DNA from: Azoarcus sp. | GTDB taxonomy: Bacteria; Pseudomonadota; Gammaproteobacteria; Burkholderiales; Rhodocyclaceae | Length of the DNA: 64,000 bases | Reading direction: 5' to 3' | Assembly: GCA_031272995.1 (NCBI GenBank) | Contig: JAISSY010000054.1 | Coordinates: 2,589-66,588 of the forward strand | Part shown: in pieces, positions 1-64,000 of the stretch | Numbering within the stretch: position 1 is the first letter of the stretch | Layout of the letters: the number at the start of each line of letters is the position of its first letter | Translations under genes and position numbers: made by a program | Notes under the pieces: generated by a model | Told to the model about the DNA's origin: nothing | What the model saw: the letters and a program-made list of their open reading frames with translations, nothing else | The model's database searches: none

Positions 1-1125
1 GAGAATCGTGTAATCCGACCAGTCGTTGAACGACAGGCAGACGCCCAATCCGAGCAGCCACACCGGCACGCCGGTCAGCAACGCCGCCTTGACGCGATGG
101 ATGCCGCAACGTTCGGTGAGCCATGACACGAACGGCTCGACCAGCGAAATCGACGACGTCCACGCCGCGAACAGCACGAACAGGAAGAAGAACACCGCAA
201 ACACCTGCCCGCCCGGCATGTGCGAAAACACCAGCGGCAGCGTCTGCAGGATCAGCCCCGGCCCCGAGGACGGCAGCATGTCGTAGCCGAAAGTGAGCGA
301 AAAAATCGCCATGCCGGAAAGCAGGCCGACCAGCGTATTGGCCACCACCACCCAGAGACAGGTGCTGCCGATGTTGGTTTGGCGGTCGAGATAAGAGCCG
401 TAGGCCATGATCGCGCCCATGCCGAGACTGAGCGAAAAGAAGGCGTGCCCCATGCCGGCGATGACCACGCCGGAGGTGAGCGCCTCGGCCTTGAAATCGA
501 ACAAGAAGTGCAGCGCCTGACTCATGTCGCCCACCACCGCGCCGTAGAGGGTGAGCACGATGAGGATGAGGAACAGCGCCGGCAGCATGATCTTGTTGGC
601 CGATTCGATCCCAGACACCACGCCGCGCGCCACCACGCCGACGGAAAGCACCATGAAGATGGTGTGGCAAAGCCCCAGGCGCACGGGGTTTTGCACCAAT
701 GCGGCGAAACCGGCCTCAGCCGCTGCCGCCGTCTCGACCCGCACGCCCGTAAACGCCTGCCAGAGGTAATCGACGATCCACCCCGCCACGACGCTGTAGT
801 ACGACAGAATCAACAGCGCCCCTATCGTCCCGATCCAGCCCAGAAACGCCCACCACGGCGAATTGTGCGTCTCCTCCGCCGTGTTCAGCATCGCCGTCAC
901 CGGGTTGCCGTGTCCGCGCCGTCCGATGAGGATTTCCGCCATCAACAAAGGCAGCCCGATGCCCGCCACGCACAGCAGATACACCAGCACGAAGGCGCTG
1001 CCGCCGTTCGAGCCGGCGAGGTAAGAGAATTTCCAGATGTTGCCCAAGCCGACGGCGGAGCCGATGGTGACGAGGATGAATGCCCAACGGTTGCTCCAAG
1101 TGGAGCGCGTGGCGGTGTGGCTCAT
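1..1125 (-). CDS. Sodium-dependent transporter, NSS/SNF family (3' end runs off the window)
   Basis: Read by hand from ATG at 1125: MSHTATRSTWSNRWAFILVTIGSAVGLGNIWKFSY, the NSS TM1 signature (GSAVGLGNIWKF). Absent from the ORF track because there is no stop inside the window. Confidence 0.9.
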   Translation of the reverse strand, partial: MSHTATRSTWSNRWAFILVTIGSAVGLGNIWKFSYLAGSNGGSAFVLVYLLCVAGIGLPLLMAEILIGRRGHGNPVTAMLNTAEETHNSPWWAFLGWIGTIGALLILSYYSVVAGWIVDYLWQAFTGVRVETAAAAEAGFAALVQNPVRLGLCHTIFMVLSVGVVARGVVSGIESANKIMLPALFLILIVLTLYGAVVGDMSQALHFLFDFKAEALTSGVVIAGMGHAFFSLSLGMGAIMAYGSYLDRQTNIGSTCLWVVVANTLVGLLSGMAIFSLTFGYDMLPSSGPGLILQTLPLVFSHMPGGQVFAVFFFLFVLFAAWTSSISLVEPFVSWLTERCGIHRVKAALLTGVPVWLLGLGVCLSFNDWSDYTIL

Positions 1126-1148
1126 GACGGGTTCTTTCTCTCAACAGG

Positions 1149-1187
1149 CCGCCCCGTGACACGGCGGAAAACCATGTCACGGGGCGG
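1149..1187. repeat. Perfect 13-bp inverted repeat (CCGCCCCGTGACA-N13-TGTCACGGGGCGG) between cstA and the NSS transporter gene
   Basis: Seen directly in the sequence. No U-tract follows it on the coding strand. Confidence 0.8.
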
Positions 1188-1230
1188 AGGGATTACGACG
1201 TTACGGCGACGCTTGATAGCGTCGCGCGGT

Positions 1231-2658
1231 TCAGGCGGCCGGAGCGCTGGACGTCCCCTTCACGGAGCGCCAAGCGTAAAGGAACCACACGAACAACGCG
1301 AGCGCGACCACGATGCCGACGGTCAGACCGATTTCATACGGCAGGCCGAAGCCTTCCTTGGCGCACAGAATGTAGCTGGTCACCACGGCGGTCATGAACG
1401 TCGCCGGAATGAAAGCGATCCAGTAGTTCTTGCCGTGCTTGGCCAGATACGCCGCGCCAGTCCACAAGGCCACCGTCGCCAGCGTCTGGTTCGACCATGC
1501 AAAGTAGCGCCAAATGATCTGGAAGTCGATGAAGCACAGCGCCAAACCGAGGATAAAGAGCGGAATGGCGATCGACAGGCGGTTCTTGAACGGCTTCTGG
1601 TCGTAACCGAACCAGTCGGAGATCGTCAGCCGCGCGGAGCGGAAAGCCGTGTCGCCGGAAGTGATCGGGCAGACCACGACGCCGAGTATCGCCAGAATGC
1701 CGCCGACGGAGCCGAGCAGACCGAGCGAAACCTTGCTGACCACCACCGGCGCCGCGCCTGCAGCGGCCAGACCTTCCTGCCCGCCGAAATGCGCCATCGC
1801 GGCGGCGGCCCAAATCAGCGCCACGACGCCTTCGGCGATCATCGCGCCGTAGAACACGCGGCGACCGTCCTGCTCGGTGCGCAGGCAGCGCGCGATGATC
1901 GGCGACTGCGTGGCATGGAACCCGGACACCGCCCCGCAGGCGATGGTAATGAACAGGAACGGGAAGATGTATTGCCCCTTCGGGTGCAGATTGGCGCCGG
2001 TGAATTCCGGAATGTTGGCGATTTCACCGGAGAAAATCAGCATGCAGAAGATGCCGATCGCCATGAACAGCAACACCGCGCCGAAGAACGGGTAGATGCG
2101 ACCGATGATCTTGTCGATCGGCAACATCATCGCCAGCAGGTAGTAGGCGATGATGCAGCCCAGCACGATCCAGTACACCGCTTGGCTGTCCGGGTCGATC
2201 AGGTTCTTGATGATCAGCGCCGGGCTGGTGACGAACACCACGCCGACCAGCAGCAGCAGGATGACGGTAAACACGCGCATGATCTGCCGCGCCGTGTTGC
2301 CGAGATAGTTGCCGGACAGTTCGGCGATGGAAGCGCCGTCGGTGCGCAGCGAAATCATCCCCGCGAGGTAGTCATGCACCGCGCCGGCGAAGATGCAGCC
2401 GCACACGATCCACACGAAGGCCCACGGCCCCCAGTACGCGCCCATGATGGCGCCGAAAATCGGCCCGACGCCCGCAATGTTGAGGAACTGGATGAGCATC
2501 GCCTTGGGCCAGCTCATCTCCACGTAGTCGACGCCATCGGCGATGCGCTTTGCCGGGGTGGCGCGGTTCGGGTCGATGCCGAACACTTTTTCGACGAATT
2601 TGCCGTAGAGGAAGAACCCCGCCAGCAATGCCAATACGGAAACAAGGAATGAGACCAT
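1231..2658 (-). CDS. cstA: Carbon starvation CstA-family transporter (short ~475 aa form)
   Basis: Highly hydrophobic; motifs IAGVGPIFG, GAVHDY and ACGAVSGFHATQSP. SD AGGAG upstream. Confidence 0.88.
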   Translation of the reverse strand: MVSFLVSVLALLAGFFLYGKFVEKVFGIDPNRATPAKRIADGVDYVEMSWPKAMLIQFLNIAGVGPIFGAIMGAYWGPWAFVWIVCGCIFAGAVHDYLAGMISLRTDGASIAELSGNYLGNTARQIMRVFTVILLLLVGVVFVTSPALIIKNLIDPDSQAVYWIVLGCIIAYYLLAMMLPIDKIIGRIYPFFGAVLLFMAIGIFCMLIFSGEIANIPEFTGANLHPKGQYIFPFLFITIACGAVSGFHATQSPIIARCLRTEQDGRRVFYGAMIAEGVVALIWAAAAMAHFGGQEGLAAAGAAPVVVSKVSLGLLGSVGGILAILGVVVCPITSGDTAFRSARLTISDWFGYDQKPFKNRLSIAIPLFILGLALCFIDFQIIWRYFAWSNQTLATVALWTGAAYLAKHGKNYWIAFIPATFMTAVVTSYILCAKEGFGLPYEIGLTVGIVVALALFVWFLYAWRSVKGTSSAPAA

Positions 2659-2838
2659 TTTGACCAGCTCCTTTCCTGCGAACGACAGGAGATACGAATA
2701 ATGCCGGCATCATCGTCGGCATCGAATTGAATTCGCCGATATTCTTCTTAAATATCAAGCAAATCCGACACACCGAACGCAAAAAACTACTGGTGCAAAA
2801 TAAACCTGTCCGCGGCGGTTGTCCATCCTCGGAAATAA

Positions 2839-4326
2839 CTAGCCCTTCCCTTTCAGCGCCGCTTCCAGCCGATCGCAAACCGTCTCGATCACCTTGACGC
2901 GCGCGAACGGCTTGTCGTTCGCCTCCACCAGCGTCCACGGAATCAGCCCGGTGCTGGTGCGTTCCACCATGTCGCACACCGCCTGATGGTAGGCGTCCCA
3001 CTTTTCGCGGTTGCGCCAGTCCTCGTCGGTGATTTTGTAGCGTTTGAACGAGGTTTCCTCGCGCTCCTTGAAGCGGCGCAGTTGCTCGTCCTTGGAGATT
3101 TGCAGCCAGAACTTGATGATGATGGCGCCGTCGCCACGCAACTCGTGCTCGAAATCGTTGATTTCGGCGTAAGCGCGCAGCCAGTCGGCCTCGGAGCAGA
3201 AACCCTCGACGCGCTCGACCAGCACGCGCCCGTACCACGAACGGTCGAAAATGGTGACGCGCCCCTGTTTCGGCACGTGGCGCCAGAAACGCCACAGATA
3301 CGGCTGCGCCAGTTCTTCCTGCGTCGGCGCGGCGATGGGGACGATTTGATACTGCCGCGCGTCCATCGCCGCGACCAGACGGCGGATGCTGCCGCCCTTG
3401 CCCGCCGCGTCGGAACCCTCGAAAACGAGAATCAGCGAGCGTTTCTTGAATTCCGCCGAGCGCACGAGTTCGGACAACCGCCCCTGCGCCTTCGCCAGCC
3501 GCAGTTGATAAATCTTGCGATCCAGACATTGGTCGAGGTCGAGCGCGGTGAGCACGTCGAGCGAATCCACCTTGCGCGACAACGGCGGCGCCACCGGATA
3601 TTCACCCTCGTGCGTGCTGGCGAGCCGCTTTTGCAGCCCGTCGAGCACCATCTTGCCGACGGTGAGCGAGCGATAGCGGTCGTCGTAGCTCTCGACCACT
3701 ATCCACGGCGCCCACGGCTTGTTGGTCAGCCGCAACAGGTGGGAGGCGACTTCCTGAAACTTGTCGTGGGTTTTCAGGCTATCCCAACTCGCCTTGGTGA
3801 CGCGCCATGCGGTGCGCGGGTCTTTCTCCAGCGCCTTGAAGCGCCGCCGTTGCCCGTCCTTGGTGAGATGGAACCAGAATTTCAGAATCAGCGCCCCTTC
3901 GTTGGCGAGCATCGCCTCGAAGCGGTTGATTTGTTCGATGCGCTGGTCGAAGCGGCTATGGTCGATTTCGCCGACGATGAAGCGATGAATCGGCATCGAA
4001 TACCACGACCCGGAGAAAATCCCGATGCGCCCTTTCGGCGGCAGCACTTGCCAGAAACGCCACATGAACGGATGCGCCGCCTCCTCGTCGGTGGGCGCGC
4101 CGTAGGCCAGCGCCGACAGATAGCGCGGGTCCATCCAGCCGTAGAGTTCGTTGATGGTCTCGCCCTTACCGGCGCCATCGACGCCGGAGACGAGAATGAA
4201 CACCGGAAACTTCCCCTTCTCGCGCACCTCGAACTGCGCCTCCAGCAAGGCTTCGCGCAGTTTCTGCACCTCCGCCTTGTAGGTTTTCTTGTCGATGGTG
4301 TGGCCGAGTTCTGCCGATTCAAACAT
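2839..4326 (-). CDS. pap: Polyphosphate:AMP phosphotransferase (two-domain PPK2, class II)
   Basis: Two PPK2 domains with Walker A GVDGAGKG and GSDAAGKG; WRFW and FDRSWY motifs. Confidence 0.92.
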   Translation of the reverse strand: MFESAELGHTIDKKTYKAEVQKLREALLEAQFEVREKGKFPVFILVSGVDGAGKGETINELYGWMDPRYLSALAYGAPTDEEAAHPFMWRFWQVLPPKGRIGIFSGSWYSMPIHRFIVGEIDHSRFDQRIEQINRFEAMLANEGALILKFWFHLTKDGQRRRFKALEKDPRTAWRVTKASWDSLKTHDKFQEVASHLLRLTNKPWAPWIVVESYDDRYRSLTVGKMVLDGLQKRLASTHEGEYPVAPPLSRKVDSLDVLTALDLDQCLDRKIYQLRLAKAQGRLSELVRSAEFKKRSLILVFEGSDAAGKGGSIRRLVAAMDARQYQIVPIAAPTQEELAQPYLWRFWRHVPKQGRVTIFDRSWYGRVLVERVEGFCSEADWLRAYAEINDFEHELRGDGAIIIKFWLQISKDEQLRRFKEREETSFKRYKITDEDWRNREKWDAYHQAVCDMVERTSTGLIPWTLVEANDKPFARVKVIETVCDRLEAALKGKG

Positions 4327-4353
4327 GGTGACGCTCCACGACGTTACAGCGAT

Positions 4354-5226
4354 TCAGCGGTTTTCCTCCGCCCACTTGTTGCGCGCCTGCCGCGCTTCCT
4401 GAAAAAGCAGTTCGAGCCGGTCGCCGTTGTCGGACAACAGCAGCGAGCGGATGAGCGCCAGTTCGCCGAGATATTGGTCGAGTTCGGCGACGATGGCCTG
4501 ACGGTTGGCGAGGCAGATGTCGCGCCACATTTCCGGCGAGCTGGCGGCGATGCGGGTGAAATCGCGGAAGCCGCTGGCGGCGTGCGAGAACAGCAGCTCG
4601 GCGTTGGCGCGGCCGGCGAGGTCGTGCACGAGTCCGAAGGAAAGCAGATGCGGCAAGTGACTGACGGCGGCGAACACGCGGTCGTGGTCTTGCGGCGCCA
4701 TCTCCACCACCGCCGCGCCGCAAGCGCGCCACGCCGCTTTCACTTTTTCGACCGCAGCGGGGTCGTTCTCCGGCAGGGGCGTGACCACCGTGCGCTTGCC
4801 GACGAAGAGCTTCGCATCCGCCGCGTCGACGCCGCTTTTCTCGGTGCCGGCGATGGGGTGCGAAGGCACGACGTTGGCCAGATGCGCGTCGAGCCGGCGA
4901 TAGACGGCGGCGAACACGTCGGTCTTGGTGCTGCCGGCGTCGGTGAGCACGGCGTTGGCGGACAGATGCGGCGCGAGAGCTTCCATCACCGCGTCGGTTT
5001 GCCCCACCGGCACCGAAAGCAGAACGAAATCCGCCCCGTCGAGCGCGCTCGCCAGATCCGCGCCGGCCTCGTCGATGACGCCGAGCTTGACCGCCCGCGC
5101 CAGCGCCGCTTGCGTGCGACCGATGCCGACGACGCGCCCGACTTCGCCCGCCTGCTTGAGCGCGAGCGCGAACGAGCCGCCGACCAGGCCGACGCCGCAA
5201 ACCACGAGTTTTTCAATCAGGGCCAT
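4354..5226 (-). CDS. tyrA: Prephenate/arogenate dehydrogenase
   Basis: GVGLVGGS Rossmann motif; DAGSTK, HPIAGTEKSG, HDRVFAAVSHLPH. Confidence 0.95.
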   Translation of the reverse strand: MALIEKLVVCGVGLVGGSFALALKQAGEVGRVVGIGRTQAALARAVKLGVIDEAGADLASALDGADFVLLSVPVGQTDAVMEALAPHLSANAVLTDAGSTKTDVFAAVYRRLDAHLANVVPSHPIAGTEKSGVDAADAKLFVGKRTVVTPLPENDPAAVEKVKAAWRACGAAVVEMAPQDHDRVFAAVSHLPHLLSFGLVHDLAGRANAELLFSHAASGFRDFTRIAASSPEMWRDICLANRQAIVAELDQYLGELALIRSLLLSDNGDRLELLFQEARQARNKWAEENR

Positions 5227-5247
5227 GCTGTCCCCTTGCGCGTTGCC

Positions 5248-6345
5248 TTACTTCAACGCCTGCCTCAAGGCCGCGATGAAGCGTTCGTTCTCCGCCGGCA
5301 GGCCGATGGAGACGCGCAGCCATTCCGGCAGACCGTAAGCGGCGATGGGTCGCACGATGACGCCCTGCCGCAACAGCGCCGCGTTCACCTTCGCGCCGTC
5401 GCCCACCTTGACGGTGACGAAGTTGCCGAGCGACGGAATCCACTCCAGCCCCAGTTCGGCGAAAGCCGCCGTCAGTTGCGCCATGCCGCGCCGGTTGTTC
5501 TCCGCCACCTCACGCACGAAGTCCTCGTCCTGCAAAGCCGCCACTGCCGCCGCCTGTGCGATGATAGACGCAGTGAACGGCTGCCGCACGCGATTCATCA
5601 GGTCGATGACCTCCGCGCCGCCGACGCCGTAGCCGAGCCGTAACCCCGCCAGCCCGTAAGCCTTGCAGAGCGTGCGCGACACCAGCAGATTGGGAAACCG
5701 CGCCACCCAGGCGATGGAATCGTACCGTTTGTCCGCCGGCAAAAACTCGGTGTAAGCCTCGTCCAGCACCACCAGCACGTCGGCGGGCACGCGGGCGAGG
5801 AAAGCTTCGATGGCCGCGCCGGGCAGGAAAGTGCCAGTCGGGTTGTTCGGGTTGGCGATGAAGACGATGCGCACCTTGTCGTCGATGGCCGTCGCCATGG
5901 CGTCGAGGTCGTGGCCGTAATCCTTCGCCGCCACCTGCACGCAACGCCCGCCGCGCGCCAGCGTCGCCAGCGGATAGACGGCGAACGAATACTGCGCGAA
6001 CACCGAGGCGTCGCCGGGAGCGAGAAAGGTTTGCGTGGCGATTTCCAGCACGTCGTTGGAGCCGTTGCCGACGACGATTTGATTCATATCGACGCCATAT
6101 TTCTCCGCCAGCGCCGCCTTGAGTGCGAAAGCGTTGCCGTCCGGGTAGCGCGCCCCTTCGTCGAGCGCCGCGATGGCCGCCGCCTTCGCCTTCGGACTCA
6201 TGCCGAACGGATTTTCGTTCGAGGCGAGCTTCACGATGTCGCCTTCGGGAATCCCGGTCTCGCGCGCCAACTCCGCAATCGGCTTGCCCGGCTGATACGG
6301 CGAAAGGGAACGAATGTGCGCCGGGGCGCGGCTTGCTACGCTCAT
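5248..6345 (-). CDS. hisC: Histidinol-phosphate aminotransferase
   Basis: KLASNENP, NPNNPTG, VLDEAY, and PLP-lysine motif RTLCKAYGLAGLRLG. Confidence 0.95.
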   Translation of the reverse strand: MSVASRAPAHIRSLSPYQPGKPIAELARETGIPEGDIVKLASNENPFGMSPKAKAAAIAALDEGARYPDGNAFALKAALAEKYGVDMNQIVVGNGSNDVLEIATQTFLAPGDASVFAQYSFAVYPLATLARGGRCVQVAAKDYGHDLDAMATAIDDKVRIVFIANPNNPTGTFLPGAAIEAFLARVPADVLVVLDEAYTEFLPADKRYDSIAWVARFPNLLVSRTLCKAYGLAGLRLGYGVGGAEVIDLMNRVRQPFTASIIAQAAAVAALQDEDFVREVAENNRRGMAQLTAAFAELGLEWIPSLGNFVTVKVGDGAKVNAALLRQGVIVRPIAAYGLPEWLRVSIGLPAENERFIAALRQALK

Positions 6346-6374
6346 TTATCTCTCCTGAATTTTTCCGTCGCCGT

Positions 6375-7463
6375 TCAACGCGCCGCCGGATACGAACCGA
6401 GCACCTTGATGAACGCGGCGCGCTGGCCGAGTTCGGCGAGCGCGGCGGCCAGCGTCGCATCGTTTTGGTGGCCGATGACGTCGATGTAGAACACGTATTC
6501 CCACATGCCGCCGGGGGCGGGGCGCGATTGCAGGCGCGACATGTCGACGCCGTGGCGCACCAACGGCTCCAGCAATTCGTAAATCGCGCCGGGGCGGTTG
6601 GGGGTCGAGCAGACGAGGGAAGTCTTGTCGTGCCCGGTCGGCCCGGCGCCGTGGCGGGCGATGACGAGGAAGCGCGTCGAGTTGCTGGAATCGTCCTCGA
6701 TGTTCGAAGCCAGCCGGTTCAGCCCGTAAAGGTCGGCGGCGGCCTCGCCCGCGATGGCGCAGGATTCCGGGTCTTCGGCGGCCATGCGCGCCGCCTCGGC
6801 GTTGCTCGCCACCGGCACGCGCGGCAGCGTGGCGAGGTTGCGGTTGAGCCATTCGTGGCACTGCGCCAGCGATTGCGCGTGCGAATAGAGCCGTTTCAGC
6901 CCGGCCATTTCCTCGGCGCGCGACAACAGATGATGATGAATGCGCAACTGCACTTCGCCGCACACCTGCAAGGAATGCGCGAGCAGCAAATCGAGCGTGC
7001 TGCCCACCGCGCCCTCGGTGGAATTCTCCACCGGCACGACGCCGTAATCGGCGTGATTCGCCTCCACGGCGCGGAACACCTCGTCGATGGACACGCGCGG
7101 CATCAAATCGGGGGCAGAGCCGAAATGCTTGCGGCTGGCGCTCTCCGAGAACGTCCCTGCCGGGCCGAGATAAGCGACCTTGAGCGGCAATTCGAGCGCC
7201 AGACACGCCGACATCACCTCGCGGAAAATCTGCCGCACCGCCCCGTCCGGCAGCGGGCCGGGGTTGAGGCTGGCGATGCGCTGCAACACCTGCGCCTCGC
7301 GCTCAGGCCGATACGGATACCCGGCGTCGCCGTGCCGCGCCTTGATGCGCCCCACCTCCTGCGCGCAACGGGCGCGACGACTCAACAATTCCAGCATCTG
7401 CCGGTCAAGGTCGTCGATTTCCTGCCGCTTGCCGGCGAGTTCTCGTTGCAGTTCGGGGTTCAT
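6375..7463 (-). CDS. pheA: Chorismate mutase / prephenate dehydratase (P-protein)
   Basis: N-terminal CM domain (RQEIDDLD...PERE), LGPAGTFS, PVENSTEG, C-terminal ACT domain (LQSRP). Confidence 0.95.
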   Translation of the reverse strand: MNPELQRELAGKRQEIDDLDRQMLELLSRRARCAQEVGRIKARHGDAGYPYRPEREAQVLQRIASLNPGPLPDGAVRQIFREVMSACLALELPLKVAYLGPAGTFSESASRKHFGSAPDLMPRVSIDEVFRAVEANHADYGVVPVENSTEGAVGSTLDLLLAHSLQVCGEVQLRIHHHLLSRAEEMAGLKRLYSHAQSLAQCHEWLNRNLATLPRVPVASNAEAARMAAEDPESCAIAGEAAADLYGLNRLASNIEDDSSNSTRFLVIARHGAGPTGHDKTSLVCSTPNRPGAIYELLEPLVRHGVDMSRLQSRPAPGGMWEYVFYIDVIGHQNDATLAAALAELGQRAAFIKVLGSYPAAR

Positions 7464-7515
7464 GAGTCGAAGGCGGGGTCAAAAAAAGGTTGTAATGGTC
7501 GCACCGTCGCGGCTT

Positions 7516-8871
7516 TTAGGAAAGAGCGCCCGGCGCGGACTCCGACACGAGCAGCGGCAGTTGCTCCACAGCATACAGCGGTAAATTAACGAAACTCTCC
7601 TCGGCCCGATACGGCGACAGGGAAACGCGAAAGGCGCGTTCCGGGCGGTATTTGGCGATATAGCTTTTCAGGCTCTGCGAGCGCAGGTTTTCGGCGGCCT
7701 TGACCTCTATCGGCACGATGAATTCGGCGAATTGCATGACGAAATCGACCTCGGCGGCCTTGCCCGCCCAATAGTACGGACGGTTGCCGTAATGCCCGCC
7801 CTCGGCGCGCGCCGTCAGTTGCTGGAAGACGTATTGCTCGACCAGCGCGCCCTTGAATTCGGTAAACACGCGGTCGCCCTCCAAAATGGCTTTGACGTCC
7901 AGCCCCGCCATCGCGCCGAGCAAGCCCACGTCCAGCATGTACAACTTGAAAACGCCCGCTTCGGCATAGGCGTCGATGGGCATGTCGGGTTTCTGGATGC
8001 GGACGACGGCGCTCGCCAGACCGTAGTCGTAGAGCCATTGCAACGCCAACTCGAAATCCTTGGCGCGCGCGCCCGGACGCAGCGCGCCGAAGACGAATTT
8101 CCGGTTCTCGCGCGCGAGATGAACCGGGATGGAATCCCACACTTGCCAGATACGGGCCAGTTGAGCGGGCGGCGCGTGTTTGGAAAAATCGGCGCGCACC
8201 AGTTCCAGCAGGTTGCGTTGCAGGGCGCGCGCCCGCGCGGGGTCCGATGTGGCGGCGTAATCGGCCACCACCTCCGGCATACCGCCGACGCAGTAATACT
8301 GGCGCAGACACTCCACCAGCGTCGAATGCACGGCGTTCAGCAACGGCCAATCCCGCGCCGCGAGCAGGTCGGCCAGTTGCTCCTTGCCGAGCGCGCGCAG
8401 GAATTCGCCGAAACTCATTGGGTGCAGATAGAGAAACTCCACCTTGCCGACCGGAAACGACACGCCCTGATGCAGAGTCATTCCCAGATGACTGCCCGCC
8501 GCGACGACGTGGTATTCCGGCGCGAGTTCGTTGAAATACTTGAGCGCGTTGAGGGCGCGGGGCTGCTCCTGAATCTCGTCGAAAAAAATCAGGGTGTCGT
8601 CGGGGTCGATGCGCGTCTCGAACAGGATTTCCAGCGCCGCCACGATGCGGCGGGGCTGCAAATCGTTGGCGAAAACGGCGTCGAGCCGAGGCCCCGCCTG
8701 AGGGTTGGCGTCCAAATCGAAATTGACGTAGAGGCACTGTTTGTAGTGCAGGCGACCGAACTCGCGTACCAGCCAGGTTTTGCCGACCTGACGCGCGCCG
8801 CGAAGAATCAAGGGTTTGCGGTCTTTGCGCGCCTTCCACGCCAAGAGTTCGTTCATGGCGAAGCGTTGCAT
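7516..8871 (-). CDS. AAA+ ATPase with C-terminal DUF4143 (COG1373-type)
   Basis: Minus strand (ATG at 8871, TAA at 7516-7518, checked in the sequence). Walker A GARQVGKT, Walker B IFFDEIQ, C-terminal EVDFV...PIEVKA nuclease-like motif. Confidence 0.88.
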   Translation of the reverse strand: MQRFAMNELLAWKARKDRKPLILRGARQVGKTWLVREFGRLHYKQCLYVNFDLDANPQAGPRLDAVFANDLQPRRIVAALEILFETRIDPDDTLIFFDEIQEQPRALNALKYFNELAPEYHVVAAGSHLGMTLHQGVSFPVGKVEFLYLHPMSFGEFLRALGKEQLADLLAARDWPLLNAVHSTLVECLRQYYCVGGMPEVVADYAATSDPARARALQRNLLELVRADFSKHAPPAQLARIWQVWDSIPVHLARENRKFVFGALRPGARAKDFELALQWLYDYGLASAVVRIQKPDMPIDAYAEAGVFKLYMLDVGLLGAMAGLDVKAILEGDRVFTEFKGALVEQYVFQQLTARAEGGHYGNRPYYWAGKAAEVDFVMQFAEFIVPIEVKAAENLRSQSLKSYIAKYRPERAFRVSLSPYRAEESFVNLPLYAVEQLPLLVSESAPGALS

Positions 8872-8903
8872 GGCCCCTCCCGCATCACACTGAATGCCAG
8901 CGA

Positions 8904-8970
8904 TTTTGTGACGATTTCACATTTTTCGCTAGCACTTTTTGTGATGAATCACATTTTTCGCTAGCGAAAA
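8904..8970. repeat. Tandem ~30-bp direct repeat with internal TGTGA...TCACA dyads, plus a 16-bp palindrome over the serC stop codon
   Basis: TTTTGTGACGATTTCACATTTTTCGCTAGC (8904-8933) and TTTTGTGATGAATCACATTTTTCGCTAGC (8937-8965); palindrome TTTTCGCTAGCGAAAA (8955-8970). Confidence 0.85.
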
Positions 8971-10079
8971 TTGCGGGAACGGAAGTCCGCCATGAACTTC
9001 ACCAGCGTCTCGACCGCCTCCAGCGACACGGCGTTGTAAATCGAGGCGCGGATGCCGCCGACGGATTTGTGGCCTTTGAGGCCGATGAGTCCCGCCGCTT
9101 CGGCGTCCTTGACGAAGCGGGCTTCGAGTTCGGCGTCGGGCAGGTTGAAGGGCACGTTCATGTTGGAGCGGCATGCGAGGTCGACAGCGTTGCGGTAGAA
9201 GCCGTCGCTGCCGTCGATGGCGGCGTAGAGCAGTTTGGCCTTCTTGCGGTTGATTTCGGCCATCGCCGCCGTGCCGCCTTTTTCTTTCAGGCGGCTGAAC
9301 ACCAGCCCGGCCATGTAGATGGCGAAGGTGGGCGGGGTGTTTATCATCGAGGTGTCGGCGACCAGATTGCGGTAGTCGAGCAGCGTCGGGGTCGTCGGGG
9401 CGGCGTGGCCGATGAGGTCTTCGCGCACGATGACGATGGTGACGCCCGCCGGGCCGACGTTTTTCTGCGCGCCGAAATAGATGAGTCCGTAGCGCGACAC
9501 TTGCAGCGGGCGCGACAGGATATGCGAACTCATGTCGGCGACGAGCGGCACGCCCGGCGCGAGGCGCGAGAGGCGCTCGGTGAGGCGCGTTTCGTAATCC
9601 TCGTGCGCTTCGATGCCGTGGATGGTTTCGTTGGTGCACAGATGCAGGTAGGCGGCTTTGGGGTCGAAGGCGAGGGAGTCGACTTCCGGCAGGCGGCGGA
9701 ACGCGCCACCCTCCTCCGTCGTCGCCAGCAGTCGCGCCGTGCCGTATTTCGCCGCTTCCCTGTACGCCTTTTGCGACCAGGTGCCGGTGACGATGAAATC
9801 GGCGCTGCGACCGCCGAGCAGGTTCATCGGAACCTGCGCGAATTGCAGCGTCGCGCCGCCCTGCACGAACAGGACTTTATAGTTGTTCGGAATGGCGAGC
9901 AGTTCGCGCAAATCGGCTTCCGCCTGCTCGAACACCGCCATGAACGCCTTGCCGCGATGGCTGACTTCCATGATGCTGGCGCCGATGCCGTGGAAGTCGA
10001 GGAATTCCGCCTGCGCCTGCCGCAGCACGTCCGTCGGCAGGCCGGCGGGGCCGGCGCTGAAGTTGTAGGCGCGGGTCAC
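8961..10079 (-). CDS. serC: Phosphoserine aminotransferase
   Basis: [47 protein letters not shown] start overlaps the gyrA stop. Confidence 0.96.
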
Positions 10080-12694
10080 GATTCGCTTCCTTCCTCCGGC
10101 GCGGCGGGCGCGTCGCCCTCGTCTTCATCCGCGTCTGCGCTCGCGCTGCCTTCGGCGTCCTCCACCGATTCCTCCACCTTCTCGATGCTGGCGAGCACGG
10201 TGCCGTCGTCGAGGTTGATGAGGGTGACGCCCTGCGTCGAGCGTCCCATTTCGCGGATGCTTTCGACCGCGGTGCGGATGAGCACGCCGCCGGTGGAAAT
10301 CAGCATCACTTCGTCCTTCGGCTCGACCAGCGCCGCGCCGACCAGCGCGCCGTTGCGGTCGGAAGTCTGGATGGCAATCATGCCCTTGGTGCCGCGCCCG
10401 TGGCGGGTATATTCGGCAATCGGGGTGCGTTTGCCGTAGCCGTTTTCGGTGGCGGTGAGCACCGAATACTTTTCGTCGCGCGCCACCAGCATGGCGATGA
10501 CCTTCTGCCCGTCTTCGAGCGACATGCCGCGCACGCCGCGCGCGTCGCGGCCCATCGGGCGCACGTCGGTTTCGGCGAAACGCACCGCCTTGCCGGCGTC
10601 GGAGAAGAGCATCACGTCGCTGTCGCCGTCAGTAATCGCCACGCCGATGAGGTGGTCGCCGTCGTCGAGGTGGGCCGCGATGATGCCGGCCTTGCGCGGA
10701 TTGGCGAAGGCGGAGAGCGTCGTCTTCTTCACCGTGCCGTGCGCCGTGGCCATGAAGACGAAATGCTCCTCGTCGTAGGTCTTGACCGGCAGCACGGCGG
10801 TGATTTTCTCGCCCTCGATGAGCGGGAACAGGTTGACGATGGGCTTGCCGCGCGAGTTGCGCGCCCCTTCGGGCACTTCATAGACGCGCAGCCAGTAGCA
10901 GCGGCCACGACTGGAGAAACAGAGCACGGTGTCGTGGGTGTTGGCGATGAACAGGCGGTCGATGAAATCCTCGTCCTTCATCGCCGTCGCCTGCTTGCCG
11001 CGTCCGCCGCGCCGCTGCGCGCGGTAGTCGGCGAGCGGCTGGCGCTTGAAGTAACCGGCGTGCGAGAGCGTCACCACCATGTCTTCGGGGGCGATGAGGT
11101 CTTCGAGATTGATTTCGGCGGTGTTGAGCACGACTTCGGAGCGGCGCGGGTCGCCGTACTGGTTTTTGACCGCTTTCAGTTCGTCGCCGATGATGACGGT
11201 GATGCGTTCGGGGCGGGCGAGGATGTCGAGCAAATCGGCGATGAGGTCGATGACTTCGCGGTACTCAGAAACGATTTTGTCCTGCTCCAGCCCGGTGAGC
11301 CGTTGCAGCCGCAGTTCGAGTATCGCCTGCGCCTGCGCGTCGGAGAGCCGGTAGCCCTGCGCCGAAAGGCCGAATTCGGCGGGCAAATCCTGCGGACGGT
11401 AGCTGTCGGCCATGGCGCGCGAGAGCATTTCCTCCACCAGCGACGAGCGCCAGATGCGCGCCATCAATGCGCGCTTGGCTTCCGGCGGCGTCGGCGCAGC
11501 CTTGATGAGCGCGATGATTTCGTCGACGTTGGAGAGCGCCACCGCCAGACCTTCCAGCACGTGACCACGGTCGCGCGCCTTCCGCAACTCGAAAATGGTG
11601 CGGCGGGTGACGACTTCGCGCCGGTGTTCGAGGAAGCACACCAGCATTTCCTTCAGGTTCAGCAGCTTCGGCATGCCGTCGACCAGCGCCACCATGTTCA
11701 TGCCGAAGGTGTCCTGCAACTGCGTGTGCTTGTAGAGGTTGTTGAGCACCACTTCCGGCATTTCGCCGCGCTTGAGTTCGATGACCAGCCGCATCCCGGA
11801 CTTGTCGGATTCGTCCTGAATGTGGGAGATGCCCTCGATGCGCTTCTCGTTGACCAGTTCGGCGATTTTTTCCTGCAAGACCTTCTTGTTGACCTGATAG
11901 GGCAGTTCGTCGACGACGATGGCCTGCCGGTCGCTGTTGCCGATAGGCTCGAAGTGGGTGCGCGCCCGCATGATGACCTTGCCGCGCCCGGTGCGATAAC
12001 CCTCGTGCGCCCCGGCGATGCCGTAAATCAGCCCGGCGGTGGGGAAATCCGGCGCCTTGACGATGCCAATCAGGGTTTCGATGTCGGTGGCGGGGTCGTC
12101 CAGCAGGCGCAGGCAGGCGTCGACCACTTCGCCGAGATTGTGCGGCGGCACGTTGGTCGCCATCCCCACCGCGATGCCCGCCGAACCGTTGATGAGCAGC
12201 GATGGAATGCGCGTCGGCAGAATCAGCGGTTCCTGTTCGGAGCCGTCGTAGTTGGGGCCGAAATCCACCGTTTCCTTGTCGATGTCGGTGAGCATTTCGT
12301 GGCCGATGCGCGCCATGCGGATTTCGGTGTAACGCATCGCGGCGGGGCTGTCGCCGTCGACCGAACCGAAGTTGCCCTGCCCGTCGACCAGCATGTAGCG
12401 CAGCGAAAAATCCTGCGCCATGCGCACGATGGTGTCGTAGACGGCGGTGTCGCCATGCGGGTGGTATTTACCGATGACGTCGCCGACGATACGCGCCGAT
12501 TTCTTGTACGGTTTGTTCCAGTCGTTGGAGAGTTCGTGCATCGCAAAGAGCACGCGCCGGTGCACGGGCTTGAGTCCGTCGCGCGCATCCGGCAGCGCCC
12601 GCCCGACGATGACGCTCATCGCGTAGTCGAGGTACGCGTGGCGCATCTCCTCCTCAAGACTGATCGGCAGGGTCTCTTTGGCGAACTGTGTCAT
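10076..12694 (-). CDS. gyrA: DNA gyrase subunit A
   Basis: [15 protein letters not shown] catalytic Tyr, GyrA-box QRRGGRG. Confidence 0.98.
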
Positions 12695-12733
12695 GGGATT
12701 TTCCGGGCGAAACCCGCTGGTACGAAACGTGTG

Positions 12734-12742
12734 ATTCTACCA
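12734..12742 (-). promoter_or_regulatory. Putative extended -10 promoter for gyrA (TGGTAGAAT)
   Basis: Matches TGnTAnnnT about 40 bp upstream of the gyrA start. Confidence 0.5.
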
Positions 12743-12784
12743 CGCCGGGCCGGGTCGTCCGAAGGCTGCGTTGCGCCGGGAAAC

Positions 12785-13894
12785 TCAGGCCGCCGACGCC
12801 TCGCGCCCGGCGGCGAGCAGCCCGAAACGCTTCAACTGCGCGCGCAGAACGTTGCGCGAGATGCCCAACGACTTCGCCGCCCGCACCTGATTTTCACGCG
12901 CATGAGCGAAAGCGGCTCGCACCAGTTCTTCTTCCACCGTCTCGTAGAGACGCTCGCGCCCTTCGTCGAGCAGGCGACGAAAAACGCCCGCCAGTCGGGA
13001 GGCCGCGTCGCCCGCCTCGTCGTCGCCTCCACCCTGCGGCGCGAAAGCGCCCAGACCGTGCGGCAAGCGTAAATCGCCCACGTCGACGCGACCGTCCTGC
13101 GCCACGATCAGGGCGCGATGGATGACGTTTTCGAGTTCGCGGATGTTGCCTGGCCATTCGTACTCGAACAGCGCCGCCTGCGCCGCCGGGGTCAGCGTCG
13201 CTCCCCGCAGCCCCAGCTTGCCGCCATAGCGTTCGACGAACAGCCGCACCAGCGGCAGGATGTCGCCCGGTCGCTGTCGCAACGGCGGCAAGGTTACGGA
13301 AGCGATGTTGAGGCGGAAATAAAGATCCATGCGGAAATGTCCGGCGCGCACCGCATGAATCAAATCCACGTTGGTCGCCGCCACCATCCGCACGTCGATG
13401 GGCGTCGCCTTGCGCGCGCCGAGCCGCACCACACAACGTTCCTGTAACACGCGCAACAGTTTCACCTGCATGGAAAGCGGCAAATCGCCGATTTCGTCGA
13501 GAAATAGCGTGCCGCCATGCGCCGCCTCGAACCACCCGGCGCGCGCCTGTCCCGCGCCGGTGAATGCGCCGGCTTCGTGGCCGAACAACTCCGCCTCCAC
13601 CAGATTCTCGTTGAAAGCGCCGCAATTGACCGCCACGAACGGCCCGCTGCGCCCGCTTTTCTGGTGAATATGGCGCGCGATCAGTTCCTTGCCGGTTCCG
13701 GTTTCGCCCACCACCAACACCGAAGCGTCGCTCGCCGCCAGCCGTTCGACCTCCTCCAGCAGGCCCACCGAACGCGAGTCGCGGAACACCAACACGCGCG
13801 CCCGAATCGAGAGCGAATGCTCCTGCGGCGAGGCAAAAGTCAAAACCGTATTTTCTGGATTTCCGTGCAGTTGCCGGACGACACTCGATGCCAT
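12785..13894 (-). CDS. Sigma-54-dependent enhancer-binding protein, SfnR-like, lacking an N-terminal regulatory domain
   Basis: GETGTGKE, intact GAFTGA loop, LFLDEIG, WPGNIRELEN, C-terminal Fis-type HTH (NQVRAAKSLGISRNVLR). The short N-terminus LTF...SIRARVLVF resembles Pseudomonas SfnR as I recall it. Confidence 0.85.
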   Translation of the reverse strand: MASSVVRQLHGNPENTVLTFASPQEHSLSIRARVLVFRDSRSVGLLEEVERLAASDASVLVVGETGTGKELIARHIHQKSGRSGPFVAVNCGAFNENLVEAELFGHEAGAFTGAGQARAGWFEAAHGGTLFLDEIGDLPLSMQVKLLRVLQERCVVRLGARKATPIDVRMVAATNVDLIHAVRAGHFRMDLYFRLNIASVTLPPLRQRPGDILPLVRLFVERYGGKLGLRGATLTPAAQAALFEYEWPGNIRELENVIHRALIVAQDGRVDVGDLRLPHGLGAFAPQGGGDDEAGDAASRLAGVFRRLLDEGRERLYETVEEELVRAAFAHARENQVRAAKSLGISRNVLRAQLKRFGLLAAGREASAA

Positions 13895-13976
13895 ATTGGG
13901 TTCCGCGTTCCGTGAAGAATTTCACGCCTTCATCGACGCGAAGCATCGCCCGGCAACGCTCGCCGGCAAACAAAAA

Positions 13977-14010
13977 ATATCTGCTTTGAATCGAAGGACG
14001 GCGCAGATAT
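13977..14010. repeat. 8-bp perfect inverted repeat ATATCTGC-N18-GCAGATAT between vapC and the activator gene
   Basis: Seen directly in the sequence. Confidence 0.7.
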
Positions 14011-14026
14011 GTAAATGAAGATTTAT

Positions 14027-14425
14027 TTATTCAAGCAGGCGCACCGATTGCCCCTGCTTTTGCAGAATGGCGATGGCCTGTTTATCGAATGAGGCGAAGG
14101 TTTTGCCGCCCAGCATCGTGCCTTCGTAGGCCATAACGCCGTCAGCGAAATCGCCGCCCGCCTCCAGCACGGCAAGTCCGGCTTCCACGGCGGGACGATT
14201 CATCGTCACGCTGCGCACGGCCAACAAATCCCGAATGGTCGCCGCGACCTCCTCTTTCGACAATTTCGCGCCCTGACGGAGCACCCACACCAGTTCGCAC
14301 AGACAGGGCAGGGAAACAGCTATCAACGACGCCTCCCGAAGCAGTCTGGACGCCACCACGGCCTGCGCGGGATCGTCCTGCAACACCGCGCGCGCCAGCA
14401 CATTGGTATCGGCGGTGATCTTCAC
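14027..14425 (-). CDS. vapC: PIN-domain toxin (VapC family)
   Basis: GTG start at 14425 overlaps the antitoxin TGA. Acidic residues in ADTNV, CELVW, GDFADG and SFDK. Confidence 0.9.
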   Translation of the reverse strand: MKITADTNVLARAVLQDDPAQAVVASRLLREASLIAVSLPCLCELVWVLRQGAKLSKEEVAATIRDLLAVRSVTMNRPAVEAGLAVLEAGGDFADGVMAYEGTMLGGKTFASFDKQAIAILQKQGQSVRLLE

Positions 14426-14682
14426 GCTTCGTCCTTGCCGCCCGCCCACCCTGCGGCGGCGATTCGGTTCATTTCCTCGATCGTCAGCGGCTTTTTCAGC
14501 TTGCCCGCGTGCCGCCCGATGAAGTTCTCGATGCTGCCCGCCGGGCGCTCAGCGCGCAGGCGCAACTCGCCACCCGGCAGTTTGTCGAGTTCGATTCGCT
14601 CTCCCGGCTTGATGCCGAGGTATTGCAGCAAATCCCGTTTGAGCGTGACTTGGCCTTTCATGCTTACAGCGAGCGCGGTCAT
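14422..14682 (-). CDS. vapB: AbrB/MazE/SpoVT-family antitoxin (VapB)
   Basis: MTALAVSMKGQVTLKRDLLQYLGIKPGERIEL is the AbrB-fold signature; SD GGAG upstream. Confidence 0.88.
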   Translation of the reverse strand: MTALAVSMKGQVTLKRDLLQYLGIKPGERIELDKLPGGELRLRAERPAGSIENFIGRHAGKLKKPLTIEEMNRIAAAGWAGGKDEA

Positions 14683-14716
14683 CGCGGTCTCCAGCGGTTG
14701 GTTCCAAAACACCACC

Positions 14717-14744
14717 ATAGTAATGAAATTTTTACTTACCGCAA
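14717..14744 (-). promoter_or_regulatory. Putative sigma-70 promoter of vapBC with an imperfect palindromic operator
   Basis: TTGCGG-N16-TACTAT on the minus strand; imperfect dyad GTAATGAAAT/TTTTACTTAC across the spacer. Confidence 0.55.
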
Positions 14745-14756
14745 GCGCGAATTTCA

Positions 14757-14794
14757 CTGCTTCATTTGCAGCAATCGAGTTGCCAGCGCAGCAG
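14757..14794 (+). promoter_or_regulatory. Candidate tandem upstream activator sites (two YTGC-N7-GCAG dyads, 23 bp apart)
   Basis: CTGCTTCATTTGCAG (14757-14771) and TTGCCAGCGCAGCAG (14780-14794), 65-100 bp upstream of the -24 element. Confidence 0.45.
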
Positions 14795-14838
14795 CCGCTT
14801 GGGCGTCGCCGCCTTTTCGCACGAAACAAATTCCATTA

Positions 14839-14851
14839 ATTCAATTAGTTA
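14839..14851 (+). promoter_or_regulatory. IHF-like site
   Basis: ATTCAATTAGTTA has one mismatch to WATCAANNNNTTR and sits in an AT-rich tract just upstream of the sigma-54 promoter. Confidence 0.55.
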
Positions 14852-14856
14852 AAAAC

Positions 14857-14872
14857 TGGCACATCTCCTGCT
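14857..14872 (+). promoter_or_regulatory. Sigma-54 (-24/-12) promoter
   Basis: TGGCAC-ATCTC-CTGCT, exact GG-N10-GC spacing, about 70 bp upstream of the receptor start. Confidence 0.85.
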
Positions 14873-14943
14873 GTTGGGCGTTTCCTGAATACGCCGGGCG
14901 AAAGAATCCGGCGGCCCTTTCCCCTTCGATCATGGAGATTTCA

Positions 14944-17751
14944 ATGTTCCTCTCGCCCCCATCATCCCTGCGGATGAAGCCGTTGCGAGCCGCCATATTG
15001 GGAAGTCTGTTGCTGGTCGGCGCGCCGGTGGCTGCGCAAGACGGCGAGGTCAGCGTCGAAAGCCTGCAAAAGCAGGTCGAGGACTTGCGGAAAGCGTTGG
15101 AAGAAAGCCAGCGCGAGTTGGCAGCCGAACGGGCGCGCTCGTCCGCAGTTGCGCCCGCCGAGACGCCTCCCGCCGAAGTCCCCGCCGACCCGGCAGCCGC
15201 CGCACAGGAATCCGAATCCGCGCCCACGCCTGAGCCGGTCGCGGAGGATTCCACCGGCGAGCAGAGCCTTGAAGCAGTCGTCATCAAGCGGCGCAAGGTG
15301 CAGCCAATCGAAGAATTGAAGGAGACGCCGAAATCGGTTTCCGTCGTCACCGGAGCAGAACTGGAAAACCTCGGCGCCACCGACGTCACGCAGGTTCTGA
15401 ACCGGATCGGCAACGTCAACTTCAACTACGGCAACCCGCGCACCGGGTCGCTCACCCTGCGCGGCATCACCACCGGCTCCAACGACCAGATCGGCCCTAC
15501 GGTCGGAACCGAAATCGACGGCGTCCCCATCGCCTATACGCCGCTCTCCAACGGCTTTCCGTTCGTCGACATCGACTCGGTCGGGGTTGCGCGCGGCCCG
15601 GTCGGCACGCGTGGCGGCAGGATTTCCAACATTGGCCGGATCACGTTCAAATCCAAAAAGCCTACCTTCACGCCCGAAGCCAATATTTCCGTCACCCTCG
15701 GCGAATGGGACACCCTGAAAACGTCGGCGGTGGTGGGCGGGCCGGTGGTCGACGGACTGCTGGCGTGGCGCGGCACCATCCTGCGCGAACAGGGCGACGG
15801 CCCGTGGGAAACCCAATTCAAGGATCTCGAAGGTCGCGGCAGCTACAAGAACGTCGACCGCACTTTCGGACGCGTCCAGTTGTTGTTTACGCCAAGCGAA
15901 AATTTCAAGGCGAACCTGAGCGTCGAACATCAACCCAAGGGCAGCGAATGGGTGAACGGTCTCAGCCAGCGCCATCCCGAACCGACGACCTACCGCGACG
16001 GCACGCCACGCTCGGCGGCCTCCATCGACACCGCCTACAAGAAATATCAGCGCGACTGGTTCAACAAGGATCCGGCGCTGTGGGACACGACGCGCGACTA
16101 CTACCGCTATCCGGTCTACGTCGACAACAACGGCGCGATCATCACCAGTTCGAAGGGCTGGACGCTGAACGCCGAATTGAAAGTGCCCGGCCACACCATC
16201 GAATCCATCACCAGTTGGCGCTCGCACTGGTTCTCGGCGGCCAACGACGAAGGCACCCCCTACGACGTCACCAAGAGCGGCGGCTACATCACCAGCTACT
16301 CGCAACGCAGTCAGGAATTGCGCCTGACTTCGGACAAGGACGACAAGTTCGAATACGTCGCGGGACTTTTCTTCCTTTCCTCCGACAACGATTCCTTGGG
16401 TGGCCGCACACGTTGGGGCAACGACGCCGGCGCTTATCAGGCCAACAACGCGCAATACGCGGCGCTGAACGCCGACGGCGCCGGTCAGGCCATGCTGCGG
16501 GATTCCCTCAACGGCGCTTACAAATATCCGAGGGCATACGTTAAGAACAAGGAATTTTCGATTTTCGGCGAAACCGACTGGCACATCACCGCGCCGCTGA
16601 CGCTGACCACCGGCGCGCGCGTCTCGTGGGAGAAGCGCCGCACCGATCAGGAAAACGTGCTCGACGACCCCGGCGTCGGCGCCAACTTCTCCAAAGCCTT
16701 CGGCATCACCACCAACACTTCCACCGTGCTCGACACGACGGCGGCGGACGCGTTGGCGCAACAGTATTTCGGCTCGACCTACGCCAGTCTCTCGGCGGCG
16801 CAACAGTCGCAACTGCAACAGGCGGCGGCGGTTCGCAACGGCGCGTTGCAGCAGGGCACGCTATACGCGCGCAAGTCGGCGAAGCCGTGGGAAGGCGAGG
16901 TCTATGCCGGCAACATCGCGCTCACCGACAAGATCAACGAAAACCTGACCGTCTATGGCACGGTGCAATACGGCGAAAAAGGCGGCATCGCCCAGTTGAA
17001 CAGCGCCGGAGAGTCCGCGCCGGTCGACAAGGAACGCACCACCGGACTTGAAATCGGCTTCAGGTCGTCGTTGTTCAACGACGCCCTCACCTTGAACGCC
17101 GACGTGTTCATCAACGAGGTCAAGGATTTCCAGACCACGGTGGCCGAACTCGACCCGGCGGCGACCGCCGCCTATCAGGCCGCCAATCCTGGGCTTCCGG
17201 CCAGCGAAACCCAGCAATACCAGAGTCTGGTCGGCAACCTTCCCAAGGTGCGCATCAAGGGGGTGGAAATCGACGCCCTCTACAAGGGCGTCAAGAATCT
17301 GACCCTGCGGCTGGCGGCTTCCTACAACGACGCGCGTTACGCCGACGACACATATCTCGCGCAACCGAGCGACATCCAGTGGGGAGCGGGAACCGGGCGC
17401 AGCCAGTATTACAACGTCAAGGGCGAAACCCTGAGCAACGCGCCGAAATTCACCGCCATTCTGGGGGCAGATTACAGACGGCCCATCCTGGGCAACTGGG
17501 ACTTCCACGCCGCCGCCAACTACAAGTGGACGAGCGCCTATTACACCTCGAACGGCAGGCCCAAATACAACCGGCAGGACGCCTACGGGCTGCTCGACGT
17601 GGCCTTCGGCATAGGCCGTCGGGACGGCGCTTTCGACGCCAACATCATCATCCGCAACGCTCTCGACGAGGACTATCACGTCGAAGGCTGGAGCAGCTAC
17701 ACGCCGGCGACCCCGCGCTGGGCCGGCATCGTTTTCTCAAGCCACTTCTAA
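14944..17751 (+). CDS. TonB-dependent outer-membrane receptor (~935 aa) with an N-terminal coiled-coil extension
   Basis: SD GGAGA 5 nt before ATG 14944; signal peptide; TonB-box-like EAVVIK; plug (IDGVP...ARGPVGT); beta-barrel periodicity; C-terminal Phe (SSHF). Confidence 0.92.
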   Translation: MFLSPPSSLRMKPLRAAILGSLLLVGAPVAAQDGEVSVESLQKQVEDLRKALEESQRELAAERARSSAVAPAETPPAEVPADPAAAAQESESAPTPEPVAEDSTGEQSLEAVVIKRRKVQPIEELKETPKSVSVVTGAELENLGATDVTQVLNRIGNVNFNYGNPRTGSLTLRGITTGSNDQIGPTVGTEIDGVPIAYTPLSNGFPFVDIDSVGVARGPVGTRGGRISNIGRITFKSKKPTFTPEANISVTLGEWDTLKTSAVVGGPVVDGLLAWRGTILREQGDGPWETQFKDLEGRGSYKNVDRTFGRVQLLFTPSENFKANLSVEHQPKGSEWVNGLSQRHPEPTTYRDGTPRSAASIDTAYKKYQRDWFNKDPALWDTTRDYYRYPVYVDNNGAIITSSKGWTLNAELKVPGHTIESITSWRSHWFSAANDEGTPYDVTKSGGYITSYSQRSQELRLTSDKDDKFEYVAGLFFLSSDNDSLGGRTRWGNDAGAYQANNAQYAALNADGAGQAMLRDSLNGAYKYPRAYVKNKEFSIFGETDWHITAPLTLTTGARVSWEKRRTDQENVLDDPGVGANFSKAFGITTNTSTVLDTTAADALAQQYFGSTYASLSAAQQSQLQQAAAVRNGALQQGTLYARKSAKPWEGEVYAGNIALTDKINENLTVYGTVQYGEKGGIAQLNSAGESAPVDKERTTGLEIGFRSSLFNDALTLNADVFINEVKDFQTTVAELDPAATAAYQAANPGLPASETQQYQSLVGNLPKVRIKGVEIDALYKGVKNLTLRLAASYNDARYADDTYLAQPSDIQWGAGTGRSQYYNVKGETLSNAPKFTAILGADYRRPILGNWDFHAAANYKWTSAYYTSNGRPKYNRQDAYGLLDVAFGIGRRDGAFDANIIIRNALDEDYHVEGWSSYTPATPRWAGIVFSSHF

Positions 17752-17775
17752 CCACGAACAAACCGGAGCTTCTCC

Positions 17776-18213
17776 ATGAACGACAAGATCGTCAAACCCC
17801 TCGCCGCCCTCGTGGCCGCCGCCGCGCTGGCGAGCGCCGCGCCCGCCATCGCCCACCATGCCTTCGCCGCCGAATTCGACGCCAACCAACCCGTCGAATT
17901 GCGCGGCATCGTGACCAAGGCGCGCTGGGTCAATCCGCATAGCTGGCTGTACATCGACGTCAAGGACGCCTCCGGCGAAGTCACCAACTGGGGCTTCGAA
18001 TTCGGCGCGCCAAACACCTTGCAGAATCGCGGCCTGCAAAAAGCCGATCTGAAGGTCGGCACCGAAGTCTTCATCAAGGGCTACCGCTCCAAGAACGGCG
18101 GGCCGTTCGGCTATTCCGTCTTCATCACCCTGCCCGACGGTCGCAGCATCCAGACCGGCGGCGCGCAGGACGCGCCCAAGGACGAACCCGCCCAACCGGG
18201 AGCCGCCAGTTGA
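17776..18213 (+). CDS. DUF6152-type secreted protein
   Basis: Signal peptide ending AIA, then HHAFAAEFD...WVNPHSWLYIDV...WGFEFG; family recognised from memory of these motifs. Confidence 0.75.
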   Translation: MNDKIVKPLAALVAAAALASAAPAIAHHAFAAEFDANQPVELRGIVTKARWVNPHSWLYIDVKDASGEVTNWGFEFGAPNTLQNRGLQKADLKVGTEVFIKGYRSKNGGPFGYSVFITLPDGRSIQTGGAQDAPKDEPAQPGAAS

Positions 18214-19010
18214 ACGCCACCGAACCGCGCCGCCGCTTTCTGGGCGCTTTCGCGGCTCTGGCGCTGTCGACCGGCGTCGTCGCCATGACGGTTCCGGTCG
18301 GAGCCGCCGCGGCGGCGGGCAAGATTCCCCGTCTCGACAACGGCAAGCCCGATTTCTCCGGCATCTGGCAAACGACGAGCGCTGCCGAATACGACCTCGA
18401 ACCCCACATCGGTCGCGTCGACGCGCCGCCGGGGCCGGGAGTCGTGATCGACGGCGACGGCTTCATCCCTTATCTGCCCAAGGCGCTCGAACAAAAACAA
18501 AAGAACTTCGCGGCGCGGCAGAGCGCCGACCCCACCGCCAAAGGCTACACGCAGGGCGTGCCGCGCCAGATATACAGCCTTTATCCGTTCCAGATTCTGC
18601 AACGGGCGCGCGACGTCACCATCGTCCCGCAGTTCGGCTATTCGATTCGCACCATCCACACCAACGGCACCAAACACCCGACCGAGGACAACGATTTCTG
18701 GCTCGGCGATTCGCGCGGACATTGGGAAGGCGACACGCTGGTGGTGGACATCACCGATTTCTACGACGAAACCTGGCTCGACCGCGCCGGCAACTTCCAC
18801 TCCTCCGACCTGCACGTGGTCGAACGCTGGAAGTTTCTCGACGCCAACACCATCGAATACCGGGCGACGCTGGAAGACCCGCAGGTGTACGCGCAGCCAT
18901 GGACGCTGAGCGTGATTCTTCACCGTCACCGCGAAAAGAACTTTCAACTGATCGAGGACTACCGCTACACGCTGCCCTACGACCAGTACTACCCGCCCAA
19001 GAAACCCTGA
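18210..19010 (+). CDS. Uncharacterised periplasmic protein (paralog A), putative Tat substrate
   Basis: TTG start overlaps the upstream TGA. RRRFL Tat-like motif; GKPDFSGIW and GDSRGHWEGDTLVV motifs shared with the next gene. Confidence 0.8.
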   Translation: MNATEPRRRFLGAFAALALSTGVVAMTVPVGAAAAAGKIPRLDNGKPDFSGIWQTTSAAEYDLEPHIGRVDAPPGPGVVIDGDGFIPYLPKALEQKQKNFAARQSADPTAKGYTQGVPRQIYSLYPFQILQRARDVTIVPQFGYSIRTIHTNGTKHPTEDNDFWLGDSRGHWEGDTLVVDITDFYDETWLDRAGNFHSSDLHVVERWKFLDANTIEYRATLEDPQVYAQPWTLSVILHRHREKNFQLIEDYRYTLPYDQYYPPKKP

Positions 19011-19037
19011 GCCATCAGTGAAACGGGATATATCTCC

Positions 19038-20054
19038 ATGAAACGCATTTTTCCGCTTCCCTCTCTGACGCTGGCGCTATTGACCGCGACCGCCGCCGTC
19101 GCCCAAACGCCGCCGCCCGCCGCGCCCGGACAACCGCAAACGCAAGTCCGTCAGGGCGGCATCGGTTTCGAGACGAGCTTCCCGCAAATCGCCGCCGCGA
19201 AATGGACGGGGCCGCGACTCAAGGACGGACAACCGGACGTTTCCGGCCACTGGTCGAACACCATCGCCAATCACAACAATTTCACCGACCCGCAGGGCGG
19301 CATCATTGGCGACCCGACGCCGCGCGCGGTGGCTTTCCGCGCCGCCAATCATCCGCGCGCGGAGCGCGCCCCCAGCCGGGTGAGCGACCCGGCGGACGGT
19401 CAGCCGCCGTTCCAGCCCTGGGCGGCGGCGAAGGTGAAGGAGTTTCAGGAAAACTTCAACAATCCGGTCAAGCCCGAATACACCGAGCCGAACGCCCGTT
19501 GCGCGCCGGGAGGCATCCCGAAATCCTTCTACTGGCACGGTTACGAAATCCGCCAGTATCCGGGCTATGTGCTCATCATGTTCAACAACGGCTATCGCCT
19601 GATTCATCTCGACGGCAAGCCGCATCTGCCGGAGCGGCTGAAGTTGTGGAACGGCGATTCGCGCGGCCATTGGGAAGGCAACACGCTGGTGGTGAGCGCG
19701 CGCAACGTCAACGGCAAGGCGCTGTTCGGTCGCTCCGGCGAGTTCTTCAGCGAAAACGCCAGGGTCGACGAGCGTTTCATCTTCGCCAACGACGGCAAAC
19801 GCTACAACTATGTTGCGGTCATCACCGACCCGACCGTGTTTACGCGCCCCTTCACCGTCACCATTCCGGCGCGGCGCTACACCGAAGCCGACAAATACAA
19901 CGAGTGGCATTACGAAGCCACGCCCGCCAATTACGACGGCAAAGCGCCGCTGCACGAGCGTTACGAGCGCATCTGCCACGAGAACAACGGCGGCTTCGGC
20001 GCGCCGGCAATCACATCGGCGCCAGCCGCCCCACCTGCGGCGACGAAAAACTGA
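19038..20054 (+). CDS. Uncharacterised periplasmic protein (paralog B)
   Basis: Sec-type signal peptide; GQPDVSGHW, RCAPGGIP, GDSRGHWEGNTLVV, ICHENN. Confidence 0.82.
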   Translation: MKRIFPLPSLTLALLTATAAVAQTPPPAAPGQPQTQVRQGGIGFETSFPQIAAAKWTGPRLKDGQPDVSGHWSNTIANHNNFTDPQGGIIGDPTPRAVAFRAANHPRAERAPSRVSDPADGQPPFQPWAAAKVKEFQENFNNPVKPEYTEPNARCAPGGIPKSFYWHGYEIRQYPGYVLIMFNNGYRLIHLDGKPHLPERLKLWNGDSRGHWEGNTLVVSARNVNGKALFGRSGEFFSENARVDERFIFANDGKRYNYVAVITDPTVFTRPFTVTIPARRYTEADKYNEWHYEATPANYDGKAPLHERYERICHENNGGFGAPAITSAPAAPPAATKN

Positions 20055-20102
20055 ACCCCAACGACACCTCCTCTCCCATCACCATCGAAAGGTTTATCTC
20101 CC

Positions 20103-20597
20103 ATGTCCATCCTGCTTGAATTCGCCCAAGACTTGCAGCATTCGGGGCTTGGCACGGCGCTGGCCGAGTCGCGCTACGCGTTTCCGATCATCGAGGGCAC
20201 GCATCTGATCGGGCTTTCCATCTCGGTCGGATTGCTGTTTCTCATCGACCTGCGCCTGATCGGAGCGTTTCTGAAACAGGTGCCGGCGAACACGCTGCTG
20301 CGGCAGTTGTTGCCCATCGTGCTGTGGGGCTTCGCCGTCATCTTCGTCACCGGATTGCTGCTGTTTACCGCCGAGGCGGACACGATCATCGTCAGCCCGG
20401 TCTTCCCGATCAAGCTCCTGTTGCTGTTGCTGGGCGGCCTGAACGCGCTCTATTTCGAGTTCAAGCTCTCGCGCGAGCTGGAGTTCCAGAACAGCACCGC
20501 CGCCGTACTGCCCGCCAAGGTGCGCTACGCCGGCTACGCCTCGCTCATCCTGTGGGTGCTGGTCATCATCGCCGGGCGCATGTTGGCCTATCTCTAA
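20103..20597 (+). CDS. DUF6644-type 4-TM membrane protein (copy 1)
   Basis: EGTHLIG...DLRLIG, four hydrophobic segments, C-terminal LW...AGR. Confidence 0.75.
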   Translation: MSILLEFAQDLQHSGLGTALAESRYAFPIIEGTHLIGLSISVGLLFLIDLRLIGAFLKQVPANTLLRQLLPIVLWGFAVIFVTGLLLFTAEADTIIVSPVFPIKLLLLLLGGLNALYFEFKLSRELEFQNSTAAVLPAKVRYAGYASLILWVLVIIAGRMLAYL

Positions 20598-20615
20598 TAA
20601 TTCGGAGTCATACGC

Positions 20616-21089
20616 ATGTCTACACTCGACGTTTTGACCGCGCTGGCCGCCAGCCCTCTCGGACAGGCCATCGGCCAGTCCAACCACCTCGTGGGCGCGA
20701 CGGCGCAGGTGTTTCACATTCTGGGCTTCGTCGCCCTGCTCGCCTCGGTGGTGTTTATAAACCTGCGCCTGCTCGGACGGGTGTTGCCCAACGTGCCCTT
20801 GCAGGAGGTCGTTCGCCTGCCGGTGAAATTCATCTGGTGGGGATTCGGCTTCGCCAGCGTCAGCGGCCTGCTGATGTTCATCGCGGTGCCGACGCTGTAT
20901 TACGCCAACCCGGCGTTCATCCTCAAGCTGGTGCTGTACGTGCTCGCCATCGTCTTCCAGATCGTCCTCTACCAATACACGCTGCGCCAAAAGAATCCCG
21001 AAAAATCGCTGGTTTTGGCGAGCGTGGCGCTGTCGGTGATTCTGTGGTTCGGCGTCGGGCTGGCGGGTCGGGCGATCGGCTATGTCTAG
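20616..21089 (+). CDS. DUF6644-type 4-TM membrane protein (copy 2)
   Basis: QVFHILG...NLRLLG, FILKL, LW...AGR; same motif layout as copy 1. Confidence 0.75.
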   Translation: MSTLDVLTALAASPLGQAIGQSNHLVGATAQVFHILGFVALLASVVFINLRLLGRVLPNVPLQEVVRLPVKFIWWGFGFASVSGLLMFIAVPTLYYANPAFILKLVLYVLAIVFQIVLYQYTLRQKNPEKSLVLASVALSVILWFGVGLAGRAIGYV

Positions 21090-21678
21090 GATTCCCGCTC
21101 CGCGCCTCGCCGCGCCCACCGCGCTCGCGCTTGCGCTGTCCGCCCTCGTCGTGCTGGCGGCGGCTTGCAGCGACGGCCACGCCTCGCGCACGGCCACGCC
21201 GCCCTTCAAGGTGAGCGCCACGATTCAGGAAATCATGGCCAACATCATCGACCCCGCCGCCGACGAGACCTGGGAATCGGTGAGCGAGGAATGGGACAAA
21301 GACGGCCACCGCGAGCACAAACCCGAAACCGACGAGCAATGGCTCGCGGTGCTCAACCACGCCGTCGCCTTGCAGGAGTCCGCCGATTTGCTGACGATTC
21401 CGGGGCGCGCCGTCGCGCCGCCGGGAAAGAATCTGGAGGATTCCGGCGTCGCCGGCATTCTCGACGCCGCCGGCGTGGAAGCGGCGATCAAAATCGACCC
21501 GGAGGCTTACGCAGCCTTCATCGCCGCCTACCACGAAGCCGCGCATGAACTGGTCGTCGCCGCACAGAACCGGGACGTCGAAAGTTTGAAACTCGGCGGC
21601 GCGCGACTGGACGCGGTTTGCGAAGCCTGCCACGCCCGTTTCTGGTATCCCGATGCGCAAAAAGCTCCGACGCGCTGA
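21082..21678 (+). CDS. Lipoprotein c-type cytochrome, class II (four-helix-bundle) like
   Basis: Lipobox LAAAC; single CEACH near the C-terminus (nt 21619-21633); helical, Ala-rich. Confidence 0.78.
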   Translation: MSRIPAPRLAAPTALALALSALVVLAAACSDGHASRTATPPFKVSATIQEIMANIIDPAADETWESVSEEWDKDGHREHKPETDEQWLAVLNHAVALQESADLLTIPGRAVAPPGKNLEDSGVAGILDAAGVEAAIKIDPEAYAAFIAAYHEAAHELVVAAQNRDVESLKLGGARLDAVCEACHARFWYPDAQKAPTR

Positions 21679-22096
21679 GTTCGCGCTCCTCCTGTTGCTG
21701 CTGCTTCCCGCGCTGGTCGTCGCCGGGGCGGCGAAGAACAACGCCGTCCTGCGTCTGATGAAGGCCAAGGTCATTCCCGCCTCCACCGTCGTGTTCGAAG
21801 CGGCAGCCGAAGCGCCGGCGAACGGCGCCGGCTGGCAGGCGGCGCTGCAAGCAGCTGACGCGCTCGCCGCCGCAGCTGAGGAACTGAAGCCGACGCCGCG
21901 CGGTTTCGCGGCGACGCCATGGCAGAACGACGTCGCCGCTTTCGCCGACGCGGCGCGCGCCACACGTCAGGCCGTCGCCCGCCGCGACGCCGCCGCACTG
22001 GAAGCGTCGAACGGCGCGCTCTACCAAAGCTGCGAAACCTGCCACACCGACTACCCGCCGCGTGCGGTTTCCGCGCGCGTTTCCGCCCGACCCTGA
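21653..22096 (+). CDS. Periplasmic c-type cytochrome, class II like
   Basis: Signal peptide; C-terminal CETCH (nt 22031-22045); paralogous layout to the upstream cytochrome. Confidence 0.72.
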   Translation: MRKKLRRAEFALLLLLLLPALVVAGAAKNNAVLRLMKAKVIPASTVVFEAAAEAPANGAGWQAALQAADALAAAAEELKPTPRGFAATPWQNDVAAFADAARATRQAVARRDAAALEASNGALYQSCETCHTDYPPRAVSARVSARP

Positions 22097-22117
22097 ACTT
22101 CGTTTCGTTTTCATTCC

Positions 22118-22789
22118 ATGAGCTACGCACCCGCTTTCACCACTTCCTACGCCGCCCGCCAGCGCGACCCGCGCCGCCATTTGACCGGCATCGTTCTGGC
22201 GGTGATTTTCCACGTCGCGCTCGGCTATGCGCTGTTGAACGGGCTGGCGCGCGAGGTCGTCAAGGCGATCCGCGACCCGTTGTCGGTGCGGCTGATCGAG
22301 GAAATCAGGCCGTCGCCGCCGCCTCCCCCGCCGCCGCCGCCGAAAAAAATCGCCCGCGTGCAGGCCAAGCCGCGCGCCACGCCGCCGCCGGCATGGGTTC
22401 CGCCGCCGGAAGTTCAGGTCACCGCGCCGACGGTGGAGCCGCCAATCACCGTGGTGCAGCAGGCCGCACCCCCCGAACCCGCGCCTGCGGTGGCCGCGCC
22501 TGCGCCCGCTCCGGTCGCCGCCGCCATCGGCGTCACCTGCCCCAACCACCTGAGCATCCGCAGCAGCGTGGATTACCCGCCGCAAGCCTTGCGCCTGAAC
22601 AAAAGCGGAGAGGTGGTGGCGGAATTCGTCGTCGATACGAAGGGAAAGATCGGCAACGTCCGCATCGCCAAATCCAGCGACCCGATTTTCAACAAAGCCG
22701 TCACCGACGCCGTGCGCCGCTTCAACTGCGTCGGGCAAGGCCGTCCGGTGCGCGTCACCGTGCCTTTCCAGTTCGCGCTGGAAAACTGA
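22118..22789 (+). CDS. tonB: Energy transducer TonB
   Basis: N-terminal TM with SxxxH-type His (AVIFHVA), Pro-rich linker, YPPQA C-terminal domain. Confidence 0.9.
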   Translation: MSYAPAFTTSYAARQRDPRRHLTGIVLAVIFHVALGYALLNGLAREVVKAIRDPLSVRLIEEIRPSPPPPPPPPPKKIARVQAKPRATPPPAWVPPPEVQVTAPTVEPPITVVQQAAPPEPAPAVAAPAPAPVAAAIGVTCPNHLSIRSSVDYPPQALRLNKSGEVVAEFVVDTKGKIGNVRIAKSSDPIFNKAVTDAVRRFNCVGQGRPVRVTVPFQFALEN

Positions 22790-22823
22790 AGGCGCTCATC
22801 TTTTTATTTCCCCGGAGAACGTC

Positions 22824-23579
22824 ATGGCCGACCCTGTCATCGCTACCCATCTCGCCGCCGAAGTCATCGCCAATCCCTACGGGCTGGACGCCCTGTGGGC
22901 GCAAGGCGATTTCGTCGCCAAGGGCACCCTGATCATCCTGCTGCTGCTGTCGGCGGCAAGCTGGTACGTCATCTTCACCAAACTCTACGAACAGGAAAAA
23001 CTGCGCCGTCACGCCCGCGAAGCGCAGCGCAAATTCTGGATCGCCGCCGGCATCCGCGAAGGCGCAGACGCGCTCGATCCGAACGGCGCTTTCCGCTTCA
23101 TCGCCCAATCCGGGCTGAACGCCAAGGAGCGCCACGTCGGCCTGCTCGAACACATCGACCTCAACACCTGGATCGGCCAATCCATCCAGCGCGCGGTCGA
23201 AAACGTGCAGACGCGCTTGCAGGACGGGCTGGCGCTGCTCGCCACCGTCGGCTCCACCGCGCCGTTCATCGGGCTGTTCGGCACCGTCTGGGGCATCTAC
23301 CACGCCCTCACCGCCATCGGCATCGCCGGACAGGCGTCGATCGACAAGGTGGCCGGCCCGGTGGGCGAATCGCTGATCATGACCGCCATCGGTCTGGCAG
23401 TGGCCGTTCCCGCCGTGCTCGGCTACAACTGGCTGGTTCGCCGCAACAAGACCGCCCTCGACGAGGTGCGCGCCTTCGGCGCCGACTTGCACGCGACGCT
23501 GCTGGGCGGCGAAACCGCGCACAGCGCCGCCGCCAGCGTCGGCGTGGCGTCGGCCAAGCTCGCCGTGGCGCGGGGCTGA
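22824..23579 (+). CDS. exbB: ExbB / MotA-TolQ proton channel
   Basis: LATVGSTAPFIGLFGTVWGI and ESLIMTAIGL motifs. Confidence 0.93.
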   Translation: MADPVIATHLAAEVIANPYGLDALWAQGDFVAKGTLIILLLLSAASWYVIFTKLYEQEKLRRHAREAQRKFWIAAGIREGADALDPNGAFRFIAQSGLNAKERHVGLLEHIDLNTWIGQSIQRAVENVQTRLQDGLALLATVGSTAPFIGLFGTVWGIYHALTAIGIAGQASIDKVAGPVGESLIMTAIGLAVAVPAVLGYNWLVRRNKTALDEVRAFGADLHATLLGGETAHSAAASVGVASAKLAVARG

Positions 23580-23581
23580 CC

Positions 23582-24004
23582 ATGGGAATGAACGTCTCGA
23601 CCGGCGGCGACGACGAGGAAGTCATCTCCGCCATCAACACCACGCCGCTGGTGGACGTGATGCTGGTGCTGCTCATCATCTTTCTCATCACCATTCCGGT
23701 GGCGATTCAGGTCGTGCCGGTGCGACTGCCCGAACAGAACAATCTGGCGCTGGAAACCAAACCGGAGAACGTCAACCTGTCGGTGACGCGCGGCGGGCGG
23801 GTGTACTGGAATCAGGAATGGCTCGAAGACGACGCGCTGCTGGCGCGGCTGAAAGAGACCGCGACGCTTCAGCCGCAACCGGAAGTCCACATCCGCGGCG
23901 ACGGCGGCGCGCCATACGAGCACATCGGGCGCGTCGTGCTCGCCTGCCAGCGCGCCGGCATCGCCAAGGTCGGATTCATCACCGAACCGCCGCCACGCGG
24001 CTGA
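23582..24004 (+). CDS. exbD: ExbD/TolR (copy 1)
   Basis: INTTPLVDVMLVLLIIF and IRGD motifs; true start ATG 23582 lies inside the longer ORF-track entry. Confidence 0.92.
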   Translation: MGMNVSTGGDDEEVISAINTTPLVDVMLVLLIIFLITIPVAIQVVPVRLPEQNNLALETKPENVNLSVTRGGRVYWNQEWLEDDALLARLKETATLQPQPEVHIRGDGGAPYEHIGRVVLACQRAGIAKVGFITEPPPRG

Positions 24005-24017
24005 GGAGAAAGACATC

Positions 24018-24446
24018 ATGGCCATGACCGTAGGCTCTCCCGCCGCCGACGCCGCACCGGAAGTGATGGTGGACATCAACACCACGCCCTTGATCGACGT
24101 GATGCTGGTACTGCTCATCATGCTGATCGTCACCATCCCGATCCAGTTGCACGCGGTCAAGCTCGATCTGCCGCAAGGCAACCCGCCCCCGCCGCTGGTG
24201 GAGCCGGAAGTGGTGCGCATCAATATCGAAAGCGACGGAATCGTTTACTGGAACGGCGAAGCCGTCGAGAGCCTCGCCGTCCTCGAACCCCGTCTGCAAG
24301 CCGCCGCCCTGCAACCGACGCCGCCCGAAATCCACGTCCGCCCGGATCGCGCCGTGCTCTACGACACCGTCGCCGCCGTAATGGCGGCGATTCAGCGCAA
24401 CGGTTTGACCAAGGTGGGTTTGGTGGGGGCGGAACAGTTTTTGTGA
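24018..24446 (+). CDS. exbD: ExbD/TolR (copy 2)
   Basis: INTTPLIDVMLVLLIML motif. Confidence 0.92.
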   Translation: MAMTVGSPAADAAPEVMVDINTTPLIDVMLVLLIMLIVTIPIQLHAVKLDLPQGNPPPPLVEPEVVRINIESDGIVYWNGEAVESLAVLEPRLQAAALQPTPPEIHVRPDRAVLYDTVAAVMAAIQRNGLTKVGLVGAEQFL

Positions 24447-24483
24447 CGGGAACGCTCGCCGATGCGCGTGACCGCTTTCTCCC

Positions 24484-25266
24484 TCACCCGCCGACCTTCT
24501 CCAGCAGCCGCTTGATGAATTGCACCGGAATCGCGTAGCTGATGCCGGAGGGCTGGCTGAGGACGTTTTCCTTGCTGCCCTTGACGAGCACCATGTTGAC
24601 GATGCCGAGCACCTTGCCGCTGTCGGCATCGTAGAGCGGGCTGCCGCTATTGCCGGGGTAGGCGGTGGCGTCGAGCTGGTAGACGTGCATGGCGTCGCGT
24701 TGCAGGTTGCGAATCATCGTGGTGCTGAGTTCGGCGGCGTTGCGTTGCGGCATCGCGAACGGGGTGACGGCGGCGACGATGCCGCGATGGGTGGCGGGCA
24801 CCATGCCGAGCACGCCGCCGATGGGAAAGCCGGTGAAGGCGATGCGCTGGCCTTCGCGCGCCGCCTCTCCCAAGGGCAGCGCGGGCAACGGCGCGCCGTC
24901 GTCGAAACGCAGCAGGGCGAGATCGCGCACGGAGTCGATTTCCAGCCGCGTCAATTGCCGCACGCGGCGCTCCGGGCTTTCGCCGGCTTGCACCATGACC
25001 AGCGTCTCCATGCTTTCGCTGGCGAGGATTTCCGGCAAGACGTGCGCGTTGGTGACGACGTGACGACCGTTGCCGACCACGAAACCGGTGCCGCGAAACT
25101 GGAACGACGGGCTGCGAGTGCGCTGCCAAGTGCCGATGGCGACCACCGACGGTTTGACGCGCGCAATCGTGTCGACGAGATCGGCGCGCGCCGGAGCGGC
25201 GGCGGCAAGCGCCATGCAGGCCGCCAACGCGGCGCGCAACAGGCGACGACGCGCGTCCACGAACAC
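24484..25266 (-). CDS. Secreted trypsin-like (S1) serine protease
   Basis: Triad TNAHV / RDLALL / GNSGSP; signal peptide; SD GGAGG; GTG start overlaps the upstream TAG. Confidence 0.85.
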   Translation of the reverse strand: MFVDARRRLLRAALAACMALAAAAPARADLVDTIARVKPSVVAIGTWQRTRSPSFQFRGTGFVVGNGRHVVTNAHVLPEILASESMETLVMVQAGESPERRVRQLTRLEIDSVRDLALLRFDDGAPLPALPLGEAAREGQRIAFTGFPIGGVLGMVPATHRGIVAAVTPFAMPQRNAAELSTTMIRNLQRDAMHVYQLDATAYPGNSGSPLYDADSGKVLGIVNMVLVKGSKENVLSQPSGISYAIPVQFIKRLLEKVGG

Positions 25267-26561
25267 TACAACCTCCAGACCACGGCCCCCGCCGCTTCCA
25301 GCGCGGCCTTGTCGTGGCAGGATTTGACGTCGGTGAAGATGCCGCCGCGTTCGAGTTTCTTCAGCAGGCTTTCGACCGGCATTTGCACGTAGGCGTCGTG
25401 CGCCACGGCGGCGACGATGGCGGTGGCGCGCGGCAGTTCGTCCCAGTCGAGCAGGTCGATGCCGTATTCGTGCTTGGCTTCGCCCGGCGCGGCGACGGCG
25501 TCGTGCACGAATACGTTGCAGCCGAAGCTCCGCAATTCTTGGATGACGTCGACCACCTTGCTGTTGCGCAAGTCGGGGCAGTTTTCCTTGAAGGTGAGGC
25601 CAAGCACCACGACGTTGGCGCCCTTGACCGCGAAACCGGCGTTGATGATCTGTTTCACCGTCTGCTGCGCGACGTATTCGCCCATGCTGTCGTTGATGCG
25701 CCGCCCGGCGAGGATGACTTGCGGGTGGTAGCCGATCATCTCGGCCTTGTGGGTCAGGTAGTACGGGTCGACGCCGATGCAGTGCCCGCCGACCAGACCG
25801 GGACGGAAAGGCAGGAAGTTCCACTTGGTGCCCGCCGCTTTCAGCACTTCCAGCGTGTCGATCCCCATGCGATGGAAAATGACGGACAACTCGTTCATCA
25901 GCGCGATGTTGAGGTCGCGTTGGGTGTTTTCGATCACCTTGGCGGCCTCGGCGACGCGAATCGAGGAGGCCGGATGCACCCCGGCGGTGATGACCGAGGC
26001 GTACATCTTTCGCACGGTCTCCAGCGTTTCCGGGGTGTCGCCGGAGACCACCTTGACGATTTTGGTGACGGTGCGTTCCTTGTCGCCGGGGTTGATGCGT
26101 TCGGGGGAATAGCCGACGAAGAAATCCTTTTTCCACTTCAGGCCCGATTCGCGTTCGAGAATCGGGATGCACACTTCCTCGGTGGCGCCGGGGTAGACGG
26201 TGGATTCATAGACGACGATGGCGCCACGCTTGAGGTTGCGACCGACGATGGTCGAGGAACTCACCAGCGGCGAAAAATCCGGTTGATGCGCGTCGTCGAC
26301 CGGCGTCGGCACGGCGACGATGACGAAATCGGCCTCTTTCAGAACCGCCGGATCGGTGTGGCAGGAAAGTTGCGTCGCCATGGCGAGATCGGCGGCGGAG
26401 ACCTCCCCGGTGGGGTCATGCCCTTCGCGATAGGCCGCCACCTTGGCCGCCGACAAATCGAAACCCACGGTCGGATATTTTTTGCCGAATTGCACCGCCA
26501 GCGGCAAACCGACGTAACCCAACCCCACCACTCCGACTTTTAGTGTTTTATGCGGACTCAC
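25266..26561 (-). CDS. UDP-glucose/GDP-mannose-family nucleotide-sugar dehydrogenase (TviB/WbpO-like)
   Basis: GLGYVG, YESTVYPG, SPERINPG, GGHCIGVDPYY, TFKENCPD. Confidence 0.92.
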   Translation of the reverse strand: MSPHKTLKVGVVGLGYVGLPLAVQFGKKYPTVGFDLSAAKVAAYREGHDPTGEVSAADLAMATQLSCHTDPAVLKEADFVIVAVPTPVDDAHQPDFSPLVSSSTIVGRNLKRGAIVVYESTVYPGATEEVCIPILERESGLKWKKDFFVGYSPERINPGDKERTVTKIVKVVSGDTPETLETVRKMYASVITAGVHPASSIRVAEAAKVIENTQRDLNIALMNELSVIFHRMGIDTLEVLKAAGTKWNFLPFRPGLVGGHCIGVDPYYLTHKAEMIGYHPQVILAGRRINDSMGEYVAQQTVKQIINAGFAVKGANVVVLGLTFKENCPDLRNSKVVDVIQELRSFGCNVFVHDAVAAPGEAKHEYGIDLLDWDELPRATAIVAAVAHDAYVQMPVESLLKKLERGGIFTDVKSCHDKAALEAAGAVVWRL

Positions 26562-26586
26562 GAAAGCTCCCTTGAAGTTCGTTGTT

Positions 26587-29163
26587 TCATAGCGATTTGA
26601 GCAGCGCGCTCGCTTCGTTGTGAAGCGGCGAGCCGGCCGGGGCGCGCGAAAGCAGGCTATTCAACTCGCGCTTGGCGTCGTCGCGGCGACCGAGTTGCGC
26701 GTAGCTCTTGGCCAGATTCAGGCGCAGTGCCGGCGCGTCGGGCGCCAGTTTCACCGCCCGCTCCTGATTGGCCAGTCCCGCCTTGGCGTCGCCCTGCGCG
26801 ATCTGAATCGTGCCGAGGGTGTCGAGGATGGCGGGGTTTTCCGGTTCGAGTTTATAGGCGCGTTCGGCAATCGCCAGCGCCTGCGCGTCCTTCAACTGGA
26901 AGCTCACCCAGGCCAGATTGTTGAGCATGGTGGCGTTGTCGGGCAGCAGTTCGTTGATTTTGCGGTAGAGCGTCTGCGCTTCGCCATAACGCTCGGCGGC
27001 AAGCGCGCGTTCGGCGAGATAGGTGCGACCGGCGATGTCTTTCGGTTGCGCCGCCAGCCATTCGTCGGCGAGCTTGCGCGCTTCGTCGCCACGTTTGGCA
27101 TGGGTGAGCGCGGCGTGCAGGCGCACGAACTGTTCGGCGCGGCGCTCCAGTTTGTACGCCTTCTGCAAGCTGGCGATGGCGGCCTTGGCGTCGCCGTTCG
27201 CCTGCTGCGCGGCGGCGAGCAGAGTCAGCGGCGCGGCGGCGCGCGGCGCGAGTCCGGCCAGCTTGGCGAAAGTGCCTGCCGCTTGCTGCGCGTTGCCGGT
27301 GGCGAGTTGCACCTCGCCGAGCAGTTGCAACGCGCGCGGGTCGTCCGGCCAAGCGGCGGCGGTCTGCTGCGCCAGATCGCTCGCTTTCGCCTTGTCGTTC
27401 TGCGCCAGATAGAAGCGCGTCAGCACCAGACTAGGCGTCAGTCGACCGGTTGCGATGCGCAGCGCGTGTTCGAGCACCGGCTGGATTTCGCCGGGCTTGG
27501 CGCCGGTCGCTTGCAGCACGCCCGCATAGGCGATCAAGGCATCGGCGCTCTTGGCGTCGTCGCCGACTAGCCGCTTGAAGCGTTGCCGCGCTTGATCCGG
27601 CTTCTTGTCGGCCAAGTCGAGTTGCGCCAAATCGACGATGGCGGAAAGAAAAGCCGGATCGAGCGCCAGCGCTTTTCCGTAAGCGGCGCGCGCCCCGGCA
27701 CGGTCGCCCTTGAGCGTCAGCAGACGCCCCTTGAGTCCCCAAGTCTGCGGCTCGTCGGGTTTCTTCTTCTCGATTTCGGCGGCGATCTCCAGCGCCTTGT
27801 CGAGTTCGCGGTGGCGCAGGTGAATGGCGATGCGGGCGAGATCGGCCTGAATCGCGTTGGGGTCGAGTTGCGAAGCGGCGTCGAGCACGGCGAGCGCCCC
27901 GTCGACGTCGCCGCTCATCATGCGCGCGATGCCCAACTGCGTTTGCGCCCGCGAGTCGTCCGGCGCGGCGGCGGCGGCGCGTTTGATGAAGTCCGCGGCG
28001 CGCGTCTTGTCGCCGACCGCCATATAAACCTGCCCGGCCAATCCGAGTTGTTCCGGGGTCATTTTGTCGCCAAGCGCCAGCAGCGGTTGCAGCGTGTCGC
28101 GGGCACGGTCGGCTTGTCCGCCGCCCAGCAGCGCGGAGACCATCAACATGCGCGCGGCGTGGTTTTTCGGCGCCGCTTCCAACGCCCGCGACAGGAAGCT
28201 CTGCGCCAGCGCGAATTCTTTCTTCTGCAACAGCACCAGACCGGCAAGCATCTGCGCGGGCAGGAAGTTCTGCGCTTTCGAGGCCGCGTCCACCGCCTTG
28301 GCGCGCGCATCGTCGAGGCGACCGTCGTGGAAGGCGAGATACGCCTCGACGTAACCCACCGCCGGATGCTCCGGCGCCACCGCCTTCATGGCGTCGGCTT
28401 CCTGACGCACGCCGTCGATGTCCTTGAGCGCTTGCAACACCATCACCCGCGACAAATGAGTGTTGATCGAGTTCGGGTCGGCCTTGACCGCGTCCGCCAG
28501 CGCTTTGGCGGCGGCTTCTTTGTCGCCGCTCGCCAACCGGGCGTCGGCGAGCAGACGCTGCGCGGCGGCATCGTCCGGCGCGCGCGTCGCGATTTTCTCG
28601 GCGTCGGCGAGCGCGCCCGCCGTGTCGTTGCGATTGAGCTTGATGCGCGCCAGCCCTATCCCCGCCGCGTTGCTGTCGGGGTCGACCGCCAACGCCGCCG
28701 TGTAGGCGCGACGGGCGTCGTCGAACTTCCTGCGCACCAGAAAGGCGTCGCCACGGGTCACCTGCACCTTCGCTTTGGCGGCGGCGGAATCGAGATTCAC
28801 GTCGGCGAAATCGCGCAGCACGCGGTCGTACTCGCCCTCGCGCAACAGCGACTGCATGAGCAACGGCACCACTTCGTCTTTGGCGTAGCCCATCTCGAAG
28901 GCGCGGCGCAATTCCTTCGACGCGCCGGAGAAGTTTTCCTGCCGGAAGTAAACCGAGCCGAGCAGGAAGCGCCCTTCGGCCAACTGGTTGTTCTCTTGCA
29001 GGGCGTTCTTCAACTGGATGGCGGCGGCGTTGAGATCGCGCTTTTCGATGAAGCCCTTGGCGGAGGCGATCATGTCCTCCGGACTGTTGGAACAGGCCAC
29101 CACCAGCGTGGCGAACAGCGCGATGGCGGCTCTGCCGGCGCGGCGAACGTCGAAAGCCATCAT
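26587..29163 (-). CDS. prsT: PEP-CTERM system TPR-repeat lipoprotein
   Basis: Lipobox LVVAC, AAIQLKNALQ, many TPRs, directly downstream of prsR. Confidence 0.85.
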   Translation of the reverse strand: MMAFDVRRAGRAAIALFATLVVACSNSPEDMIASAKGFIEKRDLNAAAIQLKNALQENNQLAEGRFLLGSVYFRQENFSGASKELRRAFEMGYAKDEVVPLLMQSLLREGEYDRVLRDFADVNLDSAAAKAKVQVTRGDAFLVRRKFDDARRAYTAALAVDPDSNAAGIGLARIKLNRNDTAGALADAEKIATRAPDDAAAQRLLADARLASGDKEAAAKALADAVKADPNSINTHLSRVMVLQALKDIDGVRQEADAMKAVAPEHPAVGYVEAYLAFHDGRLDDARAKAVDAASKAQNFLPAQMLAGLVLLQKKEFALAQSFLSRALEAAPKNHAARMLMVSALLGGGQADRARDTLQPLLALGDKMTPEQLGLAGQVYMAVGDKTRAADFIKRAAAAAPDDSRAQTQLGIARMMSGDVDGALAVLDAASQLDPNAIQADLARIAIHLRHRELDKALEIAAEIEKKKPDEPQTWGLKGRLLTLKGDRAGARAAYGKALALDPAFLSAIVDLAQLDLADKKPDQARQRFKRLVGDDAKSADALIAYAGVLQATGAKPGEIQPVLEHALRIATGRLTPSLVLTRFYLAQNDKAKASDLAQQTAAAWPDDPRALQLLGEVQLATGNAQQAAGTFAKLAGLAPRAAAPLTLLAAAQQANGDAKAAIASLQKAYKLERRAEQFVRLHAALTHAKRGDEARKLADEWLAAQPKDIAGRTYLAERALAAERYGEAQTLYRKINELLPDNATMLNNLAWVSFQLKDAQALAIAERAYKLEPENPAILDTLGTIQIAQGDAKAGLANQERAVKLAPDAPALRLNLAKSYAQLGRRDDAKRELNSLLSRAPAGSPLHNEASALLKSL

Positions 29164-29164
29164 C

Positions 29165-30526
29165 TCAGTTCTCCTTTTTCAGCCCGAAGCGGTTCATCAA
29201 ATCGTAGAGCGACGGACGACTGACGCCGAGAATTTCCGCCGCGCGCGCGATGTTGCCGTTGGTGCGCGCCAGCACCCGCACTACCGCCTGCCGTTCGGCG
29301 GCTTCGCGTACTTGCCGCAGGTTGAGGTGTTCGAGCGGCTCCTCGCCGGTGGCGCCAAGTCCGAGGTCGTCGGCAGTGATGCGGTTGCCGTCGGCCATGA
29401 TGACGGCGCGCTTCAAGCAGTTTTCCAGTTCGCGCACGTTGCCTGGCCATTGGTAGGTTTCGATGGCGGCGATGGCGTCCTCGCCCAGTTGCAGCGAACT
29501 GCGCCCGTTTTCCTGCGCGAAACGCTGCACGAAGTGATGCGCGAGCAGCACCGCGTCGCCCTCGCGCTCGCGCAGCGGCGGAATCGTCACCACGATTTCG
29601 GCGAGCCGGTAATACAAATCCTCGCGGAACTGGCCGGACTGGATGCGCGCCTTGAGATCCTGATGGGTGGCGCAGACGACGCGCACGTCGACCGGAATCT
29701 CCTGCCGACCGCCGAGGCGTTCGATGACGCGCTCCTGCAGGAAGCGCAAGAGCTTCGCCTGCAGCGACATCGGCAAATCGCCGATTTCGTCGAGAAAGAG
29801 CGTGCCCTTGTGCGCGGTTTCGATCTTGCCGGGCGTCTGGCGGCTGGCGCCGGTGAAAGCGCCCTTCTCGTAACCGAACAGTTCGCTTTCGAGCAGGTTT
29901 TCCGGAATCGCGGCGCAGTTGATGGCGACGAAGCGTTCGCGCGCGCGCGGCGACAGGTTGTGCAAGCCGCGCGCCAGCACTTCCTTGCCGGTGCCGCTGT
30001 CGCCGAAAAGCGCCACCGTCGCCGAGGCGGAGGCGACCTTCTCGATGGTGCGGCAGATTTTCAACATGCCGGCGTCGCGGGTGAGCAGCCCGACCACCGA
30101 ACCGGCCTGCGTCTGTTGCAGACGGCGGTTCTCGGCTTGCAGGTTGTAGAGACGGAAGGCGCGCTCGATGGTGAGCGTGAGCAACTCCGGCTCGAACGGC
30201 TTGCTGAAGAAGTCGTAGGCGCCCAGTCCGACGGCGCGTACGGCGTTTTCGCGGTCGTGTTGGCCGGTGAGCACGATGATCTTGGTGTCGGGCGCGAGCG
30301 CGAGAATTTCCGAGAGCAGCGCGAAGCCCTCGCCAACGTCGTCGGGCGTCGGCGGCAGTCCCAGATCCATCGTCACCACCGCCGGCTCGAAGCGCCGCAT
30401 CTGGTTGATGGCGCTTTCACGGTCGTCCGCCACCACGGTTTCAAAGCCGTCGAAGGCCCAACGCATCTGCTTTTGCAGCGCGGGGTCGTCCTCGACGATC
30501 AATAGGGTTCGTTGTTTTTCACTCAT
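29165..30526 (-). CDS. prsR: PEP-CTERM-box response regulator (REC + sigma-54 AAA+ + HTH)
   Basis: LLIVEDD, MDLGLPP, GDSGTGKE, GAFTGA, WPGNVRELEN; start at MSEKQR. Confidence 0.92.
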   Translation of the reverse strand: MSEKQRTLLIVEDDPALQKQMRWAFDGFETVVADDRESAINQMRRFEPAVVTMDLGLPPTPDDVGEGFALLSEILALAPDTKIIVLTGQHDRENAVRAVGLGAYDFFSKPFEPELLTLTIERAFRLYNLQAENRRLQQTQAGSVVGLLTRDAGMLKICRTIEKVASASATVALFGDSGTGKEVLARGLHNLSPRARERFVAINCAAIPENLLESELFGYEKGAFTGASRQTPGKIETAHKGTLFLDEIGDLPMSLQAKLLRFLQERVIERLGGRQEIPVDVRVVCATHQDLKARIQSGQFREDLYYRLAEIVVTIPPLREREGDAVLLAHHFVQRFAQENGRSSLQLGEDAIAAIETYQWPGNVRELENCLKRAVIMADGNRITADDLGLGATGEEPLEHLNLRQVREAAERQAVVRVLARTNGNIARAAEILGVSRPSLYDLMNRFGLKKEN

Positions 30527-32666
30527 GTCGATCACCGGCGTCTTGCCGTGGTTGCGTTGCCTCTTTCGTTTCTTTCTCCGAGTCCAGCCGCGTGTGCAGA
30601 GGTAATTCAATCGTCACCTTCGTGCCCACGCCCTCGGCGCTTTCATAATTCACTTCGCCGCCCAGTTCGAGGATGTACTGGCGGGTTTCATAGACGCCGA
30701 TGCCCATGCCGCTCGCCTTGGTGGTTTCGAACGGGCGCGACAGGCGTTCGCGGATGAAGGCTTCCGACATGCCGCAGCCGGTGTCCGCCACCACGATGCG
30801 CGCCCGATCCGGCCCGGCGGCAAGCGTGACGCTAACCTTACCATCGTCGGGGGTGGCTTCGAGCGCATTTTGCACTACGTGACCGACGACACGCTCCAGT
30901 CGTTCCGGGTGCGCCCGCACCGCGACGATTTCACCCGCCGGCGGCAGTTCGAGCGTCAGCGCCGGGCGCTGCTCGCGCTTGGCGCGCCGGACGCTTTGCA
31001 GCAGTTCGGCGAGATTGACCGCGCGCGGCGGGTCTATCGAGCGTTTCTCCTGCAACTGCGTCATCAGCCCGCGCATACGGGATTCGACGTGCTTGACCGT
31101 CTCCAGCATGTCGGCCTGAAACTCCGGGTTGTCCTTGTGGCGCTCGGCGTTCCGAAGCATCAACGACAGTTGCGCCACGAGGTTCTTCAAGTCGTGCACG
31201 ACGAAGGCCGACATGCGCGTAAAAGACTCGAACTTGCGCGCCTCGAGCAAATCCTCGGCGACCAACATGCGTTCGAGGTCGCTCGCCGCCTGATGTTGCG
31301 CGGTCTTGAGCAAATCGAGCACTTCCCAGTCGATCTCGAACGGCGTGCGCGGCACGGCGAGGACGACGAAACCGATCAGCCCGGCGCCGCCGGTGAGCGG
31401 AATGATCAGCCAGGCGTCGGGAAACTCCGCCGCCAGCCAAGGCGGCAATTCCAGCCCCGGATAGGTGGAGGGCGTGCGGCGGTATTCCTCCAGATCGATC
31501 ACCCACTCGCGTTCGCGCATGAAGCGCAGCAGCGGACTGTCGGCCGGCACCGTCGCGTCGACGGCGGCGTGGTTGAGGCGGGCGTTCAAGACGTAATTGC
31601 GTTCGCCGCCGCTCTCGCCGGCGCTGCCGCGAAGCCACAACAGGCCGCCGGGGCTTTCCACCAGATTGGCGAGCGCGGTGAGCGCCGCGCGCCCGAGGTC
31701 GATCTGACCGTCGGCAGCCGACAGCGAGCGCGTGAAGCGCAGCCATTCGGTGCGGTAGTCGTAGCGATACGGAAACAGATGTTTGCTGATGAACACCCGC
31801 AACCGCGCGCGTTGCGCCGACGAGGACAGCAGCACCGCCAACAGCACCAGCGCGGTGAACAGCAATATCGTTTGCAGCGCCTGTCCCCACTCGCCGCCGA
31901 AATAGCGCACGTAATAGCCGGCGGCGGACACCGCGAGCAGGTACAGGCCGGAGAGCCCAAGCGCGGTGGAGTGAAACACCGCCGAACGCGACAGCGAAAT
32001 GCGCAGCGACCACGAAGGATTGCGCGCCCCCGACATCGCCACCAGCGGCACCACCAGCGCGTGCGCCGGCCCACGCACCGCCCAGATCACCGGACTGGGG
32101 CGTCCGAACAGGAAGGCGTCGGCGAACAGATACAGTTCGAACATGAACACCGCCCCCAACCCCATGCACAGCGGTTTCATCGACCAGCGCAAATCGGGCG
32201 CGATGCCGCGATAGACCTGCTCGACCAGCACCAGCCCCAAGACCGCGCCGACCAGCGAACCGCCGAGGATGAGCTTGAGCGCCGATTCGTCCGGCAGCAG
32301 CGACAACTCGACGGCGGCCAGCCCCGCGGCCTGCAACCCCAACACCGCTACCGTGACCGCCACGAACCATTTCCACGACTTGTCGGTGAGCGGCCGCATC
32401 AACAGCAACAAAAAGGCGAACCAGCCGACGTTGCGCAGCACGCCGAGCACGCCGGAGAACACGTAGCGCGCCGCCGAGGGATGGCGCGCGAACAGCAGAC
32501 TCGCCAACGCCCACGCGCAGGAGAGCGCCACCGCCGCCAACAGGCAGCCGCCCGCCGCCGCGCCGCGCCACGCCGCGTAGAGATAAAGCGCGAAGAAGCC
32601 ATAGACGACGGCGGCCAGCCCGTAGCCCCAGACCGCGAAATCCGCCAGATCGTACAAGCCGTTCAA
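30519..32666 (-). CDS. prsK: PEP-CTERM system histidine kinase
   Basis: Multi-TM N-terminus, GAF domain, H-box FVVHDLKN, NALEA, DTGCGM, GMGIG; probable TTG start overlaps the upstream stop. Confidence 0.9.
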   Translation of the reverse strand: MNGLYDLADFAVWGYGLAAVVYGFFALYLYAAWRGAAAGGCLLAAVALSCAWALASLLFARHPSAARYVFSGVLGVLRNVGWFAFLLLLMRPLTDKSWKWFVAVTVAVLGLQAAGLAAVELSLLPDESALKLILGGSLVGAVLGLVLVEQVYRGIAPDLRWSMKPLCMGLGAVFMFELYLFADAFLFGRPSPVIWAVRGPAHALVVPLVAMSGARNPSWSLRISLSRSAVFHSTALGLSGLYLLAVSAAGYYVRYFGGEWGQALQTILLFTALVLLAVLLSSSAQRARLRVFISKHLFPYRYDYRTEWLRFTRSLSAADGQIDLGRAALTALANLVESPGGLLWLRGSAGESGGERNYVLNARLNHAAVDATVPADSPLLRFMREREWVIDLEEYRRTPSTYPGLELPPWLAAEFPDAWLIIPLTGGAGLIGFVVLAVPRTPFEIDWEVLDLLKTAQHQAASDLERMLVAEDLLEARKFESFTRMSAFVVHDLKNLVAQLSLMLRNAERHKDNPEFQADMLETVKHVESRMRGLMTQLQEKRSIDPPRAVNLAELLQSVRRAKREQRPALTLELPPAGEIVAVRAHPERLERVVGHVVQNALEATPDDGKVSVTLAAGPDRARIVVADTGCGMSEAFIRERLSRPFETTKASGMGIGVYETRQYILELGGEVNYESAEGVGTKVTIELPLHTRLDSEKETKEATQPRQDAGDRHE

Positions 32667-34051
32667 TGCGCCCCCTCGCCCATCAGCACCACACGCACCG
32701 TCTCCAGCAACACGAGAGTGTCGAGCACCAAGGTATGGTTCTTCACGTAGTACAAATCGTATTGCAGCTTCTGCACCGCGTCGTCGCGCGAAGCGCCGTA
32801 CTGGTAGCGCACCTGCGCCCAACCGGTCAGCCCCGGCTTGACGCAATGGCGAATGCCGTAAAACGGAATCTCGCGCGCCAGTTGGTCGACGAAAAACGGC
32901 CGCTCCGGACGCGGCCCGACCAGACTCATGTCGCCCAACAGCACGTTGACGAGTTGCGGCAACTCGTCGATGCGCAGCCGCCGGATGAAGCGGCCGACGC
33001 GGGTGATACGCGCGTCGTTGCTCTCCGCCCAACGCGGCGTGCCGTCCTTCTCGGCATCCTGCTTCATGCTGCGGAACTTCACCACCCGGAACACGCGTCC
33101 GCCCTGTCCGACGCGCTCCTGTCGGTAGAACACCGGCCCGCCGTCCTCGAACAGAATCATGAACGCGACGACTATGTTGAGCGGCAAAGTGACCACGAAC
33201 AGCCCGGCAGCCACCACCAGATCGAACAGGCGCTTGAAGAACACCCGTTGCAGCGGCTGCTGGAAGCCGTCGCCGTAAATCAGCCAACTGGCGCGCAGGG
33301 AATCGAGCCGCACCTGCCGGCGCACGCGCTCGTAGAAAGTGGACAAATCGAAAATGTGGATGCCGTCGAGCTTGCAGTTGAGCAGTTCGCGCAACGGCAG
33401 CGCGCCGCCGCGCCGCTCGCGCATGGCGACGATGATTTCATCGATGCGCAATCGGCTCGCCACTTCGGAAAGCGAACCGTCGGCGACGATTTTCTCCGCG
33501 TCGACCTTCGGCTCGCCGTCGCTCGCCGCCGGATAGAAAGCCTGCACCTCGACGTTGCCCTGCTCCGGATGCAGCAGGATGCGCTGCACTTCCAGCGCAT
33601 CCTCGCCGGTGCCGACCACGAGAATGCGCGGCGCGAACAGGGACGACGCCTGCTTGCGGTTGATGAGCACGCGCAGCGACAGAATCACCGCCGTCATCAC
33701 CAGCACCTCGGCCTGCATCCACAGCGAGGCGAAGCCGAACCACGGCAGCATCAGCATGGCGAAATAGGCGGCGGGCAGGCAGAAGATGAACGCCAGCACC
33801 AGCCGGGCGAGCGCGGTGTGCGGGCTGTCCTCGTCCACCGGGCGGTAGAGTCCGAGGGCGAAATTCACCACCACCACCGTCACCGCGAAACCGAAAGTCG
33901 ACGGCAGCATCGCGTGCCAATCCACTTCCAGTTCCGGCCCGCGAGCGCGAAACGCCGCCAGCGCCACCACGGCCACCACGAACAGCAGCAGGTCGAGACA
34001 CAACCGCTGCACCACGTGCATGGGGAAGTAGTGGCTAAAAACTTTCAGCAT
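32663..34051 (-). CDS. Polyprenyl glycosylphosphotransferase, PEP-CTERM-associated (TIGR03013-like)
   Basis: KRLFD, FRSM, RIDELPQL, GPRPERP, KPGLTGWAQV, YDLYY; start at MLKVFSHYF. Confidence 0.92.
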   Translation of the reverse strand: MLKVFSHYFPMHVVQRLCLDLLLFVVAVVALAAFRARGPELEVDWHAMLPSTFGFAVTVVVVNFALGLYRPVDEDSPHTALARLVLAFIFCLPAAYFAMLMLPWFGFASLWMQAEVLVMTAVILSLRVLINRKQASSLFAPRILVVGTGEDALEVQRILLHPEQGNVEVQAFYPAASDGEPKVDAEKIVADGSLSEVASRLRIDEIIVAMRERRGGALPLRELLNCKLDGIHIFDLSTFYERVRRQVRLDSLRASWLIYGDGFQQPLQRVFFKRLFDLVVAAGLFVVTLPLNIVVAFMILFEDGGPVFYRQERVGQGGRVFRVVKFRSMKQDAEKDGTPRWAESNDARITRVGRFIRRLRIDELPQLVNVLLGDMSLVGPRPERPFFVDQLAREIPFYGIRHCVKPGLTGWAQVRYQYGASRDDAVQKLQYDLYYVKNHTLVLDTLVLLETVRVVLMGEGAH

Positions 34052-34100
34052 GGCCTTATTGGAACCATTTCCTGCATCCGGGCGTGAAACGGCAGATATT

Positions 34101-34129
34101 CTAGCAATCGGCATCTGCCTCGTATATGC
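34101..34129 (-). promoter_or_regulatory. Extended -10 (TGCTAGAAT, 34108-34116) flanked by a 7-bp inverted repeat GGCAGAT/ATCTGCC
   Basis: Seen directly, 50-80 bp upstream of the sugar transferase start. Confidence 0.5.
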
Positions 34130-34146
34130 GTATATGCAAAAATTTG

Positions 34147-34902
34147 TTACGCCGGCTTCCCGCGCTGGCGAACGGTTTCGAACAAACATATCCCGCTCGC
34201 CACCGAAACGTTGAGACTTTCGACACTGCCGGCCATCGGTATGCGCGCCAGTTCGTCGCAAGTGGCGCGAGTAAGCCGCCGCAACCCGTCGCCCTCGGCG
34301 CCGAGCACCCAAGCGAGCGGCCCGGTCTGGTCGATGTCGAAAACGGATTTTTCCGCTTCGCCCGCCGCGCCCACCACCCATACGCCGGCCTTTTTGATTT
34401 GCTCCAGCGCGCGCGCCAGATTGGTGACGACGACGTAAGGCACCGTATCGGCGGCGCCGCTCGCCACCTTGATCGCGGTGGCGTTGAGTCCCACGGCGCG
34501 ATCCTTGGGGGCGATGACCGCGTGCGCCCCCGCCGCGTCGGCGACGCGCAGGCAGGCGCCGAGGTTGTGCGGATCCTGCACGCCGTCGAGTACCAGCAAC
34601 AGCGCCGGGCCGGCAAGGGTTTCCAGCACGTCGTCGAGGGTCACGACGCGCTGGCGGCTGTCGACGCGGGCGATGACGCCCTGATGGCGGCGGGTACCGA
34701 CCATGCCGTCGAGGCGGTCGTTGTCGAGTTGGGTCGCGCGCACGCCGGTTTCTTCGGCGAGTTTGGCCACGTCGCGGGCGCGGACGTCGTTGCGCAGGGT
34801 CGACAGGTAGATTTCGAGGACGCTTTCAGGGTCGCGGCGCAGGCGACCGAGGACGGCGTGGAAGCCGTAAATCAGGCGACTGGCGGCGGCGCGTTCACCC
34901 AC
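34147..34902 (-). CDS. rlmB: 23S rRNA Gm2251 methyltransferase
   Basis: YGFHAV, HQGV, DPHNLGA, GAEGDG, ESLNVSVA (SPOUT fold). Confidence 0.95.
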   Translation of the reverse strand: MGERAAASRLIYGFHAVLGRLRRDPESVLEIYLSTLRNDVRARDVAKLAEETGVRATQLDNDRLDGMVGTRRHQGVIARVDSRQRVVTLDDVLETLAGPALLLVLDGVQDPHNLGACLRVADAAGAHAVIAPKDRAVGLNATAIKVASGAADTVPYVVVTNLARALEQIKKAGVWVVGAAGEAEKSVFDIDQTGPLAWVLGAEGDGLRRLTRATCDELARIPMAGSVESLNVSVASGICLFETVRQRGKPA

Positions 34903-37126
34903 GACGTTTTCTCCCCCCCGTCTTGCGCGCCGGCTTTTTCGCCTCGTCCTCGTCGAGCAACCGGAAGTCGATGCGGCTGGTTTCCAGATCGGCGCGTATC
35001 AACTGCACCCGCACGCGATCCGAGAGCCGGTAGCGCACGCCGGTGCGCTCGCCGGTGAGTTCGTTGCGCGCTTCGTCGTAATGGAAATAGTCGCTGCCAA
35101 GGTCGGAGATGTGCACCAGCCCTTCGATGAAGATGTCGTCGAGGGCGACGAACAGCCCGAACGGCACCACCACCGAGACGCTGCCGCTGAAGGCTTCGCC
35201 GACGCGGTCGCGCATGTAGTAGCACTTGAGCCACGCCACCACGTCGCGAGTCGCATCGTCGGCGCGGCGTTCGGTAGCCGAGCAGGTCATGCCGATCTGC
35301 GCCCAGTCGCCGGGGTTGTAATGTTTGCCTTCCAGCACCGCCTTGATGGCGCGATGCACGAGCAAATCGGGATAGCGCCGAATCGGCGAGGTGAAATGGG
35401 TGTAGGCGTCGTAAGCGAGGCCGAAGTGGCCGACGTTGTCGGGGCTATACACCGCCTGCCGCAGCGAGCGCAGCATCACGGTTTGCAGCAGTTGCGCGTC
35501 CGGGCGCGTCTTGGTCTTGTCGAGCAGCGCGGCGTAATCCTTCGCCGTCGGCGCCTCCCCCCCGCCAAGCGCGAGGCCGAATTCGCCCAGAAAGCCGCGC
35601 AGCTTTTCGAGCTTTTCCGGCGTCGGCCCTTCGTGGATGCGGTAGAGCGCCGGATGTTTGTGGGTTTGCAGGAAGTCGGAAGCGCAGACGTTGGCGGCGA
35701 GCATGCATTCCTCGATCAGCCGGTGCGCGTCGTTCCGCACTTCCGGCACGATGCGGGCGATCTTGCCCTGCTCGTCGAACTCCATGCGCGTCTCGGTGGT
35801 CTCGAAGTCGATGGCGCCGCGTCGCGCCCGCGCCGTCAGCAGGGCGCGGAACAGGCGGTCGAGTTCCTGCAAATGCGGCAGCAACGGTTTGAGCGCCTTG
35901 CGCGCCTCCCTGTCGCCGTCGTAGAGCGCGGCGGCCACCCGGTCGTAGGTGAGCCGCGCGTGCGAGAACATCACCGCCGGATAGAAGCGATATTCGCCAA
36001 TCTCGCCGCGCGGGGAAATCGACATGTCCGCCACCATGCACAGCCGTTCGACCCCCGGATTGAGCGAGCACAGCCCGTTGGAGAGTTTCTCCGGCAGCAT
36101 CGGAATCACCCGGCGCGGGAAATACACCGAGTTGCCGCGCTCGCGCGCGTCGACGTCGAGCGGGCTGCCTGCGGTCACGTAATGCGACACGTCGGCGATG
36201 GCGACCAGCAGCCGCCAGCCCTTGCCGCGCCGCTCGCAATACACGGCGTCGTCGAAGTCGCGCGCGGTGTCGCCGTCGATGGTCACCAGCGGCAATTCGG
36301 TAATGTCCACGCGTCCGGCACGATCCTTTCTCTTGACCTCGTCGGGAATCTTGCGCGCCTGCGCCCGCGCCGCCGCCGAAAACTCGAACGGCAGTTCGTG
36401 CTTTCTGAGCGCGATTTCGATTTCCATCCCCGGATCGGCGTAATTGCCGAGCACTTCGACGATGCGCCCCACCGGGCGCGCCGTTTTCGACGGCTGCGAA
36501 ATCAATTCTACCGTCACCACCTGTCCGGCGTTGGCGCGTTTGCCGCCCGGCGCGACGAGGATGTCCTGCGCCAGCCGCTTGTTCTCCGGCGCCACCACCC
36601 GCACGCCATGTTCGTCGAGCACGCGCCCGACGATGCGCGAATTGACGCGCTCCAGCACTTCGACGATCTTGCCTTCCGGTCGTCCGCGCCGGTCGACGCC
36701 GGCGATGCGCACCATCACGCGGTCGCCGTGCAACACCCCGCGCATCTCTTTCGGTTCGAGATAAATATCGTCGCCGCCATCGTCGCGGCGCAGGAAGCCG
36801 AAGCCGTCCTTGTGTCCCTCGACGCTGCCCGCGATCAGATTGGCCTTGTCCGGCAACAACCACGCATCGCGCCGGTTCAGCAACACCTGCCCTTCGCGCA
36901 GCATGGCGTGCAGCCGCCGCAGGAAGAACTCGCGCTCGCCCGCCGCGATGTCCAGCGCCTTGCAAAGCTCGTCGAACCGCATCGGCACCCCTTCGCGCGC
37001 CAGAATTTGTTCGACATATTCCCGACTCGGCAACGGCGTTCCGTATTTTTGCGTTTCGCGCTCAAACCAAGGATCGGCGCGACGAACGGCGCTCAGCCTG
37101 TGGCCTTTGTTGGTCTTTTTGCTCAT
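34895..37126 (-). CDS. rnr: Ribonuclease R
   Basis: GHKDGFGF, TIDGDTARDFDDA, HFTSPIRRYPD, S1 domain, basic tail. Confidence 0.97.
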   Translation of the reverse strand: MSKKTNKGHRLSAVRRADPWFERETQKYGTPLPSREYVEQILAREGVPMRFDELCKALDIAAGEREFFLRRLHAMLREGQVLLNRRDAWLLPDKANLIAGSVEGHKDGFGFLRRDDGGDDIYLEPKEMRGVLHGDRVMVRIAGVDRRGRPEGKIVEVLERVNSRIVGRVLDEHGVRVVAPENKRLAQDILVAPGGKRANAGQVVTVELISQPSKTARPVGRIVEVLGNYADPGMEIEIALRKHELPFEFSAAARAQARKIPDEVKRKDRAGRVDITELPLVTIDGDTARDFDDAVYCERRGKGWRLLVAIADVSHYVTAGSPLDVDARERGNSVYFPRRVIPMLPEKLSNGLCSLNPGVERLCMVADMSISPRGEIGEYRFYPAVMFSHARLTYDRVAAALYDGDREARKALKPLLPHLQELDRLFRALLTARARRGAIDFETTETRMEFDEQGKIARIVPEVRNDAHRLIEECMLAANVCASDFLQTHKHPALYRIHEGPTPEKLEKLRGFLGEFGLALGGGEAPTAKDYAALLDKTKTRPDAQLLQTVMLRSLRQAVYSPDNVGHFGLAYDAYTHFTSPIRRYPDLLVHRAIKAVLEGKHYNPGDWAQIGMTCSATERRADDATRDVVAWLKCYYMRDRVGEAFSGSVSVVVPFGLFVALDDIFIEGLVHISDLGSDYFHYDEARNELTGERTGVRYRLSDRVRVQLIRADLETSRIDFRLLDEDEAKKPARKTGGRKRRG

Positions 37127-37153
37127 TGACTTTATGTTTCAGCCTTTTATAAT
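37126..37153 (+). promoter_or_regulatory. Sigma-70 promoter of tRNA-Leu
   Basis: TTGACT (37126-37131)-N16-TATAAT (37148-37153), followed by the GC-rich discriminator GCGCGCC. Confidence 0.8.
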
Positions 37154-37165
37154 GCGCGCCTCTTT

Positions 37166-37250
37166 GCCCAGATGGCGGAATTGGTAGACGCGCTAGTTTC
37201 AGGTACTAGTACCGCGAGGTGTGGAGGTTCGAGTCCTCTTCTGGGCACCA
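37166..37250 (+). tRNA. tRNA-Leu(CAG)
   Basis: Acceptor stem GCCCAGA/TCTGGGC, anticodon stem CTAGT-TTCAGGT-ACTAG, long variable arm, GGTTCGAGTCC, encoded CCA. Confidence 0.98.
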
Positions 37251-37260
37251 AATTTGCATA

Positions 37261-37296
37261 AAGGCCGAAACCGAGAGGTTCCGGCCTTTTTGTTTT
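37261..37296 (+). terminator. Intrinsic terminator after tRNA-Leu
   Basis: AAGGCCG-AAACC-GAGA-GGTT-CCGGCCTT followed by a T-tract. Confidence 0.85.
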
Positions 37297-37359
37297 GCAC
37301 GCATTGTAGGGGAAGATTGCCCCGGCGGACGACGAAAGCGTATTGCTACGCGCACAACG

Positions 37360-38115
37360 TCATTCCCCGAACGTGTAATCCCCGTTCGCCTCCACCCTCA
37401 CCCGTAGCGCCTTGCCGTCCGCCGTGTAGCGGTCGTAGCCCTGTTTGAGGTTGCGCCAGAAGGCGACCAGTTCGGGGTTGCGGCGGAATTGGGCGGCGTA
37501 GTCGTCCATGTTTTGCGCGCTCATGCGGAACGGAAAAATGTAGATGGGGATTTCTTGCTGGCCGCTGGCGCGGGCGTAGAGCGCGTAGAGGTAGATTTCT
37601 TCGATTTTGTCGTCGGTCATCGGCAGGCAACCGATGGTGACGCAATCGCCGTGGATGAAGATGTCGCCGCCCAAATCGGCGGCGTGGCTTTTGCGGCGGT
37701 CGGCGGCGTTGGGGTAGCTGACGCCGAGCGAGAGGTGGTAGCGGCTCGCCGGATTGAAGCGGTCGATGCGGTAGAAACCTTCCGGCACCTGCCGGTCGCC
37801 TTGCTTGCGCTTGGGGCCGAGCGCACCCGACGAGGTGCAAATGCGGTAGGCGGCGAACCGCTCGTAACGCGCGGCATCGGGGCGTTTGGCGTGGAGTTCG
37901 AGCACACCTTCGGCCTTGTAGGCGACGAACAAAACGTTGAGCGCCTGCGGCGACAGGCCACGCTCGCCCAACTTGCGGGTCAGCGCCTCGCCCTTGTCGC
38001 GCAAGGCGTCGCGCACGCGCGCCGATTGCTTTTGCCGGGTCAGGAAGTCGGTTGGTTCTTTGGCGACGGAGGGTGAAAACATGGCCAGCAGCGCCGCGAG
38101 AGGGGCGATAAGCAT
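37360..38115 (-). CDS. YkuD/L,D-transpeptidase-fold protein, YafK/DpaA-like (start uncertain: 38115 or 38214)
   Basis: GPKRKQGDRQVPEGFY and IFIHGDCVTIGC (His...Cys catalytic motif). Confidence 0.85.
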   Translation of the reverse strand: MLIAPLAALLAMFSPSVAKEPTDFLTRQKQSARVRDALRDKGEALTRKLGERGLSPQALNVLFVAYKAEGVLELHAKRPDAARYERFAAYRICTSSGALGPKRKQGDRQVPEGFYRIDRFNPASRYHLSLGVSYPNAADRRKSHAADLGGDIFIHGDCVTIGCLPMTDDKIEEIYLYALYARASGQQEIPIYIFPFRMSAQNMDDYAAQFRRNPELVAFWRNLKQGYDRYTADGKALRVRVEANGDYTFGE

Positions 38116-38214
38116 ACTTGCCGAGAACTTCTTGACCAATCGACGCAGCCATCGCGTCGTTTCGGCAAATCGACGGGATAAAAATCGGTCGGAAGTTGGG
38201 GGATTTTTTGCCAT

Positions 38215-38241
38215 AAAAAACGCGGCATTGCGCCGCGTTTT
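38215..38241. terminator. Bidirectional intrinsic terminator downstream of the LysM/BON gene
   Basis: AAAACGCGGC-ATTGC-GCCGCGTTTT. Confidence 0.75.
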
Positions 38242-38256
38242 GTCGGTTCAAAATAT

Positions 38257-38718
38257 TCAACCCAACGGCGGAATCCGCAGCACCCATCCGGGCAGGATGA
38301 GGTCGGGGTTCTTCACGGGCGGGGTGTTGGCCTTGACGATTTCGGTGTATTTGGCGCCGTTGCCTTTGCCGTAGTGGGCTTCGGCGATCTTCCACAGGGT
38401 GTCGCCCTTCTGCACGGTGTAGAACACGGCGGCGGGAGCGGGGGCGGCGACGGTGATTTGGTTGTCGACCGAGGCGACGCCGATGACGTTGCCGAGAGCG
38501 AGCACGGTTTTCTCGGCGATTTCGGTGGACGCCGCCGTGCCGGAGACCGTGACCTTGTCGCCGACGACCACGATGTTCAAACCGTCGATGACGAGGTTGT
38601 GGCTCTTGAGCGCCGCAGCCAGACTATCCGGCGTGGGCGCGGGGGGCGTGGCGGCCTTGGCGTCGCCGATGCCGAGCAATTTGGCGCCGACTTCCTTCAC
38701 GAAACTGAACAGACCCAT
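38257..38718 (-). CDS. BON + LysM protein (Kbp/YgaU-like)
   Basis: MGLFSFVKEVG N-terminus; LysM motif YTVQKGDTLWKIA...LILPGWVLRIP. Confidence 0.9.
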   Translation of the reverse strand: MGLFSFVKEVGAKLLGIGDAKAATPPAPTPDSLAAALKSHNLVIDGLNIVVVGDKVTVSGTAASTEIAEKTVLALGNVIGVASVDNQITVAAPAPAAVFYTVQKGDTLWKIAEAHYGKGNGAKYTEIVKANTPPVKNPDLILPGWVLRIPPLG

Positions 38719-38760
38719 GACTCTCTCCTGTGCTTGTTGTGACGGTGAAACGACGAACGA

Positions 38761-40071
<1,311 letters not shown>

Positions 40072-40074
40072 TTT

Positions 40075-41247
40075 TTACTCTCCCTCACTCTCTCCATCGA
40101 GCGCGACCACCGTCCAGCGGCCATCGCGTTGAATCAGTCGCCGGTCGCAGCCGGCTTCCCGCCATGTTCCTTCGTGTCCGGGCAAGGCGTCGACCACGGC
40201 CTCGCCCGCTTCTCGCAGACGCTCGACCTCGGCGCGCAGGGCGGCGTCGGTCGACACCGGGGCGAGAATCGCGCCGGGGGGCGTCGCGGCGGGCGCGCAT
40301 TGCGTGAGTTTGCGCAAATCGAGACTGAAGCCGGTGGCGGCGCGGCGGCGTCCGAAGGATTCGGCGACGCGGTCGTAGCGCCCGCCCAGAGCGAGCGCCT
40401 CCGGGGCGTCGCCGCCGTAGGCCGCGAACACGATGCCGCTGTGATAATGAAAGCCGCGCAAATCGGCAAGGTCGAACCCCAAGGGCAAATCGGGCAACTC
40501 GTCGGCCAGGCGGCGCAGGTCGGCGAGCGCGGCGGCGATTTCGGGAATGTCGGGCAAGGCGGCGCGGGCGGCGGCGAGCGTGTCGACGCCGCCGTAGAGT
40601 CCGGGCAAGGCGAGCAAGGCTTCGCGCGCCGGAGCGTCGACGTCGACGGCGGCGAGCAGGTCGCGCAGACCGGGCAAATCTTTGTGCTGAGTGAGATGGA
40701 AAGCTTCCTCGCGCGTCGCTTCGTCGAGACCGGCGCGGTCGGCGAGAGCGTGGAACAAGCCGACGTGGCCGATGTCGATGCGGGTCGCGGGCACGCCCGC
40801 CAAGCGCATGGCGGCGGCGAGCAGGCGCAGCACTTCCACGTCCGCCTCGATGCCGGCGTGACCGTAAAGCTCGGCGCCGAGTTGCAGCGGCTCGCGCGTC
40901 GCGGTGTAGGAAGTCGGGCGCGTGTGCAGCACGCTGCCGCAATAGCACAGGCGCGTCACTCCGGCACGGTTGAGCAAGTGAGCGTCGATGCGCGTCACCT
41001 GCGGCGTCATGTCGGCGCGCACGCCCATGGTGCGACCGGAGATTTGGTCGACGAGTTGAAAGGTGCGCAGACCAAGGTCGCGCCCGGCGCCGGTGGTGAG
41101 GGCGTCGAGATATTCGATCAGGGGCGGCGTCACCAGTTGATAGCCACGGGCGTGGAAGGCGTCGAGCAGGCGACGGCGCAGGGCTTCGAGCCGGGCGGCT
41201 TCGTCGGGCAGCACGTCCTGAATGTAGTCGGGCAATATCCAGCGCAT
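40075..41247 (-). CDS. hisZ: ATP phosphoribosyltransferase regulatory subunit
   Basis: HisRS-like paralog ([13 protein letters not shown]) located between hflC and purA. Confidence 0.93.
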
Positions 41248-41250
41248 CGG

Positions 41251-41448
41251 TTATCGTTTCCAGACGGTCGAAAGCAAAAAGAGCAGCACCCCGGCGCTGA
41301 ACGCCAGCAGGCCGACGTAGCGCAACTGGCCGTCCTTCATGGCGGTGAGCAGGGTAAACGCCTCGCGCCAGACGCGGGGCGCGAGCAGCGGCAGCGCGCC
41401 CTCGAAGATCAACATCAAGGCGATGGCGGTGAGCAGTGTGTCGCCCAT
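41251..41448 (-). CDS. DUF2065 family small membrane protein
   Basis: ALMLIFEG...LRYVG; conserved position after hflC. Confidence 0.85.
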   Translation of the reverse strand: MGDTLLTAIALMLIFEGALPLLAPRVWREAFTLLTAMKDGQLRYVGLLAFSAGVLLFLLSTVWKR

Positions 41449-41461
41449 CGTGGCTCGGTTC

Positions 41462-42337
41462 TCAGCGTCTGCCGGAGGGCGCTTTCAGGTATTTGAAGAA
41501 ATCCGCGTCGGGGGCGACGACGATGATGTCGTCCTTGCCGGCGAAGCTGGCGCGGTACGCCTCCAGACTGCGGTAGAAGGAATAGAACTCCGGATCCGCC
41601 CCGTAGGCTTCGGCGTAAATCGCCGCCGCCTTGGCGTCGCCCTCGCCCTTGGTCTTGAGCGCCTCGGCGTTGGCCTCGGCTTCGATCACCTCGCGCTGGC
41701 GGTCGGCGTCGGCGCGGATGCGCTCGGCGTCGGCGGCGCCCTTGGCGCGGCGTTCGTTGGCGACGCGCTTGCGTTCGGCCTCCATCCTCGAATAAACGTT
41801 GCTCGCCACTTCGGTCGGGTATTCGACGCGCTTCAGGCGCACGTCGACGATTTCGATGCCGATGGTGCGCGCGTCCTTGTCGGCGCGCTCGTTCATCTGG
41901 CGCATGATGACGTCGCGCTCGGAGGAAATCACGTCATGCACGGTGCGCTTGCCGAATTCCTCGCGCAACCCGGCGTTGACCGCCTGATTGAGACGGATGG
42001 TGGCGCGCGCTTCGTCGCCGGCGACCGCTTGGTAATAAAGCAGCGGATCGACGATGCGCCATTTGATGAAGTAGTCGACGATGACGTTCTGCTTCTCGGA
42101 AGTGAGGAAGCGTTCGGATTCGGACGAATCCATCGTCAGGATGCGGCTGTCGAAGTAGAGCACGTTCTGGATGAGCGGCAGCTTGAACTTCAGACCCGGT
42201 TCCTTGATGACTTCCTTGGGTTCGCCGAACTGGAGCACGACGGCGAACTGGCGCTGGTCGACGACGAACAGCGACATGGCGGCAACGCCGAGCAACACGA
42301 TGAGCACGGCGAAAAATACGGTCAGTTTGTCGCGCAT
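41462..42337 (-). CDS. hflC: FtsH modulator HflC
   Basis: SPFH domain; PGLKFKLP, RMEAER, FYSFYRSLEAY. Confidence 0.95.
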   Translation of the reverse strand: MRDKLTVFFAVLIVLLGVAAMSLFVVDQRQFAVVLQFGEPKEVIKEPGLKFKLPLIQNVLYFDSRILTMDSSESERFLTSEKQNVIVDYFIKWRIVDPLLYYQAVAGDEARATIRLNQAVNAGLREEFGKRTVHDVISSERDVIMRQMNERADKDARTIGIEIVDVRLKRVEYPTEVASNVYSRMEAERKRVANERRAKGAADAERIRADADRQREVIEAEANAEALKTKGEGDAKAAAIYAEAYGADPEFYSFYRSLEAYRASFAGKDDIIVVAPDADFFKYLKAPSGRR

Positions 42338-43536
42338 CAGCGGTCTCCCCGTTCACGGTCGCGCATCAGGTCACGGTCGCGCGGGCTGGAAGTCGATGAA
42401 CCCGACTGCGTCAGCGCCGGGGACGTAAGGGTTTGCGTCGTCGACGGCGCGGCGGCGTGGCTCTCCGCCGCCTGACGGACGATCTTGTCCAGCGGCAGGT
42501 ACAGCATGTTGTTGCTGCTCTTGCTGTCGATCATCACCTTGCTGGTGTTGGAGAACACCTGCTGCACGGCGTCGAGGTACATGCGTTCGCGCGTCACTTG
42601 CGGGGCGCGCTTGTATTCGGTGAGCACCTGCCGGAAGCGCGACGATTCGCCCTCGGCGGCGGCGACGACACGGGCGCGGTAAGCCTCGGCGTCGGCGCGC
42701 AGGCGCGCGGCGCGACCTTGCGCCTTCGGAATCACGTCGTTGGCGTAGGCTTCGCCCTCGTTCTTTTGCCGCTCCCAGTCCTGCGTGGCGCGGGTGGCGT
42801 CGTCGAAGGCGGCCTGCACCTGTTCGGGCGGCTGCACTTCTTCCATGGTGACGCGGCTCACCTGAATGCCGGCCTTGTAGCGGTTGAGGATGTCCTGAAT
42901 CAGCTTCAACGCCGATTCGGCGATCTGTTCGCGCCCCTCGTAGAGCACGAAGTCCATTTTGTTTTTGCCGACGATCTCGCGCATCGTGGTTTCGGCGATC
43001 TGGCGCACGAATTCCTCGTTGGGAGAGCGGTTCTCGAAAACGTGGTCGCGCGGGTCGTTGAGCACGTATTGCACCGCGAACTGCACGTTGACGATGTTGA
43101 GGTCGTCGGTGAGCATCAGGGCGCGGGCGTTGCCGCGACTGCCGACCGAGACGGTGCGCAGGCCGGTGAGGTCGACGATTTCGTTCGACTCGAACGGACG
43201 CGGGAAGCGCCAGTGCAAACCCGGCTCGGTGGTGTAGACGTAGCGACCCAAACGCAGCACGACGCCGCGTTCGTTGGTGTCGACGATGTAGAAGCCGCTC
43301 GCCAGCCAGACGACGAGCGCCAGCACGATGAGCGCGCCCAAGCCGCCGCCGAACTGGCGCGGCGTCAGGTTCGGAGCTTGCGGGCCGTTGCCGTTGGATC
43401 CATTGGGTCCAACGGGGCCGGGGCCGCGCTTGCGGCCGAACATGCCGGCCAGACGTTTGTTGAAGTCCTGCCAGATTTCTTCGAGATCGGGCGGCCCCTG
43501 ATTGTCTCCGCGCCGACCGGGGTCGTTTAGTGACAT
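42337..43536 (-). CDS. hflK: FtsH modulator HflK
   Basis: MSLNDP...GPPDLEE, PGLHW, VTRERMYL. Confidence 0.95.
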   Translation of the reverse strand: MSLNDPGRRGDNQGPPDLEEIWQDFNKRLAGMFGRKRGPGPVGPNGSNGNGPQAPNLTPRQFGGGLGALIVLALVVWLASGFYIVDTNERGVVLRLGRYVYTTEPGLHWRFPRPFESNEIVDLTGLRTVSVGSRGNARALMLTDDLNIVNVQFAVQYVLNDPRDHVFENRSPNEEFVRQIAETTMREIVGKNKMDFVLYEGREQIAESALKLIQDILNRYKAGIQVSRVTMEEVQPPEQVQAAFDDATRATQDWERQKNEGEAYANDVIPKAQGRAARLRADAEAYRARVVAAAEGESSRFRQVLTEYKRAPQVTRERMYLDAVQQVFSNTSKVMIDSKSSNNMLYLPLDKIVRQAAESHAAAPSTTQTLTSPALTQSGSSTSSPRDRDLMRDRERGDR

Positions 43537-43550
43537 ATGAATGCCTTTGG

Positions 43551-44708
<1,158 letters not shown>

Positions 44709-44737
44709 GGGGTTTCAAGACGCGATGCGGCGAGAAA

Positions 44738-44989
44738 TCAGTCGCCGCCCCCCTCGCCGCCTTCCTGTTGCTGGATGGTGACCGCACGACCCGGCACGAC
44801 GGTGGAAATCGCGTGCTTGTAGACCATCTGGGTCACGGTGTTTTTCAGCAACACTACGTACTGGTCGAAGGATTCGATCTGTCCTTGCAACTTGATGCCG
44901 TTGACCAGATAGATAGAAACCGGAACATGCTCGCGACGCAGCGTGTTCAGGAACGGGTCTTGTAAAAGCTGGCCCTTATTGTTGCTCAT
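44738..44989 (-). CDS. hfq: RNA chaperone Hfq
   Basis: LQDPFLN...YKHAISTV. Confidence 0.98.
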
Positions 44990-45086
44990 CGTGGAACCTC
45001 GGTACTTTTGTGGTTATGGAAATTTGGGCGCCCATGAAAGCGCCAGATGTGAGTATGCGACGGAACAGTCTCGTAGGTACAGCGAC

Positions 45087-46427
45087 TTATGTCAAATCCC
45101 GTGATTTGTGCGCATACGGATTGTGCGCGGTGCGGAACTGGATGCGCAGCGGCGTGCCTTGCAGTTTGAAGGCTTCCATGAAAACGCGCTCCAGATAACG
45201 CACGTAGGTTTCCGGCACGCTCTCCAGCGAGGTGCCGTGGATGACGATCACCGGCGGATTCATGCCGCCCTGATGAGCGTAGCGCAGCTTGGGTCGCGCC
45301 ATGCCGGCGCGCGGCGGCGCCTGCCGGGCGACGGCGGTTTGCAGCACGCGGGTCAGGCGCGGGGTGGCGAGCTTGGCCATCGCGGCGGCGTAGGCGGCGT
45401 CGACCGATTTCAACAGCGCGCCGACGCCGCTCGATTTGAGCGCCGAGACGTGGTGCAAACGCGCGAAGGACAGAAAACCGAGCTTCCTCGTCACTTCCAG
45501 CTTGACGCGCTCGCGGCGATAGTCGTCGACGGCGTCCCACTTGTTGATCGCCAACACCAGCGCCCTGCCCGACTCCAGCACGAAGCCGGCGATGCGCGCA
45601 TCCTGATCGGAAATGTCCTGCGCCGCGTCGAGCACCAGCACGACGACATTGGCTTCCTCGATGGCTTGCAGGGTTTTCACCACCGAGAATTTCTCCACCG
45701 ATTCGAACACCTTGCCGCGCCGCCGCAGTCCGGCGGTGTCGATGAGCGTGTAAGGGCGGCCGTTGCGCTCGAACGGGATGGCGATGGCGTCGCGCGTCGT
45801 GCCGGGCAAATCGAAGGCGATGACGCGCTCCTCGCCCAGCAGGGCGTTGACCAGCGTCGACTTGCCGACGTTGGGGCGGCCGACGATGGCGACGCGCGGG
45901 CCGCGCTCGGCGGCGTCCTCGTCCTCGCCGTCAACCGGGAACGGCGCCAGCACGAGGTCGATCAAGGCGCGCACGCCCTCGCCGTGCGCCGCCGAAACCG
46001 GCAGCGGGTCGCCGAGTCCGAGGGCGTGGAATTCGGCGGCGGCAAGCGAGCGATCCTTGCCTTCGGTCTTGTTCACCACCAAATGCACCGGGCGACCGGC
46101 GCGCCGCAACAGCACGGCGATTTGTTCGTCGTGCGGCGTCAACCCGGCGCGACCGTCGACCAGAAAGAGCAGCACGTCGGCTTCGGCGATGGCTTGCTCG
46201 GCCTGCCGCGCCATCTCGTGCATGATGCCCGTTTTGGCCACCGGGTCGAAGCCGGCGGTGTCGACGACGATGTAGTCGCGCTCGCCGACGCGCCCGACGC
46301 CGTAATGGCGGTCGCGCGTCAGCCCCGGCTGATCGGCGACCAGCGCGTCGCGCGTGCGCGTCAGGCGGTTGAACAGGGTCGATTTGCCGACGTTGGGGCG
46401 ACCGACCAGGACGATGGTGGGTTTCAC
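45087..46427 (-). CDS. der: Ribosome biogenesis GTPase Der
   Basis: Two GRPNVGKS G-domains plus a KH-like C-terminus. Confidence 0.97.
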
Positions 46428-46457
46428 GGCAAAGCGCCGTCCGTCGCGGCGCGACGC

Positions 46458-47582
46458 TCAGTGCCGCACTTCATAGGCCACGACGTCGCCGTCGAGCGTC
46501 TGCACGACAAAGCCGTTGCCGAGCGGTCGCGGGTCGGCGACGATGGCGCTACGGTCGGCACGGGCGCGCGCGGCGAAGTTGCCGGTTTCGCGACCGAGCA
46601 CATGCACGTAGCCCTCGACGTCGCCCACCACTACGTAGTCGCCGGCGATCAGCGGCCGCGAAAGGCCGCGACGCGGCAGCGCGTCCTGCCGCCAGACGGT
46701 GACGCCGCTATAGACGTCGAGCGCCTGCACCGAATCGCGCTCGTCGACCAGCACCGCGAAACGGGTGTCGCGATCCATGCCGACGTGCGAGGAAAAATCG
46801 CGTCCCCACAACTGGTTGCCGTTGCTGGCGTCGAAGCAGGCGGCGCGTCCCTGATAGGTCACCGCGCACACTTCGCTGCGCCCGACCACCGGCGTGCCGG
46901 CAACGTCGGCGACGCGTTCGAGTTCGGTGGCGCCGCGCGGACGGGCAATGCTCAATTCCCAGATGTTGCCGCCGTGCTCCAGACTCACCGCCACCACCTT
47001 GCCGCCGGGGAAGCCGACGAGGGCGACCTGTTCGACGATCAACATGCCGGCGTGACTGCGTAGCGCCAACGGCGGCATGTTACGTTGATAGAGCCAGCGC
47101 TGCTGGCCGTTTTTGGCTTCGAGCGCGATCAGACGATGGTCAGAGGTGCGCAACACCACGACGCCGCCGCCGACGGCTGGCGGCGCCAGCACTTCGGCGC
47201 GGATGTTGGCGCGCCAGAGTTCCTTGCCGGATTTGGCCTCGAGCGCGATGACTTCGCCCTTGGCGCTCACCACCGCGACGAGCGCGCCGTCGGAGCCGAC
47301 GCCGGCCGAAAGCTCGGCGCGCACGTCGACGCTCCATGTCTTTTTACCGCCGTCGATGCGCACCACGTCGCCGTCGCCGGAGGCGGCATAGACGCTCTCG
47401 CCGACCACGACGGGCTGGAACACGTTGCCGTCGGCGTCGCCGACCGAGACGCTCCACAGTTTGTGCAACTGGACGGAGGGCTTGAAATCGACCAGATCGG
47501 CGGGCCCCGGCGTGGACGAGCAAGCGGAGAGCAGAGCCACAACGGCCAGCGGCAATAAACGGCGCAACGGTTCGATACTCAT
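46458..47582 (-). CDS. bamB: Outer-membrane assembly lipoprotein BamB
   Basis: Lipobox LSAC, beta-propeller repeats, GATELERVADV. Confidence 0.93.
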   Translation of the reverse strand: MSIEPLRRLLPLAVVALLSACSSTPGPADLVDFKPSVQLHKLWSVSVGDADGNVFQPVVVGESVYAASGDGDVVRIDGGKKTWSVDVRAELSAGVGSDGALVAVVSAKGEVIALEAKSGKELWRANIRAEVLAPPAVGGGVVVLRTSDHRLIALEAKNGQQRWLYQRNMPPLALRSHAGMLIVEQVALVGFPGGKVVAVSLEHGGNIWELSIARPRGATELERVADVAGTPVVGRSEVCAVTYQGRAACFDASNGNQLWGRDFSSHVGMDRDTRFAVLVDERDSVQALDVYSGVTVWRQDALPRRGLSRPLIAGDYVVVGDVEGYVHVLGRETGNFAARARADRSAIVADPRPLGNGFVVQTLDGDVVAYEVRH

Positions 47583-47585
47583 CGT

Positions 47586-48233
47586 TCAACCTTCCAGCGA
47601 TTCGAGTTTGGCGCGAATGACGTCGGCCAGCGGCGCGGCATCGGCTTTGGCGTCGCCGCCCAAGGCGTTGAGCGCCGCCTGCCAAGCGGCGCGGGCCTCG
47701 GCGGGCTTGCCGAGCGTGGCGAGCGCGTCGCCGCGCAAATCCTCGAAGCGGGCGCGCCACGGGCCGTCCGGCGCCGCTTGCAGCCGCTCCAGCGCCGCCG
47801 CCGCGTCGCCCTTTTGCAGCAACACCGCCGCCAGCCGCAAGCGCGCCAAGGCGCGCAGTTCGGGGTCTTTGCCCTTGTCGGCCGCCCATTCGAGTTGCGG
47901 CAGCGCGTTGTCGAGATCGTTCTTCTTGAATTGCGCCCCGGCCGAGAGCAGCGCGCCCAGTTGCGCCTGCGCCGTGCCGCCGTAGTCGCCGACCAGACGA
48001 CCGGCGATTTCACGCGCTTTCTGTTCGTCGCCGTGCGCCGCCGCCTGCTGCAATTCGGCGTAGAGCGCGCCCGCCTCGCCCGCTTTGCCGCTCTGGTAGC
48101 GTCCCCAGAACGTCCAGCCCGCGAAACCGACCGCCGCCGCCAACAGCACGCCGACGATCAGGTTGCCGTATTGACCCCACCAGGCCTTGATCTCGGCAAT
48201 CTGTTCCTGTTCTTCCAAATCATAAACTGCCAT
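47586..48233 (-). CDS. YfgM-family TPR membrane protein
   Basis: [16 protein letters not shown]...G motif; position between hisS and bamB. Confidence 0.9.
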
Positions 48234-49554
48234 CGCTTGCTCCTTCTTCGTCGCCCTCGTCCTCGTGAGCGCCGCTATATAGCATGTCCGCCACCGTTTC
48301 CGACAGCGTGGCGAACGAAACGCGCCGTTGCGCGCCGCCGCCGCGCAGCGGTTTGATCGAAACTTCTCCGGCGGCGGCCTCGTCGTCGCCGACCAACACC
48401 GCCAGCGGCGCGCCGCTGGCGTCCGCCTTCTTCATCTGCGACTTGAAACTGCCGCCGCCGCAATGCAGCGTCACGTCGAGTCCAATGTCGCGCAAGGCTT
48501 CGGCGGCGCGGAAAGCCAGCTTTTGCGCGCCCTCGCCCTGATTGACCACATAGATGTCGGGCGCCGGGCGTTCGGCGATGACTTCGGCTTCGCCACCCTC
48601 GCGCCACAGGGCCAGCAGACGCTCGACCCCCATGGCGAACCCGGCCGCCGGAGTGGGTTTGCCGCCCAGTTGCTCGACCAGCCCGTCGTAACGGCCGCCG
48701 GCGCAGACGGTGCCCTGCGCGCCGAGGCGGTCGGTCACCCACTCGAAAACGGTGCGATTGTAATAGTCGAGACCGCGCACGAGGCGATGATTGATGCGAT
48801 AAGCGACGCCGGCTTCGTCGAGCAGCGCCCGCAGCGCCTCGAAATGGGCGCGCGACTCGTCGCCGAGGTAGTCGGCCAGTTTCGGCGCCGCTTCGACGAG
48901 TTCCTGCAAGGCAGGAGTCTTGGTGTCGAGAATGCGCAGCGGATTGGCGTGCAGTCGCCGCTTGCCGTCCTCGTCGAGCTTGTCCTCATGCGCTTCGAGA
49001 TAAGCGACGAGCGCTTCGCGGTGAGCCGCACGCTCCGCCGCCGAACCGAGCGAATTCAGTTCGAGGCGGATGTCGGTCAGCCCCAGTTGTCCCCACAGGC
49101 GCGCGCCCATGAGTATCAATTCGGCGTCGATGTCCGGCCCGGCGAAGCCGAGCGCCTCGGCGCCAATCTGGTGGAACTGGCGATAGCGCCCTTTTTGCGG
49201 GCGCTCGTGGCGAAACATCGGCCCTTGGTAATACAGGCGTTGCGGGCCGCCCGCCGCCACCAGATTGTGTTCGATGGCGGCGCGCACGCAGCCGGCGGTG
49301 CCTTCCGGGCGCAAGGTGAGTAGTTCGCCGTTCAGCGCGTCGGCGAAGGAATACATCTCTTTTTCGACGATGTCGGTGACTTCGCCGATGGCGCGACAAA
49401 ACAGCGGCGTCGGCTCGACGATGGGCATACGGATGGGTCGATAGCCGTAGCCCTTGAGCCAGTCGCGGACGATGTCCTCGAAGTTTTCCCAGGTTTCGGC
49501 CTCGTCGGGCAGGATGTCGTTCATCCCGCGCACGGCCTGCAAATTTTGACTCAT
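48220..49554 (-). CDS. hisS: Histidine--tRNA ligase
   Basis: [33 protein letters not shown]. Confidence 0.97.
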
Positions 49555-49583
49555 TGTTCGGTACTGTTTTTGTGTTGGGGGGG

Positions 49584-50807
49584 TTAAGCGGATTTGTGAG
49601 CGTAGCGCCTCGCCACGTAATCGTCGACCAACGCGATGAACTCCGCCGCGAGGTCGCCGCCGCGCAGGGTAACGGTTTTCTGCCCGTCGATAAATACCGG
49701 CGCCGCCGGAGACTCGCCGGTGCCGGGCAACGAAATGCCAACGTCGGCGTGGCGACTCTCGCCGGGGCCATTGACGATGCAGCCCATCACCGCCAGCTTC
49801 ATGTTCTCGACGCCCGGATAATTTTCCCGCCATTGCGGCATCCGTTCGCGGACATGACTCTGGACGCGGGCGGCGAGTTCCTGAAAGAGCGTGCTGGTGG
49901 TGCGTCCGCAGCCGGGACAGGCCGTCACCAGCGGCACGAAGGCGCGCAAGCCCATGGTCTGCAGAATTTCCTGCGCCACCACCACTTCCTGCGCGCGGCT
50001 GCCGCCCGGTTCCGGGGTGAGCGAGACGCGAATCGTGTCGCCGATGCCCTCTTGCAACAGCACCGCCAGCGCGGCGGTGGAGGCGACGATGCCCTTGCTG
50101 CCCATGCCGGCCTCGGTCAGTCCGAGATGGAGCGGATACTCGCAACGCCGCGCCAGTTCGCGATAGACGGCAATCAAATCCTGCACCGTCGACACCTTGG
50201 CCGAGAGCACGATATGGTCGGCGGGCAGGCCGAGTTTTTCGGCCTGCGCGGCGGATTCGAGCGCCGAGCGCACCAGCGCCTCGCGCATCACCGCGTCGAG
50301 CGGCAGCGGTTCGGCGCGCGCGGCGTTTTCGTCCATCGCTCGCGCCAACACCGCTTGGTCGAGGCTGCCCCAATTGACGCCGATACGCACCGGCTTGTCG
50401 TGACGGCAGGCGATTTCGACGATGGCGGCGAATTGCGTGTCGCGGCGCGAGCCGGCGCCGACGTTGCCCGGATTGATGCGCAGCTTGGCGAGCGCCTCGG
50501 CACAGGCAGGATATTTTGCGAGCAGCGCGTGGCCGTTGTAGTGGAAATCCCCCACCAGCGGCACGTCGACGCCTTGCGCGGCCAACCGTTCGCGGATGCG
50601 CGGCACGGCGCGCGCGGCGTCTTCGTTGTTGACGGTGAGGCGCACCAGTTCCGAACCGGCGCGCGCCAGTTCGGCCACCTGCGCGACGCTCGCCTCCACG
50701 TCGGCGGTGTCGGTGTTGGTCATCGACTGCACGACGACCGGCGCGCCGCCGCCGAGCGCCACGCCGCCGACGCGCACGAGATGAGTGCTGCGACGCGGCG
50801 GCGTCAT
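49584..50807 (-). CDS. ispG: HMBPP synthase
   Basis: [30 protein letters not shown]; ATG overlaps the rodZ stop. Confidence 0.97.
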
Positions 50808-52072
50808 TTCAGGGTCACGCGGGCGATGCCATCCCGGTTGGTATGCGGCGAGAGGTTGACCGGCTTGCCGTTGAACTCCAGCTTCACCTTGTCGGCGTTG
50901 CGGATGACCACCGAGAACGGCGGATTGCCGAACACGCTGCTGGCGCTGCCGCGCTTGACCCCGCGCGTGAAAATGACCTTGCCGCCATTTTCGCGCACCT
51001 GCACCCAAGACTCGCCGGAGAAGGTGAAGCGTAGCGGCGGCGCGGCTTCTTCCGGCGCGGCCGGTGCTGCTTCGGCCGCAGGAGGAATGGCGGCAGGCGC
51101 GGCGGCGGCGACTTGCGCCGTCGGCGCGTTCGCGGCGGCGGGTGCGCTCGCGGCGGCAGGCGTGGACGCCACGGCGGGCGCGGCGGCATCGGTCGCGGCA
51201 GGCGCCGCCGTCAATTCGGGCGCCAGACTCACCGCCACGGGAGGCGCGAGTTGCACGACGTTGACTTCCCCTTGTTCCGCTGCAGCCGGAGCCGGTTCCG
51301 GCGCGGGCGCCGAATTCGCTTCCGGTTCGGGAGCGGCGGTCACTTCAGCCGGCGGGAAAGCCGGTTCCGGTTCCGATTCGGTTACGGCGGGCGCTGTCGG
51401 TGCGGCCGCCTGCGATTCGCCGTCGGCATCGAGATAACGGCTCAACAAAACCGCCACCCCCGCCAATACCGCCAGCACCAGAACGACCAGCAACACCGGC
51501 ACCACGGTGGCGCTACGCGGACGCGCGCCGGTCATCGGGATGTTGCCGGTGGATTTGCTGAACACCTGCGTCAAATCGACGGTGGCGACCGGGGCGTTGA
51601 GGCGAGCGAGCAACGGTTCGGGGTCGAGTCCGAGGTGACGCGCGTAGTTGCGCAGAAAGCCGCGCGTAAACGTCGTTCCCGGCAAAGAAGAGAACTTGTC
51701 GTTCTCGATTGCTTCGAGTTGCGCCGCCGACAGTTTGAGCGCTGCGACCACGTCGTTGAACGATTCGCCGCGCGATTCGCGCGCCTTGCGCAGAATCTCG
51801 CCGATGGTTTCGACCGGCGCTGGCGGCACGACGGGTTCGACGGCGACATCTCCGGCCGCCGTCGCATCCGACGAGGGGGCCGAGGCGGTTCCGGATGCGG
51901 GCGTGGCCGCCGTATCGGATTCGAAAGGCAGTTCGGGAGCGGACTCGAAACCGCTCATGGTTTCGGTATCGACTTTGGCTCCGGTTCCGGATTCGAACTT
52001 GAGCACGGGCGCGATACCAACTTCGGACTTCTTGTCCGCGACATCATCGGGTTCCATGGCGCTCACTCGCAT
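50804..52072 (-). CDS. rodZ: RodZ-like HTH / DUF4115 cytoskeletal protein
   Basis: GEILRKARE...[11 protein letters not shown], one TM segment, Pro/Ala linker, ESWVQVR C-domain. Confidence 0.88.
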
Positions 52073-52893
52073 TTTCCTTGCATCATCGATGCATTCTGAG
52101 GGGTATTGGCAAAACGACTGCGTAGTTGTTCAGTGTAGCTCGCTTCGGCATGGCGTTCGCCCAACTGCCGCGCCGCGCACAATCCGAGCAGTGCGGAACG
52201 CGGACTGGGGCCGAAACGCTGGTGATATTGATTGAGCAGATCATACGCGCGGCGAAAGTTTCCACTCCGGTAGCTGGCTTGCGCGAGTCCGAAGGACGCA
52301 TCGCCGTTGGACGGGTCGGCTTCCAACGCCTTGGAGAATTGGCGCTCGGCGCCGACGTAATCCTTGCCGTCGATGAGGCAATATCCGGCGTTGGTGTAGG
52401 GGCGCGTCTTGCAGCAATAAAACGGATTGGCGGTGGCGGTGGCGAAACGGGGCATCGCCTCGGCGGCGCGCTTCTGGCGACAGAGGAACCAACCATAACT
52501 GTTGTTGAAATCGGGATCGCCGGGCGCTTCGCGCAACGCGGCGCGGAAAGCGTCGTCGGCCTGCGAATTCTGGTCGAGTTCTGTAAACACCAACCCCATC
52601 AGGTGATAGGCGGGCGCGTAGCCGGGTCTGATCTGCAAGGCGGCGCGGGCTTCGTCGAGGGCGACTTCCAGCCGCCCGATGCGAAAGTATTCCGCGCCGA
52701 GGTCGGTGTGCACACGCGCCTTGGAGTCGGCCGCAGTCGCCGGTTGCTGGTCGGACATCGGACGCGGGTACGAGCCGGAGTAGCTCGGCGCGACGCCGAA
52801 AGTATTCGTTTTGCCCGCATCGGGCGCCGTGGCGCAAGCGCCAAGGATGAAAGCCGGAATCGTCCAACACAACAAGGCGAGCGCGCGTTTCAT
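52063..52893 (-). CDS. pilW: Type IV pilus biogenesis/stability lipoprotein PilW/PilF
   Basis: Lipobox LGAC, TPRs, NNSYGWFLC; start at MKRALALL. Confidence 0.9.
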
Positions 52894-54011
52894 GATCGAG
52901 TCCCCTCCAGCGTTTCCGTTGCCCCCGCGCAGGTGCGCCGGGTTTTGTCTTTCACCTGTCCGGCCAGTTGTCCGCAGGCGGCGGCCACGTCGTCGCCGCG
53001 CGTCTTGCGCGTGGTGGTGACGATGCCCGCTTCGAGCAGCACGCCCGCGAAACGCCGCACGCGTTCCGGCGAAGAACGCCGCAACGGCGCGCGCGGGAAA
53101 GGGTTGAACGGAATCAGGTTGAATTTGCACGGCACCTCGCGCGTGAGCGCGACGAGGGCGCGCGCTTGGGCGGGAGCGTCGTTTACGCCATCGAGCATGA
53201 CGTACTCGAAAGTGACGAAATCGCGCGGGGCGCGGTCGAGATAGCGACGGCAGGCGGCCATCAGATCGCGCAACGGATATTTGCGGTTGAGCGGCACCAG
53301 TCGGTCGCGCAGTTCGTCGTCGGGCGCGTGCAGCGACACCGCCAGCGCCACCGGACATTCCTCGCGCAGCCGGTCGATGCCCGGCACGACGCCGGCGGTC
53401 GACACCGTCACCCGCCGCCGCGACAAACCATACGCATGATCGTCCAACATCACGCGCAAAGCGGCGACGACGTTGTCGAAATTGGCCAGCGGTTCTCCCA
53501 TTCCCATCATCACGACGTTGCTGACGACTCGCCCGTTATCCTTGTCTTCCTCGCCGTCGGCCTTGCCGGCGGCAGCCCCAAGCAGTTTGTTCGCCAGCCA
53601 TAGTTGGCCGACGATCTCGCCCACGCTCAGATTACGATTGAATCCCTGCTTGCCAGTAGAGCAAAAAGCACAGTCGAGTGCACAACCCGCTTGCGACGAC
53701 ACACAGAGCGTGCCGCGTCCGGCCTCCGGAATGAAGACGGACTCAATCGCGTTGGCGCCGCCCAAGTCGAACAGCCACTTGCGCGTGCCGTCGGCGGAGA
53801 GCGTGTCCTTGAGCGGCACGGGGGCGCGAATCTCGGCCTGTTCGGCGAGTTTCGCGCGCAGCGTTTTGGCGACGTCGGTCATCGCCGCGAAGTCGTCGCA
53901 GCCTTCGCGGTGTATCCAGCGCATCACCTGCCGGGCGCGGAACGGCTTTTCACCCAGTTCGGCGAACCAGCCGGTCAAGCCGTCGAGGTCGAAATCGAGC
54001 AGATTGGGCAC
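52890..54011 (-). CDS. rlmN: Dual-specificity RNA methyltransferase RlmN
   Basis: [30 protein letters not shown]; GTG start. Confidence 0.96.
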
Positions 54012-54039
54012 GGCGAGAACCCGCGCGCGGCGTGGGCGG

Positions 54040-54465
54040 TCAGCGACTGTGGATGTCGATGCCGGGGAAGAAGAAGGCGATTTCGACTGCGGCGGTTTCC
54101 GGCGCATCGGATCCGTGCACGGCGTTGGCGTCGATGGAGGCGGCGAAATCGGCGCGGATGGTACCGGGGGCGGCCTTTTTGGGGTCGGTGGCGCCCATCA
54201 ATTCGCGGTTTTTGGCGATGGCGTTCTCGCCTTCGAGCACTTGCACCATCACCGGGCCGGAGGTCATGAATTCGACCAGGTCCTTGAAGAACGGGCGTTC
54301 GCGGTGCACGGCGTAGAACTCGCCGGCTTCGCGCGCCGACAGATGGGCCAGCCGCGCGGCGACGATCTTGAGTCCGGCGTCCTCGAAGCGTTGGTAGATT
54401 TTGCCGATCACGTTCTTGGCGACGGCATCGGGCTTGACGATGGAAAGGGTGCGTTGGATGGCCAT
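54040..54465 (-). CDS. ndk: Nucleoside-diphosphate kinase
   Basis: [13 protein letters not shown]. Confidence 0.98.
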
Positions 54466-54641
54466 GTTTCGACTCCGGTGGTTGGCGAAAAGGGCAGGAT
54501 TCTAGCAGGTCGGAGGGGTTTCAAACCCAATCTCCGAACACCCAAACGCGCCGTCATCCACAACCAACGTCAAACAGCTTTCGCCATCATGACGATAACC
54601 GGATAATCTTCGGGTTTTCCGCCTCAACCGAACTCGTCACC

Positions 54642-55913
54642 ATGAATCCCACTTCCATTCAGGTCATCGGCGCGGTCTTGTTCGCCATTGCCATTCTGCA
54701 CACGTTCTCCGTCGGCTTCTTTTCGCGACTGGCGGAAAAACACCCGGCACACGCGGGCTTGTGGGAATTGTTCGCGGAGGTGGAATTCATCTTCGGCTTC
54801 TGGGCCTGCGTCCTGCTCATCTTCGTCGCCCTGACGGCGAACGCGGAAGTCGGCGCCTACGACGCTTTCACCGAATACCTCGACGGGCGCGATTTCACCG
54901 AACCGCTGTTCGTGCTGGCGATCATGGTAGTCGCCGCCAGCAAGCCGGTGCTGATGTTCGCTTCCGGCATCGTGCATACGGTTTCACGCGTGATTCCGGT
55001 CTCGCGCCCGGTGGCGTTCTACTTCACCGTGCTCGCCGTGGTGCCGCTGCTGTCCTCGTTCATCACCGAACCGGCGGCGATGACGCTGGCGGCGCTGATC
55101 CTCAAGGACGCCTATTACCGCAAGAACATGTCGTCGCGCCTGATGTACGGCACCATCGGCGTGCTGTTCGTGAACGTCTCCATCGGCGGCACGCTGACCA
55201 ATTTCGCCGCGCCGCCGGTGCTGATGGTGGCGAAAACGTGGGATTGGAGCAGCACGTTCATGATCACCCACATCGGCTGGCGCAGCGCGGTGGCGGTGTG
55301 CGTGAACGCCATCGCCGTCAGCGTGCTTTTCCACAAGGAACTGGCGCATTTCGAGTTGGGCGGCCACGAGGAATCCAACCCCGTCCCCGCGCCGGTGGTC
55401 ATCCTGCACCTTCTGCTGCTTACCCTGATCGTGATGTTCTCCCACCATGCGCGCGTTTTCATCGTCGTGCTGCTGGCCTTCCTCGCCTTCGCCCACGCCT
55501 ATCCGCGCTTTCAGGATCGGCTGATCCTGCGCGAGGCGCTGATGGTGTGCTGCTTCCTCGGCGGGCTGGTGACGCTAGGAGGGATGCAGAAGTGGTGGTT
55601 GCAGCCGCTGCTCGACACGATGACCGAGACGAGCGTCTATTACAGCTTCACGGCGCTGACGGCGGTCACCGACAACGCCGCTCTCACCTTCCTGTGTTCG
55701 CAGGTGGACGGATTGTCGGACGCGTTCAAGTATTCGGCGGTGGCCGGCGCGGTTTCCGGCGGCGGTCTGACGGTGATCGCCAACGCGCCGAATCCGGCGG
55801 GGCAGTCGATCCTGCAAGGCTATTTCAAGGGCGGCAAGGTGAATCCGCTCGGTCTGCTGGCGGCGGCGGCGCTGCCGACGGTGATGGCGATTCTCGCTTT
55901 CCGCGCCATCTGA
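54642..55913 (+). CDS. Putative Na+/H+ antiporter family membrane protein
   Basis: HTF, EVEFIFGFW, TEPAAMT, TDNAALT, VIANAPNPAG. Confidence 0.8.
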   Translation: MNPTSIQVIGAVLFAIAILHTFSVGFFSRLAEKHPAHAGLWELFAEVEFIFGFWACVLLIFVALTANAEVGAYDAFTEYLDGRDFTEPLFVLAIMVVAASKPVLMFASGIVHTVSRVIPVSRPVAFYFTVLAVVPLLSSFITEPAAMTLAALILKDAYYRKNMSSRLMYGTIGVLFVNVSIGGTLTNFAAPPVLMVAKTWDWSSTFMITHIGWRSAVAVCVNAIAVSVLFHKELAHFELGGHEESNPVPAPVVILHLLLLTLIVMFSHHARVFIVVLLAFLAFAHAYPRFQDRLILREALMVCCFLGGLVTLGGMQKWWLQPLLDTMTETSVYYSFTALTAVTDNAALTFLCSQVDGLSDAFKYSAVAGAVSGGGLTVIANAPNPAGQSILQGYFKGGKVNPLGLLAAAALPTVMAILAFRAI

Positions 55914-55930
55914 AACCGGCGCACAAAAGA

Positions 55931-55959
55931 AAAGCGCGGAAGGCATCCTTCCGCGCTTT
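55931..55959. terminator. Bidirectional terminator between convergent genes
   Basis: 13-bp perfect stem AAAGCGCGGAAGG-CAT-CCTTCCGCGCTTT. Confidence 0.85.
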
Positions 55960-55983
55960 CGTTTACTGGCTGCCGAATCCGGT

Positions 55984-57138
55984 TCAGCTTTGCGGCGCGC
56001 CGCGGTCGGCAGCCAGCAATTCAGGGCGTTCTTCCAACCACAAGCGCACGCGCTGCGCGTCGACCGTACGCATGTTGCGACCGTTAGCATCCATCAGCAC
56101 GATTACCAAGGGTTGCCCGCTCATCCAAGCCTGCATCACCAGACAACGACCGGCTTCCTTGATGTAACCGGTCTTGGAAACGCCGATTTGCCAATCCGCG
56201 CTCTTGACCAGACTGTTGGTGTTGCCAAAACGCCGCATACGGCCATTGATGTCCATATAGCGTTCGGAAGTGGTGGTGAAAGCACGAATCAGCGGAAAAC
56301 GCGCTGCGGCCGCCACCATGCGGGACAAGTCGCGCGGACTGGAGACGTTGTTCGGCGTCAACCCGGTGGTGTCGTAGAAACGGGTGTCGTGCATGCCCAA
56401 CGAGTTGGCCTTGGCGTTCATCGCTTCCACGAAAGCGGAGCGTCCGCCCGGATAGTTACGCCCAAGCGCCGAAGCGGCACGGTTTTCCGACGACATCAGC
56501 GCCAACTGCAGCATTTCCTCGCGCGTCAGGCTGGTGCCGATTGCCAGCCGCGAGTGCGTGCCTTTCAGATAGTCGATGTCGTCCTCGGTGATCGTAAGCA
56601 CTTCGTCGAGATCGGCTTTCGAATCGAGCACCACCATCGCCGTCATCAACTTGGTGATCGAGGCGATTGGCATGACCTCGCGAGCGTTCTTCTGTAGCAG
56701 GACTTCGCCGGTCTTTTGATTGGCGACGTAGAAAGACGAAGCGCTCAGCAAAGGACGCCCCGAACCGTCAAGGCGCACGAACACCGGTTCATCCGCGATA
56801 CGAGACTGAACCGGCGCGCGTTTTTGCCTTGCAGCGGCCAATTTTCTGGACAGCGCGCGTTTGCCGCGCGACGTCAGCGAGCTTTTCCCGCGTGAGCGCA
56901 CGTTTTTGCCTTTGCCCGCACGAACGTTCTTGCCGGCGCGCGCGCTGTCGCTCTTATTCTTGTTTTTGGCCGCGACGCTTTTGTTGGCATACGAAGTGGG
57001 CGCGGACTTGCACGCTTTCGATTTGGCCTTTGCCTTGGCCGTACCGGCGCACTTGGCGGGAGCGGCCGATGCGACATCGGCGCCCGTCAGGGTGAAAGCC
57101 ATGGTCAGGATGGCGGCAAGCAGAACTCGAATCTTCAT
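55984..57138 (-). CDS. pbpG: D-alanyl-D-alanine endopeptidase (PBP7-like, peptidase S11)
   Basis: SxxK (ASITK), SxN (SEN), KTG; signal peptide followed by a Lys/Arg-rich region. Confidence 0.9.
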   Translation of the reverse strand: MKIRVLLAAILTMAFTLTGADVASAAPAKCAGTAKAKAKSKACKSAPTSYANKSVAAKNKNKSDSARAGKNVRAGKGKNVRSRGKSSLTSRGKRALSRKLAAARQKRAPVQSRIADEPVFVRLDGSGRPLLSASSFYVANQKTGEVLLQKNAREVMPIASITKLMTAMVVLDSKADLDEVLTITEDDIDYLKGTHSRLAIGTSLTREEMLQLALMSSENRAASALGRNYPGGRSAFVEAMNAKANSLGMHDTRFYDTTGLTPNNVSSPRDLSRMVAAAARFPLIRAFTTTSERYMDINGRMRRFGNTNSLVKSADWQIGVSKTGYIKEAGRCLVMQAWMSGQPLVIVLMDANGRNMRTVDAQRVRLWLEERPELLAADRGAPQS

Positions 57139-57349
57139 ATCCGTCTCTCTGGTATGGAGTTCAAGGGACAAATCCCCCCAGAAACAATGTGTTGTAGTTG
57201 TTATCTAATGCGGTTTCGTAAAAATACATAATCATACTCTACCATCTTCACCCCCTACCGACAAACCGGGCAAGCCAAATTGTCCGCGTCGGCGGCCATT
57301 TTGTTGCGCTCAAACCACCTAAAACTGCACGCCCAGCGCGCGTTTCCTC

Positions 57350-59626
57350 TCATGGTTCGATGTTTCCGGCCTCCACCACGGTCAGGGCAGTCATGTTGAT
57401 AATCCTGCGCACAGTTGCAGACGGTGTCAATACGTGAACTGCCTTAGCCGCGCCCAGAAGTATCGGGCCAACCGTCACTCCGGCGCCAGATGCGGTCTTC
57501 AACAGGTTGAAAGCGATGTTGGCGGCATCCAAAGTCGGGAAAATCAATAGATTGGCTTCTTCGCGCAACCGGGAGTTGGGGAAGAAATTGAGCCGCAACT
57601 TCGCGTCGAGGGCGGAGTCGCCCTGCATCTCGCCCTCGACCTGCAAATCGGGGTGGCGTTCGCGCAACAAACGCAGGGCGGCGCGCATCTTCACCGCCGT
57701 CGGCGTGTCCGCCGAACCGAAGGACGAATGCGACAGCAGCGCCACTTTCGGCTCCTGCCCGAAACGCTGCATCACTTCCGCCGCCAGCACGGTCATTTCC
57801 ACCACCTGTTCGGGGCTAGGGTCGTAATTGACGTTGGTGTCGGCGAGGAAAAGCGTGCGTCCGGGCAGATTGAGAACGTTGAGGGTGTAGAGGTTCTCGA
57901 CCCCGCGCCGCCTGCCGACCACCGTCTCGACGTTGTTCAGGTGCTTGCGATGCACGCCGTCGGTGCCGCAGATCAACCCGTCGGCGTAGCCGAGCGCGAC
58001 CATCAGCGCGCCGATGATCGTCGGGTTGCGCCGCACGCGCTTTTCCGCCTCGTGCGGGGTGATGCCGCGCCGCTCCATGCGCTCGTGGTAGAACTCCGCC
58101 ATGCGCTCGAAATACGGGTTGTGCGCCGGGTCGATGATTTCGTATTGCGACGTCGGCGTCAGGTGCAGACCGAGGCGGTCGATGGTGCGGACGATTTCTT
58201 CGGTGCGCCCGACGAGCATCGGCCACGCCAGACCTTCGTCGATCACGCCGCGCACGGCGCGCAGGACACGCTCGGATTCGCCCTCGGCGAAGACGATGCG
58301 CTGCGGCGCGCTGCGGGCGGCGGCGAACACCGGCTTCATCAACATGCCCGAATGCCAGACGAAGTTGCTCAACTGGGTGCGATAGGCGTCCCAATCGGCG
58401 ATCGGACGCGTCGCCACCCCGGAAGCCATCGCCGCCTCGGCCACCGCCGGAGCGATTTTGACGATGAGGCGCGGGTCGAACGGGCGCGGAATGATGTAGT
58501 CGGCGCCGAAGCCGCTCACGCGCTCGCCGTAGGCGGAAGCGACGATGTCGCTTTGCTCGGCGCGCGCCAGATCGGCGATGGCGCGCACCGCCGCGAGCTT
58601 CATCTCGTCGGTGATGGTGGTCGCCCCCACGTCGAGCGCGCCGCGAAAGATGAACGGAAAGCAGAGAACGTTGTTCACCTGATTGGGGAAATCCGACCGT
58701 CCGGTGGCAACGATGGCGTCGTCGCGCACCGCGCGCACCTCGCCCGGCATGATTTCCGGTGTCGGGTTGGCGAGCGCCAGCACCAGCGGCTTGTCGGCCA
58801 TCTTCGCCACCATCGCGCCCTTGAGCACGCCGCCCGCCGAAAGGCCGAGAAAGATGTCGGCGCCGACGATGACCTCGTCCAGCGTGCGCGCCTCGGTTTT
58901 CTTGGCGTAGCGCGCCTTGATCGGATCCATCAGCGCGGCGCGCCCTTCGTAGACCACGCCTTCGATGTCCGTCACCCAGATGTGTTCGACCGGAATGCCG
59001 AGCATCACCAGCAAATCGAGACAGGCCAGCGCCGCCGCGCCGGCGCCGGAAGTGACGAGTTTCACTTCATTGAGTTTCTTGCCCTGCATGTGCAGCGCGT
59101 TCAGCACCGCCGCGCCCACCACGATGGCGGTGCCGTGCTGGTCGTCGTGAAAAACCGGAATCTTCATGCGTTCGCGCAGCTTCTTCTCGATGTAGAAGCA
59201 TTCCGGCGCCTTGATGTCTTCGAGATTGATGCCGCCGAAGGTCGGCTCCAGCGAGGCGATGGTGTCGATCAGGCGGTCGGGGTCGGCTTCGTCGATCTCC
59301 AGATCGAACACGTCGATGCCGGCGAATTTCTTGAACAGCACGCCCTTGCCTTCCATCACCGGCTTGGCGGCGAGCGCGCCGATGTTGCCCAGCCCGAGCA
59401 CGGCGCTGCCGTTGGTGATGACGCCGATCAGATTGGCGCGCGCGGTCAGATGCGCCGCCTCGCCCGCATCGGCGACGATGGCGTCGCACGCCGCGCCGAC
59501 GCCGGGCGAATAGGCGAGCGACAGGTCGCGCTGATTGGTGAGCGCCTTGGTGGGCGTCACGGCGATCTTGCCCGGACGCGGATGGCGGTGGTAGTCGAGC
59601 GCCGCGGCGCGTATCAGTTCGTCCAT
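57350..59626 (-). CDS. maeB: NADP-dependent malic enzyme with PTA-like domain
   Basis: [40 protein letters not shown]. Confidence 0.95.
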
Positions 59627-59701
59627 GGAATTCTCTTGCCGGGCCGACTGGCCGCGAGTCGAAAGTTTTATTTTACGACCCATGCACGCCGGCGCACGGA
59701 C

Positions 59702-59739
59702 AAGAAAAAGCCCACCTGTCTTTCACGACACGGTGGGCT
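59702..59739 (-). terminator. Intrinsic terminator downstream of the lytic transglycosylase gene
   Basis: Minus strand: AGCCCACC(G)TGTC-GTGAAA-GACAGGTGGGCT-TTTTCTT. Confidence 0.8.
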
Positions 59740-59787
59740 CAACGAGGAAACCAGATATTTGCGTTGACCTGTTCGGCGCAAAACCGT

Positions 59788-60498
59788 TCAGACCGCTCCA
59801 CCTCCGGCGCGAGCGGCGGTGGCGATGCGCTGTTTCATCGTCAGCACCTTGTTGGCGTAGGCGGCGTCGGGGTCGTTCAACGCGCCGCCGTAGTATTGCA
59901 ACGCGGCTTCCAGCGTGCCGTAGCGGCGCAAGCCTTCCTTGAGCACCTGCGCGCCGACGCGCACGTTGAGTTCGGGGTCGAAGAGCGCGTCCTTGCCCTT
60001 GCCCTTGCCGATCTTGTCCATGTGGAAGCGCGGAATCACCTGCATCAGCCCTTGCGCGCCGACGTTGCTTTCGGCGTAGGGGTTGAAGCTCGATTCGATG
60101 GCGATCATCGCCACCAACAGCATGGGATCGACGCCGAGACGACGACCGGAATCTTCCGCCGCGCGCAGCGCCGGTTCGATGGCCACCTTCGACACCCTGT
60201 AGCGACGCGACAGCCAGTTGCGCGCCTGCGCCATTTCGCGCGAAAGTTGTTTGGCGCTCTTGGCGGGCTTGGCGTCGGATGCGGCGACGATGGCGTGCGT
60301 CCGGCTCACGTCGGCAGGCGCGGATTCATCCGCCGCCGCCTGTTCGACGGGCGCGGCGAACGACGACCAACGACCTTCGCCGTTGAAAAACCAGATCGAA
60401 GCGGCCAGCACCGCAACCAACAGGCCAGCATGGCCAAAGCGGGCAAGCTGCCGTACAGCGCGGTCGCGACGACCGCTGGAATGAGTTTTGCCGTTCAT
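59788..60498 (-). CDS. SLT-domain lytic transglycosylase
   Basis: AIESSFN, GAQGLMQV, YYGG; SD AGGAGG before ATG 60498. Confidence 0.9.
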   Translation of the reverse strand: MNGKTHSSGRRDRAVRQLARFGHAGLLVAVLAASIWFFNGEGRWSSFAAPVEQAAADESAPADVSRTHAIVAASDAKPAKSAKQLSREMAQARNWLSRRYRVSKVAIEPALRAAEDSGRRLGVDPMLLVAMIAIESSFNPYAESNVGAQGLMQVIPRFHMDKIGKGKGKDALFDPELNVRVGAQVLKEGLRRYGTLEAALQYYGGALNDPDAAYANKVLTMKQRIATAARAGGGAV

Positions 60499-60575
60499 AT
60501 TCCTCCTTGTGGGGGGCTTGGACAGAGCAGCGGCGCATCCGTCGTTCCTGACGTTTGTGCACCGCACAATGGAGA

Positions 60576-60604
60576 ATTCTAGTGAATTAGTTGACATGGA
60601 TCAA
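60576..60604 (-). promoter_or_regulatory. Putative sigma-70 promoter of the SLT gene
   Basis: TTGATC-N17-TAGAAT on the minus strand. Confidence 0.55.
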
Positions 60605-60687
60605 AGGTAAAAGTTCGCGATTTGCGTGGAAAAACCACAAACCGCCCGCAAACCGCAGCAGACGGTCATCGCAAACAACTTTGAAAA

Positions 60688-61227
60688 TCAGCGGCTTGGC
60701 AATCGCCGCCGGTTCACCCGCAGCCGCGACCAGTCGAAATACGGCCCCGGATCGGTCTTGCGTTCCGGCGCGACGTCGGAGTGCCCGGCGATGTCGCACC
60801 GCGGAAAGCGCCGCGACAGCCGTCGCAGCAGGTCGTTGAGAGTCGCGTACTGGCGCTCGTCGAAAGGCAGCGTGTCGCAGCCTTCGAGTTCGACGCCGAG
60901 CGAAAAATCGTTGCAGCGCTCGCGCCCTTTCCACTTCGAGACGCCCGCGTGCCACGCGCGTTTGTCGGTGGCGACGAACTGAATCAGTTCGCCGTCGCGG
61001 CGAATGAAAAAGTGCGACGACACCCGCAACTGATGAATCCCGGCGTAGTACGGATGCTCATTCGGGTCGAGCCGGTTGGTGAACAGCTCGAACACCCCCG
61101 TCCCGCCGAAGCTGTCCGGCGGCAAACTGATGTTGTGGATGACGATGAGACTCACCCGCTCTCCCGCCGGGCGTTCGTCGAAGTTGGGCGAGTCGATGCG
61201 TCGCGCGCCACGCAGCCAGCCTTTCAT
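60688..61227 (-). CDS. ampD: 1,6-anhydro-N-acetylmuramyl-L-alanine amidase
   Basis: SPNFDERP, IHNISLPP, AWHAG, GHSDVAPERKTDPG. Confidence 0.95.
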   Translation of the reverse strand: MKGWLRGARRIDSPNFDERPAGERVSLIVIHNISLPPDSFGGTGVFELFTNRLDPNEHPYYAGIHQLRVSSHFFIRRDGELIQFVATDKRAWHAGVSKWKGRERCNDFSLGVELEGCDTLPFDERQYATLNDLLRRLSRRFPRCDIAGHSDVAPERKTDPGPYFDWSRLRVNRRRLPSR

Positions 61228-61363
61228 CGGGTTCGGACTCTTGAAATTCGATGGCGCGATTATATCCGCTGGCCGCAATAATTGTTAAAACATCATCATA
61301 TCGTATAAAATCCAACGAGCATTCAAACGTTTCTTCCCCTTTGCTCGCGTACAATCCGCCCCC

Positions 61364-61863
61364 ATGACCTACCCGCCTCCCGCTTTCATCGCCAAGTTCT
61401 GCCCGCCGCAAGAACTCGCGGCGCGTGTCGCCGCGCTGCCGCGACCGCTGGTTTTCACCAATGGCTGTTTCGACCTGCTGCATCGCGGCCACGTCACCTA
61501 TCTGGCGCAGGCGCGCGCGTTGGGCGCGGCGCTGGTGGTGGCGCTGAATTCCGACGATTCGGTGCGACGGCTCGGCAAAGGCGCCGACCGCCCGCTCAAT
61601 GCGCTCGACGACCGTTTGGCGGTAGTGGCGGCGCTGGAGAGCGTCGATTTGGTGACGTGGTTCGACGAGGACACGCCGCTCGCCCGCATCGTGGCGGCGC
61701 GCCCGGACGTGCTGGTCAAGGGCGGCGACTGGGCGGTGGACGACATCGTCGGCGCGCGGGAAGTGCGTGACTGGGGCGGAGACGTGCATTCGATTCCGTT
61801 CGAGGTCGACCGTTCCACCACCGCGCTCATCGCGCGCATCCGCGCCGCGGACGGCTCGCGCCG

Positions 61864-61867
<4 letters not shown>
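61364..61867 (+). CDS. D-glycero-beta-D-manno-heptose 1-phosphate adenylyltransferase (RfaE domain II)
   Basis: [30 protein letters not shown]. Confidence 0.92.
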
Positions 61868-63699
<1,832 letters not shown>

Positions 63700-63711
63700 A
63701 AAGAAGCCCTC

Positions 63712-64000
63712 ATGTCCGACTTCGACGACCTCGCTCGCCGCGCCTTCGCCGCCGCGCATTCGCTGTCCGGTTCGGCGCGGCGCTTGCTCGACCGGCGCGT
63801 GCGCCTTGGCGTCACCGGCCTGTCGCGCGCCGGGAAAACCGTTTTCACCACCGCGCTCATCCACGACCTGATGCACGCCGCGCGCCTGCCGGGGTTCGAC
63901 GCCGCCCTCGATGGGCAAGTGCATCGCGCGCGCCTCGTGCCGCAGCCGGATGTGACGGTGCCGCGTTTTCCGTTCGAGGAACATCTGCACCTCTTGTGCC
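63712..64000 (+). CDS. YcjX-family P-loop protein (5' part only)
   Basis: RLGVTGLSRAGKTVF...QPD...PRF motif, read by hand. Confidence 0.85.
   Translation, partial: MSDFDDLARRAFAAAHSLSGSARRLLDRRVRLGVTGLSRAGKTVFTTALIHDLMHAARLPGFDAALDGQVHRARLVPQPDVTVPRFPFEEHLHLLC

Follow-up and report, generated by a model that had tools for sequence, protein, structure and literature searches.

A TonB receptor and periplasmic redox operon of Azoarcus sp. as a possible member of a sulfur-limitation regulon

What is the operon beside a sigma-54 activator gene in this Azoarcus sp. contig for, and which substrate would its outer-membrane receptor bring in? In the window, the whole stretch of 64,000 nucleotides that was analyzed, 12 co-oriented genes rather than the eleven first counted follow one sigma-54 promoter in the order TBDR, DUF6152, unkA, unkB, two DUF6644 genes, cytA, cytB, tonB, exbB, exbD, exbD, with intergenic gaps of -26 to +48 bp (table 1). 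Across the scanned region (12600-24700) no sigma-70-like promoters were found (1.6 expected), and terminator-like sites were not enriched (15 vs. 14.5 in shuffled sequence). Every gene call and family assignment of the initial annotation could be reproduced, and family searches (Pfam and NCBIfam) agreed with it that the operon has no sulfatase, monooxygenase, or ABC transporter; the operon genes likewise include no inner-membrane transporter for a product and no recognizable sulfur-processing enzyme. The gene set had been described as lacking a functional description, and a literature search returned no paper mentioning DUF6152 or DUF6644.

Table 1. Features of the operon and its upstream region (positions in the window)
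Feature	Position	Strand	Length	Basis or remark
Sigma-54 enhancer-binding activator	12785..13894	-	369 aa	Sigma54_activat + AAA_lid_14 + HTH_8 (Pfam)
PIN-toxin/antitoxin cassette	14026-14736		711 bp	Between activator and operon
Candidate activator binding site (UAS), imperfect palindrome TGCTTCATTTGCAGCA	14758..14773	.		Motif TG[CT]T-N8-A[AG]CA
Second sigma-54-like -24/-12 motif TGGCAACTCGATTGCT	14770..14785	-		Pattern search, 1 mismatch
Operon sigma-54-type promoter TGGCACatctcCTGCT	14857..14872	+		Pattern search, GG-N10-GC spacing
TonB-dependent outer-membrane receptor (TBDR)	14944..17751	+	935 aa	Plug + TonB_dep_Rec_b-barrel
DUF6152 periplasmic protein	17776..18213	+		Pfam, 110 bits
unkA, secreted, no Cys	18210..19010	+	266 aa	Large Pfam-less family
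unkB, secreted	19038..20054	+	338 aa	Same Pfam-less family as unkA
DUF6644 membrane protein a	20103..20597	+	164 aa	Pfam DUF6644, 39 bits
DUF6644 membrane protein b	20616..21089	+	157 aa	Pfam DUF6644
cytA, C-terminal CEACH	21082..21678	+		Cytochrom_C_2, 25.1 bits (cut-off 26.5; sub-threshold)
cytB, small, secreted, C-terminal CETCH	21653..22096	+		Cytochrom_C_2, 21 bits (below cut-off)
TonB	22118..22789	+		TonB_C, E 4e-15
ExbB (0.4% Met+Cys)	22824..23579	+		MotA_ExbB, E 1e-30
ExbD 1	23582..24004	+		ExbD, E 9e-27
ExbD 2	24018..24446	+		ExbD, E 1e-26

The promoter motif TGGCACatctcCTGCT lies ~70 bp ahead of the TBDR start. Taken alone it is weak evidence for a promoter; the window holds 4 sigma-54-type matches where 1.85 are expected. 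Many loci have an equivalent motif 8-100 bp 5' of orthologous cluster genes, most beta- and gammaproteobacterial ones directly 5' of them, and about 32 of 55 matches are concentrated in the roughly 2% of sequence directly upstream of cluster genes. The -24 element follows the candidate UAS at a distance of 99 bp, and the UAS motif was present in 25 of 33 regions 5' of cluster-associated sigma-54 promoters in other genomes, compared with 1.4 +/- 1.1 in random windows. Promoter and TGYT-N8-ARCA site precede cluster genes across beta- and gammaproteobacteria, in support of the control by sigma-54 and an enhancer-binding activator that had been proposed. The second motif points toward the activator and stands back to back with that of the operon. 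The activator gene is divergent, as first described, but not directly adjacent, the toxin-antitoxin cassette intervening. This insertion is strain-specific, being missing from the near-identical metagenome contig L002 (98-100% protein identity), and the promoter sequence is unchanged in the variant contig without it.

The AAA+ domain of the activator begins at residue 39 (Sigma54_activat, residues 39-200, E 3e-66), and a Pfam search of the protein found no sensory or receiver domain. It has a Walker A motif (GETGTGKE), a GAFTGA loop, and a C-terminal HTH_8, and its homologues are all about 355-395 aa long. Those at 63-73% identity are encoded within organosulfur or sulfonate-transporter clusters. 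A 73%-identical activator adjoins an NMT1-type ABC transporter operon preceded by the same promoter and upstream-site pair; a 63%-identical one, named SfnR in its source annotation, adjoins Sbp-like, TOBE, acyl-CoA-dehydrogenase-like, and Bac_luciferase genes. We therefore use "SfnR-like" in the sense of architecture, source annotation, and context, not of comparison with the studied Pseudomonas SfnR. The Pseudomonas sulfate-starvation regulon under SfnR/CysB takes in sfnFG, msuEDC, and ssu (2003 and 2005, as listed in PMC8234197). Our operon resembles it in its sigma-54 promoter, in an activator with AAA+ and HTH domains only, in the gene company of the activator homologues, and in the CysB-family regulator that replaces the sigma-54 activator in alphaproteobacterial versions of the cluster. 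Unlike sfn, msu, and ssu, it lacks a flavin monooxygenase, FMN reductase, and ABC transporter, and has no structural genes in common with them; the conserved upstream motif, moreover, was not found at the locus of the SfnR-named homologue.

A neighborhood survey of 33 proteobacterial loci indicated that the unit recurs elsewhere, as the initial annotation had assumed. Nearly all of them had the DUF6152-unkA-unkB core, at least 22 a TBDR, 19 DUF6644 (often two copies), and at least 13 cytA; the activator and tonB-exbBD genes are joined to the core in fewer than half of the surveyed genomes. Recurrent neighbors include a CysB-family LysR regulator (8 loci), secreted rhodanese-like proteins (8 loci), sulfite-oxidase-like enzymes (3 loci), and, in 5-6 loci of different lineages, a family 2A encapsulin/cysteine desulfurase/rhodanese/acetyltransferase operon. 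The family 2A desulfurase encapsulin operon (rhodanese, serine O-acetyltransferase, shell, and cysteine desulfurase) is induced by sulfur starvation (PMC10836720), and its proteins are likewise low in sulfur; it serves cytoplasmic sulfur storage, shares no components with our operon, and is absent from the window.

The operon proteins contain 26 Met+Cys in 3106 residues (0.84%), less than the about 2.6% of 27 other genes in the window (Mann-Whitney p 5e-4), although this signal is partly confounded because low sulfur content is a general trait of outer-membrane and periplasmic proteins. Control comparisons reduce this compartment effect without removing it; orthologous TBDRs have 0-0.5% Met+Cys compared with 0.4-2.5% in unrelated TBDRs of the same loci. 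Generic parts of the operon are also low (TonB 0.9%, with ExbB as in table 1). The sulfur link, formerly a guess from regulator type, gains independent though indirect support from extreme Met/Cys depletion, sulfur-type neighbors, and the context of activator homologues, even though no sulfur genes flank the operon in the window. We tentatively predict, at somewhat less than even odds, that the operon is a sulfur-limitation regulon member encoding a dedicated TonB-energized import and periplasmic redox module.

The predicted periplasmic and membrane proteins give this module its outline. The receptor has an N-terminal extension of roughly 100 aa (coiled-coil/low-complexity), only two internal Met, one of them within the signal peptide, and no Cys, and matches solved receptors in its plug region alone. 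DUF6152 contains neither Met nor Cys and, after AIA, its mature N-terminus is His-His, part of an invariant set of residues (H27, H28, E33, D35, N53, P54, and H55). Its AF2 model (pLDDT 80) is predicted to be an OB fold, with matches to the OB domains of LysRS and RPA. The proteins unkA and unkB are paralogous (32% identity, E 7e-29) and matched nothing in Pfam or NCBIfam, unkA not even at E 10; their family comprises 10,748 representative clusters, and no Pfam models were found in 98 diverse members. A W-GDSRG-WEGDTLVV motif is conserved in unkA and a Cys155/Cys313 pair in unkB, whose orthologues (62-79% identical) are spread over many proteobacterial genera. The unkB model (pLDDT 79, pTM 0.76) has CRABP2 as best fold match (E 7e-4, TM 0.60), suggesting a calycin/FABP-like beta-barrel. 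Each DUF6644 protein has one invariant histidine, in DUF6644a His34 in the first hydrophobic segment; the two are 32% identical, and DUF6644a resembles CopD weakly (E 0.012, 16 bits against a cut-off of 32). The predicted OB fold, calycin-like barrel, and weakly CopD-like DUF6644 together suggest a quinol-linked periplasmic redox module.

The His-His start of DUF6152 and the weak CopD match count against the sulfur reading and point to metal handling. CopC/CopD mediate periplasmic-to-cytoplasmic copper import by pairing a small secreted protein that starts, once mature, with His and multi-pass membrane proteins with one conserved His, an arrangement that DUF6152 and the small multi-pass DUF6644 proteins share. 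Copper or iron acquisition is an unlikely alternative, in which the TBDR would import a metal chelate or ion, DUF6152 would be a periplasmic metallochaperone using its N-terminal His-His for binding as CopC does, the DUF6644 proteins CopD-like importers, and the cytochromes reductants of Cu(II) or Fe(III) ahead of transport. The invariant Glu, Asp, and Asn-Pro-His of DUF6152, the pairing of a TBDR with a dedicated TonB system, the occurrence of the cluster in methanotrophs and methylotrophs, and SIP, PepSY_TM, or siderophore-type TBDR neighbors at a few loci are consistent with it. Met and Cys are, however, the usual Cu(I) ligands, and the receptor and periplasmic proteins are almost without them; the OB fold predicted for DUF6152 is not that of CopC, and the CopD score falls well short of its cut-off. 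Regulation and recurrent neighbors are also of sulfur rather than metal type: the regulators are the domain-less sigma-54 activator or a CysB-family LysR, and Fur, CueR, CopRS, and ECF/anti-sigma types are absent from the 25 most frequent Pfam families of the survey. Periplasmic reduction following TonB-dependent import does have a metal precedent in ferripyoverdine, which is reduced by FpvGHJK (PMC7760384).

Depletion that reaches generic parts such as TonB and ExbB, in an operon without a sulfur-specific enzyme, could also mark a sulfur-sparing replacement set, that is, low-sulfur isoforms of housekeeping TonB uptake and periplasmic electron transfer made under starvation, with an imported substrate that is not a sulfur compound. 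Paralogues of DUF6152, unkA, and unkB in Acidobacteria show no such depletion (2.5-3.2% Met+Cys), so the families are not intrinsically tied to sulfur and can work outside a sulfur context. We nonetheless consider this improbable, given that no sulfur-rich core counterpart was seen in the proteobacterial loci, second copies where present being also depleted, and that the sulfite-oxidase-like, rhodanese, and desulfurase encapsulin neighbors suggest sulfur chemistry, not mere economy.

From its sub-threshold Cytochrom_C_2 match and CEACH motif, cytA is predicted to be a class II (c'-type) monoheme cytochrome, and it is probably a lipoprotein (LAAAC). Its conserved positions are CxxCH, FWYP, and the region of the N-terminal Met52. 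A cytB counterpart follows cytA in an Azoarcus MAG and is rarely detectable elsewhere. What sulfur is left in the cytochromes coincides with functional sites: the lipobox Cys, the CxxCH motif, and a single internal Met in each protein, read here as the axial heme ligand. A c'-based periplasmic defence against NO, oxidants, or reactive sulfur species, using proteins stripped of oxidizable Met and Cys and thereby oxidation-resistant, would suit the cytochrome c' similarity and the AhpC/TSA-redoxin, DsbD, catalase, hemerythrin/ScdA, globin, and Rrf2 genes of some loci, but is very improbable, since these neighbors are sporadic (at most two loci each), the presence of a TBDR and of a TonB-ExbBD motor dedicated to it implies import, and the putative Met ligand of cytA fits a low-spin carrier over a gas-binding c'.

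Under the sulfur-limitation reading, the domain-less SfnR-type activator, governed by its own abundance or a partner, would fire the operon when sulfur is scarce. The receptor, energized by its own TonB-ExbB-ExbD2, would take up through the outer membrane a sulfur source that is scarce, bulky, or of low solubility. Once in the periplasm, the substrate may be bound by both calycin-like barrels and by the OB-fold protein, whose invariant N-terminal His-His/Glu/Asp/His cluster resembles a metal or ligand site. The two DUF6644 proteins could form a membrane heterodimer, probably with b-type heme between their single invariant histidines, through which the quinone pool and the His/Met-ligated c'-type cytochromes would exchange electrons; the cytochromes would then serve the periplasmic proteins. 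The substrate, reduced or oxidized, would yield sulfide, sulfite, or thiosulfate for uptake by ordinary transporters; sulfane or elemental sulfur, or an organic (poly)sulfide or disulfide, is a weakly grounded guess at its class. If this is true, a scarce sulfur source is imported and processed, in the many bacteria with this operon type, by protein families that nobody has studied (DUF6152, unkA/unkB, and DUF6644).

Parts of this scheme have parallels. In Pseudomonas, sftP encodes a TonB-dependent receptor. The sulfate-ester utilization cluster to which it belongs, atsACBR-sftR-atsK-sftP (PMC3596284), likewise combines such a receptor with genes for sulfur scavenging and a regulator of their own; our operon differs in lacking a sulfatase or dioxygenase, in its predicted periplasmic OB-fold/calycin module and heme-protein chain, and in carrying its own tonB-exbB-exbD-exbD. 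In MsrPQ/YedYZ a periplasmic enzyme is fed by a membrane heme-b protein. This system and FpvGHJK have in common with the proposed module the logic of periplasmic import or exposure followed by membrane electron supply to a soluble partner, but the operon has no molybdoenzyme or known reductase, its terminal periplasmic proteins come from uncharacterized families, and heme binding by DUF6644 is putative. In Cellvibrionaceae, a canonical cytochrome c' and a cytochrome b561 follow unkB and occupy the place of cytA and DUF6644, neither of which was detected in the vicinity at two loci. One member of the unkA/unkB family has a CxxCH cytochrome domain fused to its unkA/B domain.

The twelve-gene operon of the window may represent a TonB-dependent scavenging system for nutrient limitation, one whose processing module could prove categorically new. 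Its plus-strand genes lie in a row with spacings of -26 to +48 bp in the window gene calls, in the order TonB-dependent receptor (TBDR), DUF6152, two secreted paralogs (unkA and unkB), two DUF6644 genes, two genes for small secreted CxxCH proteins (cytA and cytB), tonB, exbB, and two exbD genes, the receptor being encoded together with its own energizing complex (TonB, ExbB, and two ExbD). The initial annotation had counted eleven genes; its description of co-oriented, tightly spaced genes behind one sigma-54 promoter is upheld, and the sulfatase, monooxygenase, and ABC transporter that it reported missing were not found among the twelve products using Pfam and NCBIfam. The operon is flanked on one side by gyrA, serC, pheA, hisC, and tyrA and on the other by a protease, a UDP-glucose dehydrogenase, and PEP-CTERM-type regulators, with no sulfur genes beside it in the window flanks. 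The window sequence stems from a termite-gut metagenome, and its closest relatives are Azoarcus-like Rhodocyclales. All sequencing runs that it matched are of DNA, with termite gut and one further source as their origins, while the RNA runs matched by a Methylophilus locus had records uninformative on growth conditions.

Positions of features in the window and in loci fetched from other genomes (L-numbers)
Feature	Sequence	Position	Strand	Details
AAA_14 + DUF4143 ATPase gene	window	7516-8916	-	
Sigma-54 activator	window	12785-13894	-	369 aa; Sigma54_activat (E 3e-66), AAA_lid_14, HTH_8 (Pfam)
Toxin-antitoxin cassette	window	14026-14736		711 bp
PIN-domain toxin	window	14027-14449	-	
Small antitoxin	window	about 14422-14718	-	
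Candidate activator site	window	14758-14773		TGCTTCATTTGCAGCA; palindrome TG[CT]T-N8-A[AG]CA
Second sigma-54-like motif	window	14770-14785	-	near-consensus TGGCAACTCGATTGCT; back to back with operon promoter
Operon sigma-54 promoter	window	14857-14872	+	-24/-12 motif TGGCACatctcCTGCT; ~70 bp ahead of receptor start
unkA	window	18210-19010	+	266 aa
unkB	window	19038-20054	+	338 aa
cytA	window	21082-21678	+	
cytB	window	21653-22096	+	
TPR protein + sigma-54 response regulator	window	26587-30613	-	
Cytochrome c' + cytochrome b561 after unkB	L005	11434-12844		
Cytochrome c' + cytochrome b561 after unkB	L033	10937-12273		
Cytochrome c' + cytochrome b561 after unkB	L088	13790-15140		
DUF1501 + DUF1549/DUF1553 pair	L012	14568-18416		
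DUF1501 + DUF1549/DUF1553 pair	L022	1-3578		
Flavoprotein/ferredoxin/NMT1 module	L089	1-4656		
Flavoprotein/ferredoxin/NMT1 module	L091	1278-6695		

The receptor (935 aa) has a Pfam Plug domain (E 1e-14) followed by TonB_dep_Rec_b-barrel (E 8e-26), and its matches to PDB sequences were limited to the plug domain. The DUF6152 protein (110.4 bits) and the two DUF6644 proteins (39.4 and 38.7 bits) score above the Pfam cut-off of 27. Because the DUF6152 signal peptide ends in AIA, the mature protein would begin with His-His; residues invariant among 55 homologs are H27, H28, E33, D35, and an N53-P54-H55 motif. AlphaFold predicts an OB fold (pLDDT 80), and the model matches OB-fold domains, and CopC was found neither in Pfam nor as the fold of the model.

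The unkA and unkB products are 32% identical (E 7e-29), carry Sec-type signal peptides, and match no Pfam or NCBIfam family. Tat export of the unkA family was rejected: the unkA signal peptide has a twin-arginine-like RRRFL (window 18210-18330), but a motif of this kind is present in just 6 of 74 homologs. UnkB is 62-79% identical across Azoarcus, Methylomonas, Methylococcus, Cellvibrio, Steroidobacteraceae, Undibacterium, and others, and the family as a whole comprises 10,748 clusters at 50% identity, with no Pfam model for the core domain in 98 diverse members scanned. The AF2 model of unkB (pLDDT 79, pTM 0.76) is mostly beta-barrel, with CRABP2 as the best structural match (E 7e-4, target TM 0.60) and NanoLuc, UnaG, avidins, and anticalins following at E 5e-3 to 0.1. 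This weak but consistent signal suggests that unkB may be calycin-like, resembling barrels of the fatty-acid-binding-protein, lipocalin, and avidin types. A PDB sequence search found nothing for DUF6152 or unkB, including any sequence-level relation of unkB to calycins. A small hint of redox partnership comes from a 330-aa protein (P0472) in which an N-terminal CxxCH cytochrome c domain is fused to an unkA/unkB family domain.

The DUF6644 pair share 32% identity, each with a single invariant His in the first hydrophobic segment. One of the two matches CopD weakly (E 0.012), scoring 16.4 bits where the cut-off is 32.1 and so falling outside that family. The CxxCH motifs are C-terminal, CEACH at residues 180-184 of 198 in cytA, where it is conserved among homologs, and CETCH at 127-131 of 147 in cytB. 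Both proteins approach the class II cytochrome c family (PF01322; 25.1 and 21.0 bits, cut-off 26.5), with the C-terminal third alone aligning, and the sole relevant PDB sequence match of cytA is to a class II cytochrome c (E 0.57). From its lipobox, conserved N-terminal methionine, and C-terminal CxxCH, we infer that cytA is an electron carrier of the class II cytochrome c type, with His and Met as heme ligands.

A survey of one genome per species recovered at least 582 stretches encoding unkB relatives, of which 79 loci were fetched. In 33 proteobacterial loci the core order DUF6152-unkA-unkB is nearly invariant. At least 22 of the 33 have a TBDR no more than 10 kb from the core, 19 have the DUF6644 pair, and 6 have an activator homolog (42-62% identity). 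CytA was present in at least 13 and tonB or exb genes in about three. Chance adjacency of the genes was rejected because synteny and a common promoter architecture extend across loci. In the closest relative, an Azoarcus MAG, the same parts occur in a different order with the addition of DsbD and a redoxin, and methanotrophs have a six-gene version without the receptor. In Cellvibrionaceae, unkB is followed by a canonical cytochrome c' and a cytochrome b561 in the slot held by the two DUF6644 genes and cytA in the window, and two of these loci had no DUF6644 or cytA detected nearby. It is mainly for this replacement that we read the DUF6644 pair as a membrane electron-transfer partner.

Genomes of Acidobacteria, above all those of Vicinamibacterales, each have many paralogs of the three core genes. 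Several DUF6152, unkA, and unkB copies were observed per 20-kb locus in L039-L082 (Acidobacteria, mainly Vicinamibacterales, and Gemmatimonadaceae), often beside NHL/SGL beta-propeller proteins and CarboxypepD_reg-type receptors. Carriers of the system include methylotrophs, cellulose degraders, sphingomonads, and soil Acidobacteria; a plasmid collection yielded only distant Novosphingobium matches (24-26% identity) with uninformative annotation.

The promoter recurs with the genes in beta- and gammaproteobacteria. A scan of 579 kb of proteobacterial loci, allowing at most one mismatch, gave 55 sigma-54 motifs, about 32 of them no further than ~110 bp ahead of a cluster gene (TBDR, DUF6152, second unkA, DUF6644a, cytA, or a small rhodanese-like neighbor), a zone that makes up ~2% of the scanned sequence. 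The palindrome TG[CT]T-N8-A[AG]CA was found in the 230 bp upstream of 25 of 33 promoters, compared with 1.4 +/- 1.1 (maximum 5) in 200 trials of random windows from the same loci. Sigma-54 promoter and TGYT-N8-ARCA together define a regulon that can be traced computationally through beta- and gammaproteobacteria. The same pair precedes an NMT1-type ABC transporter operon in Thauera butanivorans, beside a 73%-identical activator. A module of FAD_binding_2 flavoprotein, small ferredoxin, and NMT1-type ABC transporter was seen twice, one copy adjoining the core in a methanotroph and the other, behind this promoter and site, adjoining the T. butanivorans activator homolog. Seven sphingomonad-attributed (Alphaproteobacteria) loci have at most two sigma-54 motifs each, none upstream of a cluster gene; there, a CysB-family LysR regulator adjoins the cluster instead.

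The window activator is of SfnR-type architecture, with an AAA+ sigma-54 domain and a C-terminal Fis-type HTH and no N-terminal sensory domain. A GAFTGA loop and Walker A are evident in its translation, and with only 38 of its 369 residues ahead of the AAA+ domain, which begins at residue 39, it lacks a receiver or sensor domain. Its best 120 homologs (335-422 aa) are all of similar length and likewise devoid of such domains, and its match to the NCBIfam model of the PEP-CTERM-box response regulator is far under the cut-off. A Thauera homolog (63% identity) bears the source-given name SfnR, by annotation and context only, and sits in an organosulfur cluster beside Sbp-like, TOBE, three acyl-CoA-dehydrogenase-like, and Bac_luciferase monooxygenase genes. 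A link to this locus through the upstream motif was rejected, neither motif nor promoter being near the sfn-like genes. Titles in the reference list of PMC8234197 describe SfnR of Pseudomonas putida as a CysB-regulated, sigma-54-dependent activator of dimethylsulfone utilization.

The divergent activator reported upstream in the initial annotation is present on the minus strand, although separated from the operon by a cassette of PIN-domain toxin and small antitoxin genes, a clean insertion that interrupts neither the activator gene nor the regulatory region of the operon. Exactly these 711 bp are missing from metagenome contig L002, which is otherwise nearly identical (98-100% protein identity), so the cassette is a recent insertion outside the system and polymorphic in the population. 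The second sigma-54-like motif overlaps the candidate activator site. This motif could drive the activator gene, providing autoregulation, in which case transcription in the window strain would pass the inserted toxin-antitoxin genes before the activator. No sigma-70-like promoter was found in a scan of 12600-24700, where shuffled sequence gave terminator-like sites just as often.

The operon products are strikingly poor in sulfur amino acids. The twelve proteins contain 26 Met and Cys in 3106 residues (0.84%), against a median of 2.6% for 27 other window genes (Mann-Whitney p 5e-4). The receptor has two internal Met, one within the signal peptide, and no Cys in its 935 residues; DUF6152 has neither amino acid, unkA one Met and no Cys, and the two membrane proteins and ExbB 0.4-0.6%. 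What sulfur remains in the cytochromes occupies functional positions, namely the lipobox Cys, the CxxCH, and one internal Met each, which we read as a putative axial heme ligand. Orthologous receptors elsewhere have 0-0.5% Met and Cys, versus 0.4-2.5% in unrelated TBDRs of the same loci. The acidobacterial core paralogs (L039-L082) have normal contents of 2.5-3.2%, so depletion is a property of the proteobacterial cluster rather than of the folds. With Met and Cys all but eliminated, the operon offers a clear, textbook-style example of elemental economy.

Of the 149 ORFs lying up to 3.5 kb from the cluster, counted by Pfam family, eight are LysR regulators, all in a cluster whose representative scores as CysB-family, at 373 bits slightly below the NCBIfam cut-off of 402. 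Other frequent neighbors are SMP-30/gluconolactonase-like proteins (7), dienelactone hydrolases (4), and sulfite-oxidase-like molybdoenzymes, rhodanese, and cytochrome b561 (3 each). The family 2A encapsulin shell (three in this subset, five to six loci overall) is accompanied by a cysteine desulfurase cargo, a rhodanese, and an acetyltransferase. A desulfurase encapsulin operon of Acinetobacter is induced about ten-fold under sulfur limitation, and a similar system of Synechococcus is likewise induced by sulfur starvation (PMC10836720). The rhodanese label of a small secreted neighbor family was rejected, the domain being undetected at strict thresholds with one member over the Pfam cut-off (25.9 bits); several of the small secreted neighbors have no Cys and therefore cannot be active sulfurtransferases. 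A gene pair of DUF1501 (sulfatase-superfamily-like) and DUF1549/DUF1553 adjoins the cluster in two loci, in one of which (L022) it follows a sigma-54-like promoter. Composition, neighbors, and activator family are three independent lines that point, indirectly, toward sulfur.

Under sulfur limitation, the activator would fire the operon promoter and the receptor would import a sulfur source that is scarce, bulky, or poorly soluble, which the unkA/unkB barrels and the OB-fold DUF6152 protein would bind and process. A DUF6644 heterodimer, possibly with one b-heme between its two invariant histidines, and the c'-type cytochromes would link these steps with the quinone pool. The hydrophobic barrel, secreted rhodanese-like neighbors, and adjacent sulfur-storage operons lead us to guess at sulfane or elemental sulfur, or organic (poly)sulfides, as the substrate, a long shot in our estimation. 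Equally speculative, and improbable as a whole, is a widespread and hitherto unrecognized periplasmic assimilation, during sulfur starvation, of zero-valent/sulfane or other hydrophobic reduced sulfur by TBDR import, calycin-like and His-His OB metalloprotein carriers, and reduction from quinol through a new CopD/HemJ-like DUF6644 heme-b heterodimer and c'-type cytochromes. If true, this route would make five protein families without a characterized member the agents of new chemistry.

The main rival to a sulfur role is metal uptake, which would account for the TBDR, the N-terminal His-His of DUF6152 (a feature shared with CopC/CopD systems), and the weak CopD similarity of one DUF6644, but the absence of Met and Cys, the predicted OB rather than CopC fold, and the types of regulator speak against it. 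It is also possible that the operon is a sulfur-sparing replacement of a non-sulfur function, because the depletion reaches even TonB and ExbB. Stress defense fits some sporadic neighbors but leaves a receptor with its own TonB motor unexplained.

Bacterial sulfur scavenging is explained today by a small set of systems, namely sulfate/thiosulfate ABC transport, ssu, tau, ats, and sfn/msu. SftP is a TonB-dependent receptor. To our knowledge, no member has been characterized in the family of the paralogous barrel pair unkA and unkB, in DUF6152, or in DUF6644, and a literature search found no mention of either DUF, the sulfur-starvation and TonB literature giving general context only. The regulatory logic of the operon resembles the CysB/SfnR hierarchy. 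The operon and its immediate flanks encode no enzyme that defines the ssu, tau, ats, sfn, or msu systems, and no FMNH2-dependent monooxygenase, alpha-ketoglutarate dioxygenase, or sulfatase with ABC transporter is among the 25 commonest Pfam families of the 149 neighbor ORFs. The operon would add another kind of module to the known set. The proposed periplasmic electron supply resembles that of MsrPQ. Electron supply after import also has a parallel in the ferripyoverdine system (PMC7760384). Nor is it unprecedented for a receptor gene to lie in a cluster for sulfur scavenging, since sftP belongs to the ats cluster (PMC3596284). The system occurs in at least several hundred species representatives, its core family exceeding 10,000 sequence clusters without a Pfam model, and should the sulfur reading be wrong, it would still be a widely conserved TonB-linked periplasmic redox module.

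Two further features of the window lie outside the operon. Just downstream, Pfam identifies a sigma-54 response regulator together with a large TPR protein, a pair that is in our reading of PrsT/PrsR type (PEP-CTERM/exosortase) and unrelated to the operon. The AAA_14 + DUF4143 ATPase gene separates serC from pheA in what is otherwise a row of aromatic amino-acid housekeeping genes.

Follow-up and report, generated by a model that had tools for sequence, protein, structure and literature searches.

The segment at positions 14757 to 14872 of a 64-kb stretch of Azoarcus sp. DNA (hereafter the window) probably controls a TonB-dependent uptake operon of 12 genes, through an activator of the SfnR family that would act on a sigma-54 promoter by DNA looping. 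The segment holds two 18-bp palindromes, an AT-rich tract, and a -24/-12 element, and a gene for a candidate activator lies nearby. In the mechanism that we propose, sigma-54 RNA polymerase would wait as a closed complex on TGGCAC-N5-CTGCT, while dimers of the SfnR-family activator would bind the two palindromes, near -117.5 and -97.5; because these lie two helical turns apart, both would be on the same face of the DNA. The bound dimers would assemble into an active AAA+ ring that contacts the polymerase by looping over an AT-rich, IHF-like tract abutting the -24 box, and ATP hydrolysis would then open the promoter, with a start near 14883. The activator has no sensor domain, so its control would have to come from the amount made or from a partner protein.

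The sigma-54 promoter and the TonB operon

The sequence TGGCACATCTCCTGCT at 14857-14872 on the plus strand reads as a -24/-12 element, TGGCAC-ATCTC-CTGCT, with the GG at 14858-59 and the GC at 14870-71 (GG-N10-GC). This element had been picked out in an earlier sequence-only reading of the same DNA, and it is indeed present, as the only perfect match in the 64 kb: both strands of the window together contain one exact match to TGGCAC-N5-YTGCW, compared to 0.09 expected from shuffled sequences. By its sequence it is a sigma-54 promoter, for which both the dependence on sigma-54 and the start site are predicted. The start, placed by reference to the -12 GC, would fall at about 14883 and leave a leader of about 61 nt; the GC itself is 72 nt from the ATG of the receptor gene at 14944, and a GGAG sits 6 nt before that ATG. 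Promoters of the -24/-12 type also stand upstream of the orthologous receptor or DUF6152 genes in six other loci (L002, L169, L170, L171, L172, and L174); loci with such promoters come from Xylophilus and from Azoarcus, Dechloromonas, Rhodocyclales, and Azonexus. Among public sequencing runs, only two contain this sequence, both of metagenome DNA and none of RNA. A partial annotation of the window brought up neither rpoN nor the IHF genes. It did show the gene for a second sigma-54 activator, PrsR.

The operon extends over 14944-24446 on the plus strand, with gaps of 0 to 50 bp between its 12 genes. The first gene encodes a TonB-dependent receptor of 935 aa (14944-17751; Pfam Plug and TonB_dep_Rec_b-barrel), which carries a coiled-coil/Ala-Pro extension at its N-terminus and contains no Cys and 2 internal Met residues. 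It is followed by a DUF6152 gene (17776-18213), the uncharacterised paralogues p266 (18210-19010) and p338 (19038-20054), two DUF6644 genes (20103-20597 and 20616-21089), two cytochrome c'-like genes (21082-21678 and 21653-22096), and genes for TonB (22118-22789), ExbB (22824-23579), and two copies of ExbD (23582-24004 and 24018-24446). Loci L169-L174 have the same set of genes, arranged in several different orders. p266 has 7,968 homologues with E <= 1e-10 and falls in no Pfam family; a structure model built with 30 homologues (mean pLDDT 49) was too poor for a fold search. A sequence search against solved structures returned nothing for p266 and only a match at E ~0.6 for DUF6152, and a literature search on DUF6152 and DUF6644 yielded nothing useful.

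Palindromic sites and the AT-rich tract

Two putative upstream activator sites precede the promoter: site 1, CTGCTTC-ATTT-GCAGCAA, at 14757-14774, and site 2, GAGTTGC-CAGC-GCAGCAG, at 14777-14794. Both are palindromic, are assigned to no strand, and have 2 mismatches each to the 18-bp box CTGYTGC-N4-GCARCAG. Relative to the predicted start, the centre of site 1 falls at about -117.5 and that of site 2 at about -97.5, a distance of 20 bp. With a weight matrix built from 20 sites, all in other genomes, sites 1 and 2 score 18.0 and 15.1 and rank 2 and 3 among the 63,983 positions of the window. The match of rank 1, at 33560, is inside a 572-aa ORF; two of the top three matches fall in a single 173-bp non-coding stretch. 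The architecture that had been proposed, tandem upstream activator sites with a sigma-54 promoter, is borne out by these features of the sequence.

The sites had been described as two dyads of the form YTGC-N7-GCAG. Both dyads are present, CTGC-TTCATTT-GCAG at 14757-14771 and TTGC-CAGCGCA-GCAG at 14780-14794, with starts 23 bp apart, but they were read off-register: the symmetric element is the 7-4-7 palindrome, which fits far better than an N7 palindrome and places the centres 20 and not 23 bp apart. The N7 parse carries little weight because YTGC-N7-GCAG is common in the window, with 23 strand matches at 14 distinct places, mostly coding, compared to 7.7 expected. An extension of that parse, the palindrome TGCTGC-N7-GCAGCA, was rejected; it did no better than background and matched the LLRVLQ codons of activator genes. 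The 18-bp box resembles codons as well and has a real background in coding DNA; a score of 17 is reached even by the codons for LLRVLQ in the activator genes.

About 20 sigma-54 promoters in related loci are preceded by the same box, mostly in pairs 30-32 or 20 bp apart, in agreement with the earlier suggestion that the dyads could define a regulon. With up to 2 mismatches allowed, there are 20 matches in the 5.3 kb upstream of 19 related promoters, compared to 0.26 in shuffles; the background in real high-G+C sequence is 0.13-0.16 per kb, and the enrichment is about 25-fold. A count of 7-mers that left out the window sequence gave TGCTGCG, CTGTTGC, CTGCTGC, and TTGCTGC as its top words. Of 16 pairs of neighboring sites in related loci, 10 have a spacing of 30-32 bp and 2 a spacing of 20 bp; the window has the rarer, 20-bp form, with two mismatches in each of its sites. 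Upstream of a receptor gene in Thauera butanivorans, weaker matches (3 mismatches each) occupy the same two positions, the proximal match alone scoring >10. The promoter, the box pairs, and the AT tract are conserved together in orthologues.

The matrix, for which the sites came from Rhodocyclales and Variovorax, was also compared in silico with independent records from P. aeruginosa, B. glumae, and B. pyrrocinia, which had been left out of motif building; in all three, its best non-coding matches are upstream of msuE. P. aeruginosa msuE has a perfect palindrome, CTGTTGCCCGGGCAACAG, and a weaker copy 31 bp on, at -117.5 and -86.5 from TGGTAC-N5-TTGCT. The top three matrix matches in the B. glumae locus, and the top three non-coding ones in B. 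pyrrocinia, all lie between the activator gene and msuE-sfnG. A site at -117.5 is common to the window, P. aeruginosa msuE, and the transporter promoters of Thauera and Azoarcus (L082 and L083). A literature search for the box sequence gave nothing useful. The motif had been put forward as a candidate new one, which is not supported, since the same box precedes msuE or msuE-sfnG in P. aeruginosa and the two Burkholderia records and the recognition helix is nearly invariant across the family; on these comparisons, sensor-less activators of the SfnR type already share this box as a family. It is highly likely, in our judgement, that an activator of the SfnR family uses the palindromes as its sites at this promoter.

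The AT-rich tract, at 14824-14856 (plus strand), is a candidate bend of 33 bp with 70-85% A+T, lying between the palindromes and the -24 box in a window of 64.5% G+C. The IHF-like site noted earlier is present within it: ATTCAATTAGTTA at 14839-14851 agrees with WATCAANNNNTTR at 12 of 13 positions, a single-site match that taken alone is not above chance, matches of equal quality numbering 17 in the window compared to 10.8 expected. The centre of the site, at about -38, is nearer the promoter than in orthologues (-43 to -83), and because an IHF-like site in this position would touch the polymerase footprint, the element may be only an intrinsic bend. Among the Rhodocyclales promoters of the receptor cluster, 12 of 15 have an IHF match with 0-1 mismatch between the sites and the -24 box, and the most enriched 7-mers include AATCAAT and runs of A/T.

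The activator gene, its neighbors, and competing explanations

The candidate activator gene, at 12785-13894 on the minus strand, encodes a sigma-54 enhancer-binding protein of 369 aa that is, on sequence comparison, a member of the SfnR family. Pfam identifies Sigma54_activat (2.9e-66; residues 39-200), AAA_lid_14, and HTH_8 (residues 318-357); the translation includes GAFTGA, and the HTH is of the Fis type. No sensor or receiver domain was detected by Pfam in the N-terminus, the AAA+ domain beginning at residue 39. Compared along its full length, the protein shares 57.6% identity with P. aeruginosa SfnR2, the protein beside the H3 type VI secretion genes, and 56% identical over residues 15-364 to SfnR1, which is encoded after msuEDC; one close homologue (P0066) is named SfnR in NCBI. 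None of the NCBIfam equivalogs, which include no curated SfnR equivalog model, reaches its cut-off for this protein, the best score being to PspF (275.6 bits, below the cut-off of 443.55). The HTH helix, LGISRN(V/I)LR(A/T)QLKRFG, shows almost no variation in the 69 closest homologues whose sequences were compared. Organosulfur monooxygenase genes of the msuEDC/sfnFG type were found neither beside the sites nor among the annotated window genes, and the sole box-bearing promoter found in the window is that of the TonB-dependent receptor operon. The lack of such a target argues against strict orthology with SfnR and not against membership in its family.

Between the activator gene and the sites lies a vapBC-like toxin-antitoxin cassette, 717 bp on the minus strand including its promoter region (14027-14743). 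It comprises a PIN toxin gene (vapC, 14027-14425; PIN 26.4 bits, cut-off 23.6) and a gene for an AbrB/SpoVT-like antitoxin (vapB, 14422-14682; a weak AbrB match, E 0.0035, below the cut-off), which overlap in the start/stop sequence GTGA at 14422-14425. With a predicted PIN toxin preceded by a small antitoxin gene, the pair at 14027-14682 has the layout of a type II (VapBC) system. In one contig of metagenome run X2, at a depth of 2, position 14026 is joined to 14744 with AAGGCC between, which points to an allele that does not have the cassette. A 17-nt direct repeat (13917-33 and 14749-65) was considered as the target-site duplication of the cassette and discarded, given that the X2 allele keeps both copies. 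From vapC to the activator gene, no convincing intrinsic terminator was found (z = -0.41). A sigma-70 promoter scan of the intergenic region returned nothing at the threshold of the scan, and an Rfam scan of 13800-15200 returned no RNA elements. By eye, TTGCGG-N16-TACTAT can be read as a sigma-70-type promoter for vapB.

The dyads had been assigned to the adjacent activator. As predicted, a nearby sigma-54 activator is the obvious candidate binder, although with the vapBC cassette between them the gene and the sites are not strictly adjacent; on balance, the neighboring gene probably encodes the protein that would bind the palindromes. We consider it unlikely that they are real SfnR-type sites served by a paralogue encoded elsewhere, with the adjacency incidental. 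Paralogues could share sites, as family members hardly differ in the recognition helix, and some genomes have several members (two in Thauera humireducens, tandem pairs in Variovorax and Xylophilus). Boxes are also present at the L169-L174 receptor clusters, where no gene for an activator lies within 5 kb. The syntenic orthologues closest to the activator (L165-L168; 75-76% identical, in the arrangement activator-gyrA-serC) have a different gene upstream, with no such cluster beside them and no box in the 200-400 bp of upstream sequence available, so the pairing of activator and operon is not fixed. Against a binder encoded elsewhere, promoters with the box have a family member 0.1-4 kb away in the window and in Variovorax, Thauera, Azoarcus TTM-91, P. 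aeruginosa, and the two Burkholderia records, and in the allele without the cassette the activator gene and the operon are direct divergent neighbors. Scans of genomes and metagenomes for the activator recovered few true orthologues, the peptide patterns being too specific, and most of the useful loci came from exact-protein look-ups.

The space between the sites invites other readings. On the minus strand, 14770-14785 reads TGGCAA-CTCGA-TTGCT, one mismatch from the sigma-54 consensus (10/11 in our own scan), and could be a second, divergent promoter driving vapBC, the activator gene (autoregulation), or both, in which case the dyads would in part be its -24/-12 boxes. The Variovorax orthologue has its own upstream -24/-12 promoter (TGGCACGGACGCTGCT), Xylophilus has by eye a weaker one, TGGCGT-GAACA-CTGCT, and vapC and the activator gene have no convincing terminator between them. 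The window has just 4 such one-mismatch matches, but 3.6 are expected by chance, and this one coincides exactly with the junction of two box half-sites (GCAGCAA-TCGA-GTTGCCA), whereas no GG-N10-GC arises in the other pairs with 20-bp spacing (L082 and L171). The minus strand has no further box upstream of the match, and an activator bound at the two sites would occupy 14770-14785. A divergent promoter here is quite improbable, and most likely the match is a by-product that arises where the right half of site 1 meets the left half of site 2. The same palindromes might be operators through which VapB, as an AbrB-type antitoxin, autoregulates the neighboring vapBC promoter. The antitoxins of type II systems usually act on inverted repeats at the promoters of their own genes, site 1 begins 75 bp upstream of the vapB ATG, and an imperfect inverted repeat (14719-14730 and 14750-14761) touches it; this is nonetheless extremely unlikely, since both sites are outside the cassette missing from the X2 allele (junction at 14744) and the same box occurs at about 20 promoters in loci without a toxin-antitoxin gene. 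Finally, the palindromes could be chance CTG/CAG-rich sequence and the -24/-12 match silent, or served by an unrelated activator such as PrsR, whose gene is in the window. The N7 pattern is frequent in this genome and the 18-bp box has its look-alikes in coding sequence, but chance would hardly explain why a matrix built without the window finds two of its top three matches in one 173-bp non-coding stretch, why the -117.5 position equals those of P. aeruginosa msuE and the L082 and L083 promoters, or why promoter, box pairs, and AT tract are jointly conserved in orthologues, and we regard it as very unlikely.

Known systems and a possible link to sulfur

SfnR of P. putida DS1 and SfnR1 and SfnR2 of P. 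aeruginosa are described as sigma-54 activators of the genes for dimethylsulfone and methanesulfonate utilisation (sfnFG and msuEDC). The window activator resembles them in its short conserved N-terminus, its AAA+ domain with GAFTGA, its Fis-type HTH, and its lack of a sensor domain, and is 56-58% identical to SfnR1 and SfnR2 over the full length. As at P. aeruginosa msuE, an 18-bp palindrome stands upstream of the -24/-12 element with one centre at -117.5, and as in SfnR systems, the activator gene is beside its putative target. The target is a different one, a TonB-dependent receptor/TonB/ExbBD operon with four uncharacterised families instead of FMNH2-dependent monooxygenases. Further differences are the spacing of the sites (20 bp, compared to 31 at msuE), the AT-rich IHF-like tract, none having been found in the 'short' promoters of P. 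aeruginosa, Thauera, and Azoarcus, and the toxin-antitoxin cassette, which splits the activator gene from the sites here.

At the NtrC-dependent promoters glnAp2 and glnHp2 of enteric bacteria, tandem palindromes bound by an activator with a Fis-type HTH lie about 100-140 bp upstream of the -24/-12 element on the same DNA face, and at glnHp2 an IHF bend separates the activator sites from the promoter. The window has a comparable arrangement of tandem palindromic sites, upstream of the -24/-12 element and on the same face, for a predicted activator of the Fis-type HTH class. Its box differs from that of NtrC (TGCACC-N5-GGTGCA), and whereas NtrC is switched by a phosphorylated receiver domain, the window activator has no such domain. 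PspF and HrpR/HrpS are sensor-less, constitutively competent AAA+ activators of sigma-54 whose output depends on how much activator is present or on a partner protein. The tandem paralogue pairs in Variovorax and Xylophilus relatives are reminiscent of HrpR/HrpS; unlike in the PspF and HrpR/HrpS systems, no gene for a partner like PspA or HrpV was identified here.

Cys and Met make up 0.64% of the residues in the operon products (18/2,814) compared to 2.63% in the other window genes (Fisher p = 5e-13), a weak comparator in that outer-membrane and periplasmic proteins are often poor in both amino acids regardless. The median for the receptor family is 0.38%, and the one outside comparator, E. 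coli FhuA, has 2.0%. The low Cys and Met content fits a role in sulfur starvation without being proof of it. Related receptor clusters adjoin genes for luciferase-like monooxygenases and SsuA/NMT1-like binding proteins. We see about an even chance that the operon answers sulfur limitation. As to function, a sulfur-starvation scavenging system is most likely by analogy with P. putida SfnR, which the title of Endoh (2003) calls CysB-regulated.

Taken alone the promoter is of a textbook kind, and the value of the finding lies in what the promoter connects. It ties a known activator family with a defined box, associated with sulfur starvation in Pseudomonas, to a conserved and uncharacterised outer-membrane uptake cluster, and an independent clue comes from the products of that cluster, which are nearly devoid of sulfur amino acids. 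The 20-site matrix, derived from other genomes, offers a means of mapping the regulon in both Rhodocyclales and Burkholderiales. We propose, tentatively and at somewhat short of an even chance, that the receptor/DUF6152/p266/p338/DUF6644/cytochrome c'-like/TonB-ExbBD cluster is a TonB-dependent system for scavenging sulfur that has so far gone unrecognised, one that is widespread in Beta- and Gammaproteobacteria and switched on by an SfnR paralogue through a large sigma-54 regulon marked by pairs of CTGYTGC-N4-GCARCAG. If true, this would provide the first functional handle on several families that have so far been without a function, p266 among them.

Promoter and candidate activator sites

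The sequence-only reading had described a complete sigma-54 promoter with two upstream dyads, and direct reading of positions 14400–15200 confirmed every element that it listed. The −24/−12 element, TGGCAC-ATCTC-CTGCT at 14857–14872 on the plus strand, is the single exact match to TGGCAC-N5-YTGCW in 64 kb, where shuffled sequences predict 0.09. The IHF-like site ATTCAATTAGTTA (14839–14851, plus strand) is a 12/13 match to the consensus and is unremarkable alone, there being 17 such matches in the window versus 10.8 expected. It lies within a 33-bp tract of 70–85% A+T, set in a window averaging 64.5% G+C, and this tract directly abuts the −24 box. Because the center of the site, at about −38 from the predicted transcription start, would be unusually near the polymerase, we regard IHF binding here as plausible rather than established.

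The two dyads, CTGC-TTCATTT-GCAG (14757–14771) and TTGC-CAGCGCA-GCAG (14780–14794), carry little weight as written, since the pattern YTGC-N7-GCAG occurs at 14 distinct places in the window, mostly inside genes. When the 280 nt upstream of 19 related −24/−12 promoters were laid side by side, an 18-bp palindrome, CTGYTGC-N4-GCARCAG (the box), was seen by eye to recur. Examples from comparison loci are CTGTTGC-GCCA-GCAACAG (L171, Rhodocyclales), TTGCTGC-CATC-GCAGCAA (L169, an Azoarcus MAG), CTGTTGC-CGGC-GCAGCAG (L170, a Dechloromonas MAG), and CTGCTGC-ATGC-GCAGCAA (Variovorax). In this register the window has CTGCTTC-ATTT-GCAGCAA at 14757–14774 (site 1) and GAGTTGC-CAGC-GCAGCAG at 14777–14794 (site 2); the N7 parse was off-register, since it matched the CTGC on the outside of one half to the GCAG on the inside of the other. 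With up to two mismatches, the box occurs 20 times in 5.3 kb of upstream sequence, compared to 0.26 in dinucleotide shuffles; against the background in real high-G+C DNA (0.13–0.16 per kb), the enrichment upstream of related promoters is about 25-fold.

Since the palindrome was first spotted by eye, three checks were run: an unbiased 7-mer count, a weight matrix built from non-window sites only, and annotated records never used in building the motif. The 7-mer count, with the window left out, gave TGCTGCG, CTGTTGC, TGTTGCG, CTGCTGC, and TTGCTGC as top words; A/T runs also came up, as did the IHF core AATCAAT. The matrix ranked the two window sites second and third of 63,983 positions, the first being inside a long ORF. 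A near-perfect box match of score 17 was also noted within activator genes (window 13442–13459, 6388 in the Variovorax locus L001, 9403 in the comparison locus L175, and others), where the codons for the conserved peptide LLRVLQ read CTGCTGCGCGTGCTGCAG; the resemblance probably arises by coincidence from the coding sequence and can mislead scans for the regulon.

The activator family and promoter geometry

The sigma-54 activator (369 aa; 12785–13894, minus strand) has an AAA+ domain with GAFTGA and a Fis-type HTH, without a sensor domain, and gyrA lies at 10076–12694 on the same strand. Its relatives form a large family with a nearly invariant HTH helix, and one carries the NCBI name SfnR. A tblastn search of plasmid records returned a Pseudomonas aeruginosa record with the chromosomal sfnR2-PA2358-msuEDC-sfnR1 region; over its full length the window activator shares 57.6% identity with SfnR2 and 56% with SfnR1. 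This record and those of Burkholderia glumae and B. pyrrocinia were the ones unused in building the motif. The top matrix hit in the 18.7-kb P. aeruginosa locus is the perfect palindrome CTGTTGCCCGGGCAACAG, with a second copy 31 bp away; the pair sits at −117.5/−86.5 from TGGTAC-GGCCC-TTGCT, just before msuE. In both Burkholderia species the activator homolog is divergent from msuE-sfnG(-sfnB), and the best noncoding hits all fall in the activator/msuE gap, upstream of TGGCAC-type promoters. The recurrence of the box at these msuE promoters argues that it is the enhancer of the SfnR family and not, as had been proposed, a new activator motif. The sequence-only interpretation was right in kind and wrong on the register, on novelty, and on calling the activator adjacent: its gene is near the promoter, yet a toxin-antitoxin pair (14027–14682) intervenes.

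The comparison loci encode relatives of the activator or of the receptor that the promoter precedes. Promoters of the −24/−12 type stand ahead of orthologous genes in L170 (TGGCAC-ATGAA-TCGCA), L171 (GGGCAC-ATGAA-TTGCG and the divergent TGGCAT-AGTCG-TTGCG), the metagenome contig L172 (TGGCAC-ATGCT-TTGCT and TGGCAC-GCTAC-TTGCT), the Azonexus locus L174 (GGGCAC-ACTAT-TCGCT and TGGCAC-GCCTC-TTGCC), L169 (TGGCAG-ATGTC-TTGCT), and the Xylophilus locus L002 (CGGCAT-GCTAT-TTGCT); several loci have three within one cluster. Box sites are mostly paired, with centers 30–32 bp apart in 10 of 16 neighboring pairs; a 20-bp spacing occurs in only two, the window and one L171 promoter. A long class, to which most Rhodocyclales cluster promoters belong, has sites at about −145 to −215 and matches the IHF consensus at −43 to −83, and a short class has sites at or near −117.5/−86.5 without an IHF match. 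The window's layout, with sites at −117.5/−97.5 and the AT-rich tract against the −24 box, is shared by the Thauera butanivorans receptor promoter, where the sites are weaker.

Two same-strand SfnR-type activator genes occur in Variovorax (L001, 4248–7047, adjacent) and in Xylophilus (L002, 2647–7044, about 2 kb apart), 52–53% and 61–65% identical to the window activator and reminiscent of HrpR/HrpS pairs; the second Variovorax gene has its own −24/−12 promoter. The closest syntenic orthologs (L165–L168; activator-gyrA-serC, 75–76% identical) have a different gene upstream of the activator than the window does, and all four contigs end 200–400 bp from the activator gene, which suggests a variable or repeated region. 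Elsewhere in the window, a PEP-CTERM/exosortase regulatory set (25266–30610, minus strand) includes the sigma-54 response regulator PrsR (746 bits; cutoff, 502.6) and the TPR lipoprotein PrsT (673 bits; cutoff, 312.2), beside a nucleotide-sugar dehydrogenase gene; sigma-54 is thus used elsewhere in this genome.

The intervening cassette and alternative readings

The intervening genes, both on the minus strand, encode a PIN toxin (vapC, 14027–14425) and a small AbrB-like antitoxin (vapB, 14422–14682) that overlap through a GTGA start/stop. Window sequence was found in two metagenome DNA runs, one from termite gut. One contig of run X2 joins 14026 to 14744 with AAGGCC between, an allele without vapC, vapB, and their promoter; this is thin evidence, as the depth is 2 and the joint's shorter side spans 30 nt. 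The vapBC-like cassette (14027–14743) appears to be an insertion/deletion polymorphism. In the cassette-free allele, the operon diverges from the activator gene at a distance of about 340 bp, the two being direct neighbors. No convincing terminator was found after vapC, and transcription may run on into the activator gene. A 17-nt direct repeat (13917–13933 and 14749–14765, 15/17 identical; chance roughly 0.05) has one copy immediately upstream of the activator gene and the other overlapping the left half of site 1; it was considered as a target duplication of the cassette and rejected.

Both palindromes lie outside the cassette and the box recurs in loci lacking toxin-antitoxin genes, which excludes a VapB operator; chance sequence is excluded by the matrix ranking and by conservation. 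The minus-strand TGGCAA-CTCGA-TTGCT (14785 to 14770) has the look of a divergent −24/−12 promoter. It is, however, the exact junction of two box half-sites, is not reproduced at other 20-bp pairs, has no box upstream, and would be covered by bound activator, and we consider such a promoter very improbable. Binding of the palindromes by an SfnR-type paralog instead of the neighboring activator is unlikely, though less so.

The operon and its possible role

The operon comprises 12 tightly packed plus-strand genes, beginning after a 261-bp gap from vapB and ending at 24446: a TonB-dependent receptor (935 aa, 14944–17751), DUF6152 (17776–18213), p266 (18210–19010), p338 (19038–20054), two DUF6644 membrane proteins, two cytochrome c′-like proteins, TonB, ExbB, and two ExbD. 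In its first part (14944–15300), the receptor carries an N-terminal extension between signal peptide and plug, in which a stretch resembling a coiled coil, VESLQKQVEDLRKALEESQRELAAERA, accompanies a linker rich in Ala and Pro; Pfam found no FecA-type signaling domain in it, and one homolog is labeled "Lpp" by JGI. Two histidines would come first after the predicted signal peptide of DUF6152 (…APAIA|HHAF…), and we speculate, on the sequence alone, that this terminus might bind metal. The paralogs p266 and p338 have a common DSRGHWEG-TLVV motif. There are 7,968 p266 homologs at E ≤ 1e-10, the best 120 being 66–83% identical and from Beta- and Gammaproteobacteria; p266 matched no Pfam or NCBIfam family, every named copy is a "hypothetical protein," and its structure model was too poor for use. 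Searches of Pfam, NCBIfam, and PDB sequences gave no informative match to DUF6152, DUF6644, p266, or p338, and no papers on them were found.

Cysteine and methionine make up 18 of 2,814 residues (0.64%) in ten operon products (14944–23579, the two ExbD left out), versus 2.63% for the other window genes (Fisher p = 5e-13). The receptor has no Cys and two Met in 934 residues (family median for Cys+Met, 0.38%; Escherichia coli FhuA, 2.0%), and ExbB has one internal Met in 250. Luciferase-like monooxygenase genes adjoin related receptor genes or clusters in Variovorax and L172, and an NMT1-like gene also flanks the L172 cluster. In Xylophilus, an NMT1/SsuA-like binding protein gene, about 6.5 kb away from that of the receptor, is driven by a perfect −24/−12 promoter, upstream of which no box was found. 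Low sulfur content, these neighbors, and kinship to SfnR make a sulfur-starvation uptake system our best guess, one we hold to be evenly balanced between right and wrong; against it, low sulfur content is frequent in envelope proteins in any case, and other loci have metal-related neighbors, e.g., FolE2 and siderophore-type exporters. Through the window promoter, a TonB cluster that is widespread, sulfur-poor, and uncharacterized is linked to the SfnR regulatory family.

Follow-up and report, generated by a model that had tools for sequence, protein, structure and literature searches.

The window, i.e. the whole stretch of 64,000 nucleotides of Azoarcus sp. DNA that we analysed (GCA_031272995.1 JAISSY010000054.1:2589-66588), carries an operon that encodes a TonB-dependent receptor, a DUF6152 periplasmic protein, two members of an unnamed family (here paralogs A and B), two DUF6644 inner-membrane proteins, two c'-like cytochromes, TonB, ExbB and two ExbD proteins (Table 1). 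The gene for a sigma-54 activator is located 1 kb upstream of the operon on the opposite strand, with a toxin-antitoxin pair between the two. The sequence of this operon occurs in DNA runs only (termite gut metagenome).

Table 1. Features of the operon and its surroundings, in positions of the window.
Feature	Position	Strand	Basis
Sigma-54 enhancer-binding protein, SfnR-like, without N-terminal sensor domain, 369 aa	12785..13894	-	Pfam Sigma54_activat 2.9e-66, AAA_lid_14, HTH_8
Putative sigma-54 type -24/-12 promoter motif, TGGCAC-N5-CTGC	14857..14871	+	motif match
TonB-dependent receptor	14944..17751	+	Pfam Plug, TonB_dep_Rec_b-barrel
DUF6152 periplasmic protein, mature ~119 aa	17776..18213	+	Pfam PF19649 4.6e-32
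Paralog A, unnamed family, Tat-like signal peptide	18210..19010	+	homologues, AF2 model
Paralog B, 1 internal Met, 2 conserved Cys	19038..20054	+	32-33% identity to paralog A (alignments)
DUF6644 inner-membrane protein 1	20103..20597	+	Pfam PF20349 8.9e-10
DUF6644 inner-membrane protein 2	20616..21089	+	Pfam PF20349 1.4e-09
Lipoprotein cytochrome, class II (c'-like)	21082..21678	+	Pfam Cytochrom_C_2 3.7e-05, slightly under gathering score
Second c'-like cytochrome	21653..22096	+	Pfam Cytochrom_C_2 6.9e-04, under gathering score
TonB, 0 internal Met, 2 Cys	22118..22789	+	Pfam TonB_C 4e-15
ExbB, 251 aa, 1 internal Met, 0 Cys	22824..23579	+	Pfam MotA_ExbB 1e-30
ExbD1, 140 aa, 2 internal Met, 1 Cys	23582..24004	+	Pfam ExbD 9.3e-27
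ExbD2, 142 aa, 5 internal Met	24018..24446	+	Pfam ExbD 1.2e-26

The Ton set of the operon is complete: the Pfam domains of the receptor plug and barrel, the TonB C-terminal domain, ExbB and ExbD all exceed their gathering scores. The receptor start at 14944 has a Shine-Dalgarno sequence, the alternative being 14974, and the promoter motif lies 87 nt and 117 nt 5' of these two ATG codons, respectively. The mature receptor (about 903 aa) carries an extension of ~95 aa ahead of the plug, consisting of a coiled coil and a Pro/Ala/Glu linker, and its PDB sequence matches are the plug domains of FepA/FhuA/FyuA/CirA-type receptors and nothing else. The mature DUF6152 protein, for which a low-confidence model suggests an OB-fold-like structure, begins with HHAFAAEFD, a stretch that shows no variation across the aligned homologues. 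Pfam and PDB sequence searches with paralog A returned no match; its fold is predicted to be a calycin/FABP-like beta-barrel (AF2 pLDDT 77; best Foldseek E of 1e-3, to CRBP/FABP). The two conserved cysteines of paralog B probably form a disulfide. Both cytochromes fall short of the Cytochrom_C_2 cut-off (Pfam scores 25.1 and 21.0 versus 26.5); the sulfur residues of the lipoprotein cytochrome are those of CEACH near the C-terminus, lipobox Cys29 and M52 in the N-terminal helix, and those of the second cytochrome are the cysteines of CETCH, also near the C-terminus, and M36.

Together, the products of the first ten operon genes (14944-23579) contain 8 Met and 9 Cys among 2804 residues, that is 17 sulfur residues (0.61%) as compared to 72.7 expected if the composition were that of 27 other genes of the window, all high-confidence (Met 1.75%, Cys 0.85%; a baseline of 2.6%), and the binomial P of 2.5e-15 confirms that the depletion is genuine and far past chance. 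The majority of the 17 residues fall in signal peptides, CxxCH heme sites, the lipobox and a conserved Cys pair. Our recount reproduced the tallies of the preliminary description: after the signal peptide the receptor lacks Cys and has a single Met, residue 662 counted in the long ORF; the mature DUF6152 protein and mature paralog A have neither residue, the sole Met of the latter being inside its Tat-type signal peptide; the DUF6644 proteins and ExbB have one internal Met and no Cys apiece; the cytochromes contain the lipobox Cys, the CxxCH cysteines, one Met each and no other sulfur residue; and GyrA, which serves as the comparison, has 30 Met and 4 Cys. Paralog B and TonB had been left out of that description (see Table 1 for their residues). 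The receptor alone (924 aa) gives P = 7e-10. Since the small operon genes taken singly are marginal (P 0.01-0.09), and since two unrelated small envelope proteins of the window, LysM-BON (152 aa) and YfgM-like (214 aa), also have zero Met and Cys, the signal is carried by the genes as a run and by the receptor. No depletion is seen in ExbD1 (2.2% Met+Cys) and ExbD2 (3.6%), which are encoded just past position 23579.

We compared the operon proteins with their families. The preliminary description had allowed for other TonB-dependent receptors and ExbB proteins of the genome, or homologues from iron-regulated loci, being equally poor in Met and Cys; among the ExbB homologues and unrelated receptors compared here, this was found for neither. 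ExbB has 0.41% Met+Cys in the aligned region as compared to a family median of 2.47% and a 5th percentile of 0.90% (n=90 representatives), and is the lowest of the 90 together with its own cluster representative. Across the receptor family the median is 0.34% (n=119), versus 1.79% for 13 unrelated TonB receptors of other genomes (Mann-Whitney P = 4e-9); the unrelated receptors span 1.6-2.4%, and two of them share a Methylomonas locus with a member of the receptor family. The ExbB and receptor baselines are therefore 4-6 times above the operon values, and the depletion is not a general bias of envelope proteins. Among 120 homologues of paralog A at 66-80% identity, pooled Met is 0.04%. Met is at normal levels in the Acidobacterial homologues of both the periplasmic and the membrane proteins (1.9-2.7%; DUF6644 3.2-3.5%), which argues that the folds do not impose the depletion, and the suggested search for substitutions revealed that, where Acidobacteria have a conserved Met column (e.g. 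Met in 48/59), Proteobacteria have Leu, Val, Thr or Tyr. The depletion is kept in homologous clusters at loci of 43% to 64% G+C, where flanking cytoplasmic genes have 2-4% Met+Cys, and is unlinked to G+C content.

In P. aeruginosa, msuEDC is flanked by a pair of sigma-54 regulators, to which the activator is 58% and 56% identical over its full length (~346-352 aa); by gene order and prior knowledge, we take the pair to be SfnR2 and SfnR1. A homologue of the activator at 63% identity carries the source annotation SfnR. The AAA+ domain begins at residue 39 of 369, with neither a receiver nor a sensor domain N-terminal to it, the GAFTGA loop is found at residues 99-104 of the alignment, and the C-terminus has a Fis-type HTH. 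All 120 of the 120 activator homologues are ~335-420 aa long, and the next-best activators are at most 48% identical (pattern-seeded scan of 185,579 species genomes). As judged by sequence, these features assign the activator to the SfnR type. Sigma-54 motifs are also present directly 5' of cluster genes at 12 other loci, from about a dozen other genera, at a frequency that we estimate from pattern degeneracy to be ~8x chance.

The closest relatives of the activator adjoin sbp, ssuD, ssuABC and dszA/dszC-like genes, as well as receptors of the same sulfur-poor family. In Thauera the gene order is sbp, activator, dszC-like, dszA-like, every one of them sulfur-poor; on a metagenome contig, sbp (0 Met, 0 Cys; 300 bits to CysP) accompanies the activator and a receptor that shares 38% identity with that of the window; Variovorax has a family receptor (569 bits), and after it a DszA-like gene, a pair of SsuD-like genes and a pair of activators; and Xylophilus has SsuD, SsuA-like, SsuB and SsuC genes with two activators and a receptor. 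The activator adjoins the DUF6152 cluster in Methylophilus, Methylobacillus, Methylobacter and further genomes. Low-sulfur GroEL paralogues occur in the vicinity of either SfnR-like activators or sbp together with a sulfur-poor receptor of the operon's family; in one of them the last 462 residues are without Met and Cys and the GGM tail is replaced. A sensor-less activator, its similarity to the msu-locus pair and relatives that lie beside sulfur genes together support the link to sulfur that had initially been drawn from the regulator.

We consider it likely that the operon constitutes a sigma-54 dependent TonB uptake system that is controlled by the SfnR-type activator and forms part of the sulfur-starvation response, an interpretation that the comparisons above support. 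Operon products would then be abundant at the very times when Cys and Met run short, and synthesis in abundance under such scarcity would have led selection to strip dispensable sulfur residues from them. The residual sulfur would be mostly functional or shed with the signal peptide (heme and lipobox cysteines, the probable disulfide), and the one Met per cytochrome may be a heme ligand. As the operon brings its own low-sulfur TonB and ExbB, the energising complex would be cheap in sulfur as well. Depletion appears to track expected abundance roughly: the receptor, ExbB and the periplasmic proteins are the most depleted, the regulator is slightly depleted and ExbD is not. A complex contains five copies of ExbB and two of ExbD, and the ExbD membrane helix carries a conserved Met. 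The operon would be induced by sulfur limitation and may serve in the import and periplasmic redox processing of a sulfur source, possibly hydrophobic or organic. Counting against the sulfur-starvation interpretation, the 64-kb window holds no sulfur-assimilation genes, the toxin-antitoxin pair stands between regulator and operon, nothing in the operon proteins points directly to a sulfur substrate, and the inner-membrane permeases of the compared sulfur loci, like ExbD1 and ExbD2, are not depleted. We found no expression study of any homologue of the operon in the literature.

Sulfur sparing in proteins made under sulfur starvation is textbook knowledge, with Tau, Ssu, CysP and Sbp as the low-sulfur sulfate-starvation proteins of E. 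coli; Mazel and Marliere reportedly described sulfur-poor isoforms in cyanobacteria in 1989, and Baudouin-Cornu et al. are said to have found in 2001 that assimilation enzymes are depleted in the element they assimilate. The extent of the depletion in the operon matches that of the classical E. coli proteins (Met+Cys: TauA 0, SsuE 0, TauD 0.35, SsuA 0.94, SsuD 1.05 and CysP 1.19%), as compared to 1.74% for E. coli FepA, 2.01% for FhuA and 2.88% for ExbB. Like the operon proteins, sulfate-starvation proteins have 0-1% Met+Cys, retain sulfur where it is functional and have genes linked to regulators of a sulfur-responsive family; here, however, the depletion spans a whole TonB uptake machine, down to a TonB and an ExbB of its own, and takes in four families without known function, while induction of the operon by sulfur limitation is a prediction. 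Scott et al. reportedly described 'low-sulfur-content proteins' in Pseudomonas putida (2007, FEMS Microbiol Lett 267:184, as cited in PMC6687942).

SfnR, SfnR1 and SfnR2 of P. putida and P. aeruginosa are reported to be CysB-controlled sigma-54 activators of dimethyl sulfone and methanesulfonate genes (Endoh 2003/2005, Habe 2007, Kouzuma 2008 and Lundgren 2019, as cited in PMC8234197 and PMC10932419). They resemble the activator described here in being sensor-less, ~360-380 aa long, preceded at their targets by a sigma-54 motif and low in sulfur (1.1-1.4% among the SfnR-type regulators compared; 1.36% here), while their targets are flavin monooxygenase genes and the activator of the window apparently acts on a receptor-cytochrome operon instead. 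SftP of the Pseudomonas ats/sft sulfate-ester cluster (PMC3596284) is, by its description, likewise an outer-membrane TonB receptor whose locus serves to scavenge a source of sulfur, but its regulator is the LysR-type SftR and its system has neither cytochromes nor a DUF6152 module. FepA, FhuA, FyuA and CirA share the plug and barrel and the dependence on TonB-ExbB-ExbD; unlike these iron-regulated systems, the operon has a sigma-54 type promoter, similarity limited to the plug and 4-6 times less sulfur. No Fur box was detected upstream of the operon, the best match to the 19-mer consensus (10/19) being at chance level, which speaks against Fur-regulated iron uptake.

An unlikely alternative is that the most oxidisable residues, Met and Cys, were removed as protection from reactive oxygen or chlorine species or a redox-active metal that the system would handle or generate in the periplasm, irrespective of sulfur supply. 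The operon has two c'-type cytochromes, and the invariant His-His at the N-terminus of mature DUF6152 suggests a metal site. Moreover, the neighbours of homologous clusters in other genomes, namely DsbD, AhpC/TSA, HbpS-like, cytochrome b and PepSY_TM, would also fit an oxidant- or metal-handling system, and all of these except PepSY_TM speak for oxidant hardening. The AhpC neighbours fail to separate the two readings, because the thiol peroxidase LsfA is itself a sulfate-starvation protein, as stated in PMC3596284 (citing Quadroni 1999). Protection from periplasmic oxidants is at odds with the depletion of inner-membrane ExbB and DUF6644, with the retention of oxidisable Trp, Tyr and His (Tyr and His being even higher in proteobacterial paralog A), and with the presence in the same islands of sbp, ssuD, dszA-like genes and a cytoplasmic low-sulfur GroEL. 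It is quite improbable that the cluster turned sulfur-poor once in a proteobacterial ancestor and spread by descent and horizontal transfer, with no present-day sulfur regulation and a composition uninformative about the use of the operon here: such a history would suit a depletion common to the whole proteobacterial cluster clade across many genera and the adjoining toxin-antitoxin pair, but Met stays near zero down to 36% identity, which indicates continued purifying selection against Met gain, and the window has kept both the SfnR-like activator and the sigma-54 motif. A generic compositional bias of secreted or outer-membrane proteins, or chance, is very improbable: while outer-membrane barrels are usually low in Cys and the LysM-BON and YfgM-like proteins show that sulfur-free proteins occur in the window, the pooled P value and the lack of G+C dependence speak against it, and the ExbB and receptor baselines and the Acidobacterial homologues largely refute it.

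Building on the interpretation as part of the sulfur-starvation response, we tentatively propose, at somewhat less than even confidence, that the operon represents a widespread, unrecognised sulfur-scavenging pathway of beta- and gamma-proteobacteria, in which an SfnR/sigma-54-controlled receptor would feed a periplasmic module for the import and redox processing of a sulfur source outside the range of the known systems. The module would comprise the OB-fold-like DUF6152 protein with its N-terminal His-His and two calycin-like barrels, wired to the c'-type cytochromes and the DUF6644 membrane proteins; candidate substrates are a hydrophobic organosulfur compound and reduced or elemental sulfur species. 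DUF6152 has more than 575 matching stretches among the scanned species genomes, and homologues of paralog A number in the thousands. The pathway would often reside in 'low-sulfur islands', beside PSCyt2/PSD1-DUF1501 modules, peroxiredoxins and Met-free GroEL paralogues.

While sulfur sparing is already known, the system marked by it here is uncharacterised, and we found no literature on the DUF6152, DUF6644 and paralog A/B families. The sulfur-poor composition would act as a label that places DUF6152, DUF6644 and the two unnamed paralogs in the sulfur-starvation response, giving these four families their first functional lead, and the label extends to a dedicated low-sulfur TonB and ExbB. The result further suggests that, for periods of sulfur starvation, bacteria maintain sulfur-poor counterparts of core machinery, with the Ton complex and GroEL as examples. 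If the operon does represent a scavenging pathway, sulfur-poor composition may be usable as a genome-wide tag that assigns unknown families to the sulfur-starvation regulon.

The preliminary description of the window had read the scarcity of Met and Cys in the proteins encoded from a TonB-dependent receptor to ExbB (14944-23579) as a sulfur-sparing signature. All its residue counts proved correct on recount, and its gene labels are borne out by Pfam. The operon comprises twelve genes on the forward strand, from the receptor through two ExbD genes. Start codons excluded, the 2804 residues encoded by the ten genes from the receptor to ExbB include 8 Met and 9 Cys; given the composition of 27 high-confidence genes elsewhere in the window (1.75% Met, 0.85% Cys), 72.7 sulfur residues (Met plus Cys) would be expected (binomial P = 2.5e-15). 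The nine Cys are four heme-attachment residues, one lipobox residue, a conserved pair in paralog B (paralogs A and B belong to an unnamed family) and two in TonB; of the eight Met, at least that of paralog A falls within a signal peptide. ExbD1 and ExbD2, which lie just beyond the stretch first described, are not depleted (2.2% and 3.6% Met+Cys). As the small genes taken singly reach weak significance, and two unrelated small envelope proteins of the window also have zero sulfur residues, the evidence lies in the run of genes and in the 924-aa receptor, for which alone P = 7e-10.

Coordinates of the operon, its surroundings and related features in comparison loci from other genomes
Feature	Sequence	Position	Strand	Remarks
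Sigma-54 activator	window	12785-13894	-	369 aa, no sensor domain; upstream of operon
PIN/antitoxin pair	window	14027-14670	-	between activator and operon
PIN/VapC toxin gene	window	14027-14449
Small antitoxin-like ORF	window	14422-14670		no Pfam match
Sigma-54-like motif TGGCAA-N5-TTGC	window	14771-14785	-	faces PIN/antitoxin pair
Sigma-54 promoter motif TGGCAC-N5-CTGC	window	14857-14871		near-consensus
TonB-dependent receptor	window	14944 or 14974 to 17751	+	Pfam
Receptor pre-plug extension	window	14974-15290	+	~95 aa
DUF6152	window	17776-18213	+	Pfam
DUF6152 mature N-terminus	window	17854-17880	+	HHAF(S/A)AEFD
Paralog A	window	18210-19010	+	unnamed family
Paralog B	window	19038-20054	+	unnamed family
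DUF6644 membrane protein 1	window	20103-20597	+	Pfam
DUF6644 membrane protein 2	window	20616-21089	+	Pfam
c'-type cytochrome 1	window	21082-21678	+	lipoprotein; CxxCH near C-terminus
c'-type cytochrome 2	window	21653-22096	+	CxxCH near C-terminus
TonB	window	22118-22789	+	Pfam
ExbB	window	22824-23579	+	Pfam
ExbD1	window	23582-24004	+	Pfam
ExbD2	window	24018-24446	+	Pfam
PEP-CTERM/exosortase-type regulatory set	window	26587-34100	-
TPR lipoprotein	window	26587-29163	-	of this set
Response-regulator sigma-54 activator	window	29165-30610	-	PEP-CTERM-box regulator model, below cut-off
Large membrane histidine kinase	window	30519 to ~32600	-	of this set
Sugar transferase	window	32663 to ~34100	-	of this set
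Low-sulfur GroEL paralogue	L097	17503-19128
Low-sulfur GroEL paralogue	L098	17494-19119
Low-sulfur GroEL paralogue	L091	21244-22634
PSCyt2/PSD1 + DUF1501 module with rhodanese-like neighbour	L092	9117-9623		also L091, L095, L099, L007, L009, L022
Sulfur-poor periplasmic hydrolase	L001	5130-7066
Sulfur-poor periplasmic hydrolase	L020	8151-9095
Sulfur-poor periplasmic hydrolase	L096	19290-20267
Sulfur-poor periplasmic hydrolase	L097	20356-21075

The closest matches of the receptor and the activator come from Azoarcus, Thauera and other Rhodocyclales, and NCBIfam holds a specific family for none of the operon proteins, nor for the regulator. The sequencing runs containing the window sequence are DNA runs only, a termite-gut metagenome run among them. 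The receptor's pre-plug extension consists of a coiled coil and then a linker rich in Pro, Ala and Glu, and does not correspond to a FecA-type signalling domain; the name 'Lpp' that the source gives to one homologue is a misnomer.

Neither ExbB homologues nor other receptors are equally poor in Met and Cys. The window's ExbB was scored against a set of 1.84 billion representative proteins. The best 150 matches include 90 full-length relatives (40-76% identity to the query), whose Met+Cys content is 2.47% at the median and 0.90% at the 5th percentile; the lowest values are those of the window's ExbB itself (0.41%) and of the representative of its cluster (0.39%). In the receptor family, sampled as 119 homologues with identity down to 36%, the median is 0.34% and no member exceeds 1.29%, as compared to a median of 1.79% for 13 unrelated receptors taken from the fetched loci and E. 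coli, all outside the window's genome (Mann-Whitney P = 4e-9). In one Methylomonas locus the family receptor has 3 Met, and two other receptors alongside have 11 and 12. Paralog A homologues (n = 120, 66-80% identity) have a pooled Met content of 0.04%. In E. coli, ExbB, ExbD, FepA and FhuA contain 2.88%, 5.7%, 1.74% and 2.01% Met+Cys, respectively; depletion equal to that of the operon is found in the sulfate-starvation proteins TauA (0), SsuE (0), TauD (0.35%), SsuA (0.94%), SsuD (1.05%) and CysP (1.19%). Chance or generic bias is excluded, the ExbB and receptor family baselines ruling out a generic bias of envelope proteins. An effect of G+C on the Met codon is likewise ruled out, since the depletion, which spans 43% to 64% G+C or more, persists in Cellvibrio (43%) and Methylomonas (51%).

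DUF6152 has more than 575 matching stretches in the species-genome collection, and Proteobacteria and Acidobacteriota both commonly have the module that it forms with paralogs A and B. Composition was compared across loci by counts over aligned regions and by annotated gene calls. Met is the amino acid with the largest proportional difference between the two groups: in the aligned regions it makes up 0.3-0.8% of proteobacterial homologues (DUF6644, 1.5-1.7%) versus 1.9-2.7% of acidobacterial ones (DUF6644, 3.2-3.5%). Columns of conserved acidobacterial Met (e.g. in 48/59 sequences) are occupied by Leu, Val, Thr or Tyr in Proteobacteria. Because Met is at normal levels in the acidobacterial homologues, fold constraint is ruled out as the cause of the depletion. 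In the three Bryobacterales loci (L049, L053, L070), where the DUF6152 module is not sulfur-poor, no receptor of the window's family was detected beside it, and the module is followed by a luciferase-like monooxygenase of 421-430 aa with weak similarity to SsuD (E ~1e-7).

Comparative evidence for a link to sulfur comes from the regulator, the promoters and the neighbouring genes. In a P. aeruginosa record, msuE, msuD and msuC are flanked by genes for two sigma-54 regulators, with which the activator shares 58% and 56% identity over its full length; by gene order and the description in PMC8234197 the two correspond to SfnR2 and SfnR1. When 185,579 species genomes were scanned from pattern seeds, the next-best activators reached 48% identity at most. 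A Thauera homologue (63% identical) carries the source name SfnR, and by sequence similarity the activator belongs to the SfnR group. In Thauera humireducens a close relative of the activator lies between a gene for a homologue of Sbp/CysP (314 bits) that is free of Met and Cys and genes for DszC-like and DszA-like monooxygenases, all of them sulfur-poor, and in T. butanivorans one adjoins an SsuA-like binding protein and a 0-Met receptor. A Variovorax locus has, in order, a family receptor (569 bits, 1 Met), a DszA-like protein, two SsuD-like proteins and two activators; a Xylophilus locus combines SsuD, SsuA-like, SsuC and SsuB with two activators and a family receptor. In Methylophilus, Methylobacillus, Methylobacter and two further genomes the activator adjoins the DUF6152 cluster, and in Methylobacillus the full set is colinear, running from activator through TonB-ExbB-ExbD to receptor. 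Cultured carriers include Cellvibrio zantedeschiae, Methylophilus sp. Leaf408 and Leaf416, Methylomonas sp. LL1, Duganella fentianensis and Variovorax boronicumulans. Roughly a dozen loci have sigma-54 motifs immediately 5' of cluster genes, at ~8 times the frequency expected by chance as estimated from pattern degeneracy. Within the window, proximity, promoter type and conservation elsewhere point to a regulator-operon link. The minus-strand motif at 14771-14785 and the operon promoter motif together make up an imperfect inverted repeat; an inverted repeat is also present at 14719-14761. Regulation by Fur/iron is ruled out, a Fur box being absent. The window contains no sulfur gene, and Rfam found in it tRNA-Leu only, with no SAM or other sulfur riboswitch. 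A literature search turned up no description of such a receptor under sulfur regulation.

A contig whose receptor is 38% identical to the window's also carries sbp, the activator, peroxiredoxin, cytochrome b, PSCyt2/PSD1, DUF1501 and c'-type cytochromes, and the PSCyt2/PSD1-DUF1501 module occurs together with the DUF6152 module in three more loci. This second sulfur-poor module is accompanied by related receptors, the activator, peroxiredoxin and cytochrome b, and neighbours a rhodanese-like protein with zero Cys. GroEL paralogues of low sulfur content are encoded close to SfnR-like activators, or else close to sbp together with a sulfur-poor family receptor. Those of Duganella contain 1-2 Met but no Cys over 541 aa; in that of an Azoarcus MAG, the final 462 aa lack both residues and GGGAAPHGGGDFGGHGF takes the place of the GGM tail. 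Such paralogues are hard to explain by anything other than sulfur economy.

A PDB sequence search returned nothing for DUF6152, paralog A or paralog B, and a literature search had no matches for DUF6152 or DUF6644. In fold searches, the best matches of the model for paralog A (pLDDT 77) were calycin/FABP ligand-binding barrels (E ~1e-3), and a low-confidence, alignment-free DUF6152 model (pLDDT 69) resembled an OB-fold (E >0.01); the matches are weak and neither yields a function. The N-terminus of mature DUF6152, HHAF(S/A)AEFD, is invariant between the window and its homologues in L001 and L002, as is a further NPHSW, which suggests a metal or ligand site using the free N-terminus. The cytochromes, with cytochrome b or DUF6644, suggest periplasmic electron transfer. 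From these models and the cytochromes, our guess is that the imported and redox-processed substrate is a hydrophobic or reduced sulfur compound. Sulfur-poor periplasmic hydrolases, SGL/arylesterase-like or of the dienelactone hydrolase type with a Tat signal, adjoin the cluster or the activator, and their recurrence may point to an ester or a lactone as the substrate.

The sulfur-starvation reading of the preliminary description is supported by independent comparative evidence. Upon sulfur limitation, an SfnR-type activator would drive sigma-54 transcription of the operon. For very little sulfur, the cell would then obtain an importer in the outer membrane, a dedicated complex to energise it and a module for processing in the periplasm. 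The degree of depletion tracks likely abundance: it is strongest in the receptor, periplasmic proteins and ExbB, mild in the regulator (1.36% Met+Cys; 1.1-1.4% in the P. aeruginosa regulators) and absent from ExbD, which is present in fewer copies per complex and retains Met in its conserved membrane helix. The main rival is hardening of the proteins against oxidants, because the operon encodes cytochromes and peroxiredoxin and DsbD occur as neighbours. Peroxiredoxins, however, are themselves known sulfate-starvation proteins (PMC3596284), and hardening explains neither the depletion in inner-membrane proteins, nor why Trp, Tyr and His are unchanged or raised, nor the sbp, ssu and dszA neighbours and the Met-free GroEL. 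The depletion is also possibly an inherited trait without present-day regulation, although this needs long-term selection against the regain of Met. Since sulfur sparing in starvation-induced proteins has already been described (Scott et al. 2007, as cited in PMC6687942), the operon, read as a sulfur-starvation system, is a further case of a known phenomenon; its value, judging from sequence, is that it would place in the sulfur-starvation response an uptake system that is widespread but unstudied, together with several families of unknown function.

Follow-up and report, generated by a model that had tools for sequence, protein, structure and literature searches.

What does a small exported protein that appears to begin with two adjacent histidines do inside an operon that joins a TonB-dependent receptor to membrane proteins and cytochromes? 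The question is raised by a gene in a 64,000-nucleotide stretch of an Azoarcus sp. contig (the window). The earlier note had described here an open reading frame whose product carries AIA followed by HHAFAAEF, with a further histidine in NPHSW, and the reading frame and its translation agree with that description (Table 1). A GGAG sequence lies 7 nt ahead of the ATG start. The precursor opens with a basic, Lys-bearing n-region and a 14-residue Ala/Leu/Val core that leads into P-A-I-A; HHAFAAEFD follows directly, and N-P-H-S-W occupies residues 53-57, with the codon of His55 at 17938-17940.

Judged by its sequence, the protein is a bona fide member of the DUF6152 family. It matches the Pfam profile PF19649 with an E-value of 4.6e-32 and 110.4 bits (cut-off 27) across profile positions 3-94 of 98, and it carries all of the family's motifs: the signal peptide, HH(S/A)F..E(F/Y)D, N-P-H, W72 and E75. 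The family is large, with 6,618 matches among 90%-identity clusters and 11,098 representatives of 50%-identity clusters (E <= 1e-3). No NCBIfam model matched DUF6152, its partner barrels or DUF6644, and literature searches on DUF6152, PF19649 and DUF6644 returned no paper naming them. The observation of the His-His pair is new to the literature.

Table 1. Features of the window that are discussed in the text, in order of position
Feature	Position	Strand	Basis
Sigma-54 activator, divergent, without a sensory domain	12785..13894	-	Sigma54_activat, AAA_lid_14 and HTH_8 domains
Candidate sigma-54-type -24/-12 element, TGGCAC-N5-CTGC, about 70 nt upstream of the receptor gene	14857..14871	+	Pattern match with one mismatch
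TonB-dependent receptor, 24 nt ahead of the DUF6152 gene	14944..17751	+	Plug and TonB_dep_Rec_b-barrel domains
DUF6152 gene: 145-aa precursor, predicted 119-aa mature OB-fold protein	17776..18213	+	ORF, Pfam PF19649, AlphaFold model
Predicted Sec signal peptide, 26 residues, ending P-A-I-A	17776..17853	+	Sequence reading; family-wide -1/-3 pattern
His27-His28 codons (CAC CAT), predicted mature residues 1 and 2	17854..17859	+	In frame; family conservation
Glu33-Phe34-Asp35 codons, carboxylates of HH(S/A)FxxE(F/Y)D	17872..17880	+	Conservation in 128 representatives
Asn53-Pro54-His55 codons, third His, in the loop between strands 1 and 2	17932..17940	+	Conservation; loop from the secondary structure of the model
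Partner barrel A, 266 aa, Tat-like signal	18210..19010	+	ORF; TTG start overlaps the DUF6152 TGA stop (TTGA)
Partner barrel B, 338 aa, paralogue of A, Sec signal	19038..20054	+	ORF; phmmer, common family with A
First DUF6644 four-helix membrane protein	20103-20597	+	Pfam DUF6644, E about 1e-9
Second DUF6644 four-helix membrane protein	20616-21089	+	Pfam DUF6644, E about 1e-9
First cytochrome c'-like gene	21082-21678	+	Pfam Cytochrom_C_2, sub-threshold, E 3.7e-5
Second cytochrome c'-like gene	21653-22096	+	Pfam Cytochrom_C_2, sub-threshold, E 6.9e-4
tonB	22118..22789	+	TonB_C domain
exbB	22824..23579	+	Translation reading only

Conservation was counted across 128 full-length DUF6152 representatives that share at most 50% mutual identity. 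His27 and His28 were each kept in 127 of these and His55 in all 128, alongside Pro54 (128/128), Asn53 (123/128), Asp35 (125/128), Glu33 (109/128), Trp72 (126/128) and Glu75 (119/128); the -1 residue, Ala26 in the window protein, was kept in 123. By these counts, the His-His pair is a hallmark of the family, conserved far beyond chance. The sequence ahead of the pair is equally regular. Of 258 motif-bearing proteins, 249 have Ala and 7 have Gly just before the pair; position -3 is occupied by A, V, L, S or T, the uncharged stretch upstream has a median length of 18 residues, and the pair lies 20-35 residues from the protein start in 207 cases. The -1 and -3 positions and the hydrophobic core thus match the rules for signal peptidase I, so that a cut just before His-His is expected in essentially the whole family. 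The idea that predicted cleavage exposes the pair, as first proposed for the window protein, is supported as far as sequence allows. The mature protein very probably begins with His-His, and the pair is very probably essential to function.

Departures from the usual single-domain architecture point in the same direction. In true fusions of DUF6152 to a barrel domain (P0272, P0278, P0284 and P0292), DUF6152 is without exception the leading domain and its His-His pair follows the signal peptide; in P0278, for example, DUF6152 spans residues 14-135 and the barrel residues 144-366. Long proteins in which a barrel seems to precede DUF6152 were rejected as fusions: all of them keep an internal Met and a complete signal peptide before His-His, so each joins two genes in a single call. 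Similar grounds led us to set aside the seeming fusions with Nramp (P0273), Plug (P0276) and OMP_b-brl_4 (P0289), in which the DUF6152 part retains its own Met and signal peptide, and the junction of an apparent DUF6152-DUF6644 fusion (P0281) looks like frameshifted read-through. In each architecture seen, His-His directly follows the signal peptide. P0124, the only genuine tandem protein, adds a case in which the pair is lost: its first copy starts with L-L-A and then HHS, and its internal copy matches profile positions 32-126 only, with the His-His segment gone and D-P-H retained. The domain order in the fusions, the merging of the reverse-order calls and the loss of the motif from the internal copy of P0124 argue that His-His needs a free N-terminus.

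Structure prediction gives the mature protein the fold of a five-stranded OB barrel. The AlphaFold2 model, built from a 93-sequence alignment, has a pLDDT of 86.5 and a pTM of 0.77, and runs from a helical turn (residues 4-7) through a long, bent strand 1, the N-P-H loop, strands 2-3 and a helix to strands 4-5; over the first ten residues, the mean pLDDT falls to 66. A Foldseek search, which the earlier note had suggested, was run together with VIA-align and found generic OB folds only. The best structural matches were SSB/PriB proteins (VIA Z 9.3-8), followed by anticodon domains of tRNA synthetases, and neither program listed a known periplasmic metal binder. Searching the PDB sequences with a DUF6152 profile gave nothing below an E-value of 0.65, and the ESM Atlas returned DUF6152 clusters only. 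We rejected the reading of DUF6152 as a cytoplasmic, SSB-like nucleic-acid binder: the fold alone is shared, identity to the structural matches is 8-20%, there is no PDB sequence match and an export signal is present. Mutual-information covariation across 342 DUF6152 sequences (Neff about 252) couples the N-terminal segment best with the 51-58 loop and with residues 72-78, a weak and underpowered signal that falls in the top 1.5-3.5% of pairs. The C-terminal Q-T-G-G-A-Q-D-A-P stretch (18151-18180, residues 126-135), which forms a low-confidence tail in the model, is near-invariant in the sulfur-free orthologues described below, a constancy that the wider family does not share.

Because a free N-terminal His is an established metal chelate elsewhere, namely in CopC, LPMOs, DUF4198, DUF6702 and anglerases (PMC12537917), a metal site is the most economical reading of an exposed His-His pair. 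We consider it somewhat more probable than its negation that the tip of DUF6152 is a site for a transition metal bound through nitrogen and oxygen ligands, with His55 and Glu/Asp completing it. Cu(II)-binding peptides, GHK among them, display an Xaa-His arrangement, which the predicted N-terminal His-His unites with the chelate formed by a first-position His. A 2-His-1-carboxylate Fe(II) site is also conceivable.

We surveyed 80 DUF6152 loci from named genomes, covering Proteobacteria and many Acidobacteriota, and searched their ORFs. A gene of the partner-barrel family was present in 76 of the 80 loci by phmmer, mostly adjoining DUF6152 and in either order. The overlap of the DUF6152 stop with the start of partner A (TTGA, 18210-18213) suggests translational coupling of the two genes. 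Partner A had no Pfam or NCBIfam match and only unnamed clusters in the ESM Atlas. Its model (pLDDT 84.9) is a calycin-type barrel, to which FABPs, retinol-binding proteins and nitrobindin are similar at modest Z scores of 8.4-6.8; structural matches that include a haemophore span Z 8.4-5.8. Its N-terminus carries a P-R-R-R-F-L-G Tat-like motif (18210-18290), and the signals of partner B and of most homologues are of the Sec type.

Beyond the barrels, the window operon continues with two DUF6644 genes, two cytochrome c'-like genes and tonB-exbB-exbD, of which tonB and exbB supply its motor. A TonB-dependent receptor flanks DUF6152 in most proteobacterial orthologue loci, as it does in the window. 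The variable companions across the 80 loci were TonB-type outer-membrane barrels (at least 28), PQQ dehydrogenases (20) and multihaem cytochromes (7), together with assorted hydrolases and oxidoreductases. Periplasmic PQQ-dependent dehydrogenases are frequent beside DUF6152/barrel pairs in Acidobacteriota, as at L037:10390-11985 on the reverse strand. MetE-like (Meth_synt_2) genes occur in 8 of the 80 loci. In the window itself, the sigma-54 activator and the putative promoter of the operon are separated by two small overlapping ORFs on the reverse strand (14027-14829), which by eye resemble a toxin of the PIN type and an antitoxin of the AbrB/SpoVT type.

DUF6644 was found in 23 of the 80 loci, cytochrome c' in 24 and cytochrome b561 in 3. 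Sub-threshold matches recurred when DUF6644 proteins were compared with other profiles: 9 of 34 matched DUF2214 (best E 3e-5), 6 of 34 CopD (best 2.3e-4) and 5 of 34 SirB, three families that we take to form one clan. A His in the first transmembrane helix of DUF6644 is invariant. From these weak matches, DUF6644 proteins may be distant members of the CopD superfamily. Three loci of the Cellvibrionaceae type offer a second clue to their role. In these (L014:12349-13730, L018:12272-13605 and L022:12796-14206), genes for a cytochrome b561 (Ni_hydr_CYTB, E 5e-28) and a full cytochrome c' (E 3e-30) come after those for the barrels. That b561 and cytochrome c' stand where other loci have two DUF6644 genes and cytochrome c' suggests that DUF6644 is an electron-transfer membrane protein.

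The composition of the window protein and its relatives links this operon to sulfur. Within the orthologue group, defined by identity above about 60%, 114 of 116 mature DUF6152 proteins have no Cys or Met; among distant representatives this holds for 10 of 110, and the mean there is 2.1 sulfur residues. The sulfur-free form occurs in all 16 proteobacterial orthologue loci with a usable mature sequence, and likewise in the acidobacterial loci L030, L033 and L078. Regulators of the CysB family (341-431 bits) are encoded in the orthologous loci L024, L026 and L027, and sigma-54 activators without a sensory domain adjoin the orthologues in L019 and L023. In the window, consensus matches for sigma-54 are no more frequent than expected by chance, so the case for the putative -24/-12 element depends on where it lies and on the divergent activator. 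A family 2A (SrpI-type) encapsulin is present in L017, L022, L029 and L078, whose hosts include the cultured acidobacterium Granulicella rosea DSM 18704, and a long cysteine desulfurase in L017, L029 and L078. In L029 (7071-10616), the DUF6152, barrel and DUF6644 genes have as immediate neighbours a rhodanese, the encapsulin (NCBIfam, 536 bits) and a cysteine desulfurase of 651 aa. Rhodanese exceeds the Pfam cut-off in L022 and L029, rhodanese-like genes appear below threshold (E 8e-4) in eight loci, and L020 and L028 carry a sulfatase-family gene. The NCBI-derived protein P0271, 60% identical to the window protein, is a merged call of a rhodanese-like ORF (sub-threshold, E 7e-4) and a DUF6152 with its own signal peptide; it represents another genome with a rhodanese-like gene directly upstream of DUF6152. 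The window operon looks to be switched on by sulfur starvation, and the recurrence of sulfur-regulon neighbours in independent genomes makes this reading well supported.

These observations can be combined in one model. Our best explanation, to which we would give about an even chance, is that DUF6152 is a Sec-exported OB protein with a His-His N-terminus that serves as the metal-holding small subunit of a barrel module, present in the window in a sulfur-starvation version. Most likely, signal peptidase I would cut after P-A-I-A and so release a 119-residue OB-fold barrel with His-His at its free N-terminus. The amino group and imidazole of His1, His2, the His of N-P-H and the conserved Glu/Asp would then, most likely, hold a transition metal through N and O ligands, with Cu, Ni or Fe as candidates; because the mature protein has neither Cys nor Met, the site would have no sulfur ligands. 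DUF6152 would not be a free-standing metal carrier but would join two FABP-like barrels, as the small subunit, in a conserved periplasmic module. The TonB-dependent receptor would feed this module, and two putative CopD-superfamily membrane proteins and two cytochrome c'-like proteins would wire it to electrons. The pairing of ligand-binding barrels with electron carriers suggests, with clearly less than even confidence, that the module carries out redox or catalytic chemistry and that its substrate is imported, bears sulfur and is probably hydrophobic. DUF6152 proteins fused to a Metal_resist domain, described below, add weight to the model; the generic character of the OB-fold matches, the weak covariation and the lack of metal-homeostasis genes and metal regulators across the 80 loci weigh against it. 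Since the acidobacterial majority of DUF6152 proteins lacks the electron-carrier and sulfur context, the proposed role may hold only for the subgroup to which the window belongs.

Three other readings were weighed. The first, which we regard as unlikely, gives DUF6152 no metal of its own: the His-His tip would bind or act on a ligand held by the barrel, as an acid-base pair, as a binder of sulfate or sulfonate head groups, or as the axial ligand of a nitrobindin-like barrel's heme or tetrapyrrole. The likeness of the partner model to FABPs, nitrobindin and a haemophore is what such a reading would predict, and it gains from the physical fusion of DUF6152 and barrel in some proteins, from the sulfatase-like genes of two loci, and from the HbpS-like, globin, hemerythrin and cytochrome c' genes that recur nearby. 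The similarities of the barrel fold are, however, modest and generic, and side chains acting alone leave unexplained why His-His stands at the first position in every architecture and why the internal tandem copy has lost it.

A second reading, metal trafficking, strikes us as rather improbable. Here the receptor would import a metal or metallophore, and DUF6152 would be a metallochaperone that hands the ion to DUF6644, in the manner of CopC-CopD or YcnI-YcnJ. An N-terminal His as in CopC (PMC12537917), the adjoining TonB-dependent receptor and the weak, recurrent matches of DUF6644 to CopD, DUF2214 and SirB all suit this proposal, as do two metagenomic DUF6152 proteins, P0159 and P0274, that carry a C-terminal ZraP/CpxP-like Metal_resist domain (PF13801) above the Pfam cut-off; the 90%-identity cluster of P0274 has eight member sequences. 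Against it, DUF6644 is confined to a minority of loci and b561 stands in its place in three loci, a pattern more in keeping with electron transfer than with the import of ions; FABP-like barrels, and not permeases, are the constant partners; the neighbouring regulators are CysB-type or sigma-54 activators and not Fur, Zur, NikR or CueR; the entire orthologue group is sulfur-spared; and the apparent fusions with Nramp, Plug and DUF6644 are merged gene calls. The 80 loci showed neither metal-homeostasis genes nor metal regulators. The earlier note had proposed either a metal-binding chaperone or a catalytic subunit, with the metal possibly the substrate itself. The chaperone and substrate half of that proposal is weakened by the missing metal-homeostasis genes and regulators, by the constancy of the FABP-like partners and by variable partners that are electron carriers and catabolic enzymes. 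A metal role had also been offered as an alternative to, or a complement of, a sulfur model. The evidence favours the second option: given the sulfur-spared orthologues and their CysB, sigma-54, encapsulin, desulfurase and rhodanese neighbours, a metal on DUF6152 would complement the sulfur model as a cofactor and not compete with it.

A structural reading, in which the HH(S/A)FxxE(F/Y)D peptide tethers DUF6152 into its partner barrel and the histidines are kept for packing, accounts for the conservation of the entire nine-residue motif beyond the histidines and for the tight gene pairing and start/stop overlap with partner A, but is very unlikely: two adjacent histidines that stay near-invariant across thousands of clusters, together with carboxylates and a distant His, are what a ligand sphere typically shows, and packing residues usually tolerate conservative replacement.

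The reading of DUF6152 as a metal-holding subunit can be extended into a bolder proposal, which we put forward as a speculation with a small chance of being correct as a whole. DUF6152 and its partners may form a new periplasmic metalloenzyme, with a His-His metal centre on an OB fold and two FABP-like barrels, that draws electrons from a dedicated chain of cytochrome c' and a CopD-like or b561 membrane protein and frees sulfur, by oxidation or reduction, from hydrophobic compounds imported via the TonB-dependent receptor. The enzyme would be induced by sulfur starvation, and thousands of paralogues in soil Acidobacteriota would perform related chemistry on other substrates.

With about 11,000 clusters at 50% identity, DUF6152 is among the larger protein families without any study, and it has three near-invariant histidines, two of them at the predicted processed N-terminus. 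If these histidines hold a metal, the family would bring a new fold and a new set of partners to the N-terminal-histidine principle known from LPMOs and CopC. To this the window contributes the argument from domain order and the tandem copy, the exchange of b561 for DUF6644 and a clear sulfur-starvation subgroup. The sulfur-spared orthologue group, its sulfur-type regulation and its electron carriers make sulfate limitation a concrete test condition, and cultured hosts of DUF6152 orthologues are at hand in Massilia sp. CF038, Duganella fentianensis, Methylomonas methanica, Derxia lacustris and Granulicella rosea. One possible outcome could be a new route by which Gram-negative bacteria acquire sulfur.

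Several known systems can be compared with DUF6152. Histidine-brace proteins (LPMOs, CopC and the CuB site of PmoB) share with it a His straight after the signal peptide, a position that is predicted in the case of DUF6152 and that would let the free amino group and the imidazole chelate; like CopC, DUF6152 also has carboxylates and a second, distant invariant His on hand. These proteins are Ig-like or cupredoxin-like sandwiches, whereas DUF6152 models as an OB fold and has two consecutive N-terminal histidines. A Pfam scan of the mature protein at E-values up to 10 found only DUF6152 and a weak match to the OB family tRNA_anti-codon, with no CopC, LPMO, DUF4198 or DUF6702. CusF is a periplasmic OB-fold chaperone for Cu(I)/Ag(I) whose site is made of a His, two Met and a Trp and is not N-terminal. 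DUF6152 resembles CusF, a metal binder, in being a small periplasmic OB-fold protein, but has no Met or Cys in its mature form and thus no Met/His/Trp site for Cu(I); CusF was also absent from the top structural matches of the DUF6152 model. Membership of DUF6152 among the LPMOs, CopC, CusF, DUF4198, DUF6702 or anglerases was rejected, as the fold and profile tests fail and Met ligands are lacking. At the level of gene organization, the window recalls CopC-CopD and YcnI-YcnJ, in that a periplasmic N-terminal-His protein stands beside four-helix membrane proteins with weak CopD-superfamily matches; it differs from them in that the DUF6152-DUF6644 pairing is facultative (23/80 loci) and cytochrome b561 can replace DUF6644.

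A parallel in principle is provided by the signal-strapping families (the DUF4198 Ni protein, DUF6702, Ang-1 and Ang-2), in which an N-terminal His binds Ni, Co or Cu irrespective of fold (Nat Commun 2025, PMC12537917). Metal binding in these families was predicted from the N-terminal His alone, and some of them adjoin TonB-dependent receptors (PMC12537917). The mature forms of these exported bacterial proteins, whose folds are unrelated, begin with His, as is predicted for DUF6152, a family of which that study makes no mention (PMC12537917). Within the signal-strapping families, only 79% and 65% of members retain the N-terminal His (PMC12537917), in contrast to more than 99% for the His-His pair of DUF6152. 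What further sets DUF6152 apart from them is its obligate barrel partners.
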